DNA of 63,299 bases, counting the filler, from Folioceros fuciformis (taxonomy: Eukaryota), in assembly GCA_049999805.1 (NCBI GenBank). It is 16 parts of 16 records of this genome, joined end to end, with 100 filler letters (N's around TTAATTAATTAA, not from the genome) between each part and the next. Parts side by side here need not be neighbours in the genome. Positions count along the whole stretch, not along the records: positions 7,519 to 14,684 come from JBNGIO010005499.1; 15 more parts are not named here. The stretch is one strand, 5' to 3'. The translations under genes and the position numbers were made by a program. Below are positions 1-63,299 of this stretch, in pieces (the stretch's first letter is position 1; each line of letters opens with the position of its first letter). The notes beneath the pieces are model-generated. The model was given only the letters and a program-made list of their open reading frames with translations, was not told the origin of the DNA and searched no databases.

Positions 1-1316
1 CTAACATTGCGTGCCAACGTCGCGTTGATGATGGCCTGCTTTCCCTCATCACCCCAGTTTGTAGTGAATACGTCGATTTTCTGTAAAGTGGTGTTGAATT
101 GGAGGGTCTGCATCAACTCTCTGAACAGCTCATCGTCGAGTCCCTTGCTAAACATAAAACGGAGCTCATTCAAAGACGTGTTTTTCGCTAAAGACTGCAC
201 CAACGCTTTCATGAAAGAGGGCCCCGTTATCCCCAACAAAGTCAGGATGCGTAACGTTTTGCATTCCAGAAACGACATCGAAAGTTCACTTAACGACTTG
301 TCATCCTCATAGTCGAACAACTTCAGTGTGGAGAGGGTCGAGTTGTGGCGCCAGGCGTCCAGGCCGAACTCGACAACAAAACCGCTGATCCTAAGCTCCG
401 TGATATAATCGTTGGTGCGCAACATTCCGGCCAGCGCGTCGGCCAGGCCTGGCTCCTCTCTGGTCCCGATACCCAACGTAAGCTTGGTGACCCAAGATAT
501 GGGGGCACCAGCCTCAGCATCAGCACGGGTGAAAGCCAGTTTCAACACAGTGCTCATGGGCCCCAGGCTGCCCTGTACGGAACCCCTAACTGCATCATAC
601 TCATCCGAAACTGCATCATACTCATCCGGGTATTCATCATTCAAGTGAACCTCCCGGAGCGAGGCACAGCGCGGAAGAGCGTTTGCAATGCGCTGGGCTC
701 CCGCCTCGTCCATGCCGATCCCATGCAGGTACAGGACATTGAGACGAGGAGCGGTGGCCAGCATGCGAGCCAGGTGCTGTGCCCCTTCACCATATCCCAC
801 ACTGTTGCCGCCTAGGTTCAAATACTTCAGGGCAGAATCCTGGTTGAAGCCATCGACCAGGGCACCAAGTCCAGCGGCATCAAGCCCAATCTTCGATGCC
901 TCCAGCCGTCGCAAGCTGCGACTAGAAGCAATAAGCTGGCCCAGGGCCTTGCAACCCGCCAGACTTCCAAAACCTTTGCACCAATCCAGATGAAGAGCTT
1001 CCAGGGAAGGGTTGGATGCCAGACCCTCCAACAGAACCGCGCATTCATCCTCCCCACCGATGCCGATTTCCCACCGTTCAGATATCTTCAGGCGGCCGAG
1101 GAGACTGCGGCACTGGCCAATAGCTGTCAATACCCGCTTGCGCACTCGCCAGTGCCTGCCATCCGTGCTCGTTGAAGCTCCCACACTGAAGAAATTGCCG
1201 TACTCCGCTCCGCCCAAGTCGGGGAGTTGGGTCAAGGCGTGCCCGTCCGGATCTTCCAGCAGCTGTTGCAGCTTTTCCGGCAACTCTCGCCAGTCATAGT
1301 CCTCCTGCTCCGCCAT
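1..1316 (-). CDS. TORNADO1-like (ROCO family) protein, N-terminal RI-type LRR region; runs off the window edge
   Basis: Hand translation from ATG 1316 (context AGCATGG) is stop-free for 438 codons: MAEQEDYDW...LASNPSLEALHLDWC...SALKYLNLGGNSVG...LAKNTSLNELRF...LQFNTTLQKIDVFTTNWGDEGKQAIINATLARN. The last segment resembles the TRN1 LRR cap preceding the Roc domain. Absent from the ORF track because no stop lies in the window. Confidence 0.8.
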   Translation of the reverse strand, partial: MAEQEDYDWRELPEKLQQLLEDPDGHALTQLPDLGGAEYGNFFSVGASTSTDGRHWRVRKRVLTAIGQCRSLLGRLKISERWEIGIGGEDECAVLLEGLASNPSLEALHLDWCKGFGSLAGCKALGQLIASSRSLRRLEASKIGLDAAGLGALVDGFNQDSALKYLNLGGNSVGYGEGAQHLARMLATAPRLNVLYLHGIGMDEAGAQRIANALPRCASLREVHLNDEYPDEYDAVSDEYDAVRGSVQGSLGPMSTVLKLAFTRADAEAGAPISWVTKLTLGIGTREEPGLADALAGMLRTNDYITELRISGFVVEFGLDAWRHNSTLSTLKLFDYEDDKSLSELSMSFLECKTLRILTLLGITGPSFMKALVQSLAKNTSLNELRFMFSKGLDDELFRELMQTLQFNTTLQKIDVFTTNWGDEGKQAIINATLARNV

Positions 1317-1408
1317 GCTGTGCTAAGCTGCGCTTCCCAATGCAAGCACATATGACGAATGGATTGTATGTATCATCCGTTTTGTAGCAGGGGCAGCAAC
1401 CTTACAGC

Positions 1409-1750
1409 ACACACTCGAGGATTGCGACACCAGACAAGGACAGGCTACGGGACAAGCAACTCACAAGCACACTAGCGCGGATGGTTGGGACACCAGACAA
1501 GGATAGGCCAGCAGCCAGCAACCTCCCAACAACACACTCGAGGAGGATTGTCAGACCACACAAAGATAGGCTGGGGGACGGTGACATAAATCTCACAGGA
1601 CACACACTTGAGGAAGATCCCCATTGGAACACCAGACACGGATGGGCTAGGGGACCGCAACCACACATCATACACACTTGAGGAAGATCCCGATTGGAAC
1701 ACCAGACACGGATAGGCTAGGGGACGACAACCTCACAGCCCACACACTGG
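1409..1750. repeat. Degenerate minisatellite, ~5 units of 60-72 bp
   Basis: Recurring ACACACT(C/T)GAGGA...ACACCAGACA(A/C)GGA(T/C)(A/G)GGCT near 1409, 1469, 1532, 1600, 1673. Confidence 0.75.
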
Positions 1751-3039
1751 GTAAGGAAAGGGACACCATACAAGGTCTCTTGAGTGTCCGAGACGAGAGG
1801 GTTGTGTGGTAGCCGGCAATAGAGCTGCCAGGTCTCACTCACTCTCCCTCCACTCATCAACACGTGAGCGTGCCTGTGCTTGGCTTTTCCCCTTCCCCAC
1901 GCTCTCTCTCTGCGTCTGTGACCAGTAGATATTCCTCCTCCATACATACTTGTGCGCGAGGAGTATTTTATCAAAGCACACCTACCTAGGTGTTGTGGAC
2001 TCACTGGGCCGCCCAGCATCGTGGTCACGACACAACACGGCACCACACCAAACCAAAGGCAAAACTTTTCTCAGCTGCTGCTTCCAACCCTCCTTCCAAT
2101 TCTGTCGCCCCTACCCCCTACTTGTTACAACACCACATGCACCAAAGATGCCTTNNNNNNNNNNNNNNNNNNNNNNNNNNNNNNNNNNNNNNNNNNNNNN
2201 NNNNNNNNNNNNNNNNNNNNNNNNNNNNNNNNNNNNNNNNNNNNNNNNNNNNNNCCTACTTGTTACAACACCACATGCACCAAAGATGCCTTTCTTTACA
2301 TGGAAGGCAGGTACAGTACAGCAGGTTTGTGGGCGCTAGGACCTTAGCTCAGCTTAGCTTAGCTCAGCAAGGTTCCTAGCCCAGTCCTCGTCACGACCCT
2401 TCCTTTGGACTCATCGGGGGGAACGCGGTTTGTCCGGATCAAGCGAGCAAGGGGCAAATTTCGTGAAATCATTTTGAATGAAAATTTGTATAAATAATAT
2501 ATATAGTTTTTATGTCGGTATTTGAGATTAAGAATGAGACAAAATATGTAATTACAGTTCGTAGTCTTAAAATGTGTATCTTAAGTTCAAAATGCAGTTA
2601 ATGCGTTACGAGGTTGCGGTGTTGGTTTGACTCAAAACCCGACAAGGGTACAAGAATAAATAGGTCAGCAAAGCAAAGTGGCCTTGTTAAGCATATGGTG
2701 AGAACCTGTGCTTGGGAACCTTACTCTAAGAGCTCGCGTCTTGTCTGCTTTGTTGCCGATGGACGCAAAGTGTTGCCCCGCCTCCTTGGTGCCCTGGGCA
2801 GTGTTGCCCAAGTCTTGTTCTCGACATGACATGTTCAAGACATGACATTAGGAATGAGACAAAATATGTATTTAAAGTTCGTGTAGGCGCCGGGGTTTGT
2901 GGATTTGGCAAACCGAACAGGGAACAGATGGTGAAGAAGGGCGTGTCCTGCTGCCATGCTCCCGGCTAATTGTTTCTCATCTCCGTGATCCTTCTCTTAT
3001 GGCGACAGGAAGGGAGGCACACATGGCGCACGTCTGAGA

Positions 3040-3154
3040 CCGAAAACTGAGACTTGGGTTCACAGGAGTGTGTCTGCACCAGAACTTCCAGAGCCTCAGC
3101 AGCCTCAGTGAGCAGGCCCTCATGACATAGCTTTCTCACAGTTTCAGCCATCAC
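3040..3154 (-). pseudogene. Possible PPR N-terminal remnant
   Basis: ETVRKLCHEGLLTEAAEALEVL resembles the lead helix of PLS-PPR proteins; no continuation seen. Confidence 0.3.
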
Positions 3155-3964
3155 AATCCTGCAGGCCTGAGATTGTCCCGACCGTCGGGCAAGCTAGATT
3201 TCGGCTTCGCGAACTCACGACCCATATCCACATCCCAAGCAGCAAGCTTCGACTTCACTCAGGCTGGCTTGTAGAGGTGGTGCAGCCAGAGCCCCTCATG
3301 GGATTCTCTGTGCCGGAAGTCAGGCAAACGCTTACTTTTCTTAGCATGCCTGTTATCCCACCACAGTGTTGGGTCCCGAAAGAATTGTCCCCACAAAAAA
3401 GCATGCTTCCCACTGTCCCCAATTTGTCACGCCTACCCACTTTCCGCACATGCGCACACGCCTCAAATTGCGCACTTCATGCTGCGTTGCTGATGATAAA
3501 CCGGATCACCCGGGTGTGGCGAAATGGCCAAATTGGCATTCCTGCGAATGAACAAGCAACCGATCAGATTCGACAGAAAATGTTGCCTCCAAGGATCACA
3601 ATGAAGATCCATCATAGAATACCTGGAGGGTGCTCAAGCGCAATACACACATGAGGCAACCCTGCAAGGGTTTAGGGTTGGGCCAGGAATTGCGTCATAC
3701 ATTTTGCAGGCTGAAACCTGGCCTTGGATGGAACACGATCACCGACTTCTCCGTTTTCAGCTTTATCTGCACCTGCTTCTTACAACGAAAACTAAGGATG
3801 CCGGAAGATCCCACCTCGCCTCCTGGCCCTCAAAGGCGACGTCTCATGATCATGTGCTTGCAGCCCTTCATGGAGGACTCGAATGGAACTATGCAGGGGA
3901 TAGAGAGCGCCATTTGAGGAAATACAGCAGAGAACGCGAACGTCGTTAACCAGACATGGCTACA

Positions 3965-5989
3965 CTAATGGAGAGCCACTCTACTGGCCAGGCTCGAATT
4001 TGGGGATGCTTTCAAACCCAACCAGAAAACTATGCACCAGCCCATCCAGGTCCGTCCACCAGCTCTGGCCGGTTGCTTCCAGGCCCTGACACCTATTCTC
4101 CTTGCCTGCATATCCTGCGCCTGCCCCCACATGTCGTTACCGGTGAATATGCTCGACATGAGCACATACGCTGCATCATCCTTCCATGTCCAGCTTCAGT
4201 ACTTGGTCCAAGGCATGACGTCCCACCTCCAGGTCCCGCTACATTTGACAAGCACCTAGTAGAGAGTGCGAAACTGCAGCATCGGGGAGAACAGGCATTG
4301 TCTTTACCAAAGCTAGCCTCGTCCAGTAGGCCTGCACGGCCCAGGAGATCCACCATGCATGTGTAGTGCTCCACAGTTGGGTCGACGCCATAGTCACAGC
4401 TCATGCCGTCAAAGTATTCGCGACCCTTGCTCACCAGACCCGTATGACTGCATACCGTGAGTAGACTATGAAAGGTGATACCATCTGGTTGTATGCCATC
4501 GCCTCTCATTCTGTCGACCAAATCGAAGACCACTGCACTGTCCCCCTGCCTGCTGTATCCTGCAATCAGCGCATTCCAAGTGATAACATCTCTTTCAGGC
4601 ATCGCATCAAAGACGTTGTCTGCCTCAGCCATGCTCCCCGACTAGGCCCCTAGCCCATTCATTGTCATCCCGTCCTTTGGACGTTTTGCCTCTGAATGGG
4701 ACTGTCCCTCCGGGTTGCTTCAAATCCCACATTGTATATACATAACTCGAAAATATATATGATGCCTGCCAAAGGGCGGCAGACTACATATAGTCAGACA
4801 GCATATTGGAATGAGAAATAGTCTATATGTTGTTCTAAACGGTCAATCAGGGTGTTGCCCACAGACACATCTGTGTCAAGGCCAGTCTCCACGGTACGTG
4901 CATCAAGCTGTCGACCCTGCTTCAGAGCAGCTATGGTGGAACAAGCTTTGAGGATGCTCAGCATCGTCACCTTGTCGGGACGCATTTCCCTCTGATTGCA
5001 TCTGCTGCAAAAGCCGGAATGCTTCATTACCATCTCCATGTTGTGCATATCCTGCAGGCATGGCAGTCCATACCACCCTGTCACGTTTTGGCATTCTATC
5101 AAACACCCTGCGTGCATCACACAAGCTCCAGCACTTGACATACATATCAATGACTGCACTTCCGATATACAAGTCAAAGTCGTAGCTGATTTCCACGATG
5201 CGAGCACGTATTACCCTGCCTTCGTCAAGTGCTGCCACACTAGAGCATGCTTTCAGAATGTTGGCAAGGGTAACCTTGTCTGGCTGTCTTCCGTCTTCCA
5301 GCACCTTCCAAAAGAGCTGAGGCCCCCTTGCCAGTCCCCGTGGTCAGAATATCCGGCAATCATTGAAGTCCATGAGATCAGATCTTTAGTGGACAAGGAA
5401 TCAACACCCTGGCGAGCGTGATCCAGTCGCCCACACTTGGCGTACATGTTTACAAGGTTGTTGCCGACAAATATATTGGACCCGCACCCGGGTGCTCTTC
5501 CATCCCATGGGCATGCACCATTCTTCCCACTCCCAGAGCCGCAGAGCTTGGACATGCCTTGAGCACGGCCACAAACAAAACATCGTCTGGGTGCAATCCA
5601 CTCTGTTTCATCGATTGGTACAGCTGCAATGCTTCATCTGCTCGCCCATGTTGGACATGCGCAGATAAAATTGACGCCAAAACAAACATATTCGGAGCAT
5701 GCACTCTGCTGAACACGTCCTTAGCTTCCGCCAAACTCCCGCAAGCAGCATACATCCGGATGAGGTGGTTTCCAAGAAACGCGTTGGACTGACATCCACT
5801 TCTGATAATAACGGAGTGAACTCGTCTGCCCACATCCAAATCTTCCTTTTCAATGCACCTTTGCAGGAGACTGTACACGATGTTTGTCGAAAGACGAATG
5901 CCTTGCTGTTGCAAAGCTTCCACAGCCTGCAATTCATGTTCGAGCTGTAGCTCATCCTGGTCCCTTGTGTGCAACTCCGCAACTGTCAT
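3965..5989 (-). pseudogene. PLS-class PPR (E subgroup) pseudogene
   Basis: FLGNHLIRMYAACGSLAEA, NLVNMYAKCGRLDHA, DVITWNALIAGY, HYTCMVDLLGRAGLLDEA and an E-domain-like LMSSIF..DMW..KQP are spread over several frames; ~200-bp insertion at ~4641-4842; no DYW domain seen. Confidence 0.9.
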
Positions 5990-6829
5990 CCCGTCCCAAT
6001 CTGCAACATTGCATGCAGAAGGTGGGGCCCTGGTCAGTATATGAGCACACAGGAAGATGCACATCCAGGAAGGTAAGGAAGAGGAGTTACTTGCCTCAAA
6101 CCAATTTGCTCCTTGGGCAACTCCTGATCCTGCCCTTTGCTGACCACTAACTGCTTTTCTGCCATTCCATAGCCACCCCTTTGCTCTGTGTTGGAAATGG
6201 CTGAAGAGTTCTGATACTGCCTGTCAGTGACGTATCCGCAGGGTCAATTCTTCAAATACAGCTACGATTGCACGTTAAAGTAGGACGAGGCAGATGGCCA
6301 GCTTGCACAGTTTTGCATAACCAAGGACCAGGGAAGGACGTATTGCCATACAGCTGCCGCAGACATTGCCTGCCTAGACTTGAGTCTGGCAGGTTTCGGA
6401 TCTGTTTCGCTGCAGCTCATGGTTGCTCTGATGGCACCCCACGTCTGGGTGGCAGGGATCGTTCAAAGAGCCTTCTTGGCTGCAAGTTTTAGGGCCCATC
6501 GAGAAGGCATTCGGTGAAAGCAAGCCCGGAGAACGGATGCATGCCGCAGACCATATGAAGCAGAACAGATGAGAATGCCTAGTGCTCCTCACGAGAAAAT
6601 CACCCTGCTGTCTCTGAAGGGTCGACAGTCAACCCCAACACGTCTGTCCACCCCGCAAGTATGGGTAGTGCATTCTGCCGTGGTAATATGTCCGATTCGT
6701 TTTTAGAATCTACCTCTATTCAACCGATGGTTTGGGCTGTGCATGATATCGCATCCATCCTTTGACGTTATCCCTGCCCTACCTGTGCCTACACTCGGTG
6801 GGACATGCAGGTGGGTCTTCCACCATTAA

Positions 6830-7064
6830 GGCGATGGCGATGGCGATGGCGATGGCGATGGCGATGGCGATGGCTATGGCTATGGCTATGGCTATGGCTA
6901 TGGCTATGGCTATGGCTATGGCTATGGCTATGGCTATGGCTATGGCTATGNNNNNNNNNNCTATGGCTATGGCTATGGCTATGGCTATGGCTATGGCTAT
7001 GGCTATGACTATGACTATGACTATGATTATGACTATGACTATGACCACGACTATGACTATGACT
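6830..7064. repeat. Hexanucleotide microsatellite (GGCGAT)n-(GGCTAT)n-(GACTAT)n
   Basis: Directly visible; 10-N gap at 6951-6960. Confidence 0.98.
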
Positions 7065-7089
7065 GACTTTGGATAAGATGGTTCCTTCC

Positions 7090-7418
7090 CCGAGGTTCTT
7101 CACACACTCAGTCCTGATGATCCCTTCTACTAGTTCAAGTCCAGGATTCCCTTAGGAGAAGCACAAAATGTTCTCAGTTTCGCAACAATACTCCGCTCGA
7201 GAAATTCGATCGTTTGTCTGTGCTCTTGAGTGACGTCATCAAAATGTGAAAACGATCACCAATGTCCCCGGTCTCCTCCTCAATATCCCCACTGCTCTCC
7301 AGCAATACGTCCATACCACAGTAGTTACATTTGATCAAGTTCCGTGCAATGCGATAGTAATGACACTAAGGAGACTAGTATGAGCAAATTGAATCAGGCA
7401 AGCGAGGAAACATCTGGG
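7090..7418 (-). pseudogene. TORNADO1-like COR-domain fragment, frameshifted
   Basis: Joined frames give MFPRL...YRIARNLIKCNYCGMDVLLES...FHILMTS / QTIEFLERSIVAKLRTFCASPKGI / LELVEGIIRTECVKNL, matching recalled TRN1 COR motifs (FPRLQ...IIRPQCV). Confidence 0.65.
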
Positions 7419-7518
7419 NNNNNNNNNNNNNNNNNNNNNNNNNNNNNNNNNNNNNNNNNNNNTTAATTAATTAANNNNNNNNNNNNNNNNNNNNNNNNNN
7501 NNNNNNNNNNNNNNNNNN
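7419..7518. other. Artificial contig linker (N44-TTAATTAATTAA-N44), first of 15
   Basis: Same 100-nt six-frame-stop spacer also starts at 14685, 16032, 17837, 23963, 29513, 31819, 33017, 45760, 50065, 51711, 52869, 54849, 55961 and 61701. Confidence 0.98.
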
Positions 7519-9094
7519 AATGCCCTTTGACATTCTTCATCCCACTTCCATGTCTTCACCTTCTTCAAGAGATCAGTTAATGGGGCAGCAATTTTGGCAA
7601 ACATTGGTACAAATCTTCTGTACACGCTAGCCAATCCTAAAAACATACGCACTTCATGCACATTGCTTGGCGGTAGCCAACTCTGTATGGCTTTTACCTT
7701 ACCAGGATCCATCCTGATTCCATCAGCAGAGACAATGAATCCAAGGAAGTCTATTTCTTCCTTAACAAAGTCACACTTTGTTATAGCTAAGAACAAAGAA
7801 TTTGCCCTTAACCTTTCCAACACTTTCCTCAAGTGTTGGACATGCTCCTCTAAGGTNNNNNNNNNNNNNNNNNNNNNNNNNNNNNNNNNNNNNNNNNNNN
7901 NNNNNNNNNNNNNNNNNNNNNNNNNNNNNNNNNNNNNNNNNNNNNNNNNNNNNNNNATATACTATTCATGAGAGTCTGAAATGTGGCTGGTGCATTAGTG
8001 AGTCCAAATGGCATGACTAGAAATTCAAAAGATCCATACCTTGTCCTACAAGCAGTTTTGTATTCATGTCCTTCTGCGATGCGAATCTGGTAATAACCAG
8101 CCATCAAATCCAGTCTGGTAAAATACTTAGCACCTTTCAACCTGTCAAACATATCATCCATCCTTGGCAAAGGATAGGAATTTTTGACTGTTATCTGGTT
8201 GAGTGCTCTGTAATCCAAGCATAACCTTAATCCTCCATTCTTCTTTCGCGTAAACAATACTGGCGCACCAAATGGGGATTTTGAGACTCTAACATAGCCC
8301 TTGGCTAACAAGTTAGACATTTGTCTCTTCAATTCTTGAAGCTCATCTAGTGACAATCTATATGGCGCTCTTGATGGCGGTACACTTCCTGGCTTTAGAT
8401 CAATTTCATGATCTACAACTCTCCGTTGAGGTAAAGGAGGTAACTCAGTAGGCATCAAGTCTTTAAACTCATCTAAGACATCCTGTATCTCCTTTGGAAT
8501 CTTTGGTTGCTTCTGAGATCCCATCTCAAGACCATCTTCTAGTCCTTGCAACACCAACAAATAGAGTTCCTCTCCATTTTTGACACAACGCTTGAGCTCT
8601 TTCTTAGAGATGACTTCATCAATCTTGTGCCCAAGCTGATGCTCAAGGACTGCACAACTCACTTTGTGCTTTTCATCTCCTACGATCTGTATGGTGCGTG
8701 AGTCCACGTCTACACATACCTTATTGGCCTTCATCCATTCTAAGCCCAAGATGATTTCATGATCATCCATATCTACAACTGTGAAGCTTGCTTGTCCTGT
8801 CCAATTGCCTATCTGCAAAGGAACTTTTTCTAGCTGTCCTAAGAACTGCAGCTTTCCTTTTGCTTGTTTCACTGTACATGGCTCTGAAATACTAGCCCAT
8901 GTCAAACCAAGCTTACTTGCTCTGCCAGGAGAAATGAAATTATGTGTTGCTGCTAGATCAAGCAACATCTTCGCTTCTTCACGATTCACACATCCTTCTA
9001 TATACATAAGCTCTCCACCTGCCCTATGAATAATGCTGTCCTCAGCATCTTGAGAGTCACCACATGTAGCCTGTGCAACATGTGGCCAATCCCG
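7519..9094 (-). CDS. pol: Chromovirus pol (PR-RT), partial copy, in frame with gag
   Basis: [41 protein letters not shown]; the RT YxDD motif falls in the N gap. Confidence 0.9.
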
Positions 9095-10178
9095 TCATTT
9101 GGGATTTTCAGATCCGGATACTTCTGTAATCCTGAGTCTTTGGGGCTGTGGGTTGTCTTGAACAACATTCAAAGATTGTTGAGTATTGGGGCATTCATTC
9201 GCGTAATGTCCCGGCTCTCCACAAGCAAAACAAACTCCTTTCCGAGAACCCATTGTCACTGTTCTCTGAGGTCCGCGCCCCCTGCGCACTCCTTGATTTC
9301 TCCCACGGAAGCTCGCACTGGAGTTGCCTCTTGCAACTGTACTCCTTTCATTATCCTTGGGAGTCCCTCTTGCAACATTATTGGAAGAAACCCTAGTTTG
9401 CATATACCGTCCACGGGTATTACCTCGAAATCTTCTTAAGGAGTTGGATGTGTTGGAATGAAAGGTATCTGGGATAGCATCTGCTGCTGTTATGGCCTCT
9501 GCCAAGGTCATTGGACTATACAACTCAATTCTGTTAGCAGCCCAGTCCTGTCTGCTTTATATTATCAAGCAGCTGCCGGCTCAAGCGTAAAGCATTCGCA
9601 GGTTGGAACTGCTTCTTCAAGGCCTCTTTGAAAGATGCCCAGTCTGTGATGGTGTGTGCTCGATTTCCCTGGGCTACATTAGCACAATAACTTCGCCACC
9701 ACACCAAAGCATACCCTTTGAGAAAGTTGCCCACAGTTCCTAAGTAATGCTTAGGCTCCAGGCCAGATGAAGCAAGATAGCTTTCAATAGAGTAAATCCA
9801 GGAATCAATAGCTTGTAGATCCCTTACTCCCTCATACTTATCTGGCACGGTCAACTTCAGATTTGCCCTCGGAACTGCTTCGAAGATATGAAAAGGATCT
9901 TGATTGTCTTCCGCTTCCTCATTTTGTAGAGCTATAGGCTGTGGATCCTTCCTTGCCTTTTTCCCAGATGCTGTCAAATCTTGGAGAACTTCCGGCAATA
10001 TTTCGGGGAGAATTTGTCGTAAAGCGACCATCATCTGCGTCTTCCAATCTTCAGATTTGTCTCCGGATGGTCCTGCTGAGTCGGTAAGCGGCATCTCCTT
10101 GCCTTGATTTTCCTCGAGTTGTTGAGGCGGGGGATTAGGGGAAACCTCTCGTATTTGCATCCTCTGGCGCTTAGCCAT
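9095..10178 (-). CDS. gag: Chromovirus gag, frameshifted at ~9545, with CCHC knuckle
   Basis: Retrotransposon gag motifs PDKYEG, ALVWWR, WASFKEALKKQF; knuckle CFACGEPGHYANEC; ends ENPK-TGA. Confidence 0.88.
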
Positions 10179-10197
10179 CTTGGAGGAATAGACTATG

Positions 10198-10208
10198 CTC
10201 TGATACCA
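10198..10208 (-). promoter_or_regulatory. Primer-binding site (tRNA-iMet)
   Basis: Minus strand reads TGGTATCAGAG(C), ~20 nt upstream of the gag ATG. Confidence 0.9.
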
Positions 10209-10212
10209 ACTA

Positions 10213-10850
10213 AGTAACGCCCCCCTTCCTTACGCAGCGTAAAAGGAAGCAACGGCCTCGAATCTCGTCTAAACACTCCGCAGCGCTCCACTTGCAATTC
10301 ACTCACTCCCTCTCACACGACTCAGCACTAGGCTCCAAGTAGCCCGCCGTCCACTGACGACTCGCAGACCACCTCCTCTAGGTGCTGCTCTTTATTCCAG
10401 TTACTTACAAAAGAGTCTGGCGATCTACGCCCCACTGGCTACTGCCCTCGACTCTATCTAACAAGCTTGCTCTTCAAGCCCTCCACAGCTATGCCTCCAG
10501 GCTAGACTTCTCACTATCTGCCTCTTTGTGTATCAGTGTATCACCGTATCCTTAAGACCCTAACACTGGCCTATTTATACTCCACAGCTAAGCCACTGCT
10601 AAAACTGGGAATGATACACACCACTCATCCTAGAATACTAGTGGTCATTACAACTCCATCCTTCTTAGGAGGTTTTGCCTGGAACACACAATTTGTTTCC
10701 AAAGGCAGCAAGAAGGAGGTTTTGCCTGGAACACACAATTTGTTTCCAAAGGCAGCAAGAAGCATACTTGCTTCTTCATCAAGACAGCTCTAGATTTAGC
10801 TTTCACCTTTCTACTTTTAACTTTCACCTTATTTCACTTATGCCATTACT
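10213..10850 (-). repeat. Chromovirus LTR (~638 bp)
   Basis: Bounded by polypurine tract TGGGGAAGAG (10851-10860) and the PBS; TATAAATA at 10572-10579; AATAAA at 10391-10396; internal 47-bp tandem duplication at 10668-10762. Confidence 0.85.
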
Positions 10851-10880
10851 CTCTTCCCCACTAGGAAGATGTCATTGTCC

Positions 10881-13800
10881 TCAATGACCTGTAGTATAAC
10901 GTGAGATCATCCATGATCCTTGTTGCACATCTTGAAGTGAAACCCAGACAGGATCTGCAAAATCACGAAGTCTTACTAGATACTCTAGAACATTACCACG
11001 GACATAAGGCACTTCTCTTTCTGCTAGAAATTCAACAATCTCTTGCAGACTATGGTTATATTGAACCAGGATAACATAGTCTTTCCTGTTCATGTCGTCA
11101 TTCTCTTTCGAAATCACAAACGGTTTCAGCAAAGAGACATGAAACACATCATGAGAGAAGATCCAATTAGGCAGTTGTAGTTTGTAAGCCACATTCCCAA
11201 TGCGCTTTAGAACTACGAAAGGACCTCCATACTTAGACCTTAACTTTGGGGACAATCCTTGAGGTACTGGGAAGTGTTTCAACTTTACCCAAACCTTGTC
11301 ACCCACTTGAAATTCTGCCTCTTTCCTGTGCCTATCAGCAAACTTCTTTTGCCTGTCTTGAGCTTTGGCCAAAATCCTCTTAGCAATTTCATGCCTGGCG
11401 CTTAACTGCTCAATAAATTCACGTGGTTCTCTTGCTGCTGTCTCAAACACGTCAGCATTCAACATGGAAACTGCGTCCATTGCTTCGTTACCTGTCATCT
11501 GAAAAGGTGTATAGCCTGTGGAGCTATGTACAGTATTGTTATAACAAAACTCTGCATCCTCAAGATGATTACTCCAGTTCCTTTGGTCCATTTGTACATA
11601 GTGTCGTAAGTATTCCTCTTGGATTCTGTTTACTCTTTCTGTAGATCCATCTGTATCAGGATGATATGCTGTACTTAGACATAGTTGCACTCCCAAGCTC
11701 TTCATAAGCTGTTGCCAAATTTCCGCTGTGAATCTGGGATCTCTATCACTCACAATTTGCATAGGCAATCCATGTAACACATAGATGTGCTTCTTAAATA
11801 ATTGAGCAACTTCTAAAGCCTTCACTTGCTTCTTCGTGGGGATAAAGTGTGCTTGCTTGCTGAACCTATCAACAACTGTCATGATAGCTGTGTATCCATT
11901 ACTGGGTGGCAATGGCATAACAAAATCCATTGATATACTCTTCCAAGGCCCACTTGGAATAGGCAGGGGTTGCAACAAACCTCGTGGATTTGTCTGCTCT
12001 ACTTTATCCTGCTGACAGTCTACACAAGACTTCACATACTCTACAGTATGTTTGTACATTCCAGGCCAGTAAAACAGCTTCTTCAACTTCTCATAAGTTG
12101 TGTCAATTCCCCGATGACCAGCACTTAACACATCGTGACATTCTGCAAGCAACTTTTTTCTCAACTCTTGAGAATCAGGAATCACAATCCTGTTTTGCTT
12201 GAACATTAACAAGCCATTTCTAAGCTTAAACTTAGACCCCGGTTGCTCCATCTCGTTGATCCAATCTTGCACTAATGGATCGCGCAGGTAAGCCTCTTTA
12301 ATCTGCGTGTGAGTGTCCCTTGGCTCAATCACCATCCGCGTTGTAGCTAGTTTAGGATTCTTCAGCTTAAAAACAGACATTAAACTCAACTCCTGCTTGC
12401 GACTAAGAGCATCTGCCACGAGATTTTCCTTCCCTGGCTTGTACTTAATCTCCACATCATACATCGCTAGGAAATCTTGCCATCTTGCTTGTCTAGCATT
12501 TAGTCGCAGTTGATTAGAAAAGAAGCTTGTACTTACATTATCTGTGTACAGCACAAAAGATCTTCCGAGAAGATAGTGTCTCCAAATCTTGAGACAATTG
12601 ATGACGGCTGTCATCTCCTTCTCATATGTGGGGTATTTCCTCTCATGTTCATGCAACTTTCTTGATTCGTAAGCCACTGGCCTACCTTCTTGCATAAGCA
12701 CTCCTCCAATAGCTGTATCTGACGCATCAGTATACACTTCTATATATTTCTTTGGATCATAGATTGCTAGTACTGGGGTAGTGCTGAGTTTCAACTTGAG
12801 AAACTCGAATGCCCTTTGACATTCTTCATCCCACTTCCATGTCTTCACCTTCTTCAAGAGATCAGTTAATGGGGCAGCAATTTTGGCAAACATTGGTACA
12901 AATCTTCTGTACACGCTAGCCAATCCTAAAAACATACGCACTTCATGCACATTGCTTGGCGGTAGCCAACTCTGTATGGCTTTTACCTTACCAGGATCCA
13001 TCCTGATTCCATCAGCAGAGACAATGAATCCAAGGAAGTCTATTTCTTCCTTAACAAAGTCACACTTTGTTATAGCTAAGAACAAAGAATTTGCCCTTAA
13101 CCTTTCCAACACTTTCCTCAAGTGTTGGACATGCTCCTCTAAGGTNNNNNNNNNNNNNNNNNNNNNNNNNNNNNNNNNNNNNNNNNNNNNNNNNNNNNNN
13201 NNNNNNNNNNNNNNNNNNNNNNNNNNNNNNNNNNNNNNNNNNNNNTACTATTCATGAGAGTCTGAAATGTGGCTGGTGCATTAGTGAGTCCAAATGGCAT
13301 GACTAGAAATTCAAAAGATCCATACCTTGTCCTACAAGCAGTTTTGTATTCATGTCCTTCTGCGATGCGAATCTGGTAATAACCAGCCATCAAATCCAGT
13401 CTGGTAAAATACTTAGCACCTTTCAACCTGTCAAACATATCATCCATCCTTGGCAAAGGATAGGAATTTTTGACTGTTATCTGGTTGAGTGCTCTGTAAT
13501 CCAAGCATAACCTTAATCCTCCATTCTTCTTTCGCGTAAACAATACTGGCGCACCAAATGGGGATTTTGAGACTCTAACATAGCCCTTGGCTAACAAGTT
13601 AGACATTTGTCTCTTCAATTCTTGAAGCTCATCTAGTGACAATCTATATGGCGCTCTTGATGGCGGTACACTTCCTGGCTTTAGATCAATTTCATGATCT
13701 ACAACTCTCCGTTGAGGTAAAGGAGGTAACTCAGTAGGCATCAAGTCTTTAAACTCATCTAAGACATCCTGTATCTCCTTTGGAATCTTTGGTTGCTTCT

Positions 13801-14437
13801 GAGATCCCATCTCAAGACCATCTTCTAGTCCTTGCAACACCAACAAATAGAGTTCCTCTCCATTTTTGACACAACGCTTGAGCTCTTTCTTAGAGATGAC
13901 TTCATCAATCTTGTGCCCAAGCTGATGCTCAAGGACTGCACAACTCACTTTGTGCTTTTCATCTCCTACGATCTGTATGGTGCGTGAGTCCACGTCTACA
14001 CATACCTTATTGGCCTTCATCCATTCTAAGCCCAAGATGATTTCATGATCATCCATATCTACAACTGTGAAGCTTGCTTGTCCTGTCCAATTGCCTATCT
14101 GCAAAGGAACTTTTTCTAGCTGTCCTAAGAACTGCAGCTTTCCTTTTGCTTGTTTCACTGTACATGGCTCTGAAATACTAGCCCATGTCNNNNNNNNNNN
14201 NNNNNNNNNNNNNNNNNNNNNNNNNNNNNNNNNNNNNNNNNNNNNNNNNNNNNNNNNNNNNNNNNNNNNNNNNNNNNNNNNNNNNNNNNTTGCTGCTAGA
14301 TCAAGCAACATCTTCGCTTCTTCACGATTCACACATCCTTCTATATACATAAGCTCTCCACCTGCCCTATGAATAATGCTGTCCTCAGCATCTTGAGAGT
14401 CACCACATGTAGCCTGTGCAACATGTGGCCAATCCCG
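10881..14437 (-). CDS. pol: Chromovirus pol: PR-RT-RNase H-integrase-chromodomain (two N gaps)
   Basis: HHCC finger (CHD..GH...CVDC), D,D(35)E residues (SMDF, SDRD, TERVN), GPF motif, C-terminal chromodomain-like [22 protein letters not shown]; 746-aa stop-free stretch. Confidence 0.92.
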
Positions 14438-14859
14438 TCATTTGGGATTTTCAGATCCGGATACTTCTGTAATCCTGAGTCTTTGGGGCTGTGGGTTGTC
14501 TTGAACAACATTCAAAGATTGTTGAGTATTGGGGCATTCATTCGCGTAATGTCCCGGCTCTCCACAAGCAAAACAAACTCCTTTCCGAGAACCCATTGTC
14601 ACTGTTCTCTGAGGTCCGCGCCCCCTGCGCACTCCTTGATTTCTCCCACGGAAGCTCGCACTGGAGTTGCCTCTTGCAACTGTANNNNNNNNNNNNNNNN
14701 NNNNNNNNNNNNNNNNNNNNNNNNNNNNTTAATTAATTAANNNNNNNNNNNNNNNNNNNNNNNNNNNNNNNNNNNNNNNNNNNNAGTTGATCTTAACCAA
14801 TCTATTCAGATGTTGGGAGTAATACATTTAGTGCCTGTAATACATTTGTACACATCAAG

Positions 14860-15030
14860 CCGATAGATCTCCTTGTAGCGAATCCGTGGCTCTACTTCTT
14901 GGAACTTAGTTTTAAGAACCCATTTGCACTTGACAGTGGTCCTACCTTAGGCAGACTAACCAAAGTCCAAGTGTTGTTTTTAAGTAATGAGTTGTACTCA
15001 TCGTCAATAGCTAGCTTCCATTTGGCTCCC
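14860..15030 (-). mobile_element. Ty1/copia RT fragment
   Basis: KWKLAIDDEYNSLLKNNTWTLVSLP, then frameshifted CKWVLKTK. Confidence 0.8.
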
Positions 15031-15208
15031 TCGGGTATCGAGTATGGGTTAAAGGATCCCCCTATGCAGCAAAAGCACTTAAGGCATAGAGAGCATCCAA
15101 AGAATTAACATTAACTAGATGCGACCTGCCTGAGAGAGCAAATTCAAACACAGCATTCAGAAAGATCTGTCACACTAGCGATCATCGAGGCGGACTAAAT
15201 CCACTAAC

Positions 15209-16031
15209 CACTTCAAGTTTGATAAGAGGTAGCGAAGCACTTCGTATTCACCATAGTTGAATATGCGGGTGCCTGTATGTTTGTGACGCCCTCGCCGTCC
15301 TGCAATGCAAGGGTGAACTCAGCTGCTACAGTGAACGGGATGGTGAACGGACGAAAAAACAATCTCAGCATTCTGCACCAATCCTTGCAAGACAGTGCAC
15401 ACTAACCATCATGGAAGTAACAATCATTAGCACCATCGAATGCAGAAAGGCCAACCATCTCGTCTGCAGCCGCATATGAGTGGACTATGTCCATGATGAC
15501 AAACAGGCCCATTCCTGTTTCATCATGAACTCAAAACATGAGAAACGAAACGCTGACTTGATGTAAACTGGGCTTCAGTAGCAGGGTTGCAAGGAATGTC
15601 TAACGAACCATGGGCACTGTCAACCAGATGTTTGAAATCTTCTGGGGTTCCAAAGCGACTACTTACAGCGAACATATTCGTAACCTGCCCAGTTGGCAAA
15701 ATTCTGGACATTAAATGGGCGCAGAATAATCTCAACGAAGCTTCAAACATGAGGCACATGAAGAGCACAACAGGGTTGTACCTTATAGCCAGCACTTGCA
15801 TAGTCTACATGCTCCTGAATACCCATGAGCTGGACAGCGTTGTACCTAGACTTCTTGACATGAGGAAGAACCTATTTGTCATAAAACATGGTTTCTCAGA
15901 CTGCAAGCTACATACTACAGACATTCTGAGCAGGGCGCAAAACAAAGGCAACGAACCACCAGACTCAATCCATACTTGCCTTCGCAGTAAACTGTTGGAA
16001 CGTTGTTACACCAAGTTCTTCTCCACTTATT
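15209..16031 (-). CDS. SBE3: Starch branching enzyme 3 (BE1/SBE3-type GH13), five internal exons; possibly a pseudogene
   Basis: Exons 16031-15980, 15871-15782, 15684-15609, 15514-15407 and 15299-15209 splice in frame: [117 protein letters not shown]...LSNLKW. Confidence 0.88.
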
Positions 16032-16131
16032 NNNNNNNNNNNNNNNNNNNNNNNNNNNNNNNNNNNNNNNNNNNNTTAATTAATTAANNNNNNNNNNNNN
16101 NNNNNNNNNNNNNNNNNNNNNNNNNNNNNNN

Positions 16132-17795
16132 CCCTTGTTCAAGAGTTGTACGTGGATAGTCAAGTTCCAATTTTTGCCAGATTGCTTGAGTCCGTATATG
16201 CCCTTAATGAGTTTACATACTAAATGCTCCTTTCCTTTTACCTCATAACCCCCAGGTTGCTTCATGTATATTTCTTCTTTCAAGCGCCCATACAAGTATG
16301 TTGTCTTCACATCCATCATATGAAGTTCAAGATCATACTGGGCACACATAGCAAAAATCATACGAAGAGCAGCAAACTTAGCTACAGGAGCATAAGTGGC
16401 CCAAGGTATGTAGTCTAGTCCAGGGACTTGAGTAAAACCTCTAGCAACTAGACGTGCTTTATACCTTTCCACCGATCCATCTCCTTTTCTCTTTATCTTA
16501 AATACCCATTTGCTGGTTACTATTTTTCTACCCTTAGGAGGTTCAATTAATTTCCATGTAGAATTACTAATAAGGGAATTATACTCTGAGTCTACAGCTG
16601 CCTTCCGTAGATGTTTGGAGGGAGAGGAGAAGGCTTGTTTTAGGGTAAGAGGCTCTTCTAAGTCTACAGTGGCTGAATACACAGCTTGATTATAAAGAGA
16701 CTCAGGAAACTTAGAATCAAGAAAAATAGCAAGATATCCCAAAGGAGGTTCTTTCCAACTAGCAGGGCCGGAGATGAGTGGACGTGATCTAAGGTTGTAC
16801 CTTGGTGCAGGTGTATCTTCCACAGGAACTGGTTCATCTTCATGTTCTAAAGGGTCCATTTCTTCAACATCATTAGCTTCCAACTGATCATTGTCTTCTT
16901 GAACAGGAGGTATTGCATTTTCCGAAATGGCCTCAATGGGATCAAATGAATGTGGAAATTGCTCCTCCTCCTCCAGTGTGTCGGTGTCGGATGTGGGTGT
17001 GTCAGGACGCCGTTCAGGTCCTAATTCCTCCTCCTACATGACAGGTCCATCGAAGGGAAGTCGGAGAGCAGGATCAGGAAAATCCACAATATAGTCACTA
17101 GCATCAAAGGAAGAACATTCAGATTCTATATCTTTAGATGAAAGGTGAGAAGGCAAAACATCTCCTACTGAAGATGAAAATAGGGAATGTTCATGAAAAG
17201 TGACGCTGCGAGCATAGAGAAGTTTCTTAGTAGAAGGATCAAACAATTTATAACCCTTGATTCCTTCCGAATAACCAATAAAGGTATATTTTACGGCCTT
17301 TGGGTCGAACTTCCTTCTTAATGCCTTGGGGACAAATACATATGCCGGAGATCCAAAAATGCGGAGATGTTCTATGGAGGGCTTTCTGCCTATAAAGGCT
17401 TCATAAGGTGTCATATCTTGGACTGCTGAAGTGGGTAGTCGATTCATGAGATATGTGGCTGTGAGGAGTGCTTCGGCCCAATATACCTTAGGTAACTTTG
17501 CTTGGTTTAACAGGCAGCCAATAATCTCTTGAAGACGTAGATTCTTATTTTCAGCTACGTCATTTTGTTGCGGAGTATAAACAACAGTAAGTTGTTGAGC
17601 AATACCGCGAAGGCGACAAAAATCCGTAAATTGATTGGAAGTGAATTCGCCACCACTATCAGAACGTAAGGTTTTGAGTTTCTTCTCAGTTAACCTCTCA
17701 GCCCATACCATATAGTCCTGGAAGTAACGATAAACATCTCCTTTATGACTTAAGATATAAGTAAGGGTAAACCGAGAGTAGTCGTCGATGAAGGT
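16132..17795 (-). mobile_element. Ty1/copia pol fragment (integrase-RT), decayed
   Basis: LRSDSGGEF, YTPQQN, SKWVFKIK, YKARLVARGF, IYGLKQS. Confidence 0.92.
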
Positions 17796-17836
17796 TGTGG
17801 AGGCAAAACCCCGGGCACTGATTGCCGACGGGTTCC
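17796..17836. repeat. Terminus of high-copy LTR family 'TGTGGAGGCAAAACC' inserted in copia integrase
   Basis: Near-identical to sequence starting at 31711 and 47277 and to the reverse complement ending at 46151. Confidence 0.85.
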
Positions 17837-18608
17837 NNNNNNNNNNNNNNNNNNNNNNNNNNNNNNNNNNNNNNNNNNNNTTAATTAATTAANNNNNNNN
17901 NNNNNNNNNNNNNNNNNNNNNNNNNNNNNNNNNNNNATAAAAGAACCAATCTTGCACGCTACTCCTCGCTTCCGTCTCTGACACGTATCGACGGCGTCGA
18001 TCGTGCCTTGGCGCTTATGCAGCGCCTGCGCCGACTTCGGCGCATTTGCCAACTATGGCACATTTGCCAACTACAGCATCCTCGCCGCGGCAGCCGCGGC
18101 TTGGCCAGTGCCCTGGCCCACGACGCCTGTGCTTGGCCATGCCTCGGCGACACCCACGGACTGGCCGCGTCACGGCCATGCCTCAGCTGACGCCCCTGCG
18201 GCACACGGGTGGGGTGCCTGGGGCCCCCCCTGTGCGCCGGGCCTGGTGCCCCCTTGTCCGGGGCCTAGCTGCCCCCGACGGGCTGGCAGCACCTTGCAGC
18301 CGCAGAGGCCTGGTGGCACCCCGCCTGTGCCACAGCTCCCTAGCCTAGTGCCTGCGCCTGCCGGTGCCCCACGACCGTGCTCCTAGGCTCCTCGCTATGT
18401 GGCCCCCTTGGCGCCGGCGCCCGTGCCTTGTGGCACCCGAGCCTGTGAGCCTGGTGCGGATTGCGCCCGGGGCGGACACTCCTCCCGGCACCTTCATTTC
18501 CGGTGCCCTTCTTGTATGCCTTTCTTCATAGCCGCCTTACGCACCACCTCGTCCGTAGCAGCTAGTGCCCTCACCATCTTCCTCTACAACCCACGCTCTG
18601 ATACCAGT

Positions 18609-18930
18609 TGAAGGAACACTAGAGCCACATGGTGAAGGAGGAGAGGGGGAAGCAAGGAGGAGAGGAGAAAGAGAGGTCACACTGTCACAATTTCTCAATA
18701 GCAAGGGAGCTCAAGGGTAGAGAATTTACAAGGATTGTGTAAGATTAAATTATAGCGCCGGAGGCAGAATGTTTAAATGGTTCATGTGACGAACCGTCAC
18801 ACTGCTTATCTATGGGTTGTGACCGTCTATGACAGGTCACGACTAATGACTAATAACTCAACTGTGCCCTAAGTAGCTACTTGTATAATAATATAATTTA
18901 GGGCTAGACGAAACGTGCCCTAAATTTCCA
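18609..18930 (-). repeat. Copia LTR (TG...CA) with PPT on one side and iMet PBS on the other
   Basis: PBS (GCTCTGATACCA on +) at ~18595-18606; PPT TTGAGTGGGAGTAG on minus at 18931-18944. Confidence 0.75.
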
Positions 18931-21900
18931 CTACTCCCACTCAACAGCTACGTTGCAGCATTGAGTTAGGTCATCAATTTTAATTCTGGTGTTTGTGGAC
19001 GGCGGCTTCACTCCGTTGATCCTCTAAGTGCTTCTTTTGTTGATGAAGTCCATAGCTTTCCAGTGTTCTATCTTGTACAGCCTTCAAGCAAGGAAAGTGC
19101 CTTTTTCATGCAGATATGTGACTGCTCTTCTACTTCAACCCTTTTGGCTAAGTCTTCCTATGCATACTTTCCACATCTAGGATGTTTAGTTTAGTCAGAT
19201 GTCAGATGTGCAGATCCTTGGGAAAAGGTTTTGTCAAAATATCTGCAGGATTATTATGTGTAGGAACGTAGTCTAAGACAATCTGTCTAGCTGCCAGGAT
19301 TTCACGAATGATGTCATATTCTATAGCAACATGCTTGGTTTGACTGTGAAATACCGGGTTTTGAGCAAGGGCGATTGCTCCTTGACTATCACAGTTCAGG
19401 CAAGTGGCTTCTATCTATATCTGATTGAGTTCTTTTAGAATCGCTTGCTGCCATATGATGTCCTTGGCTGCCATTGTCAAAACTCTATATTCAGATTTAG
19501 TGGTCGACAATGCAACAGTAGGTTGCTTCCGGCTACCCTAGCTCACTGGGCCATCTACCAAGGTAAGAACATGTCCTGAGACAGACTTTCTGCTGTCGAG
19601 GTCTCTTGCATAGTCTACATCTCCATATGCTTCTAACTGTAGCTTCCGGTTCTGTGTTGAGTTGCCATTGTATAGAATTCCATACCCAGCTATCCCCTTA
19701 AGATATCGGAAGATCCGTTTGACAGCAGTCCAGTGTTCCTTTCCGAGATTTACCATAAATTGGGACACGTTGCTCACTGCGTACGACACGTCTAGTCTAC
19801 TCACATTTCTCAAATAAATGTGTCCCAACCGCATTCCTGTATGGAGTTCCTGACATCTCGTGCTTTTCTTCATATGTTGTTGGTGACATTGCCTTGCACA
19901 ATTTTTTGCCTGTCGGAAGTGGTGTCGAGGATGAATTTGCATCCTTGAGTCCCAACTTCCTCAGATAGTTATTTCCATACTTTTTCTGATGTATGGAAAG
20001 TGTTCTCTTCTGCCTGTTTCTTTCTACATGAAAACCTAGACAGTATTCGAGGACACCGAGATCTGACATTTCAAAATCTTGTTTAAGTGTTGACTTAATG
20101 ATTTCTAACACTTGAGTGCTACTTGCAGCAACAAATAGATCATCTACATATATGACTATGTAGATGTACTCCGTGCCTTCTTGTTTAGTGTAAAGACTCA
20201 CATCTGAAATGCTTCTCAAAAACTTTTGATTAACAAGGAAGTCATGAATTCGTGCGTTCCATGCACGGGGACTTTGTTTAAGTCCATAAATGGTCTTTAC
20301 TAACCTGCAAACCTTGTGTTTTTGCTCTTTTTCAGCATAGCTTGGTGGCTGAAGCATGAAGATTTCCTCCTCGAGCTTTCTGTGAAGAAACACAGTCTTC
20401 ACGTCCATCATGTGCAACTCCCAGTCGAGTTGTGCTGTCAGGGAGAAGATGGTGCGCAATGTCTGGAATTTTGCCACAGGTGCAAAGGTTTCATGAGAGT
20501 CTAGTCCAGGGACTTGGCTGAAACCCATGGGAACCAACCTTGCTTTATACCTGCCCACAGTTGCATCCGCTGCCATCTTCCTTTTGAACACCCATTTACA
20601 AGATACTGGGCTCCTTCCTTTTGGTAGATCAAAGAGAACCCAAGTCTTATTTTGCAGCGATGACTCATACTCGGATTTTACTGCCTGTTCCCAATTTTCT
20701 TTTTCTGGCCCTTGCGTAGCTTCTTGAAGGCTTTGAGGCTCTGGGTCCATAGGACCATCTGCTGCCATCACCTGTGCCATGAAGGTTAATGACATTGATG
20801 AGTCATCTTGTTCTAGGTCTACACTGTGTGTCTTCGTGTTTGGTGTGGTGTCAATGGACATATCCTGACATTCCTCCTTTTTCTATGATAGGAGCACTTG
20901 GAGAAGGTGTTGGTATAGGCGCGACTGTCTGCCTTGCTCGTGACCTGGACATGGATGAAGTTCTAAAGTCATCCTGAACGAGTCTATCCAGAGGCCTCCT
21001 AGATCTCTCGTCTCGGGTCAGATACCTAGGTTCCTCCGGAATCTGCACAAGCTTAGGAGAGGAATTCCGATTAGCTGCTTGCACGTCTTCTATTCCTCCT
21101 TCATGGATCTCATCTCCTTCAGACTCTTTGACTGAATCATCCAACGCCTGAATTTCCTTGTCTATACTATTGTGCTCAGACTGATCAAAGAGTGATCGTG
21201 GCTGCAGATGCAAGTCCTGGCTAGACACACTCTTAGTGGTGGTCCAGAAGTTATGTGTGTCCTCATCCTTCGAAATCTCCTTCAGTGGTTTTGGCAAATT
21301 TTTGTAAACTCCCACTAGTCCTTGCAGCAGCCTTGCTTTGTCAAAGGTAACCGACCTAGCATACACCATTGCTCTTGTATTTGGATCAAATAGCTTATAG
21401 GCCTTAATTCCTTCGGTATAGCCTATAAAAATATACCTGCGAGCCTTAAATTCTAACTTTAGTCTTTTCTCCTTTGGCACTAGGGCATCCCAGGAATTTC
21501 GAAGGTGTAATTCAAAACCTTCAGTGGGTCTGGGAAGTCTTCCTTCAACTATTTCTCAGAGATCGTGCTGACGCAAAGCTCCTTTCATCCGTATGGCCCA
21601 AACATAATAATTCTTTCCATTGAATCTGTCCTTCTCTTTAAAGCTGTCACCATAATGAGTAATCAAAGTTTGACTAGTACTCCCAGGAGGATCCTTCAAG
21701 GGTTTAGTTGGTGACGCTGAAACTTCTTCTTCTTCAATATTAAATACTCCAGCCATAGCAGGTGATCTAAAGGACTAAGCCTCGACGGTACAGCTTTCCA
21801 TCTTCTCTATTGCAAGATCGGAACTCTTCCCTGACACGGTAACCATAATGGACTTTCCGTGTTCTTGTTGTCTTGTAGGTCAATATCTTTTCCCAATTCT

Positions 21901-22135
21901 AAGCCTCCTCCTACTAAAAGAAATTAAGTCCATAAAGAGAGGAAGAAGAATTAGTGCATAAAAGCATTTTTAGAGAAGAGATATTTGCATGAGAAGAAAA
22001 CATAAAAGAGCGACAATATTAGAAGAAGCACAATCCATCTAGCAAGATGCTAGAGTGGAAAAATGTCTCCTAGATGCGCTCCTTAGATGCTTGAAGCTGC
22101 ACTTGCATAATAGAGAGCAAGAAGCTCTGATACCA
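18931..22135 (-). mobile_element. Decayed, internally deleted Ty1/copia internal region
   Basis: PBS 22124-22135; gag start EKDRFNGKNYYVW (21756-21556); abrupt jump to integrase C-terminus (21480); RT with YVDD; RNase H remnants with stops and frameshifts. Confidence 0.9.
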
Positions 22136-22424
22136 TGATGAAAATCTAGCCTTGCTCTTAGATGCAAATCTTAGAATGTAATAGAATATTATGAAGTAAA
22201 GTACAAGCCTTTATATAGGCTAGGTGGTTGAGGTGGTTGGGCGGTTACAACTATAAGTTGTTGTAACTGAAAGTAGTTGAAACTATAAGTAGTTGCAACC
22301 ATAAGTAGTTGCAACTACTAACTACCTAGATTTACTATAAAGTAATTAGTTAACGTCCTTGACGTGAATAACCCAAAATCTACAACCCTAATGAATAGTG
22401 CCCTAAACTAGTTATATTTTATCA
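22136..22424 (-). repeat. Copia 5' LTR
   Basis: TGATGAAAAT...ATTTTATCA imperfect terminal inverted repeat, adjacent PBS, TATA-like motif near 22211; abuts gypsy RT. Confidence 0.75.
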
Positions 22425-23962
22425 CTCCTATCGTGGTAGTGTCCAAGAAACAGCCGGGGAAGGTCAGGGTCTACTAGGACTTCCGTAAACTGAATGAGGC
22501 CACCAAGAAGGATCACCACCCTTTGCCCTTCTTGGACAATGTGTTGGATACCGTAGCGGGCCACGAGATGTACAGCTTCCTGGACGGGTATTCTGGCTAC
22601 AATCAGATTTCTCTGCGAAAAGAAGATCAGGAGAAGACCACCATCACGACAGATTGGGGAACCTTTGCGTACTCTAAGCTTCCTTTCGGTCTCTGCAATG
22701 CCCCCGCGATCTTTCAGAGAGTGGTGAATACCATTTTCAAGGACTTGCTCCGAAAGATCATGGAAGTCTTCTTAGATGACTTTTGCGTATCTGGGAAGCG
22801 AGAACTGCACCTGGATCACCTACGGAAGTGTTTGCAGAGGTGCCGGGAAACAAATCTCAAGCTCCACCCTGGCAAGTGCTACTTCGGGATGACGGAAGGC
22901 ATCCTGCTGGCTCATCGAGTGTCAGCACAAGAACTACAGGTGGACCACGAGAAGGTCAAAGTAATCGCTGAGATGGACGCCCCGCAAAACGTGAGACAGG
23001 TGCGCGCCTTTGCCGGTTTGGTAGGGTACTACCGCCGCTTCGTCTGCAACTTTGCCAAGAAGGCTGCTCCTCTTACCCAGCTCACCAAGAAAGACGTCCC
23101 TTTTGAGTGGACCACTGAGAGGCAAGCAGCATTCCAAGAATTGAAGGCAGGCCTGGTTCAGGCACCAACGCTACAACCTTCGAACTGGGAGAAGACGTTC
23201 CACGTGGACATGGATGTGTTCGCTTACGCCATCGGCACTGTTCTCAGCCAGCGGGACGCACAAAGTCGCAACCATCCCATCTTTTACGCTAGCAGGCAGC
23301 TGGCTAATGCAAAACGAAATTATTCAACGACCGAACGAGAAGCGTTGGGCATCATCTATGCCTACAAGAAATTCCGACATTACCTCTTGGCATGCAAGGC
23401 AATGTTCCATGTGGATCACTTTGCATTGAAATACTTGGTCAACAAGCCGGACCTTTCGGGAAGAATCGCCAGGTGGGTCCTACTCCTCCAGGAATACGAC
23501 TTCGAAGTGGAAACTCGAGCGGGGAAGAAACATGTCAACGCAGACTTCCTTTCAAGACTTAAGACGAGCGGAAGGGTGCGAGATACGGATGACCGTTTCC
23601 CTGACGAAGAACTAGTGGCATTGATCAACGACGAGAACAAACCTACTCAGGTGGGTCCTCAAGGGAGTTTGACAGAAGTACCCAATGTTGAGGCTTGCGG
23701 AGAATCACCATCTCAAGGAGGGGTGCAAGCCACTGTGATCGGAGATCCCCCGACCGCCCATCGACACCAGGGAAGAAGTCGCGGAGCCACCCGTGCACGA
23801 CGACGCACCCGGGAGGAACGAATTGGCCGTTCGGGAACCGGGCCGCCCACCTATCAAGAAGTTCGTCAATTCCTGGCCCATGGGGTTATTCCCATCGACC
23901 TGAGCAGGGAAGGGTGAGCCGTTTTTCTACATAAGGTAGGACCCTATTGCCTGAAGCACGAG
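22425..23962 (+). mobile_element. Non-chromovirus gypsy (Athila-like) RT-RNase H fragment
   Basis: PIVVV..K, FLDGYSGYNQI, PFGLCNAP, FLDD, YASRQL..RNYSTTERE, RIARWVLLLQEY. Confidence 0.92.
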
Positions 23963-24345
23963 NNNNNNNNNNNNNNNNNNNNNNNNNNNNNNNNNNNNNN
24001 NNNNNNTTAATTAATTAANNNNNNNNNNNNNNNNNNNNNNNNNNNNNNNNNNNNNNNNNNNNTGGTCTTGGAGCAGTTGCCTCTATGTCTATTGCTTTAT
24101 GGTTCATCTTCCTTGTACTGTCCTTTCCTTTTACATATTATCAATGCCAAGTTAACCAGCTGAATGAGGACAATCTTCAAAGTGCTGCAAATACGTTCTA
24201 TGCTCAAAGGTAGTGCGTCTCAACTCTTCATTCTTCTCAGTAGATCACGGGAGCTGGTAAGCGATCTGTCTCATGCACGTGAAACTTGACTACTGAAAGG
24301 AATTAAAGCCTATCGATCGTGGCAAGCTTTGCCGTCGTGAAAATT

Positions 24346-24715
24346 TTACTGCTCACCGTCTAAGCTGACAAGTTTGCATCTATGTTCACCAACCTTGTTG
24401 GCCACAAGTTCCTGACCTGCATTGTCCGTGTGCTGTGAGATGTGGATGAATGCGCTTCCAGTCAAACTCCTTGCGATTATCGTCCAAGCTGCCGCCTTTG
24501 CCTGCGTGTTCAACACCATGCAAGAACGAGGAGACCACCTTTGGAAGATTGTCACACGTGATATGCATTCTGGGGTATAGTATCCTGATGCCAGCCATTG
24601 TGCAGCTTGTCTGGAGCGTTGAAAGTGGTGAGTTAACCGGACACATTCCAGGCAGCAGGAGCGTACGCAAGCAAAATTCAGGATGCCTAGCTGGAGCGGG
24701 ACAATCGTCTGTCAT
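24346..24715 (-). pseudogene. Possible highly decayed PPR fragment
   Basis: KGGSLDDNRKEFD resembles KCGSLDDARKVFD; the rest is weak. Confidence 0.3.
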
Positions 24716-24959
24716 CAGCAGTAAGGAATCTGTTAGTCGTCAAGAGTTTTTGAGGTCGAATCCCTTTTCGAGAGCCTACACATTCGTGACATAGTCGGCA
24801 CGCGAAGAAGAAAAAGACAAGCAGGAGAAGGGAAGAGTCGCTGGAGGTTTAGAGTGTTCAGCTTGCCTTGAAAAGCAACTGGAACCTGCCTGCCACGGCG
24901 ACTCTCTGTGAGTCTGCAGGATTCCAAAGTGACGTGACGGCAGAAACCTCGGGGAACCT

Positions 24960-25800
24960 TTGTCGTCAGGGCTGAGGCTTTGGGTATTCTGGTGTACACA
25001 CACTGCTCCATTTCCAAGTCCCCCGTCTGCACTCTTCTGAGGCAATTTCTGTTGAGCAAGCATTGTCTTGTTTTACGTCCGCGCGATCACGCTCTTACCC
25101 TACAGACGGGATGCGGGTCAGACACCTTCCTGTGCAACCAGGTTTGGCGGATGTATGCTTCGCATGCCTGCATGGAAATGGCGATGGATGTGTCCAAGGT
25201 TATCCCCATACCAGATGCCTTTATCTGGTCTGCTACAATGTCTGCTTATGTGCAGCATGGGCAAGCTGGTCGGGTCAGACAACTTTGTCACAAACACGAT
25301 GTCCACGTCGAATGTGGAGCCAGATGGCCATGTGTTTGTAGCAGCACTCCAGACTTGTGCAAGGACGAGAGACGTCAAAACTGGGCATCGGGTGCATGCT
25401 TATGTGTTGGCTGCTTGGCTCGAGCCCGAACCCGAGCTGTTTGCTTTTAATACACTGGTGAACAGGCTTGGGGAAGGAAGCCCTTCATCTATACAGTCTC
25501 CTGCAGCAAACAAGGCATGGCTGCACGCAAGTCTGTGACATTTATATGCCTTCTGCAAGTGTGGGCGCTCCGGCTTTACACAATGGGAACCACATTCATT
25601 CACGATAGGAGAACTAGAGCTGCAGCCTGATGTGCCTGTCGTCAAAAAAGTTGGTGAACACGTTTGCCGAGTGTGGCAGCTTGGAAGGCGCTAATAAAGC
25701 AATGTTTGACAACTTTCTAGAAAAAGACGTGCCGACTGGACTGTTCTAAGTGCAGAATATTTCCAGCAGAGCGTGGATCGAAAGCCCTTCACCATCTTTG
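24960..25800 (+). pseudogene. PLS-class PPR pseudogene
   Basis: GCGSDTFLCNQVWRMYA..PDAFIWSATMSAYVQHGQ / EPDGHVFVAALQTCA..GHRVHA; multiple frameshifts; aligns by eye with the N-terminus of the 3965-5989 copy. Confidence 0.8.
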
Positions 25801-26380
25801 CTCCTTCATTTACGAACGAGTTGCAGTCGATGCTGCACCAAATTCTACGACATGTGGGCCTCTGGAGGCATGTGCAATTGTAAGTGTCCCAGCCATTGAA
25901 ATTGGGATGCAGCCTCATGCCTAGAACGCAAAACGAGGTCTTCAAGCCGACCAGTATGTCACCCAGGATTTTGTCCTAAGGTGTTTGGAGATACTTTCGT
26001 AGGTGGGATTAGTAACAACCACATTTTAATCTGCCATGTAGTGAAAAGTTCAAAAGTGTACCAAGTTTTTACTTTTAGTTTTCGAGTTTGCTTGTCTCTT
26101 GATCGAGGAACAGATCAAGTTTTGTCTATATATGTGTGGTTAGACCCTTCAATTGTAGTAAGTCTGAGAATTTGTTTGTGTTTCTCTTCAAAACCTTGGT
26201 ATATATGCTTCTCTCTTTGTTGAGGAATACATTCATTTTTGTCTACGTGTAATTTGACCATACATTGAAAATGTTTTGAGCCTTTTATGTAACTCACGTA
26301 GCTAAGTTTTGTACCTTTGGTTTTCTCGGTCTTGATCCTTTCAACATCTTTGGAGGCACAACTTTACAGTTCATATCGCT

Positions 26381-29128
26381 ATGGAAAAGGAAGGGAAAGG
26401 GAAAGGAAGTGGTAACATGGAGGAGGAAATACATCCGATTCAAGTGTTTTGCGAAGATGTAGTTTCCATGAAATCTCATCCTACGATTTTGGGAATTATA
26501 CAGCAGACCTTTGGACATTCAAATTCAGACCTGTATTATTGTAGCGATGATGAGGAAGAAGAAACTAGTATGCAAGCAATAGTGTTGTGGATGAACTTGA
26601 ACAAGACCATAGTGGATCCGCACCATCTGCTTTTTGTGGACTTGAACAAGACCATAGCGGATCCACACCATCTCCATCTTGTGGATAGAACTGTAAGGCA
26701 TAACCAAGTAGTAGCACTTGCACTAGACCCATTAGGGCAAACAGGCGTTGTGACAAACGTTATGATTTTAGTGGATTTGGAGCTTACAAATGGTATACTC
26801 ATGAAGGCTATGGATAGCAAGTGCTTGAAGAGAATCATCTCATTTCAAGTGGAAGACTTTGTCATTGGTGCTGGATGGTTGGGAAAAGTAGACGCAGTGA
26901 TAAAGCTTGTGACATTGGTGTTCAGCAATGGAGCAAAGTGCCAACTGAAGCTTACAAACCCTTACGACCTAGAATGTGAGAATATGGCAGAGGATAATAT
27001 GTCATTATTTATTGGTCAAAAAGTTGTGGCACATGATGATAACACTCTGCAAAAGGCAACTTGGTTGGTTGGCAACTACGATAAGCGAAGAACAAAATGT
27101 GGAACAATTTCACAAATTGATGCCGACATGGTTATTGTTGAATGGGTTGCTACTTATGGTAATACACCTAGGATTTTGAGGAAGCCTAGAAAGCAACAAA
27201 AGCCAAAAGACTTGATTGTCATGAACCAATTTTTGCACACAGATTGGCATCTAGGTGATCGATGCTTTTTGCATGAGCATGTTGAACATTGCCAAAACAA
27301 CAAACCTATTGTTGTGAAGTCCAGTTATGAAGACGTTTATAGCACAAGTGAAAACAAGACACAAAGATCAAAAGGATGGCAGCCACATATAGAATCTACA
27401 CCAAAACACAAAAGGGAAGAGGAAGAAGTTGTTACTCAAGGCTGCCACAAAGTGGTTGGCATCAAAACCACAGTTGATGTGCTTTGGCAAGATGGAACAA
27501 CCAGCAAAGATGTGAACTCTTGCGAGCTTGTTCCCATTGATGAGTTAAGAGAGCATAGTTTTCAGCCAAGGCAATGTGTCACTCTTAAAGATATTGATGA
27601 GGATGATTATGTAAACATTGTCCAACATGGGGTTGGCATTATACAATGGGTGGATTTCAAGCAACGTGTTGCTAGTGTAAGGTGGTTGGGATCTTTTCTA
27701 CATGGAGATGCAACATTCAAAGAGGAAGTTGTTAGTGTGTTTGAGCTTTGCAGGCATGCTGAATATAACATAAGAGATGCTGTCATTCGGCACCCACAGG
27801 ACAATAATATTCCAAATTTGAAATATGCAAATACATGGTTTGGTTGTATTTCTGGGCAGTTGTCTAAAAATGGAGATGTTGAAGTTACATGGATGGATGG
27901 CTCTACCTCACAGGTGGCAATGAGTGAAGTACATATAGCCATTAAACATGATGATCAATCCTTATTAGAACATGAGTCAAGCCCTTCGGGTGAGAGCCAT
28001 GATCTTAGCCATTCTAGTACTCATGAATCGGGTGAGGTTGATTGTGCTGATATAAACAACAACGATGAACATGTTCCTACTCAACCTGGGATCAATGAAT
28101 TGAAACCCACCTGTCACGAAGAAGCAAAGTGGGATGACCAATTTCAAGATACATTGCAAGGACGACCCCTTACAGATTTGCAAGATCTGTTGCAAAGACC
28201 ACCCCGTACAGAAATTGCTCTTGGACCAAGTATACCTGAAGATGAGAACAAACCTAATATGTTTTCATGTGTTGAACTAGAAGCCCTAACAATCCAAGAG
28301 AGACAAAGAGGAGAGCCTTTTAAAAAGTTTGATATACTGAATGATGCAAGCAACCATCATTTCTTCTCAAATATTAATGATGTTGGCATTCAAAGAAAGT
28401 GGATGAAGCGAGTCCAACATGAGTGGGACCTCCTTGTGAAAAATCTTCCAGACACAATCTACGTGCGTGTATATGAAGAACGGATGGATCTTCTATCGGT
28501 GGCCCTCATTGGGACAGATGGTACCCCATATCATGATGGGCTATATTTTTTTGATATTTATCTTCCACCAGAGTATCCTGATAGCCCGCCTCAAGCACAT
28601 TACTACTCTAAAGGTTTGCGGATTAATCCAAATCTTTATGAAAATGGTAAGGTATGTCTTAGCTTGCTAAACACATGGCATGGGGAGGAGTCAGAAGCTT
28701 GGAATCCAATTGTATCTACCATTATGCAAGTTTTACTTTCAATCCAAAGTCTTGTGCTAACTGAGAAGCCCTTTTATAATGAGCCCGACTTTAATCATCA
28801 ACAAAACACAAATGAAGGAGCAAAAAATTCTGAAGAATACAATGAGAATTGTTTTCTTTTATGCTGCAGGTCCATGTTGTTTTTGATGCGAAATCCTCCC
28901 TCACATTTTGAACAATTAGTCAATGAGCACTTCAAGAAAGTAGGGACAAAAATTGTGGTAGCATGTAATGCTTATTTAGAGGGAGTTAGAATAGGCTTTG
29001 AACCTAACACTTTAGCATCTTCTAGTAATGATATGCTAGAGGCAAATACATGTGGGTCCTTGGGCTTCAAGTTATCGCTAGCAAAACTTGTGCCCAAGTT
29101 AGAAGCAGCTTTTGAGAAACTTCTATGA
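26381..29128 (+). CDS. UBE2O-type E2/E3 hybrid ubiquitin-conjugating enzyme (UBC23/UBC24-PHO2 family), 915 aa, single exon
   Basis: GWLGKV, TTVDVLWQDG, EVTWMDG; UBC domain IYVRVYEERMDLL...GTPYHDGLYFFD...NPNLYENGKVCLSLLNTW (catalytic Cys intact), PFYNEP. Confidence 0.95.
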   Translation: MEKEGKGKGSGNMEEEIHPIQVFCEDVVSMKSHPTILGIIQQTFGHSNSDLYYCSDDEEEETSMQAIVLWMNLNKTIVDPHHLLFVDLNKTIADPHHLHLVDRTVRHNQVVALALDPLGQTGVVTNVMILVDLELTNGILMKAMDSKCLKRIISFQVEDFVIGAGWLGKVDAVIKLVTLVFSNGAKCQLKLTNPYDLECENMAEDNMSLFIGQKVVAHDDNTLQKATWLVGNYDKRRTKCGTISQIDADMVIVEWVATYGNTPRILRKPRKQQKPKDLIVMNQFLHTDWHLGDRCFLHEHVEHCQNNKPIVVKSSYEDVYSTSENKTQRSKGWQPHIESTPKHKREEEEVVTQGCHKVVGIKTTVDVLWQDGTTSKDVNSCELVPIDELREHSFQPRQCVTLKDIDEDDYVNIVQHGVGIIQWVDFKQRVASVRWLGSFLHGDATFKEEVVSVFELCRHAEYNIRDAVIRHPQDNNIPNLKYANTWFGCISGQLSKNGDVEVTWMDGSTSQVAMSEVHIAIKHDDQSLLEHESSPSGESHDLSHSSTHESGEVDCADINNNDEHVPTQPGINELKPTCHEEAKWDDQFQDTLQGRPLTDLQDLLQRPPRTEIALGPSIPEDENKPNMFSCVELEALTIQERQRGEPFKKFDILNDASNHHFFSNINDVGIQRKWMKRVQHEWDLLVKNLPDTIYVRVYEERMDLLSVALIGTDGTPYHDGLYFFDIYLPPEYPDSPPQAHYYSKGLRINPNLYENGKVCLSLLNTWHGEESEAWNPIVSTIMQVLLSIQSLVLTEKPFYNEPDFNHQQNTNEGAKNSEEYNENCFLLCCRSMLFLMRNPPSHFEQLVNEHFKKVGTKIVVACNAYLEGVRIGFEPNTLASSSNDMLEANTCGSLGFKLSLAKLVPKLEAAFEKLL

Positions 29129-29132
29129 AGTA

Positions 29133-29315
29133 AGCATGTAATGCTTATTTAGNNNNNNNNNNGAGCTAGAATAGGCTTTGGACCTAACACTTTAGCATGT
29201 TTCTAGTAGCACTATGTTAGAGGGAAATAAATGTAGGTCCTTGGGCTTCAAGTTATCGCTAGCAAAACTTGTGCCCAAGTTTACAAGCACCTTTTGAGAA
29301 ACTTACATGAAGTAA
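29133..29315 (+). repeat. Diverged tandem duplicate of the UBC 3' end (28960-29133)
   Basis: Repeats AGCATGTAATGCTTATTTAG...ATGAAGTAA with substitutions and an indel; contains a 10-N gap. Confidence 0.85.
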
Positions 29316-30377
29316 TTATGACAGTCTTATGATCTTTCTGTAATTGGTTTCGAAAAGTTTAAGAACATCATTAAGAAAAATCAAAGTACCTAAAACTTAC
29401 CTATATTTTTTCCAAAACCTTGGTGCCGCACACAATTTAAGAGTCACTAAATTGCTAAGTCACTTGTACTTGGACATTAAATTAGAGTTAATAGGTTTTG
29501 CATCAACTATGTNNNNNNNNNNNNNNNNNNNNNNNNNNNNNNNNNNNNNNNNNNNNTTAATTAATTAANNNNNNNNNNNNNNNNNNNNNNNNNNNNNNNN
29601 NNNNNNNNNNNNACCAAAGGATTGCCCAAGCATCGACATTATTTTCACATGGCCGGCTTGGGGCTTCAAGACTTCTCACCCTACTTTGATCAGTGATCAT
29701 CTCCTTATCTAGTCATGAAGACGCTTTCCCTTCATCCCTCCGCCCTCATGGCTACCTCTGGACGTTTCGACCTCGGCAACAGTCCCGGTGAGGCGCCAGC
29801 GGGGGGAGGGACCAGTCAAGGCCGCACGCTCTTAACAGTGTGGGCAGCGCGCTTGTACCAGCGCCCGCTTAGGCCCGTTCTGTGACAGCGCGGGCGCCTT
29901 CCCTTCCTGTCCATCTCGCGAGTGCCGCAAGCACCTCGACGCCAGCAATCCATCGCTATCGACGCCCCTTGATGGTCGCATCTGGCCATGCCGACTGACC
30001 AGCAGCCAGCGACGCGCGGCGGGGCACCAAGATCCCGTCTTGGGATTGATCGATTGCGACTGGTTGCCTGTTTTTTTTGACATGGCGCGCCCATGGCCGT
30101 TTCCACAATCTGTACCACTCGTCAGTCATCGCGGTGTTATCTTATTTTTTGTTTTCCTCTCTTATTTAAGTACGTTAAGTTTACGAGGGGGTGTTAAAAT
30201 AAGGATAAACATTAACTACCTGGTTTAGTCATTTTTGGTTAAATAGTTATTAGCGAAACGTCACCGCCATTTGTATTTAAACAAACTATTGTTTGTATTT
30301 AATTAATTCATATATTATAATAGTTCCTCAACTAGCTTCCGCACAAGCCAACTTTGTGAGAGGGGGCTTTTCAAGGA

Positions 30378-30497
30378 GTCCCAGCAGGGGTTACAGGCGA
30401 GGAAATGCTAAAAGCTATGACACAAAAGGTCATCCAGGTCCCAGCAGGGGTTACAGGCAAGAAAATGCTAATAGCTATGATGCAAAAAGTCATCCAG
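30378..30497. repeat. 60-bp tandem duplication
   Basis: GTCCCAGCAGGGGTTACAGGC...GTCATCCAG occurs twice at an exact 60-nt period. Confidence 0.9.
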
Positions 30498-30934
30498 GGC
30501 AAGCTGCACCTAAAAGACATGGACACAAAGGTAGGGAAGAAGAAAAAGATACATTTGATACAACATGCTTTTAGGATGGCTTTGAAGTGTGCAACATTTG
30601 AGGAAGCGGAAGTCTTGTATCCCAAGCACACGGAAGACTCACATCTGCTCAAGTTCCAAATTGCCTTCACAAAAGTGGTACGCTTGCCTTTTCAGAGCCT
30701 TTAGATGTTTTTGAGCATGCTGGTTGGATTGCGCCAGTCTACCGGCGCACTTCTCCTAGTTTTGTAGAGTGCGCCGGAAGACCGATGCACTCCAGCTGAT
30801 TTCTTTGGAATGTGCTATCTTCCGGCGCATTCGGAAAAATGGCTGGAGTGCGCCGGTCTACTGTTAAATAACGCATTGCGGAAAAATGGCTGGAAGACAG
30901 CACATTCCAAAGAAGAATGAAGCCTGCTTCATTT

Positions 30935-31430
30935 TTTTTGGAGTCATTGGAGAAGGAGCGAGGACAGTATCTCCTCAAGGATGGTGAGCAAAGGCAAGAA
31001 CTGGAGAAGTTGACCCAGTAGGTGACCACGTTGCAGACTTCCCAACAAGGTTTATCACATGAGATCATTGCATGTCGAAGGGACCTCACCCAATCTAAGG
31101 AAACTAGGAAGGCAGTGGAGGAACAACTACGGGAACAAGTTTACCTTACAAAGGATTTACAAGGCAAGCTAGATGAGTTGGAGGTACATAGTGCGAAAGC
31201 GAACCAGGAACTCCAGCAACGCCTTGAAGCAGGGCAACGAGAGCGAGTGGAGAGGGAACAATTGACCATCCAATTAGAAGACCTTCAGCAGGAGGAAGCA
31301 TAATAAGTAGCTGAGCACCAAGCCAAGATTCACAAGATGCTGGTGGTTCGAGCTCGTAGGTTTCGGGCTGACTACGCCTACTTGACAGTGTGCATGACCA
31401 AGCTTTATGCAACTCATCAGGAAAATCTTG
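30935..31430 (+). pseudogene. Coiled-coil ORF remnant, probably a transposon accessory ORF
   Basis: E/Q/L/K-rich heptad-like sequence with in-frame stops, followed by LTR-like DNA and a PBS at 31700. Confidence 0.4.
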
Positions 31431-31699
31431 ACCTACTGCTAGAAAAGGGCTGTGCCCTAATTACTTTAATACTCGAACACTTATGCTAGTTAGGGTTTTT
31501 TACATATTTAGATACGAAACGCTACCCTAGCTATATGGGCAGAAGGCCAACGACCAAGTGCTAGGTAACGGCTAACTGTCGTACCGACCTCCTGTTCGCG
31601 CGACCACAAAGGCCGACGGACACAACATAATTCACAATCTTTTCTTTTTCTCACGCAGGTCTCGCTCCTGTTCGGCCGATCCTAGTCCATGTCTTGATG

Positions 31700-31818
31700 T
31701 GGTATCAGAGTGTGGAGGCAAAACCCCGGGCACTGATTGCCGACGGGTTCCACCTTTAGTGGCCACACTTATCCCACTGTCGTTGAGGCATTGGGTTTCG
31801 TTCCCACGAAGGAGCGAT
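31700..31818 (+). mobile_element. iMet PBS directly joined to a 'TGTGGAGGCAAAACC' LTR terminus
   Basis: TGGTATCAGAG (31700-31710) followed immediately by TGTGGAGGC (31711). Confidence 0.75.
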
Positions 31819-31918
31819 NNNNNNNNNNNNNNNNNNNNNNNNNNNNNNNNNNNNNNNNNNNNTTAATTAATTAANNNNNNNNNNNNNNNNNNNNNNNNNN
31901 NNNNNNNNNNNNNNNNNN

Positions 31919-33016
31919 TTCAGAGGTAAATCTGGTGACCTCCGGCTCATCTCCAGCAAGCCCTTTAGACCTTGGGTCACAGCCCCCTTCCTCCTTCCCA
32001 CCTTCCTTCACACCTCCCTTGGCATGGAGGATCTTTTTCTTGTCAGCAACTTCCCCTTCCACATTTGCTGTTTCAGCCCCCACCATGTTGCAGTCCAGGG
32101 TGATCCCAAAACACTCCACCCGGTTCAGGGTATAAGGGATATCCCTCCGGTAGTCCTCCTCTTCATCTGTCCATGAGATGTGAGAAAAGGGAAATTTATC
32201 CTCCCCCTCCAAATCAGTTGTGCCCTCCGCTGACGTGTACCCTTCGTTGTCCGTTGGGGTCTCACCAAGGTAGACATCCCGGCTCCAGGTCAAACAAATC
32301 CTACCCTCCCTGGTCTTGGGGTCCCATTCAGGTGGTTTGAAAGCCACCTCCTTCCTCCCCCATGACAGCCTGCACCTTGATCCATACAGCCAGGTCCTGC
32401 CCAACAAGATGTTGTAGCCCGGTGCCTTGTGCTGAATGACCACAAAATCGAGAAGGTAGGGAATGGTCCCTATGGTCGTGGTTACCCCTCTCAGCTCCCC
32501 TACCGGATGCATTCTAGACATATCCGCTAACCTCAAAACTTTGGTTGTGTGCTCGATCTCCAATCCCAGTTTCTTGGCTGTATCCTCCGTCATAATATTC
32601 ACCCCTGAACCTGTATCCAACGGCACCCTCTTAATCACGCAGCCTGCAATTTCCACCTGCAGTTCAGCCGGTCCTTGGTCCACCATGGACACCATGTTGA
32701 CCATAGGAGCTGACAACCTTGGCCCTGATTTAGGTAGCCTCTTCCTCCTCTTGGGCTGGGCCTCCTGCAACACCTTCCGAACCTGCTGCTGATACTTAGG
32801 GTTATCCTTCAAGAGCTGGCCAAAGGTGACAGCAAATCGCTGGTCCATGATGGCTCCAGCCAAATCAAACGGCTTTTGGTCAGCTCCATCGGTCCCTTTT
32901 GTCACAGCTGCCACCTCCCTAGGTGGCAGACTTGCAGCCACGGGTGCTGACTCCTTGGCTGCCCTGTCCAGCTCCTCCTGGATCATGTCCAGCACTTCTC
33001 TCCTCACATCTGGAGG
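31919..33016 (-). mobile_element. Gypsy gag C-terminus and aspartic protease fragment
   Basis: VPLDTGSGVNIM, LRLAD, LDFVV, ILLGRTWL in one open frame across the contig. Confidence 0.85.
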
Positions 33017-33116
33017 NNNNNNNNNNNNNNNNNNNNNNNNNNNNNNNNNNNNNNNNNNNNTTAATTAATTAANNNNNNNNNNNNNNNNNNNNNNNNNNNN
33101 NNNNNNNNNNNNNNNN

Positions 33117-34084
33117 CGCTTGATGGCGGTCGCTGCAAGACCGCCATCAAGACGGCCATTTTCCTTCGAGGCGCCAATGTGGAGTGCGATGACGACACCG
33201 AATCCGGCGACGACGTCACCGTGGCTCTTCCTCTCGGCCCGACAGCAGGACAGGATGCGATTGGGATGCGCGAGCAGGGCTCGGCGGGCCTGGATCCGCT
33301 CACCATGGCGGAGCGGGAACGCGCCCTCCAGATGCAGCGCAGCCGCGTTCGGCCACCGGAAGGCCAGTACTGGATTCCCAGTCCCGCTCAGATCCTGGTC
33401 GGCCCTACGCAGTTCTCCTGCCACGTGTGTAGGAAGACTTTCAATCGCTACAACAACATGCAGGTAACCGCACGTCCGAATTCCCTTCCTTTCCTCCTGC
33501 ATGCATTGTTTCGAACTCGGCTATGGTGGATGCTGGCTTTTGTTTTCATTCATTCGCATTTGCTTTACGCCTCTCTCACGGTCTTCTCCTCTCCTGCTCC
33601 GCTCTGCTCCGCTATGCACCACCAGATGCACATGTGGGGACACGGCTCGCAGTACAGGAGGGGCCCGGAATCTCTCCGCGGGACGCAGCCCACAGCCATG
33701 CTGCGCCTGCCCTGCTACTGCTGCCACCAGGGCTGCCGCAACAACATTGAGCACCCGCGGGCGAAGCCGCTCAAGGACTTTCGCACTCTTCAGACTCACT
33801 ACAAGCGCAAGCACGGGATGAAGCCGTTCGAGTGCCGGAAGTGTGCCAAGGCCTTCGCGGTGCGGGGAGACTGGCGCACGCACGAGAAGAATTGCGGGAA
33901 GCTGTGGTACTGCATCTGCGGCTCTGACTTCAAGCACAAGCGCAGCCTCAAGGACCACATCCGGGCATTCGGCAGGGGCCACGCCGCTGGCCAGGGCAAC
34001 GACTCCTGCGGCGAGGACGAGGAGGACGCTGCATCCGACGAAGTGGACGACGTCGACGACAACATGTCTGGCGCATCCCAATAA
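33117..34084 (+). CDS. WIP: WIP-family C2H2 zinc-finger transcription factor (TT1/NTT/WIP2-like), 5' end missing
   Basis: [51 protein letters not shown]...HYKRKHG...[18 protein letters not shown] intron 33464-33625 at the family-conserved Q|M site. Confidence 0.96.
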
Positions 34085-36962
34085 CACTCACCTCGACATC
34101 ACCTCACAGCCGCCACTTCGACTCCGACTCCCCGCCCTGTCTGCCACCAACACACTCTCAGGTCCGTGTTTGTACATGCCAGGGACACGCTTTAGAGTCG
34201 GTTTGTAGCATACAGTCGTCCTCTCCATCTCTAGAGACTCCTGCTGCCCCGACTGTCTGCAAAACCGTGCTAATCATGTCATTGACTCTACTTCTCCATC
34301 CTTTCTTCGCCTTCCCTCAGTCTGCCCCTTTGCTTATATTCATGGGCGATCCTTCCGCATTTCTTCTTTGTGCCTTACCTTTGCTTTGCCCTTCCCTTCC
34401 CTTCTCTCTCGGCTTCCTTTCGCCGGGGAAGGGGGAGCCCTTGTTATATACGACTCACCTGCTAACGCTCGCCCGTCCGCCCTCCCGCCCGCAGCGTACG
34501 CGTCCTCAGAGTCTCTCCAATTCAGGTTTAATATTCCACCCATTGGTGCCAGAGTTCCCTTCTCCTTTTTTTGCGGTCCGAGCCATGGATGGGTTTTTCC
34601 GCAGCTCCAGCATGTTCCCCGGCCTCCCTCCAACAAGCAGGGAAGTCGGATGAACGGGCTGGTGCAACTTTTTTTGTCCCGGTCTCTCTCTTGTTCCAGC
34701 CAACGGACATGGTCGGTCCGGTAGCTGGAGCCCGCGGGTCAGATCAGGTCCTCCGCTTCATCTTGTCCATGGATGGACGTGTGTATGGATGGAGTGAGCG
34801 ATCAGGAGGCCTAGGATGGCAAGCGTAGGATTTAGCTGACAGGCTCCAACACGGAACTTGAGTTGAGGGCTCGCTGGCTGGCAGGAGTGGGCAGGCTGCA
34901 GAGCAGTCAGGGTAGGGGCGCAATGGTGATGCGCGTCTACAGTTTCTTGTGCTGCTGCCGCTGCTCCTGCCATGGCCGGGAGCTAGGACTGCCTCTGCGA
35001 GTCTCTGTGTTGGTGGCATTTGTAATTATATCACTAGAGTTGAAGGAAACGGTTCTCATTCGTACCGTGAGCGACTTCAACGTTGGTGACCCCTTACAAT
35101 TTGCAGAGTTCTCTCGTCTTCCATCATATATACTTCAATACTTTCATTCCTTGTGCTAGACAGGACATGGACCTGGCTCTTCCACCCTACCAAAATGTGA
35201 GCTTATCTACTTCGACGCCAACAGGACTTCCAAATTTTGTAAGCTTCTGGAAGAAGCCAAATGTGTTTGTTTTGCTCTACCAAGTTGGCTATTAAAGTAA
35301 TTTCTGTCTGTGAACATCACGTAAGCGCGGGCCTGCGGTTGCAGCGTCCAACTTGCAGTGCTTGCAGCGTCGATCGTGTCACGCCTTGGTCGCTGTAGCG
35401 AGCGAGGCAGTCTGCCTGCAGGCAGGGTCAGGGTGACGACGTATTCAGTTCATCCAGAAGTGTACGTACTAGGTACACAGATTGTAGAAGGCACACGGTG
35501 ACGCTGATGGCAGTGGCCGAGTGAAAATAACGTGGCTTGCGATGACCCGCACTGGGATCGGCACGGCAGCGTAAGTACATCCAGAGTACCGTAAGGCAGG
35601 CCCAGTGCCAGTCCCAGTCCCAGAGCGTCTCGGCCATGGGCTCCACCCTCGATCGTCATAGGCCGAGAGATGTATCCGTTTGACTAGTTTCCAGATTCGG
35701 ATTTGTCGCAACATAGGACTTGCGCACTGGGCCAGAGNNNNNNNNNNNNNNNNNNNNNNNNNNNNNNNNNNNNNNNNNNNNNNNNNNNNNNNNNNNNNNN
35801 NNNNNNNNNNNNNNNNNNNNNNNNNNNNNNNNNNNNNCAACATAGGACTTGCGCACTGGGCCAGAGAGGGGGTTGCCACAAGATGCCCACAAAAACTGTT
35901 TGAAAGAAAGAACAGGAGCGCTAGCTAGAGGCGTAGGCCGCCTGTAAATGACATTATTTGTAGGTGGCCACTGTAGCCAGCCCACACCCTCATTCTTTCC
36001 GACACACCTTCGACAGTTGTATTCCAACTGCTGGGGCCTCCCGGGGATGAGTTGCTTTCAGAAAAGCAAATCCGGGTCCCGGGTATCGGGTTCCGGCTGC
36101 CGGCTTCGGAATCGGAGGCGGAGGGGCAGGGGCAGGGGGAGCCGGAGACGGAGCCGGAACCACACCCCATTTTCCATATTTCATGCAAAGTGATGCAGAG
36201 AGTGGCAGCCACAGACTGGAAGAGAAAAAGAATCCGCGCTGCTCGGCATCCTGGCGATAAAGGGCTCGCCCCACTGGCTCCTCCCTTCCCGAAATGGATC
36301 TGATCCGTTCTGTGGGGCCGCCTCCTCTCTCCTTTCCCAGAGGCTCCTCTCCCTCGCCATCTCCCTCTCCCTCGGCCTCGCCCTTTGCCCCTCCGCCATA
36401 GGCCAGGGACCGGGCAAACCAGGCCCTAATCCGAGATTTGGCATTTATGGCCTCGCCTTTTAACATTATTATGATCTCTCTCCAAATAAGAGTCGGCTCT
36501 ACAGACAAGGAACTGGCGTCAGCAAGCCGATGTTAGCTTACGGACAGATTTGGTGATGGCTCGGGCGGGGTGTTGGAAGTCCCAACCGGAACCGGGACTG
36601 TACAAAGGCCAAGGCACTGGAGGCAGCCTTGGCAGCTGACACACACACGCTTAGCCAATGATTTGGAAGAGCTGATGACATACCAGCAAGACTGCATTGG
36701 CTCAAGCTGCTGCCCAAAACTCGCTGCCTGGCGGGTTTGCTATTTCCATCGTTGGATTAGAGAGCAAGGGCCCAAGGGCCCCAAGGCCAATAGTGTATGT
36801 ACAGGGTTTCTACAGTGGTTTGTGAGCGGGAGGCGGGAAAGGAAGCTTCTTGCTGTAACTTGCTTCCAAATCGCGCTTTATTTTGTCTGTGGCGGGAACA
36901 GGTTGACTCTCGTGGCTTCACGATCTCCTCGGATCCGCCAAACCTACCGCCGGCAGCATTGA

Positions 36963-37016
36963 CTGGCCCTGGCCCTGGCACTGGCACTGGCACTGGCACT
37001 GGCACTGGCACTGGCA
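36963..37016. repeat. (CTGGCC/CTGGCA)n hexamer microsatellite
   Basis: Directly visible, ~9 units. Confidence 0.9.
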
Positions 37017-40000
37017 GCCTTGTGTTTGCGCCATTGCTCTGTACAGCCTGTTGAAGGAGGGCTTTCTGTTGGGTGTGTCGATTTGTGTGTTGGGCTGTGT
37101 TGTGTGGGGGGAGCTGGAACTGGGAGAGATGAAGGAGCCCGACGGGCCTGCCCTGAAATAGCAAAGCATCCTTCTCGGCGGTTGCCAGCCTCTATTCTTG
37201 GCCCTGCCGGCCTGCATCCCCGAGCCAGCCCAGACAAAGACACCCACAGTGCCAGATTGGGCTTGCGTCAAGCGTGAGAGGGGCTTCACTCTCGAATGGG
37301 TAAAGTGTTGGTGCTGTCCTGAGAGAGTGACCCTCTAAGCGAGTTTCATCTTGCCATGCCTGTCAGCGCCTCCGAGAAAAAGGCACACCCAAGGGGTCCA
37401 TGGTCAGGGGAGGTCAGATCAGATCAGGGCTAGGACTACCTTCTCCTCCTTTTATTATGACATGCGTTGTGCTGGGGAATCCCTGCGAGAAAAGAGCAGG
37501 CCCCATCACAGGTTGAGAAAGAAAAAAAAGAAGGAGCAGGAGGAGGAGGTGGCGTAGGAGGAGGAAGCTCCGGAGGGTAAGGCTATGTTTCTCCATCGAG
37601 TATGTACATTATGTAGCAATGTACTGCCGGTTGCTGGAAATGGGGTAGCCCTGTTTAGTAGCTAGATGCCTCTCCGGAGAGTAAATGCACCGACTCAAAG
37701 TCAGCGGACGGCAATGAATGCTGCGGTCACGCGGGAGAGGAGTGACTGACGGCTTCTGTATCGGGGGATGACCGACCCCGCCTGCTACAGGTGCTGGTCA
37801 AGGGAACTTCAAACTTCAAATTCTATGAGCTCAAGTGCTTTAAATCCTGCTTATGCGCTGTCTGAGGGTTGACTCTGATCCCAGGGGGAGCCATGGCTGT
37901 GATAAAGCCTGATGCCCGGGCTTCCGGAGAAAAGAGAGCACGAGATCGTGTCAAGAGATTTGGTACGCGCCATGGCTCACCATCATTGGCACAGCATAGC
38001 CTCTGACAGGAACTGCTTTGGAGCAGCCTCCTTCTCTTTCCTTGCTGTAACAGCAGCTGGCAGACGCCGTAATCCACGAGTGAATTGTGACCATCGTTCC
38101 GTTTCTTCTGAAGGATGGCTGAAGTTTGTAATCTCCTGTTTTTAAAAAACTAGGCATTTATGTGTGGTGGGTTGTGGTGGGGATTTTGTAGGGAGGAGAG
38201 AGGGATAGAGGTCCAAGGTGGTGTCTGTCTGCAGCTTGGCTCTCTGCAGTCCCCTTGTGCTCTCTCTCCACTGCATCAGATTCCTGCTTACCTAGAATAA
38301 TAATTTGGCAGGGGCAAGCTGCGCAGGAGGGCAAGCAAAGATGGTATGCAGGTGATAAACGCTCCTGGAGTGTTCATGCCTTCCATGTTGCAGCAGCAGC
38401 GGTAGGTAGCAGGCTACGGAATGCATATAATAATCGCAACTTGCCAGCTCCCCGCAAGTTGCAGGCCAGGCATTAGGTCAGCTGCCATTTGGACGTGGCA
38501 TCCATGTCCCATGACATATTGACATACATCTATCGGCACATGAGTGGCGAGGCCCAGGGTACAGGCAACTGTGCAACAGGAATCCCAGAACATGGTTGGT
38601 CGATGCTATCGCCTCCCACAGGCTCCACTCATGCCACCGCAAACACATCGTACAGTACAACAGCAACTGGACACACGAAAACGACTGCACCCCGGGTACG
38701 GGAAACCCAGCAGGTCTTACAACAGCAAATGGACACCCCCCAAAAAAAAAAGGAAAAAGTGGCATGAGGTACAAGACACACAAACACAGCGCAGCGCAGA
38801 GCCCACAGAGCCACAGACCTGCCAAGCAAGAGCCAAGACAAGGCAAATTCACCATGCCACGCCTGCCACAACAGTCTGTGAAGCTCAGCTTTTGCAGCTT
38901 TGCGAAGGCGAGGGTGCAATCATCCATGTGGGAGAGCGGCAGCACATTGCCACATACGACCCAGCCAATGCAAGACTGTGTGATTCGTGAAGGACAGACA
39001 CTGGACCGTCACAGCGTCATCAGCACAGCTCCAGCTGCTGCTGCACGCTTCCTGGACTTGTCTGTTAGGTAACGAAAACAGAGACCACCGTAGAGCCCAC
39101 ACTCGAGAGCTAGCCTCCCTGCAAAACGGAGAGGAGGAAGGAGTTTGCAAGTCCTGGTGAATCATGAGTACATATGCCGGATGCGAAAGCCTGTCCGGGC
39201 CTACACCCCCATTAATGTTTGACCTAGGCTGTGCAGGAGCGGCAGCAGCGCCATTTGCTCCGCTTTCCCGGCCAGCCACATTACTGGCCTCCCCTGATGC
39301 CCCGCCTTAGAATAAGGCCAACTTCAGACACACCCCTCTTTCCGGCTTCCTCTCTGCTCTTCTCGCGCCTGCTGCCCCTGCCTCCGCCTCTGCATCTTCC
39401 CCTCCCCCCCTCCCCACCCTCCTCCCTGCCCCAAGTCAACTCCCCGCCATCCCCTCCCTGAGGCGCCTTCCTTCCCTCCTTCCATCCAGGCTCAACTGCC
39501 CCCCTCCACTAGCGTGAGGGCAAGAATATCACGCCATGGCCCTCCACCCCACGATTCTGTGTGGATAACACTAACGCAAGGTGGAAGCGATGGCCTGCGG
39601 CACACGTCATCCCCGCACATCGTGTGCTCACGGATTCACATCCATACCCATGCTGAGAATCCACCCTCACTATCACTGTTTGCCCACCCAGAGAAGAAGA
39701 AAGCGTGCAAAAGCAAAACAAAGGCATGCGAGACAAGACATTCCCTGGCACCTCCGAGTCCAGTTACAGTTACAGTGGCAGCACCCCCCAGCCCCACCGT
39801 GCGCGTGAAGGGGCCGGGGCCACCGCCATTGCCAAATCGAGGAAGAGCCAAGAGGTGGCCAGATTCGTGCAAAAGCTGCCGGAGGCCTGGAGCAGGCAGG
39901 CAGGCCAAGAAAGCCAAAAAAGAAATGGGCAGTCCGGAACCCAGTGTCGGCAACTGGGACTGTTCCGTCCCGTTGTCTGCAACTGGCGACTGGGACTGGC

Positions 40001-43000
40001 AGCTCGTTCCTCGCGAGGCCCTTTCAGCGCCTCCTCGGGGAGCGTGCCGACCTTGGGCCTCGGGCATCGCCACCGCCGCTACGTCTCGCTTTCTGTCGGC
40101 CATGCCCATCCGCTTCCCGGCCTTCCCCCCTCACTACACCATGCTTATATGCCGCTCCACAACCTTTCATGCCCATCATACAATGCACATACATATGTAC
40201 CATGTACATTCACACACATACACACACAACATAGACACTCCCTCGTACACTGGGTTATTATGTAACTGGTACAGCCCCAATCATGCCCAAACTGCTGCGT
40301 AGTGCCTACTAAATGTGAGACTCGTACGGGTTTTGGGTTCTTGCCTCCTCTCTTCTTTATGGAAAGTATAAAAACCTCAAGACTTTGGTATGCAGCTGTC
40401 TCCCAAGCAAATCACATTACAGCTTTCTCTCTTTCTTCAGCTCTGCCTTAGGAGCAAGACAAGGCGCTGCCAGCTTCATAGGAGCCATAATGAGCAACAA
40501 ACAACAAAAGCATAGATACAGCCCTGACTCGTCCGAATTTTTTTCCGAGGATGATGCTCCCCAGTCTCCTCAAGGTATGTGTGCACTCTCATTTTACCCA
40601 ACAGTAATCATCTTGCCGACTTACAATACTGTTTGTGTTTCCTATATCATATAGGTAGAATATGTTATCCAAGTTCGAGAATTTGTGATTGGTGACTTCC
40701 AAACCATGGGTCTTGTACTCACATACAGATGAGAACCCTGAGAATGGAGAAACAAATGTGTGGAAGAACTTGAAGGAGATTTTTGAAGATCTCGACTCAC
40801 ATAATGACAAGTACCTATTGTTCTCCATGTGATAGTTTGCCTTCTACCTGTGCTCTATGTCGTATTTGCAGTACACCAACAGAAACGTTGTGACTTGCAG
40901 AGGTCAAAACAAACTCTTATTGGAGAAGCAAATCTTACAGCTACGACGTTTGCTACAAATTCACAATGAACTTTGTATCCTTGAATATCTACTGTGCTCT
41001 AGTCTAGTCTACCCTTGTCGTTTAGTGTAAGAAGAATCAAGAACATGAATTGCATTGTTGGCTTGTTATGGTAAGGAATGCTGTTCTTAAGAGAATACAG
41101 TACTAGAAGAAGATGCCATAGAAAAAGCACATATTGGTGTGCTTTTTGAACGAGAATGGTATCTGCGTAAGTTGCAAGCTTTGGAGGTGATCACTCATGC
41201 CTTCAAGATCATTCTCGATCATTGACCATTGATTCTATGCTGCAACATTTGGAGACCATCACTCACTTCTTTGTATTTCTTCCTTTAAGATCAATCTTGA
41301 TCATAAATTGATCAATCTTGATCGTATGTATCTTGTACAGGTAACCATTGGTCCTCCTCCATCTCCTCAAAAAAAACAAAGTGGAGGTGGGAAAAATAAG
41401 TTAGCCACTTTAGCCTTCAATGAAGCTATAAGAGCAATTTTATATGAGCCTCATGAGAGCATAAAGTCAAGATGACATTCTTCATAAAAAAATTTTAGAA
41501 AAAGATCCTCATTATGTAGAACCCATTGCTTATATGAATGTTAAACATAGCCTCTTATATCACTTTTCTCATTATCTTTGAAATTTAGTATCCCATAGTA
41601 CGTAGTATCATTTTCTATTTATTGACTAGAATAGAAAAAATGTTGAAACTTGAAACATGCTCCAACATTTTGGATCATAAAAATATCTTTTATCTATAGC
41701 TAATATACCACAAAATAAATGTATAGTGTCATATGGTCTCCACTAATAGAGAAAGCTACATTGCTTCATAATGATTGAATGGCTATTTCCAAAAATATGA
41801 ATATTTATGCTAATTGTTTTGAAATATAATGATAAATTCTGTGGAGATTATAAAAAAATAAGCCTAAACTTCTTTGAAAATAAATCGTAAGTGCTATATT
41901 GATAAAAGTGCTATATTCCACATAGTTCTTCCTCTTTTATGGGCACCTTAATGTACATACAACCTTAAAGTAGATGGTTTCTAAGAATATATGTTTTAGG
42001 TTAGGACTTAGATTTTTCTAGTTGAAGTACTTGTCTTGTGATTTTGTAGCCCCACAAAGCTTTTCATAACAAGCACCTAAGGCCTTTTAACCACAAAAGC
42101 TAATTAATTTTTTTTAATGTACAAGAAAAAGTGATAAACTTCATTAACATTACATGAGGGAGTTAGCACATAGGAGGATATATGCTTGCATTCCCTCCCA
42201 AGCTTTTACTTTTGGATCTAAGGCCATTTGGATCTATTTATAGATGCCTGTCACTCCTCAAGTTTGGATGGGAGTGTTTTCCTTTTTGATCAAAGGTACT
42301 TCATAACCTTTTTATTCTACTGAAAGGCAGACTGTGCCGTCATTAAATATTTACGCCGCTTATGCAGGTTACCTCCTCAAGAGAGAAACAGCCAAGAAAT
42401 TTTTTCTTAGGTACAGGAAAAGGTGTCGAGTTTTATTAAACATTACACAAGGGCCTCGGAAGGGGCGCCAAAGGTTTAGAATGTACAATAATTTGGCAGG
42501 CGGCCCCTTTTGGGCTGAGTGGATGGCATAGATCGATTGCGTGCGCCGTGGGCCGTGGCGTCTCCGAATGTGATGCGCATGGCGCATGCGGCCCAATTGG
42601 GGCTGCCAGTGCCCAGTGCGCAGTGCTCTGGTCCGCAGCTCCGCGGGGCAGCGTCCGCTTGAATCATTTTCAATCCTTCCTTCCGACTTTATCCACTGAC
42701 GTCCCATAGACGGCAAAGTCACNNNNNNNNNNNNNNNNNNNNNNNNNNNNNNNNNNNNNNNNNNNNNNNNNNNNNNNNNNNNNNNNNNNNNNNNNNNNNN
42801 NNNNNNNNNNNNNNNNNNNNNNGGACGGGACCGGGCGATAATCAGCTTCCCGCGTCAGACTCTCTGACGATGATTTGCGCCTGCTGCAAGTCACAGCCTC
42901 CGATTCCCCACATCCCGGCAGATGTATCTTCCCACAGGCTCTAATCACCCAGTAATAACGCACGCAATCAATCCGGCTTACGTCGTCTAGATATCTCGTG

Positions 43001-44124
43001 GAAACCGGCTACGAAGATGCGACGCTGCTGCTTTGCATTTTTCTTTGGGACGATATCCACGTGAAGCCAGGAGTCTAGGTCTAGAAGGTGTGCTGTTGCA
43101 ACAGAACGTGGTGCCCAGAGGGCTGGCCCTGATGCTCTCCCAAGCCGCTCGGTCGACTTTTGCCGTCCAGGCAGCTACTTGCAAAGGTTACGGGGGTCCT
43201 ACAGGCCTGCTGCAGGTTTTGCACCTTCACCAGCAGGAAGCTATCTCTATCCCAGAGAAGCCGCAGGAAGTCGGGCCATGAACGTATCTAGATGTGTACT
43301 GCATGTATCTCGACACAAGGTGTCATACATAGTTTCCCAGCTTCGTCCATTACTCTTCAAGCTCCGGATCCAGCGTTGACGGGATGCAGCCATTTCCAGG
43401 CCGCAATACACCCGTACCGTACACACCTAGATGGGCTTGCATCTAAGCATACAGTACCCACGGACTCCTCTACTCGTATGGAATAATGGCATTCAATTTT
43501 GTCTGAGTCAGTGTCGTTCGCCAGTGCGTTGCAACTGGACTTCTTTCCAAGCAACTTCTATCCAGCTTTCCAGCGTGGCATCTTGCACAAGAGTTCCTGA
43601 TCAAGCGATGCTTCCAGCTTTTGCGACACCCAGATGGATAATCACATCGCCAATCGTGTTTAGCAGACAAGGTATGGCCTCACGGAAGCGGGGACGAGAT
43701 CTCCCATCTTGATGACACTGTCCACATAGCTTCAACAACTGATTGAATTTCAAGAGCCCGGATCAACCTGCTGCTGCATGATGGGATTCTGTCCAGCCTT
43801 ACATCACGAACTGCATAGGTAGCGTCTTCACGTTCAGAAGCTCGAGTCACACCTCTTCGTAAAATGCCTACCAGAATACTTGGCATACCTCGCATGACGG
43901 CGCGTATCCCGCATAGTGGGCATGCAAGTGACGCCTCTCAGCAGGGGAAGGCCACCCGCAGCGACCGGCAAGGTGATTCTCCTGAAGCTGGAATGCGCAG
44001 GCAGAATCCTTTCCTCTCCACTCGTCCCTCCGACAATGATGACCTCTGCTCACCAAACCCTCCGTGGAAAGCTTCTCCCCAACTTGCAGGTTGTTCCGAG
44101 TTTCGTTAGCCCTAACCCCGTTGA

Positions 44125-45290
44125 CAATTATATGCGCTAAGCTTGAGCCTAAGGTTGCCAGCGTACTTATGAAGTGAGTGTGGGCCTAGCTTTAGTCTCG
44201 TGTAGGCTATATTCGATGTCTGTCGGGCAGCTCGCTGACAGTTTGTTTTGCTGTTGTGGCCTGTTTTTGGTAGGATATTGAATGCTAAAGCTCCGCTGCT
44301 CAGCTTGGGTCACGTGTAGCGAGAAGGAAGGAGGTGTGTGGAAGGCATTCTCTTGAGGTCTTCATGCCTACTTTAATTTGTGACGTTTGCACTGTGTTTG
44401 CTTTCACTGGACGCTTTAGTTTCCTGGTTTGGCATCAATGTCGTTAAGGCTGGCTTGCAGGTGGGATGGATCTGTGCATTATTTTCTCTTTTGCAGGTGG
44501 GATTGATCTGTGCATTATTTTCTCTTTTGCAGGTGGGATGGACCTGTGCATTATACTCTGTCTTGCAGGTGAGATGGAGCTGTGCATTATATACTCTATC
44601 TTGCAGGGGATCAGAATCTAGACATGTGTTTGGCCGAGAGGTATTGCAAGTGGTGAAGGGCCATGGATTGCAACCTTCTTCGCAGATTTCCTTAGCGAGT
44701 CTGGTTGTAAATGGCTGCTCTGTTGTCTTCTCTGAACAAATTGAGCTCAACATCTTGGAACCTTGTCCATGAAAAATATGTTCCAGAGCGGGAAGCCACC
44801 ACTAAATAAGTGGGAAATGCAAAATAAAATTTGGCCGACATCTTTTCATCGGAACCCGTGGTTGGTGTACTTCAGCTGCCCACATCAAATTCAGTGTGTT
44901 TGAACGGTGGTTGGACTTAGTTATCGTTGGAGACGAAAGCAGGTTGCCGAGCGCCCGTTTTGGCGCCCGTTTTGGACTGAAGGAAAATGGCGAGCTTCAG
45001 GAGATTTACAAGTTCATGAGACTAGCCACCAAAGCAGGCCTGCCTTGGTCTAAGGAATGGCCAGGTGCAGAGTCACAGTAGCTGCCTGCAGTTTATGAAT
45101 TACGCTTTCAGCTGTTAGAAAACGTTAGAACCCGGAGAGGGGTCCTCGGTCAAATGGTGGGCTCGTCTGACTCGTTGCTTCTGCTGTTATAGCCCGCAAA
45201 TGGTGTCGTGATTGTGGATCCACAGTGTGATCGGATAATCGCTGCTGGCCATCATGAGACAAGTCCCTGCTTAGGCTTAGGGCCCCCCTT
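44125..45290 (+). pseudogene. TAD3: tRNA adenosine deaminase subunit TAD3/ADAT3 pseudogene (N-terminal half)
   Basis: Pieces in order: ICAKLEPKVASVLMK|ILNAKAPLLSLGHV*R (TAG 44317-44319), GEMELCIILYLA, WEMQNKIWPTSFH (frameshift just upstream), EIYKFMRLA, NGVVIVDP..RIIA. Confidence 0.8.
44455..44608 (+). repeat. 39-bp tandem repeat x4 at a TAD3 splice acceptor
   Basis: TTGCAGGTG(G/A)GAT...TGTGCATTAT..TCT.T units. Confidence 0.9.
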
Positions 45291-45859
45291 CAGCGAAATC
45301 TTATGTGGAGATGGAAGCTCTGCGGTCTTAGCGACCAAGGATTCAGGAGCCACCAGCAGTCAATTGTACGAGACTTCAGGCACTCCACAAGGAGTATTTT
45401 CTCAACATCAACCCAAATCCACATATCAACGCTCCCAACCTCAACCCAAATGCAAATGACAGCGCAATCAACAAGCAGTATAGAAAGTTGGTCATTCAAA
45501 ATACATCGAGAGAAGGATAACCCAATGTATGTCCCCTTAAACATAAGGGACACTAAATATGTCTCATTATTATCTTAGTTTTCATAAGCCGAATGTATGT
45601 CGTATCTACTGCTCTTTCCTGCAATCTTTGCCCAAGAATTGCACGCGGTTGCTTGCCATGTTCTTAGTTGGGCTTGATACGTATGTGCAACCCGCTTCTT
45701 CAAGTTTCTTGTTGCTTGCTTTGGTCAAGCATGCTTAGAAGTCTTCGAACTTCTAGAGTNNNNNNNNNNNNNNNNNNNNNNNNNNNNNNNNNNNNNNNNN
45801 NNNTTAATTAATTAANNNNNNNNNNNNNNNNNNNNNNNNNNNNNNNNNNNNNNNNNNNN

Positions 45860-46151
45860 TGCAGATCTGAGAGGTTAGAGTCGTTGTAGTGACTGGAGTG
45901 AGTTTGTGGGCACCGAGATAGGTGCAGCTGACCGCCGGACAGCGAGGCTTGTCCTACGCCCGATCGGAGCTGGAGGGGAGCCCTCGAATCCATCATCGAG
46001 TTGATCAAGTCCGACCCTCCATCCACAGCAGCAAGGAACCCCATCGCTCCTTCGTGGGAACGAAACCCAATGTCTCAACGACAGTGCGATAAGTGTGGCC
46101 ACTAAAGGTGGAACCCGTCGGCAATCAGTGCCCGGGGTTTTGCCTCCAACA
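45860..46151. repeat. 'TGTGGAGGCAAAACC' LTR family, opposite orientation
   Basis: Reverse complement of ~47277-47567; ends ...GCCTCCAACA and is followed at 46160 by TGGCGAGCC, a possible tRNA-Arg-type PBS. Confidence 0.8.
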
Positions 46152-46989
46152 GGCAACAGTGGCGAGCCCGTGGATCACGGACGTTGGCCACCTTAGGCAA
46201 TCCCTGCAGACCACCAAGACCGCATCGGCCTGTGGATTCTGGCCCCTCTTCTAGGGGAGACACCCCTAGAGATTCCTACAATGAATTTGTTTCCAGCCGA
46301 TTGGACGCAACTCTCAAGGAAATACTTACCACGGTTGATTCTCTCCACACGAGACTTCTTGTCAACAACATGCAAACTTTGGCAAGCTTTGATGTTCTCA
46401 ACGAGAAATTGACATCCAAGATCAAGGAAATCACTGATTACCTGCGAAGATTGGAGATTGCTGCTCCCAACATCCAGCAGGCTACAGTTTTTCCCGATCA
46501 TCCACCTTCCACTGCCTTAGAGCCTTGAGGCGCGAAGTGTCGCGTTTGCTTTCGCGACTCTTCGATATGCACCGACACCTGGCAGAGTGGCGTGTTTCTC
46601 AATCTGCATCACCAGTTTGAGGTCAGAGACGTCGGGCCTCGTCAGGTAAAGCATTGCTTGTCGGTTGGTGGTGTCCCATGCCAACTGACAACCCTCACTG
46701 TCCTTCACTAACAGATTGTAGTGCCGGGGACAAATTTGTCGAGCCACATACAAAGAACCCGTCAATCTCTTATTGCCTGGTCCTCCCTGTGTGCCCGGAC
46801 AGGCCCCTCCCCTGCGTTAGATCTTGTTAGCTCACAGCAAAAGACGTAAGGCAGCAGACTTCATACCTCTTGCCCTTCTCAAGGTCATAACCTTCAAGAG
46901 GGGGCTCTTGCGTATGTCAGATAGCTCTACGTCCTCACAAGGTAGTGGTGACATAGCGCATCTTAGCTATTCGGACACATATCACATTG

Positions 46990-47276
46990 ATCCCCAAGAC
47001 CCCATTGAAGATCAACTTGTAGAGCAGTTACAGGCACTTACCCTAGTATCAAAGATGGGCACTGTGCCACCACCACCGCCTCCATTACCTCCCCCACCTC
47101 TGGTTTGGCAACGATCTGCACCCGTCCCCACTTTCACCTCAGACATGAAAGAGAAAGATCGATTTAATGGCACCAAGTATCTAGTTTGGAAGGTGCGCAT
47201 GCGATCTGCCCTTGAAGCTCGAGGAGTGCGGGGAGTTGTGGACCAATCAGTTCCAAAATTGGACCCAAACAGCACG
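46990..47276 (+). mobile_element. Copia gag N-terminus, interrupted by an LTR insertion
   Basis: KEKDRFNGTKYLVWKVRMRSALEARG, homologous to the gag starts at ~21630 and ~49690. Confidence 0.8.
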
Positions 47277-47814
47277 TGTGGAGGCAAAACCCCAGGCACT
47301 GATTGCCGACGGGTTCCACCTTTAGTGGCCACACTTATCCCACTGTCGTTGAGACATTGGGTTCCATTCCCACGAAGGAGCGATGGGGTTCCTTGCTGCT
47401 GTGGATGGAGGGTCGGACTCAATCGACTCGATGAGGGATTCGAGGGCTCCCCTCCAGCTCTGATCAGGCGTAGGACATGCCTCGTTGTCCAGCGGTCAGC
47501 TGCACCTCTCTCGGTGCCCACAAACTCACTCCAGTCACTACAACGACCCTAACCTCTCAGATCTGCGACTTCCCTCACTCACTTCACTCACTCTCTCACT
47601 CCAGCACCAACACCAGCAACTAACAACGACACCACTGCCTTCTACACTTCCCTATTGACTCCTCCTAGCCGGCAAGAGTCACTAGACTAACCCCAAAGAA
47701 AAGAAAGAAGGGGACACACTCCCCTCTCAGATATCTCCTCCCCACAACCTTACCAGACGCCATGAAACATGACCGGCCTACAGCACTTGTCCAAACAGGG
47801 AACAAGAGTGGACA
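47277..47814. repeat. 'TGTGGAGGCAAAACC' LTR family copy, truncated by a further insertion
   Basis: Homology to the reverse complement of 55550-55960 stops at 47814. Confidence 0.85.
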
Positions 47815-49987
47815 TGTAAACTTTCCTAATGTGTAGAAAGAGCGGAAGCATGAATTAGAAAAGAATTAAGAAGTACATAGGTTGGGGGGCCTTTTATAGG
47901 GGACCCGGGCACCCCTCTGTAGGGGTGCGACTGTTCGATTAACGAGCTAGGTTAGCCTAACTCACCTGACTACTAGCTAGGGTTATGTAACTCTTACTAA
48001 ACTTAACACTCCCTCTTAAGGATAACATAACCTAGGCTAACGCTCCCTCTGCCGAGGGAGCAACTTCTAGTCTTCAGTTGTTGGTGAGGTAGGGGGCGAA
48101 GTCGACTGTGAGGGTGAGATAGTATATAGCGCCACCAAGGGAGGGAGTCTGAATCTTCCCGGAGATATCGACATGAACTAAGGCCAGTACGGCCTCAGCC
48201 CTATGCGCCCCCTTCGGGAAGGGAGACTCCTTCTGCTTGGCGAGGACACAGGATTCACAGACTGACAGATGTTGGAAACATCTAGGGAGTGGCTCTTGGT
48301 AAAGACCCTGTGAGGACATGGATATGAGCTTATGCTTGTTGATGTGACCTAGCCTGGCGTGCCACAGGGCAGCCAGGTCCTCGGGTGACTGGCCAGCGAC
48401 GTAAGCAAGAGGTCCTTGTTTGCTATTAAGAGTAAGTCTGTACAAACCATCGTGGGGGATGGCTCCCGTTAGGCATAGATCAGGACTATCTGGTCTGTAA
48501 AAGCAGCAGGAGTCACGGGAAAAGTTGACTTCTAGTGAACTATGCCGCAGTAACTGGCTAAGGGATACAAGGTTCTTGCCCATCTGTGGCACATAAAGTA
48601 CTGGTTCTAAGGTTAGGATAGAACCATTGGACAAAGGCAAATCACAGGTCCCTTGTCCAAGGATGGGTAAGCTTGACTTATTCTATTCGTCGCCGAGGAG
48701 GACCCTCTCTCTAATGGGACGCTGGTCCAGCTGGGAGAAGAGGGTAGCGTCGTTGCAGATATGGGCGGTGGCACCACTATCCAGGTACCACCCTTGATCC
48801 TGCTGTGGCTGGGTGCTAAGGCAAACGGTGAGGATCTTCACTATCTTGGTGTCTTCAGTCTTGCCCTTGACTGCCACATTTGCGGTCTGGCGGAGGCCAG
48901 GCTTTTGCGGCTCCCCGACTTTCTTCTTTCGGCATTCTCGCGCCCAGTGGCCGGGAGTGCCGCACCAGTTGCAGTTGCCCGTCCGGCGAGGTGGGGCAGA
49001 GGTCGAGGTGCCCTTGGAGGTGTTGCCTTGCTTCCCATTCGCCTTCCCGGGCCGGAGACGAGCAGCAAGCGCCTTATCAGCCTTGGGCTTGGATCCGCCT
49101 GCTGAAGTAAGGCGACTCTGCTCGTGTTGGTAAAGCACTTCGATATTTTCTTCCACTGTGAGGGAGGAGGTGGGGCCAGTAGCACCACACGTTGACATCA
49201 ACATCAAACTGGTGACGAAATGTTGATAGGAGTGGGGAAGGCTCATCAAAAGCTGGGCAGCAGCGTCCGTCTCAGTTAGGGTTGAGCCGAGGGATGCTAG
49301 CTGTCCTCGAAGTTGCCAAAATCTTGTAGTGTGGGCGGCCACAGTGTCGGACTCCCTCATCTTGAGTGCATTGAACTCCTGCCTGACGCTGTAGAGAGTC
49401 AAGACGTTGTTGACGTTGTACGTGTTAGCGAGCTGGTTCCAGATGGTGGAGGCCTCGGTGAGGAACTCGATACTGGGAACCAGGCTTGAGTCCAAGCCGC
49501 TGATGATGAGGGCGATGGCGATCCCGTTGAGGATGTCCCACCGATCGATGTCGGCCGCAGAGGGAGCGGGGGTAGAGGTCGGTGACGGCTTGGGGTGGCT
49601 GCCGTCCAAGACCTTCCATACACCTCTGCCGGTGAGCAAAGACTTCATCCGGACGCGCCATACTGGATAACGCTGTCCATTGAAGCGGTCTTGCTCCTTG
49701 ATTTGCTCAGTGAATGCTGGGATGGCGCCTACGGAGCTGCTGGTGGCCATCGTGGTTGTTGTATTCAAAGATAGTGAGTTCAATTGCTGGATGATTTGGT
49801 CCAGGTGAGTGTTGGCGCCTGAGGTCATAAAAGCCAGGCTTCAGGGTTGAGGCTGGTCACTTTTTTTTTTTTTTTTTTAGAGAGTATGTACGAAAGGAGG
49901 AGAATACAACCACGAGAGTCCAAGCAAACAGTCTGAAGTTCGGTGGGCAGGGAACTTCAGGTCTGCCGCGCTCCGGCTCTGATACCA
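47815..49987 (-). mobile_element. Internally deleted copia element: PBS-gag-PR-pre-integrase-PPT-LTR, lacking RT/RNase H
   Basis: PBS 49976-49987; gag 49828-48683 (CNWCGTPGHWAREC, WYLDSGAT); LWHARLGH...CESC to 48074; PPT CTTAAGAGGGAG 48009-48020; TG...CA segment 47815-48008 with TATAAAA. Confidence 0.85.
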
Positions 49988-51879
49988 GAGAGTCGTCGTA
50001 GGCGAAAGACGATGTCCACAAGTTCGTCGGCGGTCCTCTCCAACTGGCCCCACAGATCTTGGGTNNNNNNNNNNNNNNNNNNNNNNNNNNNNNNNNNNNN
50101 NNNNNNNNTTAATTAATTAANNNNNNNNNNNNNNNNNNNNNNNNNNNNNNNNNNNNNNNNNNNNAAAGTCAAGTTGAAGAGGCAGCTCGAAATTGGGAAA
50201 ACTCCAAGCAGCAGCAAGTACTTGCAAACTAAGAAATTGTACACTTGTAGTTTGGCACCCAAATTCGTGCAAATGTTGTGCAGAGTGATTCCAAGAATTA
50301 TTGTCTCTCACCATCATGCACCAAGACATCCAGTTGAGACAATTTATGCCCAAACGACAACGCAAGTGTATTGCGGATAGGACATGATGAGCTGTCACTT
50401 AGTACTATCCCCATGTTTGCAAGAACCCTTAGGAGGATTTGTTTAGGCGTTGAGAATGGGCTAGGGCTATTTCGCAACCCGTTTTACCCTGCTGGAGCTG
50501 CTCATTGTGCGGTGGGTGCTATTCACACTGCACCCACTTCATCTGGGCTAGTTCCTTTTCACACAGGTCAAGTTGGGACTGGTCTAAATTTTGGGGAAGT
50601 GCAGGGATTTCACGAAACGTCCTTGCACAGTTTAGTTACGTTAATCAAATAGTCTCGCTACTTCTAGCAGGTGATCTGCTGTATCACACGCGTCTTACAT
50701 CTTCTAACAGCGGAATGCCTGGAACTCGCACTTTGAGGGATTTCAAAATTTATCATGAGGCAACAGATTCAAAATTAAGGCTAAAGCTTGAGGTAGCTTT
50801 CAGCCCACAGTATGCCTTGGAGCAGATTGGCACGGTGGCTACCATTTGTACCCCTAATGGGGCTTTCGCAACAGCTATGGCCAATAATGCATTCCCTGTT
50901 GCTGTCGCAGGACATAGGGCATCAGGAGAATCAAGAGCTGCACCAACCATGGTGACTTCGAGCCCAACCGAATTAGCTGCAACCATTGTCGGGATTTCAC
51001 CAACTATTTCAACAGAAGTGATATGACCATGAAATTATCTTTAGAAAAAACATGAATCCAGGGGTGGAATGTTAGGCTTCGCGGCCGCTCCAACAGCATC
51101 TCCCTGCTGACTGAGCAGTTGGCAACACAACTCAACTAGAAACTGTAGGATGCAAAGATTCTTGAAGTATCATCTGTGTCGCTTGCTAAAGGCGGCTATG
51201 TGGAGCTTCAGTCTCCACACCTTGGGGGTGGTGCTCACGTAGGCCGAAAAGCTTACTGGTTTGCAGGTCCAGCCTGTTCACTGGTTCCCTGCACACCTAA
51301 CCGACGGTCACCATTGTTGGAATTGAACTGGAGGGAGTCCGGATGTGATTTGAGCATCCCACCCAAGCTGGCACTTGGTTTGAGAATCAGGGTTCAGTAC
51401 AGTCGGACAGGCCGAAGGTGCTCAGTGAATTACACGGTTTGCATGTGTGACGGGTAAAGTTGACACATGACAGATTCAGGGGCGGCCCCTCACGATATCG
51501 ACCTCAGAAACTTAAGTCAGTGAAGAACCACAAGCGTATACAAAGCATAAACGAAACGGCAGCTTGTTCAAGCAATTTTACGAGATTTCCTCATCCACAA
51601 AAGATGAGAAGGGGATCCATAGTGGAAATTAGGTCCCAGGCACCACCGACAGCACGTTCGTATGGTGGAGCTTACAAAGCTTGGAAGAAGAAATGAAGTC
51701 GACGGTGCGTNNNNNNNNNNNNNNNNNNNNNNNNNNNNNNNNNNNNNNNNNNNNTTAATTAATTAANNNNNNNNNNNNNNNNNNNNNNNNNNNNNNNNNN
51801 NNNNNNNNNNTATATTTCTGATTATAAAACTAACCTAAACTAACATAATTTCCTTTACACATGTGTCGCAGCATTGGAT

Positions 51880-52159
51880 CCTTCCTTGCGAGGGACCCCA
51901 ACTTGCTTTTTGCGACACTCACGTTCCTAGTGACCAGGTAACTTACACCAGTTGCAGGTACTTGTCCTTTTTGTCTTCCTTCCAGTTGAGGCTAATCCTT
52001 GCGAACTGCATGCTTTTGAAGAGTTTCCACCACTTCCTTTTGGAGGAAATCTTCTACCTCCTTTCCCTTGGTTAGAGGTATACAAGGCCTGCTGTTTTCC
52101 TGCTCGCTTGTGAGTCATCCTGCTAGCTTCCTCTTGAAGCATGGAACTAACAAGCTGTG
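51880..52159 (-). mobile_element. Copia gag remnant
   Basis: MLQEEASR...CNWCKLPGH*, paralogous to the knuckles at ~48960 and ~61550. Confidence 0.7.
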
Positions 52160-52868
52160 TGTGAACCTCCAAAGTTTGGGGTAGTAGTTTGTTTTGGTTG
52201 AAAAAGGGTTAATAGTGGTATGGTTTGGTTTTCTTTTTCAACTTATTTTTCCTAATTTTCTGGTCATTTTTCCTATTTTTCTTTGTGCTAATTGGGTTAA
52301 TTGACCAGGAAATAGTGGGTTTGGTTATAAGAGTGGGTATAGGTTTGGTCCCAGACCTGGGAAGGTTTAGGTTCGGTACCAGGGCATAGGGTTGGGTGAT
52401 TAGTTTAATATTAATTAAAGATATATAATTATTAAATAATTAAATAACAATATAATAATATTAAAATAATATAATAATATAATAATGGTTTGAACATAGG
52501 AACGGGTATCTGGGTATGTCAGTGTCAGGGGTCAGGGTCTGACGATAGGCTGGCTGATTGCTTGGCTGGCATGAACGGTTGTGGAGGCCATGCCCTAGCT
52601 AGAGCTAGAGGCAGGGGTTGCAGCCGCCCCCATCCCCTTTTCCCCCTTTCTCCCTTCCTCCTCCATTCCCTTCTTGCCCCCTTCCTCTTCTTCCTCCCTT
52701 CCTTCTTAATCTTCCCTCCCTGTTTCTTCTTTGGATCTAGATTGCAGGCAGGAGGAGAGATCGACGGGTGATGGGAGCGAAGGTGTGCAGGAGAGGAGGC
52801 TGAGGCGAGCTGCAGGATTCCGCCGATTCCCGGCCAGGCCTGCTTTCTTCTTCTTTCCTGCTGATTTC
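52160..52868. repeat. Second LTR-like family ('TGTGAACCTCCAAAG'), copy 1, inserted in copia gag
   Basis: About 490 bp closely match 54268-54795; both begin TGTGAAC. Confidence 0.8.
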
Positions 52869-54267
52869 NNNNNNNNNNNNNNNNNNNNNNNNNNNNNNNN
52901 NNNNNNNNNNNNTTAATTAATTAANNNNNNNNNNNNNNNNNNNNNNNNNNNNNNNNNNNNNNNNNNNNGGAAGAAACGGGGTAGAATGGGAGCACGGGAG
53001 CGGGCGGGGCGGGCAGATCCGGCACCGCAATGGCTGGGGAAATCAGCGCGCCGCCGCAGCTAGGGAAGTTGGCCAGCAGTGAGGTGTGGGAGGGAAAGAA
53101 TTGGCAACGGGGCAGAATAGGCAGGAATTGGAGGGAGGGGGGGGAATCAACGACCTTCCCGAGTTGTCGAGCCTTCATATGATCGGGACTGGACAGCCAC
53201 GATCGGCTGGCCTAGCCGCTGCCGGTCCAGTGCCGCCCACCTGCCTCCAGCCCAACCAGCACACTCAAGTCCACCCCGACTAGCCGACCAGCCCGCCTTC
53301 CGGATTAGCCAGCCAAGCTGGCTACAGGCCGGCTGATCCTGCTGCGCTCCAGGCTGGCCATCGACTCCCGAGTCTGGCTAGGTAGTCAGCCCGTGGGTCG
53401 CCTGCTTCCTAGATGCCGAGTTGCCTACCACCTGGTTGCCCGCTCCAGGATCAACCAGCCAGCCTACCGTCGGCCTGATCCATTCCGGTCCCGATTTGGC
53501 CAGCCCATCGATTAGACGTATGGCCATATCCAACCCACCAATCCATCAGCCACCCTAGTGGCTACTGCCAACCGCCTGGCAGATTCAGCCAGGCAACTAG
53601 CTGGCCAGGCTGGTTGCCTACTGAATCCAGCTACCCAGAAGCTAGGCTAGCCGGCCTGGTGGCTTGGCTGCTGCAGCCAGACCGGTGGCTGGCTTCCAGA
53701 TCCAGCCTCGGCCTGCTCATCTGGCCTGCAACCCGACTAGCCCGGCCGTTGCATGCACTGCCAAAATGGCCTGGCTGCCTGCTTGGCCATCTTTAGCTGC
53801 AGGCAAGCCACAACCTGTCTGATCCCATCCGATCCGCCAGGCCTCCCACCAGATCCACGCATGTCTTGGTTTCTGTGCTTGATTCACCACCATCGGCCCG
53901 GCCAGCTTGCTCTCGCCTACCAGATATCTGGCCAGACCCGCCAAGCACCTCATTGGTCCCGTCCGATCATGCCACCTGCCCGGCCGCCTGGACCTGATCG
54001 TCACCTGCTTAGCTTGGAGCCGGCCGCTGCTGAGCCAGCCCCCCGCCACTGCACCCGGCCATCCTTGCCCTCGTGACCCTTGCCTAGCCGGTGCACCAGG
54101 AGCAAGGGCCTGTCGTCCCCGTCCTTTCTCCCATAGGTCATTCGATGGGCTTCCACACACATCCAGACACCCTAGCCAAGGGGACCTAGACCCGTGGCCT
54201 GCTGCTGCCTGACCGCGCCCGGATGTTGTCACCCACCCGGCTGATCCACCCCGGTCTCGTGTCCCGG

Positions 54268-54848
54268 TGTGAACCTCCAAAGTTTGGGGTAGTAGTTTGT
54301 TTTGGTTGAAAAAGGGTTAATAGTGGTATGGTTTGGTTTTCTTTTTCAACTTATTTTCCCTAATTTTCCTTTTTTTTTCTGGCCATTTTTCCTATTTTTC
54401 TTTGTGCTAATTAGGTTAATTGACCAGGAAATAGTTGGTTTGGTTATAAGAGTGGGTATAGGTTTGGTCCCAGACCTGGGAAGGTTTAGGTTCGGTACTA
54501 GGCCATAGGGTTGGGAAAGTTTGAGTCTAGGTCTGGTGATTAGTTTAATATTAATTAAAAAATATATAATATTAAATAATTAAATAATAATATAATAATA
54601 TTAAATATTAAAAATAATAAAATAAGGGTTTGAACATAGGAACGGGTATCTGGGTATGTCAGTGTCAGGGGTCAAGGTCTGACGATAGGCTGGCTGATTG
54701 CTTGGCTGGCATGAATGGCCATGGAGGCCATGCCCTAGCTAGAGCTAGAGCTAGAGGTAGGGGTTGCGGCCGTCCCCATCCCTTTTCCCCCTTTCTCCCT
54801 TCCACTTGCGCTGGTCTCGAGTCCGCCTTCACCTGGCTAGCCTGCTAC
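54268..54848. repeat. 'TGTGAACCTCCAAAG' family, copy 2
   Basis: Matches 52160 onward, with a ~20-bp indel near 54516. Confidence 0.8.
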
Positions 54849-54948
54849 NNNNNNNNNNNNNNNNNNNNNNNNNNNNNNNNNNNNNNNNNNNNTTAATTAA
54901 TTAANNNNNNNNNNNNNNNNNNNNNNNNNNNNNNNNNNNNNNNNNNNN

Positions 54949-55960
54949 TAGCGGGCGACCATCCAGCAAGGAAGAGGCGGCGTCCGCAGATCTTTGAAGA
55001 TCGGACATCCTCCGAAGTCTGTGGATAGTCTAAGAGGTGGTAGATCCTTGTGGTGGTAGGGCCAGAAGCTCATTGGTGGCAGGTTGTGCTAGAAGTCTAA
55101 ATAAGTGGCTGGTGACAGCCGGATAGGCTATTAAAATAATATTTCTCAAGTTAGAGAGAGGTGAAGTCAGAGAGAGAGAGAGGCTCCTATAAGATCAGGT
55201 GAGCCTGTAGGAAGGAGGAGTCATTCACTTTTGGGACTCAGTCTATCTCTTTGTGAGCTCTTGGAGGTCCTCTCTTCTTGAGCTCTTGTGGTCTGTCCCT
55301 ACTTGGTTTAGGACCTGTAGTGTGTTGCCGGCTGTGCAACGTCTGGTAGGATCGCAAGCCGTGTGTTGCCGGCTGTACAGTGTCTGGTAGGATCGCAGGC
55401 AGCGTGTTGCCGGCTGTACAGTGTCTGGTAGGATCGCGGGCAGCGTGTTGCCGGTTGTATAGTGTCTGGTAGGATCACAAGGTGTAATGACCAGGGTGAA
55501 GGGGCTTGCCCCTAGCTCTTGATTGTAAAGGGTGTGTCTTTCTCTCGACCTGTCCACTCTTGTTCCTTGCTTGGTCAAGTGTTGTAGGCCGGCCATGTCT
55601 CATGGCGTCTGGTAAGGTTGTGGGGAGGAGATACCCAAGAGGGGAGTGTGTTCCCTTCTTCCTTTTGTTTGGGGTTAGTCTAGTGACTCGTGCCGAGTAG
55701 GAGGAGTCTGTAGGGAAGTATACAAGGTAGTGGTGTCGTTGCTGGTTGCTAGTAGTTGCTGGTGTTGGTGCTGGAGCGAGAGAGTGAGTGAAGTGAGTGA
55801 AGGAAGATGCAGATCTGAGAGGTTAGAGTCGTTGTAGTGACTGGAGTGAGTTTGTGGGCACCGAGAGAGGTGCAGCTGACCGCCGGACAGCGAGGCCTGT
55901 CCTACGCCTAATTGGAGCTGGAGGGGAGCCCTCGAATCCATCATCGAGTTGATCAAGTCC
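54949..55960. repeat. Internal part of the 'TGTGGAGGCAAAACC' LTR with a 41-bp tandem repeat x4 (55322-55480)
   Basis: 55550-55960 matches the other copies; unit GTGTTGCCGGCTGTACAGTGTCTGGTAGGATCGC; the left part is assigned by continuity only. Confidence 0.75.
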
Positions 55961-56060
55961 NNNNNNNNNNNNNNNNNNNNNNNNNNNNNNNNNNNNNNNN
56001 NNNNTTAATTAATTAANNNNNNNNNNNNNNNNNNNNNNNNNNNNNNNNNNNNNNNNNNNN

Positions 56061-59000
56061 GAGCTATGGCAGAAATAGTGTGACCTGTATGAGAAGCAAA
56101 GTGCGGCTTCTCAGGTGTATTGGTTGAAACAGCTAGTGGACTTGAAGATGAAGGAAGGGATGAGGATGTTCGATCATATGAATGAGTTCAATACCATTTT
56201 CAGCTAGCTCTCATTGCAAGGTATCTCGTTCCCAGATTCCGTGAGAGCTATGTTTCTGTTGCTCACATTACCAAAGAGTTGGGACACCTTTTGTATAGCT
56301 CTGAGTAATTCCGCTCCTGCCAGTGGTCTTACAGTTGTAAATGTAGAAGGTAGCCTGTTAACAGAGGAGGTAAACAGGAAGAATATGGAACCTTCAAAAG
56401 GTTCTAATGCCCTCATGGTGAGAAGAAGGTTCACTTCAAAGGGGAAGTACAAGGAGCGAAGTCGTTCCCGTAGTAAGTCTCGTAGTCGTAACAATGTTGA
56501 GTGTTACCATTGTCACAAGAAGGAACACATCAAAAGGGACTGCGAGAAGTTCAAGAAGGACAAAAACAAGGAGAAGAAGCAGAGCGACAATAAGGAAAGT
56601 TCGAGTGTCAAGCGTGACAAGGTGAATTCTATTGATGATGGAGATGTTCTTACCTCTTCTTGCTTCAATTCTGCACAATTGATAGCCGTGGAGAGTCACT
56701 TATTCTCTAATTGGATAATTGACTCTGGAGCATCTTTCCATGTTACTCCGCATAGGGAGTGGTTTAGCACTTATGATGCTACTAGGAAAGGATGTGTTCG
56801 GCTTGGAAATAACTACGTGTGCGAGATTGCAGGCGTTGGTGATGTGTAGTTGAAGTTCGACAACGGATCTTCATACATACTGAAGGATGTTAGGCATGTT
56901 CCTAAGTTGACAAAAAGCATGATTAGCGCAGGGCAGTTGGATGACGCTGGCTACCATTGTTGGTTTGGAGATCATTCTTGGAAGATCTCCAAAGGTTCTC
57001 TTGTGTTAGCTCGTGGATCGAAGTGTGGCACTTTGTACTCACTTCAGGTAACCACTATCAAGGATCATGTGATTTGTGTAACGGAACAACCAAGTGTTTC
57101 CTTATGGCATAGTCGGTTCGGACATATGTCTCAAAAAGGAATGAAGATCCTATCTTGTTTTGGTTACGTCCCTGCTTTTGACTTCTCCGATTTCTCCGTG
57201 TGTGAGCACCGTTTGTATGGGAAACAGACGAAGTCACCACATGGAGCAAGAGGTAAACACAAAAGTAAACCTCTTGAATTGGTTCACAGTGACGTTTGTG
57301 GACCTATTGCCCACTGTATCGTTAGGCGGTGCATCCTATTTTGTCACTTTCATTGACGACTTCTCACGCAAGGTGTGGGTTTATCCTTTGAGGAAAAAGG
57401 ATGATATTCTGACAGTGTTTCAGAAATTCATCACCCTTATGCAGAATGAGTCTAGCCTCTGGCTGAACTGTCTGAGGACAGACAATGGGGGAGAGTATGT
57501 CTCAAAGGCTTTTCAATCATTTTGTGATTCCAAGGGAATCAAGAGAGAATTGACTGCGCCGTATACTCCTCCCCAAAATGGTGTGGCTGAACAGATGAAC
57601 AGGACCATCTAGGAGAGGATGCGTAGTTTGTTGTCAAACTCTGTATTGCCTAACGGATTTTGGGCAAAAGCAGTGGTTACGGCAGTGCATCTTATTAACA
57701 GATCTCCTAATAGGGCTGTGAATGAACAGGTTCTAGAGGAGATGTAGTCTGGAAAGAAGCCGTCATACAAGCATCTACGAGTGTTTGGCTGCAAGGCATA
57801 CTACCATGTTCCGAAGGAGTTTCGGGACAAGTTGGCACCCAAGTCCAAGAAATGTCTTTTTCTTGGCTATGGTGAATCTGGTGAGATGGGATACCGTCTA
57901 TGGTATCCAGAAGCCAAGAGGATGGTTCGCAGCAATGACGTGTTCTTCAATGAAACCAAGATGCACAAGAAGCCTACGCCAACAGTGGAGGTGCGATGGG
58001 TGGTCTTCCAAGAAGATGGATTTGACCGTCCAGCGCAGGTTGAACGTCGTGATGTGCAGGAACAAGTTCCTCCACTGGTACAAGAGGAGAGAGTGCAACC
58101 AGCTCCGGTCGAGGCGCTAGTGCTTCGTAGGTCAAGAAGGATTTCACGTTCTCCTGACAAGTATGTTGCATCTCTTGATTATGTCATGCTGAAGGATTGT
58201 GGGGAGCCCTCTTGTTATCAAGAGGCCATGTCAGTGACTGACAAGGACAAGTGGGAGAAGGCGATGCAGTCGCAGATGGATTCGCTCCATAACAACCAAA
58301 CTTGGGAGTTGGTTCAGTTGCCTAAGGGCAAGAAGGCGATGCCATGCAAATGGGTGTATAAGATGAAGGACATACCCCATTATGGCAAACCCAAGTCCAA
58401 GGCACGATTGGTTGCAAAGGGTTTTAAGCAACAGCAAGGTATTGACTTTGATGAGATTTTCTCACCGGTTGTCAAAATGACCACTTTGCGATGTGTTCTT
58501 GATCTAGTTGCGAGGCACGACATGGAACTTATCCAAATGGATGTGAAGTCGGCATTTCTGCATGGTGATTTCTAAGAAGAGGTATACATGCAGCAACCAG
58601 AGGGTTTCATTGAGAAAGGCAAAGAGAATCTGGTGTGCAGGTTAAAGAAGAGCCTTTATGGTTTGAAACAGGCACCTAGGGAGTGGTATTTCAAGTTCCA
58701 CTCATTTATGATTTCTCAAGGCTACAAGCGTAGCGATGAGGATCATTGCCTCTATACGAAGCAAGCTAAGGATGCAAGCTTGCTCATTCTGGTCCTCTAT
58801 GTGGATAATATGCTAATTGTTGGGACTAACAGTGATGAGATTTCAGCGTTGAAGTCAAAGTTGAATGGTCGCTTTGACATGACAGACTTGGGAGAGGCAA
58901 GCTATATTCTTGGCATGCATATTCGTCGAGACAGATAGAAGCGTTTGCTGTACTTGTCTCAGACTGAATACATTAACAAGGTGCTTCAACGTTTCAATAT

Positions 59001-59787
59001 GGAGAAGGGGAAGGTATTAAGTACTCCATTGCCTCCATATGTGAAACTGTCAAGCAAGGATTGCCCAAGCTCTGCGGAGGACAAAGTTGAAATGGAGAAG
59101 GTTCCATACTCATCAGCTGTAGGGAGTTTGATGTATGCAATGATTGCTACACGTCCTGACATTGCCTTTGTAGTGGGAGTGGTTAGTAGGTTTATGTCAA
59201 ACCCTGGCAGGAAGCATTGGGAGGTAGTGAAAGGAGTTATGAGGTACTTGAATGGTACAAAAGCTTTGTGCTTATGTTTTGGTAGTGAAGATGCATCTGT
59301 CGTGGGATATATGGATGCTGATTATGTAGGGGATATGAACAAAAGGAGGTCCACATCATGTTATGTCTTCATGTGCACAAGAGAGGCAGTCTCTTTGCAA
59401 TTGTGCATAACGCTATCTACCATAGAGGCCGAGTATGTTGCAGCAACAGAGGCGTGTAAGGAAGCCATGTGACTTGCTCGTTTAGTGGGAGATTTGGGGA
59501 TCAAGGTTGAGCTGCCAATGTTACATTGTGATAGCCAGAGTGCTATCGAGTTGGCGAAGAATCTAGTATTTCACGTGAAGACCAAACATGTGAAAGTGAA
59601 GAATCACTTCATTCGAGAGGTGTTGGAAGACAAGAGGGTACAACTTATCAAAGTTCACACCAGTCAGAACCTTGCAGATGTTCTTACCAAGGGGCTCTCT
59701 ACGAAGCAATTCGCACAAGCTCGGACACTCATGGGCATGAGGTAGACCACTCTCCTATGAAGGTAAATTGGCCTTTAAGGGGGAGGT
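56061..59787 (+). mobile_element. Near full-length Tnt1/Tork-like copia internal region, pseudogenised
   Basis: gag knuckle (CYHCHKKEHIKRDC), WIIDSGAS, LRTDNGGEY, QNGVAE, LYGLKQ, YVDN, RNase H (CDSQSAI..TKH..ADVLTK); many stops; PPT at ~59777-59786. Confidence 0.95.
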
Positions 59788-60040
59788 TGTAGGGTTATTA
59801 ATATGATAGTAGGTCTAGTTAACTTTAGAACAGCCTTATCCTGGTTAGTTAAATAGGGTTAGGGCCATCTCACTAGGCACCATCTGAATAGTCACATTGT
59901 TACGACACGACCGTTGGACATGACGGTTGGGTACACTCTAGGTTCGCCACGGGCGTCCCTCCCCATAATTGTTCAGTCTACTCCATTCCTTATTCATCTC
60001 TTTCGATCACACTACCGCTGCACGGTTTGGTTTACTGAAT
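59788..60040 (+). repeat. LTR-like segment between a PPT and an iMet PBS (60041-60052)
   Basis: Starts TGTAGG after AAGGGGGAGG; followed by TGGTATCAGAGC; no terminal CA. Confidence 0.6.
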
Positions 60041-61700
60041 TGGTATCAGAGCGATATGTAAGCCGACCACAAATTTGTAGAATGGCCGCTCAGTCCCAGC
60101 GCTACTGCCAACTCCATGGCTGCTTCACAGACTTGGGCTGGTTATCATCTTGCGCTGGCCACTCCGCTTAATCAGCGCCTTGCAAACTGAAAATGCCTAA
60201 CCGAAGGCATCTTCACGTCAGGGCGCAATCTCGGTCGAGATCCGAAAGACACTATAGCCACAACTCTTGTGGCTGGCACCCTGATCTGATACAAGATCAG
60301 TGCAGGTGGTTAGAATCTCCGTTCACGCGCCCACGCGCAGCTGCCCAGAACATGCACACTTGTTGCTGTCACTCTCATCAACACAAGCTGATCTCTAAAT
60401 TAAGTTACTTAAGTCCTTATCTTAAAAATCATTTGCCAAAACCAGACCTTGCTAAGTTAGAACATCAGGTTTGCAAATTGCACAGATTGGTAGAAAAGCT
60501 ACACTACATCTTCATCAGCGAAGTGCGCGTAGCATCCAGCATCACTGAAGCAAAGAAAATGGTAGATGTGGAGCAGGACCTCCCCTTCTTCTCCTCTTGA
60601 TCCTGGAGGAGTATCCACACCCCAGGAGGCCCAGAGGTCTTGGCACACACCTGCCAAAACCCCCAAAGAAGAAGCGGCCTCAAAAGATGTCCACTGGTGC
60701 TAGCATCACCAGTGGCACTGGTGCTTCACCACCACCTCCCCCTCTAGGAGGAAACGTGACCAACACGGTCACGAACAACATCACCAACGTGAAAGTCGAA
60801 ATAAGAGATCGAGAAAGGTTTGCAGGTGTCGAATTCGACATCTGGGCAATGAGGATGCATGCAATTTTCGAAGAACACAACTTGTGGGCGATTGTCAATG
60901 GAACAGACCCAGAGCCAGCAGCAAACACCCCTGCCCATGTGACCTGGTCTCGACAAGACAAGAGGGCCAGAAGCATTCTGCTTCAAGGACTCGACAGGGT
61001 TATCATGCACCACACGCAAACGGCGCCTACCTCGCATGACATTTGGAGCAGGCTCACCAGCTTCTACCAAGTGGCCGATTCTGCTCACAGGATGGCCGCC
61101 ACACGTCAATTTCATACTTTGGTAATGAGAGAAGGTGAACCGGTGGAGAAGTACGTCTTACAATTCAGGTCTGCGAGAGCACGCCTGGCTTCGTGTGGTA
61201 CCACCCTCACATAGACGGAAGCCGCAGAAGCCCTCTTAGGTTCACTCCCATCCAGCTACGCCAGCTTCGCCACATCACAGTTTGGTATTGTCAACCAAAG
61301 TAAGGCCGCCGTAGCCCTAGGCATGGGCAAAGAAGTGACGCTCACGGACGTCACGGCAAGCCTTCTTGCTGAGGAGGTGCACAGAGAAGCACACAAGAAA
61401 TCACCAACAGGTTCCTACGCTACAGGAGCCAAGGCACTGTTTGCCTCCAAAGGCAAATTCAGGAAAGCGAAGAAATTCTGGCTCTGCCTCCGCAGGTCAG
61501 AACACAAACTCCAATCCCAGGAAGTCCTCCAAAGGATCCTGTAATTGGTGTTGCATACCTGGTCACTGGGGAAAGGACTGCAGGAAGAAACTAGCTAGTG
61601 AGCCTCGCAAATTCCAACAACTGGAAACGCATATGGCATCGACGTCTAAACCTGCTGTCCTCGTGAATATCCTATCTGCTGACTCCACACTGTGTGAGAC
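60041..61700 (+). mobile_element. Different copia element: PBS, leader and decayed gag
   Basis: RFAGVEFDIWAMRM..NLWAIVNG, MREGE, CNWCCIPGHWGKDC; stop at 61212 and a frameshift near 61460. Confidence 0.88.
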
Positions 61701-61800
61701 NNNNNNNNNNNNNNNNNNNNNNNNNNNNNNNNNNNNNNNNNNNNTTAATTAATTAANNNNNNNNNNNNNNNNNNNNNNNNNNNNNNNNNNNNNNNNNNNN

Positions 61801-62470
61801 AGCAGAATTGAAGCCACTCTGCATGTTCGTCAAGCGAAAGCTTTGGCACAATATTCTACATAATTTTGTCAGTTCATTTTCTCCCGCTTCCTCTTGAAGA
61901 ATGGTAACCTGCTGCTTAGCACGCAAAAAGACAACAGCCACTTGCACAAAACTTCAAGACCGGGCCATGCCTGTCCGCTAAACCCTGGCGGGCTGGACCA
62001 ATCAGGGAAAAGGAAGCAATCTGACATTTGTCCGAATTTGTACACGGTTGACTTGTACATGGCGTACACGTCCAGGGAACCCATAGACTTCCACTTCTTG
62101 CCCGAGTTGAAATTGACGCGCTTGACGCGCAGTCTTCCCTGCATATATAGTCTGTGCAGCTCCATCAGCTTCTCCACAGCACAATCAGCTTCTCCCTCCG
62201 CATAGCATTTGCAAGTTTCCTTCCTATAGACAGATGGTGATGTGACACGCAGAGCTTGCAAGCTCGACTGCCAAAATCGATTGGGCAGCGTTTCATCCAT
62301 GCATAGAGATTGTAAACTTCTACTCCATACTAGCTGTAGCAGTGACGATTGTGCAGCAAGATTGCTTGTTCTTGTGATGGATTGGACGTTCTGTTGTTGT
62401 TGTTGTTCTGGACAAGCGGATACCAAGGAGGCTAGGAGGGGGAGCTCAACACTAGAACTTTTGAAGCGTT
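61801..62470 (-). CDS. Uncharacterised ORF, possibly frameshifted
   Basis: 185-aa ORF with a protein-like core (CAVEKLMELHRLYMQGRLRVKRVNF); family not recognised. Confidence 0.35.
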
Positions 62471-63299
62471 GCTACGAGGAACTGACTGAACGCAAGCAGA
62501 GCCAGTCGTTCAGAATGGTGGATTCGACTTTCCTGTGGCTTTGATTTTCCTGAGGCTTTCAGCAGTGGGCTTACAATTTCACAAACCGGCTTGCCGGTTG
62601 TGGGAAAAGTTAGCCCACTCCTGAAGTTTCAGAAGAAGCAAAGTCATTTGTCATGCCTATGCACAGTGAGAAAGACAAGACCAGCGCGCACCCAGCGAAT
62701 TCTTTGAGATTTCGAACGGAGGACCTTAGTGACTGCGATTTTCTCGAGACTTTCAGCAGTGGGCCATGTTCTTCAATTCCAGTCGACGTCCAGCAACGAG
62801 TGGATGTGAAATGTTGCGCACTGCTGCAAGTCTCAAGGAGATCACAGTTACTCGTTTTCAGCACGCAGAAGAGAACAGAGCCTGAAGCAAACCGAAGAAG
62901 AGAGCGCGAAGAAAGATCAACAAAGCCTGAGTTTTGCAGCATTCCCGAATGCATTTGAAATTGAACCAAGCTAACAGGCGACTGATTTGTTTCACGATTG
63001 CGATTTTTTCATGTTCAACTTGGTGATTTTTCCATGGAAGCTGTCAAGTGCACTTCTGGAGCGATCCAACGGCAGACGAAAAATCAAAGAAGCATTCGGA
63101 TTTCCAAGAAATTCGAACTCCCTAGTGGGCGTGTTCCGATTTCAAACTTTCACTGACGGTCTGCTTCACCGAGCTGAAAGGCCAGAGGAATCGTGCTCAA
63201 CACTGAACGTGCCAAGGGAGGCACTGTCTGCTTTCCCCGGTTTCATGTCCGGTCATCCAATATGGTGATAGAGCGGTCTGCTTAGTGGTCATAGAGCCG

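Follow-up and report, generated by a model that had tools for sequence, protein, structure and literature searches.

The gag and pol genes of a Ty3/gypsy LTR retrotransposon from Folioceros fuciformis (GCA_049999805.1) share one reading frame, with a single UGA between them and, 8 nt downstream of it, a stable predicted hairpin. We consider programmed UGA readthrough the best explanation of this stop and hold this reading with fair confidence on the basis of one collapsed sequence. Virus-like readthrough had been proposed in a previous sequence-only reading of the same DNA. Its cassette at the gag/pol boundary proved real and viral in layout, and the statistics on position, context, folding and controls speak against a chance coincidence, while the occurrence of readthrough, its efficiency and the dependence of the family on it are what we infer from this anatomy. 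The broader claim is that the recoding cassette of virgaviruses and alphaviruses (A-UGA-CGG, 8-nt spacer, stem) controls the Gag:Pol ratio in a Ty3/gypsy family of the chromovirus lineage in the green lineage; in our judgment it is evenly balanced. If true, LTR retrotransposons of that lineage would here be seen with such a signal for the first time, and the signal would either be a universal eukaryotic one reached by convergence or have passed between RNA viruses and retrotransposons in the same hosts.

Element and assembly

The window, meaning the whole stretch of DNA that was analysed (63,299 nt), is a pseudomolecule in which 15 linkers connect small scaffolds. Its focal scaffold (7519-14684) repeats its own contigs, with blocks of 338, 944 and 395 nt being 100% identical to parts of the 5189-nt contig at 7957-13145, and is a single collapsed LTR-plus-internal cycle laid out about 1.4 times. 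The second motif described previously at 14402-14440 is present (23-mer at 14421-14443), but it adds no evidence: it is not an independent site because its 395-nt contig is 100% identical to 8947-9341, i.e., the same contig placed twice. The caution voiced at the time that both copies may be one collapsed sequence was right, as the duplicate blocks are 100% identical within one scaffold.

We place the element carrying the cassette, an LTR retrotransposon of the Ty3/gypsy type, probably in the chromovirus lineage; its Pfam matches follow the order GAG-PR-RT-RH-INT as in chromoviruses. No Pfam match to a chromodomain was obtained in the element, even with E up to 10. The last 56 pol residues align weakly (E 0.013, 27-29% identity) to the C-termini of P0099 and P0100, to both of which PF00385 is assigned in the precomputed Pfam list, and PF00385 is carried by most of the closest full-length relatives from the protein search. 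The best protein matches, about 40-48% identical, come from angiosperms, a liverwort, green and streptophyte algae and metagenome proteins. The Galadriel-type label used in the sequence-only reading is a tentative one. The features of the element are listed below in the direction of the RNA, followed by the duplicate.

10214-10850, minus strand: LTR, ends approximate, with a purine tract (10851-10860) before it and the primer-binding site after it
10197-10208, minus strand: primer-binding site TGGTATCAGAGC, which we take to be a match to the 3' end of initiator tRNA-Met
9095-10178, minus strand: gag with Retrotrans_gag domain, ATG at 10178, frame break at 9549/9550 in the assembly
9191-9232, minus strand: gag CCHC zinc knuckle (PF00098), 31 codons upstream of the TGA
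9098-9100, minus strand: AAA, last gag sense codon, its A at -1 fitting the "xxA" of the viral motif
9095-9097, minus strand: in-frame TGA between gag and pol, the sole stop against 1499 visible sense codons
9087-9094, minus strand: 8-nt spacer CGGGATTG, with CGG first (9094-9092), giving the UGA-CGG context
9059-9086, minus strand: whole hairpin, 9 bp (8 Watson-Crick and one G-U), U/U internal loop and two G-C pairs
9086-9078, minus strand: 5' arm of the hairpin, GCCACATGT
9077, minus strand: U on the 5' side of the 1x1 U/U internal loop
9076-9075, minus strand: inner GC of the hairpin, 5' side
9074-9071, minus strand: hairpin loop ACAG
9070-9069, minus strand: inner GC of the hairpin, 3' side
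9068, minus strand: U on the 3' side of the internal loop
9067-9059, minus strand: 3' arm of the hairpin, ACATGTGGT
9032-9049, minus strand: second, smaller hairpin directly downstream (7 bp, 4-nt loop), a prediction only
8681-9010, minus strand: protease domain, catalytic motif D-L-A-A at 8959-8951
7960-9094, minus strand: pol part 1 (linker, protease, N-terminal RT), 378 open codons up to an N gap
10881-13145, minus strand: pol part 2 (C-terminal RT, RNase H, integrase, SH3-like domain, degenerate chromodomain-like tail)
14402-14443, minus strand: cassette duplicate on the 395-nt contig

Stop codon and hairpin

Read on the minus strand, gag ends in AAA-TGA (9097-9095) and pol continues in the same frame, exactly to the base as had been reported. 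The accompanying claim that pol contains no further stop is borne out as well, since all 378 codons up to the N gap and all 754 beyond it are open, the latter being closed by a terminal TGA at 10883-10881. As pol itself ends in TGA, the triplet is a true stop in this element, and a changed genetic code is thereby ruled out. The TGA falls in the 58-codon linker from the CCHC knuckle to the protease, which makes up 2.8% of the one-step nonsense paths and 6.4% of the transition paths in the element.

[quoted passage not shown] 2011 occurs without variation at 35 readthrough sites in virgavirus replicases, where a stem follows after an 8-nt spacer (PMC3159437). Base composition would produce the four fixed flanking bases with a probability of 0.0035 per position. 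In the classes of Beier and Grimm, as summarised by Firth et al. 2011, UGA-CGG and UGA-CUA are type II signals, found in the replicases of tobra-, peclu-, furo- and pomoviruses, in the furovirus CP extension, in alphaviruses and in coltiviruses (PMC3159437). The element resembles these sites in its UGA-CGG, motif fit, 8-nt spacer and stem of about 10 bp, so that the layout proposed in the sequence-only reading, UGA-CGG and 8 nt before a hairpin, indeed matches published type II sites (PMC3159437). Unlike them, it is carried by the RNA of an LTR retrotransposon and not by an RNA virus genome.

The hairpin was confirmed exactly as first described (9086-9059, 8 bp plus a G-U pair and two inner G-C pairs), and it folds better than expected by chance: a 61-nt fold gave -21.9 kcal/mol with z = -2.95, one of 200 shuffles being as stable. 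On the sense strand of the 5.2 kb element it ranks first in stability among 5124 windows of 32 nt and second among 5108 windows of 40 nt. The placement of stop and hairpin is non-random. As type II criterion we asked for some 10-12 bp of stem beginning 7-12 nt past the stop; the hairpin has 9 + 2 bp and starts after 8 nt. It is compact (28 nt), whereas type II viral stems are extended and close a loop of about 100 nt or more (PMC3159437). No Rfam match near the gathering score was found in 8800-9300.

Under programmed readthrough, most ribosomes would halt at the UGA and release Gag, while in a small fraction a near-cognate tRNA would decode the UGA and translation would run on into pol to give a Gag-Pol fusion. 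What would make the stop leaky is the preceding A, the following CGG and the stable hairpin beginning 8 nt downstream, which would sit at the mRNA channel entrance with the stop in the A site. A family with such a virus-type leaky stop would offer a compact signal of about 45 nt, well suited to reporter tests, and a natural case for comparing readthrough signals of retrotransposons with those of RNA viruses that infect related hosts. For annotation pipelines it would be a warning that a single in-frame TGA at a gag/pol boundary is not necessarily a mark of decay.

Known gag-pol junctions and other routes to Pol

The mechanism is already known from retroviruses and fission-yeast chromoviruses, and the element would be a further case. 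The novelty suggested previously was overstated in this respect, as Tj1, Tosmo1-3 and Tcry1 of fission yeast had been described (PMC10085805, PMC4600332), with the in-frame TGA at the gag end of Tj1 being required for transposition (PMC4600332). Like them, the element probably belongs to the chromovirus lineage of Ty3/gypsy, and it shares with them a gag/pol TGA followed by C and a pol without its own AUG. The fission-yeast elements, however, keep the eight nucleotides GAA-TGA-CT in place of AAA-TGA-CGG, and the text available for both reports mentions no 3' hairpin (PMC10085805, PMC4600332). They are furthermore self-priming Tf1/sushi elements without CCHC, whereas the element described here has a tRNA-type primer-binding site and a CCHC knuckle. 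MuLV likewise has an in-frame gag/pol stop, with an RNA structure beginning after an 8-nt spacer, but uses UAG and a compact pseudoknot instead of UGA-CGG and a simple predicted hairpin (PMC3159437, PMC5009743).

In plants, Gag and Pol are reported to lie in one ORF in most LTR retrotransposons (PMC6317226, PMC10085805), which makes the excess of Gag over Pol an open question for them. The earlier statement that plant chromoviruses mostly have one ORF needs the qualification that Neumann et al. 2019 give two ORFs for some plant groups (PMC6317226). We found no case of readthrough in plant Ty3/gypsy elements in the literature searched, where the lineage-wise ORF listing of PMC6317226 may hold some.

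A real and fixed stop could also be bypassed by another route, with Pol being made from an internal promoter, by internal initiation or reinitiation, or from a spliced RNA, and with the hairpin serving that route or RNA packaging. We regard this as improbable. There are precedents for it: the Candida albicans LTR retrotransposon Tca2 resembles ours in having gag-UGA-pol and a predicted 3' structure, but it belongs to another superfamily (Ty1/copia) and has a predicted pseudoknot, and its junction alone drove no readthrough in an S. cerevisiae reporter, while a minor promoter lies inside it (PMC2194720). The reporter result calls for caution against inferring a mechanism from anatomy. Plant Ogre elements, in addition, splice between their ORFs (PMC6317226). 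Against such a route, an AUG in frame with pol is first reached at 9007, inside the protease domain, with none upstream, and flanking bases and spacer match the known readthrough motif specifically (PMC3159437). Among the 15 of 54 joints listed from the sequencing runs, none skips the stop apart from that from 9024 to 9806, which crosses it in a single low-depth DNA contig per run.

Search for relatives

The search of longer proteins returned 3148 matches, the best of them just 35-55% identical, and an exhaustive representative search gave 107201 matches, of which the best junction-spanning ones were 37-43% identical. These closest junction-spanning relatives have a single uninterrupted ORF in all cases. 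Junction-spanning relatives above about 45% identity were not found in the protein, metagenome and viral-contig searches, and the viral contigs yielded no relative of the element. Among proteins of near length, a 200-residue junction query gave 76 candidates and a gag N-terminal query 193, none of them significant. In the window itself, tblastn detected only the duplicate contigs and an unrelated RT fragment at 22418-23557 (38-40% identical). The metagenome scan led to 37 loci, whose best segments reach 29-59% identity. We examined 11 that encode a CCHC knuckle in frame with pol (29-37% identical): six have stops between knuckle and protease, at varying places, and five have none, so that they are uninformative on the element family. 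A glutamine aligned to the stop position in P0079 was set aside, the resemblance being local and weak and the overall identity 40%.

Copies in the sequencing runs

The cassette was seen in runs from two samples at roughly 20-60 times single-copy depth. The bin containing it has a summed depth of 477 and 314 in two DNA runs of one sample, compared with 7.7-13.9 for single diverged contigs; run X7 has no coverage over the cassette. None of the runs is recorded as RNA, although X3 may be one. Depth reaches about 1900-3900 in the LTR versus about 155-690 in the internal part. Many run contigs diverge at 10850 and 10221, the LTR ends, and contigs leaving the LTR at both ends fit many separate insertions.

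We consider it very improbable that stop or hairpin are assembly or sequencing artefacts of a collapsed repeat. The stitched nature of the window and the repeated contigs of the focal scaffold would allow for this, as would six sites (9008, 9175, 9294, 9630, 10087 and 10140) where nearly all run contigs disagree with the window. Yet neither the 40 of 517 differences listed nor the listed indels include one within 9059-9100, and a single contig from a second sample and study spans 9002-9257 with just two differences, at 9008 and 9175. Because the copies are near-identical, their agreement on the TGA has little power.

Accidental nonsense and control stops

A serious rival to readthrough is that a nonsense mutation of CpG type struck a family whose copies are mobilised in trans. 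The TGA would then be an accident, most simply a CpG transition of an arginine codon, in a master copy that has lost its own Pol and was multiplied with the proteins of other elements, and hairpin and context would be coincidental. We judge this reading to be rather unlikely. Since differences between copies are mostly C>T and G>A and CGG directly follows the TGA, the step from CGA to TGA at a CpG would be an easy one; nine CGA codons elsewhere in the element, however, are intact. Single accidental stops in other elements of the window and the single ORF of the nearest junction-spanning relatives speak for an accident as well, and the copies are too alike for their open frames to prove selection. 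An accident would, on the other hand, have had to hit the linker, with its small share of the nonsense paths, as the sole stop among all visible codons, within the rare flanking bases and 8 nt ahead of the top-ranked 32-nt window, a joint placement that is very unlikely.

Two further features of the assembled sequence favour an accident. The protease, for which we took D-T/S-G as a criterion of autonomy, reads D-L-A-A in the window, as opposed to D-T/S-G-A/S in all six aligned relatives and four further ones, and the assembled sequence may lack an active protease. Around this motif the second-sample contig differs from the window in 6 of 177 positions, at places that are not itemised. Gag, in turn, is broken at 9549/9550. 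The run contigs do not support this break and depart from the window at 9549; it is probably a local deletion or misjoin.

For comparison with the gag-pol TGA, we considered five further places in the window where an in-frame stop divides a pair of ORFs. All five stops are TAG and none has the features of the cassette; three interrupt Ty1/copia coding regions, either within pol domains or in the stretches between them. The best 32-nt fold downstream of these control stops ranges from 0 to -8.7 kcal/mol, compared with -15.9 kcal/mol at the cassette.

Anatomy of the element and its gag-pol junction

The minus-strand region is identified from its sequence as a Ty3/gypsy LTR retrotransposon, with the following features:

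about 10850 to 10214, minus: LTR of ~640 bp, with a purine tract before it
10208-10197, minus: primer-binding motif TGGTATCAGAGC, 3' of the LTR
10178, minus: gag ATG, after the primer-binding motif
9100-9095, minus: AAA-TGA, the end of gag
directly after the TGA, minus: 8-nt spacer CGGGATTG
9086-9059, minus: hairpin of 9 pairs (8 Watson-Crick, 1 G-U), a U/U internal loop, two G-C pairs and the loop ACAG

Pfam domains follow the order Retrotrans_gag, CCHC knuckle, retroviral-type protease, RT, RNase H, integrase zinc and core domains and a Tf2-type SH3 domain. Pol runs in the gag frame for 378 open codons up to an N gap and for 754 further codons beyond it, and since it terminates in TGA, which is thus an ordinary stop here, a changed genetic code was ruled out. 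Three more exact minus-strand copies of TGGTATCAGAGC lie in the window at 18595-18606, 22124-22135 and 49976-49987 and are presumably part of further LTR retrotransposons located on different scaffolds.

The sequence-only reading had described a TGA, a spacer, a hairpin and an in-frame pol, all of which we re-read exactly so. Against 1499 visible sense codons of the element, this TGA stands as the sole stop; it is placed within the 58-codon linker from zinc knuckle to protease, a stretch holding 2.8% of all one-step nonsense paths and 6.4% of transition paths. Its flanks fit xxA-stop-CGx-xxx-xxG, a motif given by Firth et al. 2011 (PMC3159437) for viral type II readthrough sites, where an 8-nt spacer likewise precedes a stem; base composition gives the four fixed bases a probability of 0.0035 at any given position. 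The hairpin also stood up to folding, with a 61-nt fold at z = -2.95 that was equalled by 1 of 200 shuffles. In a sliding fold scan of the 5.2-kb sense strand it ranked first among 5124 windows of 32 nt and second among 5108 windows of 40 nt, the other top window being located in the LTR.

The cassette is therefore non-randomly placed, and position, context and structure together are very unlikely to have arisen by random nonsense mutation, although rare coincidences can nonetheless emerge when very many windows are scanned. Programmed UGA readthrough is the best-supported reading of the junction, and we consider it reasonably probable. [quoted passage not shown] A true stop with Pol made by another route, as argued for the bypassed stop of Tca2 (PMC2194720), appears improbable, as the pol frame offers no AUG before the protease domain.

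Elsewhere in the window, five in-frame stops separate ORF pairs; all are TAG, and their best downstream folds reach 0 to -8.7 kcal/mol versus -15.9 kcal/mol at the cassette. Three of the five interrupt Ty1/copia coding regions, either within a pol domain or between two of them, with one in-frame TAG per fragment:

16080-17888, minus: Ty1/copia fragment
48074-49840, minus: Ty1/copia fragment
56208-57356, plus: Ty1/copia fragment

Two of these TAGs fall in the protease beta-barrel and one between integrase and RT; as negative controls, all three fragments lack a hairpin 3' of the TAG.

Support from sequencing runs

The stretch is present in three runs: two are DNA runs from a single sample, the third comes from another sample and study, and all were compared as contigs. 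Summed word depth in the cassette bin amounts to 477 in one DNA run and 314 in the other, with single diverged contigs at 7.7-13.9, which suggests some tens of near-identical copies. DNA-run depth of the LTR (10214-10850) is ~1900-3900 versus ~155-690 for the internal part, and numerous run contigs depart from the LTR at both ends, suggesting many insertions and solo LTRs.

Nearly all depth of the two DNA runs contradicts the window at 9008, 9175, 9294, 9630, 10087 and 10140, six places in the internal part that stand among 40 of the 517 recorded differences; none of these 40 lies within 9059-9100. A second-sample contig spanning 9002-9257 differs twice, at 9008 and 9175, hence outside the cassette, and so carries the same TGA and hairpin. 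Diverged contigs, ~88% identical, also cover the site. The run contigs exclude the cassette as a private error of the assembly, leaving an assembly artefact of any kind a highly implausible source of the junction. On selection, the run data have almost no power.

Defects in gag and protease

Gag shifts frame at 9549/9550 on the minus strand of the assembled sequence. Contigs of all three runs end or diverge at exactly 9549 and continue as gag-like sequence, which points to a local deletion or misjoin instead of a trait of the family.

At 8959-8951 (minus strand) the catalytic motif of the protease is D-L-A-A in place of the D-T/S-G-A/S of aligned relatives; around this motif, the second-sample contig and the window disagree at 6 of 177 positions. 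If D-L-A-A were family-wide, the family could not be autonomous, and the case for selection having kept the stop would be less convincing. It would thereby lend some weight to the view that the stop arose by accident, as a CpG nonsense mutation, in a family whose members are mobilised in trans. We regard this explanation as unlikely, given that position, context and structure would have to coincide. P0111, an unrelated database protein, has D-D-A-A at the corresponding position.

Relatives, lineage and known readthrough systems

No close relative of the element was found among proteins or metagenome loci, and none of any kind among viral contigs. Protein searches at near lengths with junction and gag queries gave no match, and the best junction-spanning proteins are single ORFs of 37-43% identity. 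Eleven of the 37 metagenome loci bear a CCHC knuckle in the pol frame, at 29-37% identity to the query. In six of these the interval from knuckle to protease is interrupted by in-frame stops whose places vary, while in five it is free of them; most of the eleven contain several to dozens of further in-frame stops, as in decaying copies. Pfam detected no chromodomain in the element. As its C-terminus aligns weakly to those of two relatives that carry a chromodomain by precomputed Pfam, and such a domain is present in the majority of the nearest full-length relatives, a place in the chromovirus lineage seems reasonable, and the Galadriel-type label tentative.

Readthrough of gag-pol is classical in MuLV (PMC5009743, PMC3159437), where the stop is UAG with a pseudoknot, in contrast to the UGA with a hairpin found here. 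It is also described for the fission-yeast chromoviruses Tj1, Tosmo1-3 and Tcry1, which have GAA-TGA-CT in common (PMC10085805, PMC4600332), whereas our element has AAA-TGA followed by CGGGATTG; removal of the stop is reported to abolish Tj1 transposition (PMC4600332). Among plant elements, the cases listed by one review up to 2003 are all of the +1-frame type (PMC5009743). One ORF is given as usual in plant-cluster chromoviruses (PMC10085805), and two ORFs occur in some plant groups according to Neumann et al. 2019 (PMC6317226). Our literature search found no case of readthrough in plant Ty3/gypsy elements. The earlier proposal of virus-like readthrough is partly supported, in its anatomy and context, but its novelty was overstated, since gag-pol readthrough is already known in chromoviruses. 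Neither the recoding strategy nor the type of signal is new; a virus-type signal combined with gag-pol readthrough in the element's lineage appears to be absent from the searchable literature.

Assembly layout and the apparent second copy

The window is a pseudomolecule of small unrelated scaffolds, joined by 15 linkers with stops in six frames:

7419-7518, 14685-14784 and 13 further places: linker of 44 N + TTAATTAATTAA + 44 N

Sequences on either side of a linker therefore have no physical linkage, and ORF pairs abutting there are artefacts. Scaffold 7519-14684 consists of one 5189-nt contig and three short ones (338, 944 and 395 nt) that match parts of it at 100% identity, consistent with a collapsed LTR-plus-internal cycle placed ~1.4 times. 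The second motif site (14402-14443), noted earlier as another copy, is a duplicate of the same contig and hence provides no independent evidence; the accompanying caution that both might be one collapsed sequence was justified. One contig of the duplicated copy ends exactly at the protease motif site.

Elsewhere, short tandem repeats form a block at 6827-7064, where the sequence matches itself at 80-91% identity under several offsets. The single host gene evident in the analysis lies on a scaffold other than that of the element: an unbroken 930-codon ORF at 26336-29128 (plus strand) whose product combines UBE2O-type SH3 domains with a ubiquitin-conjugating domain.
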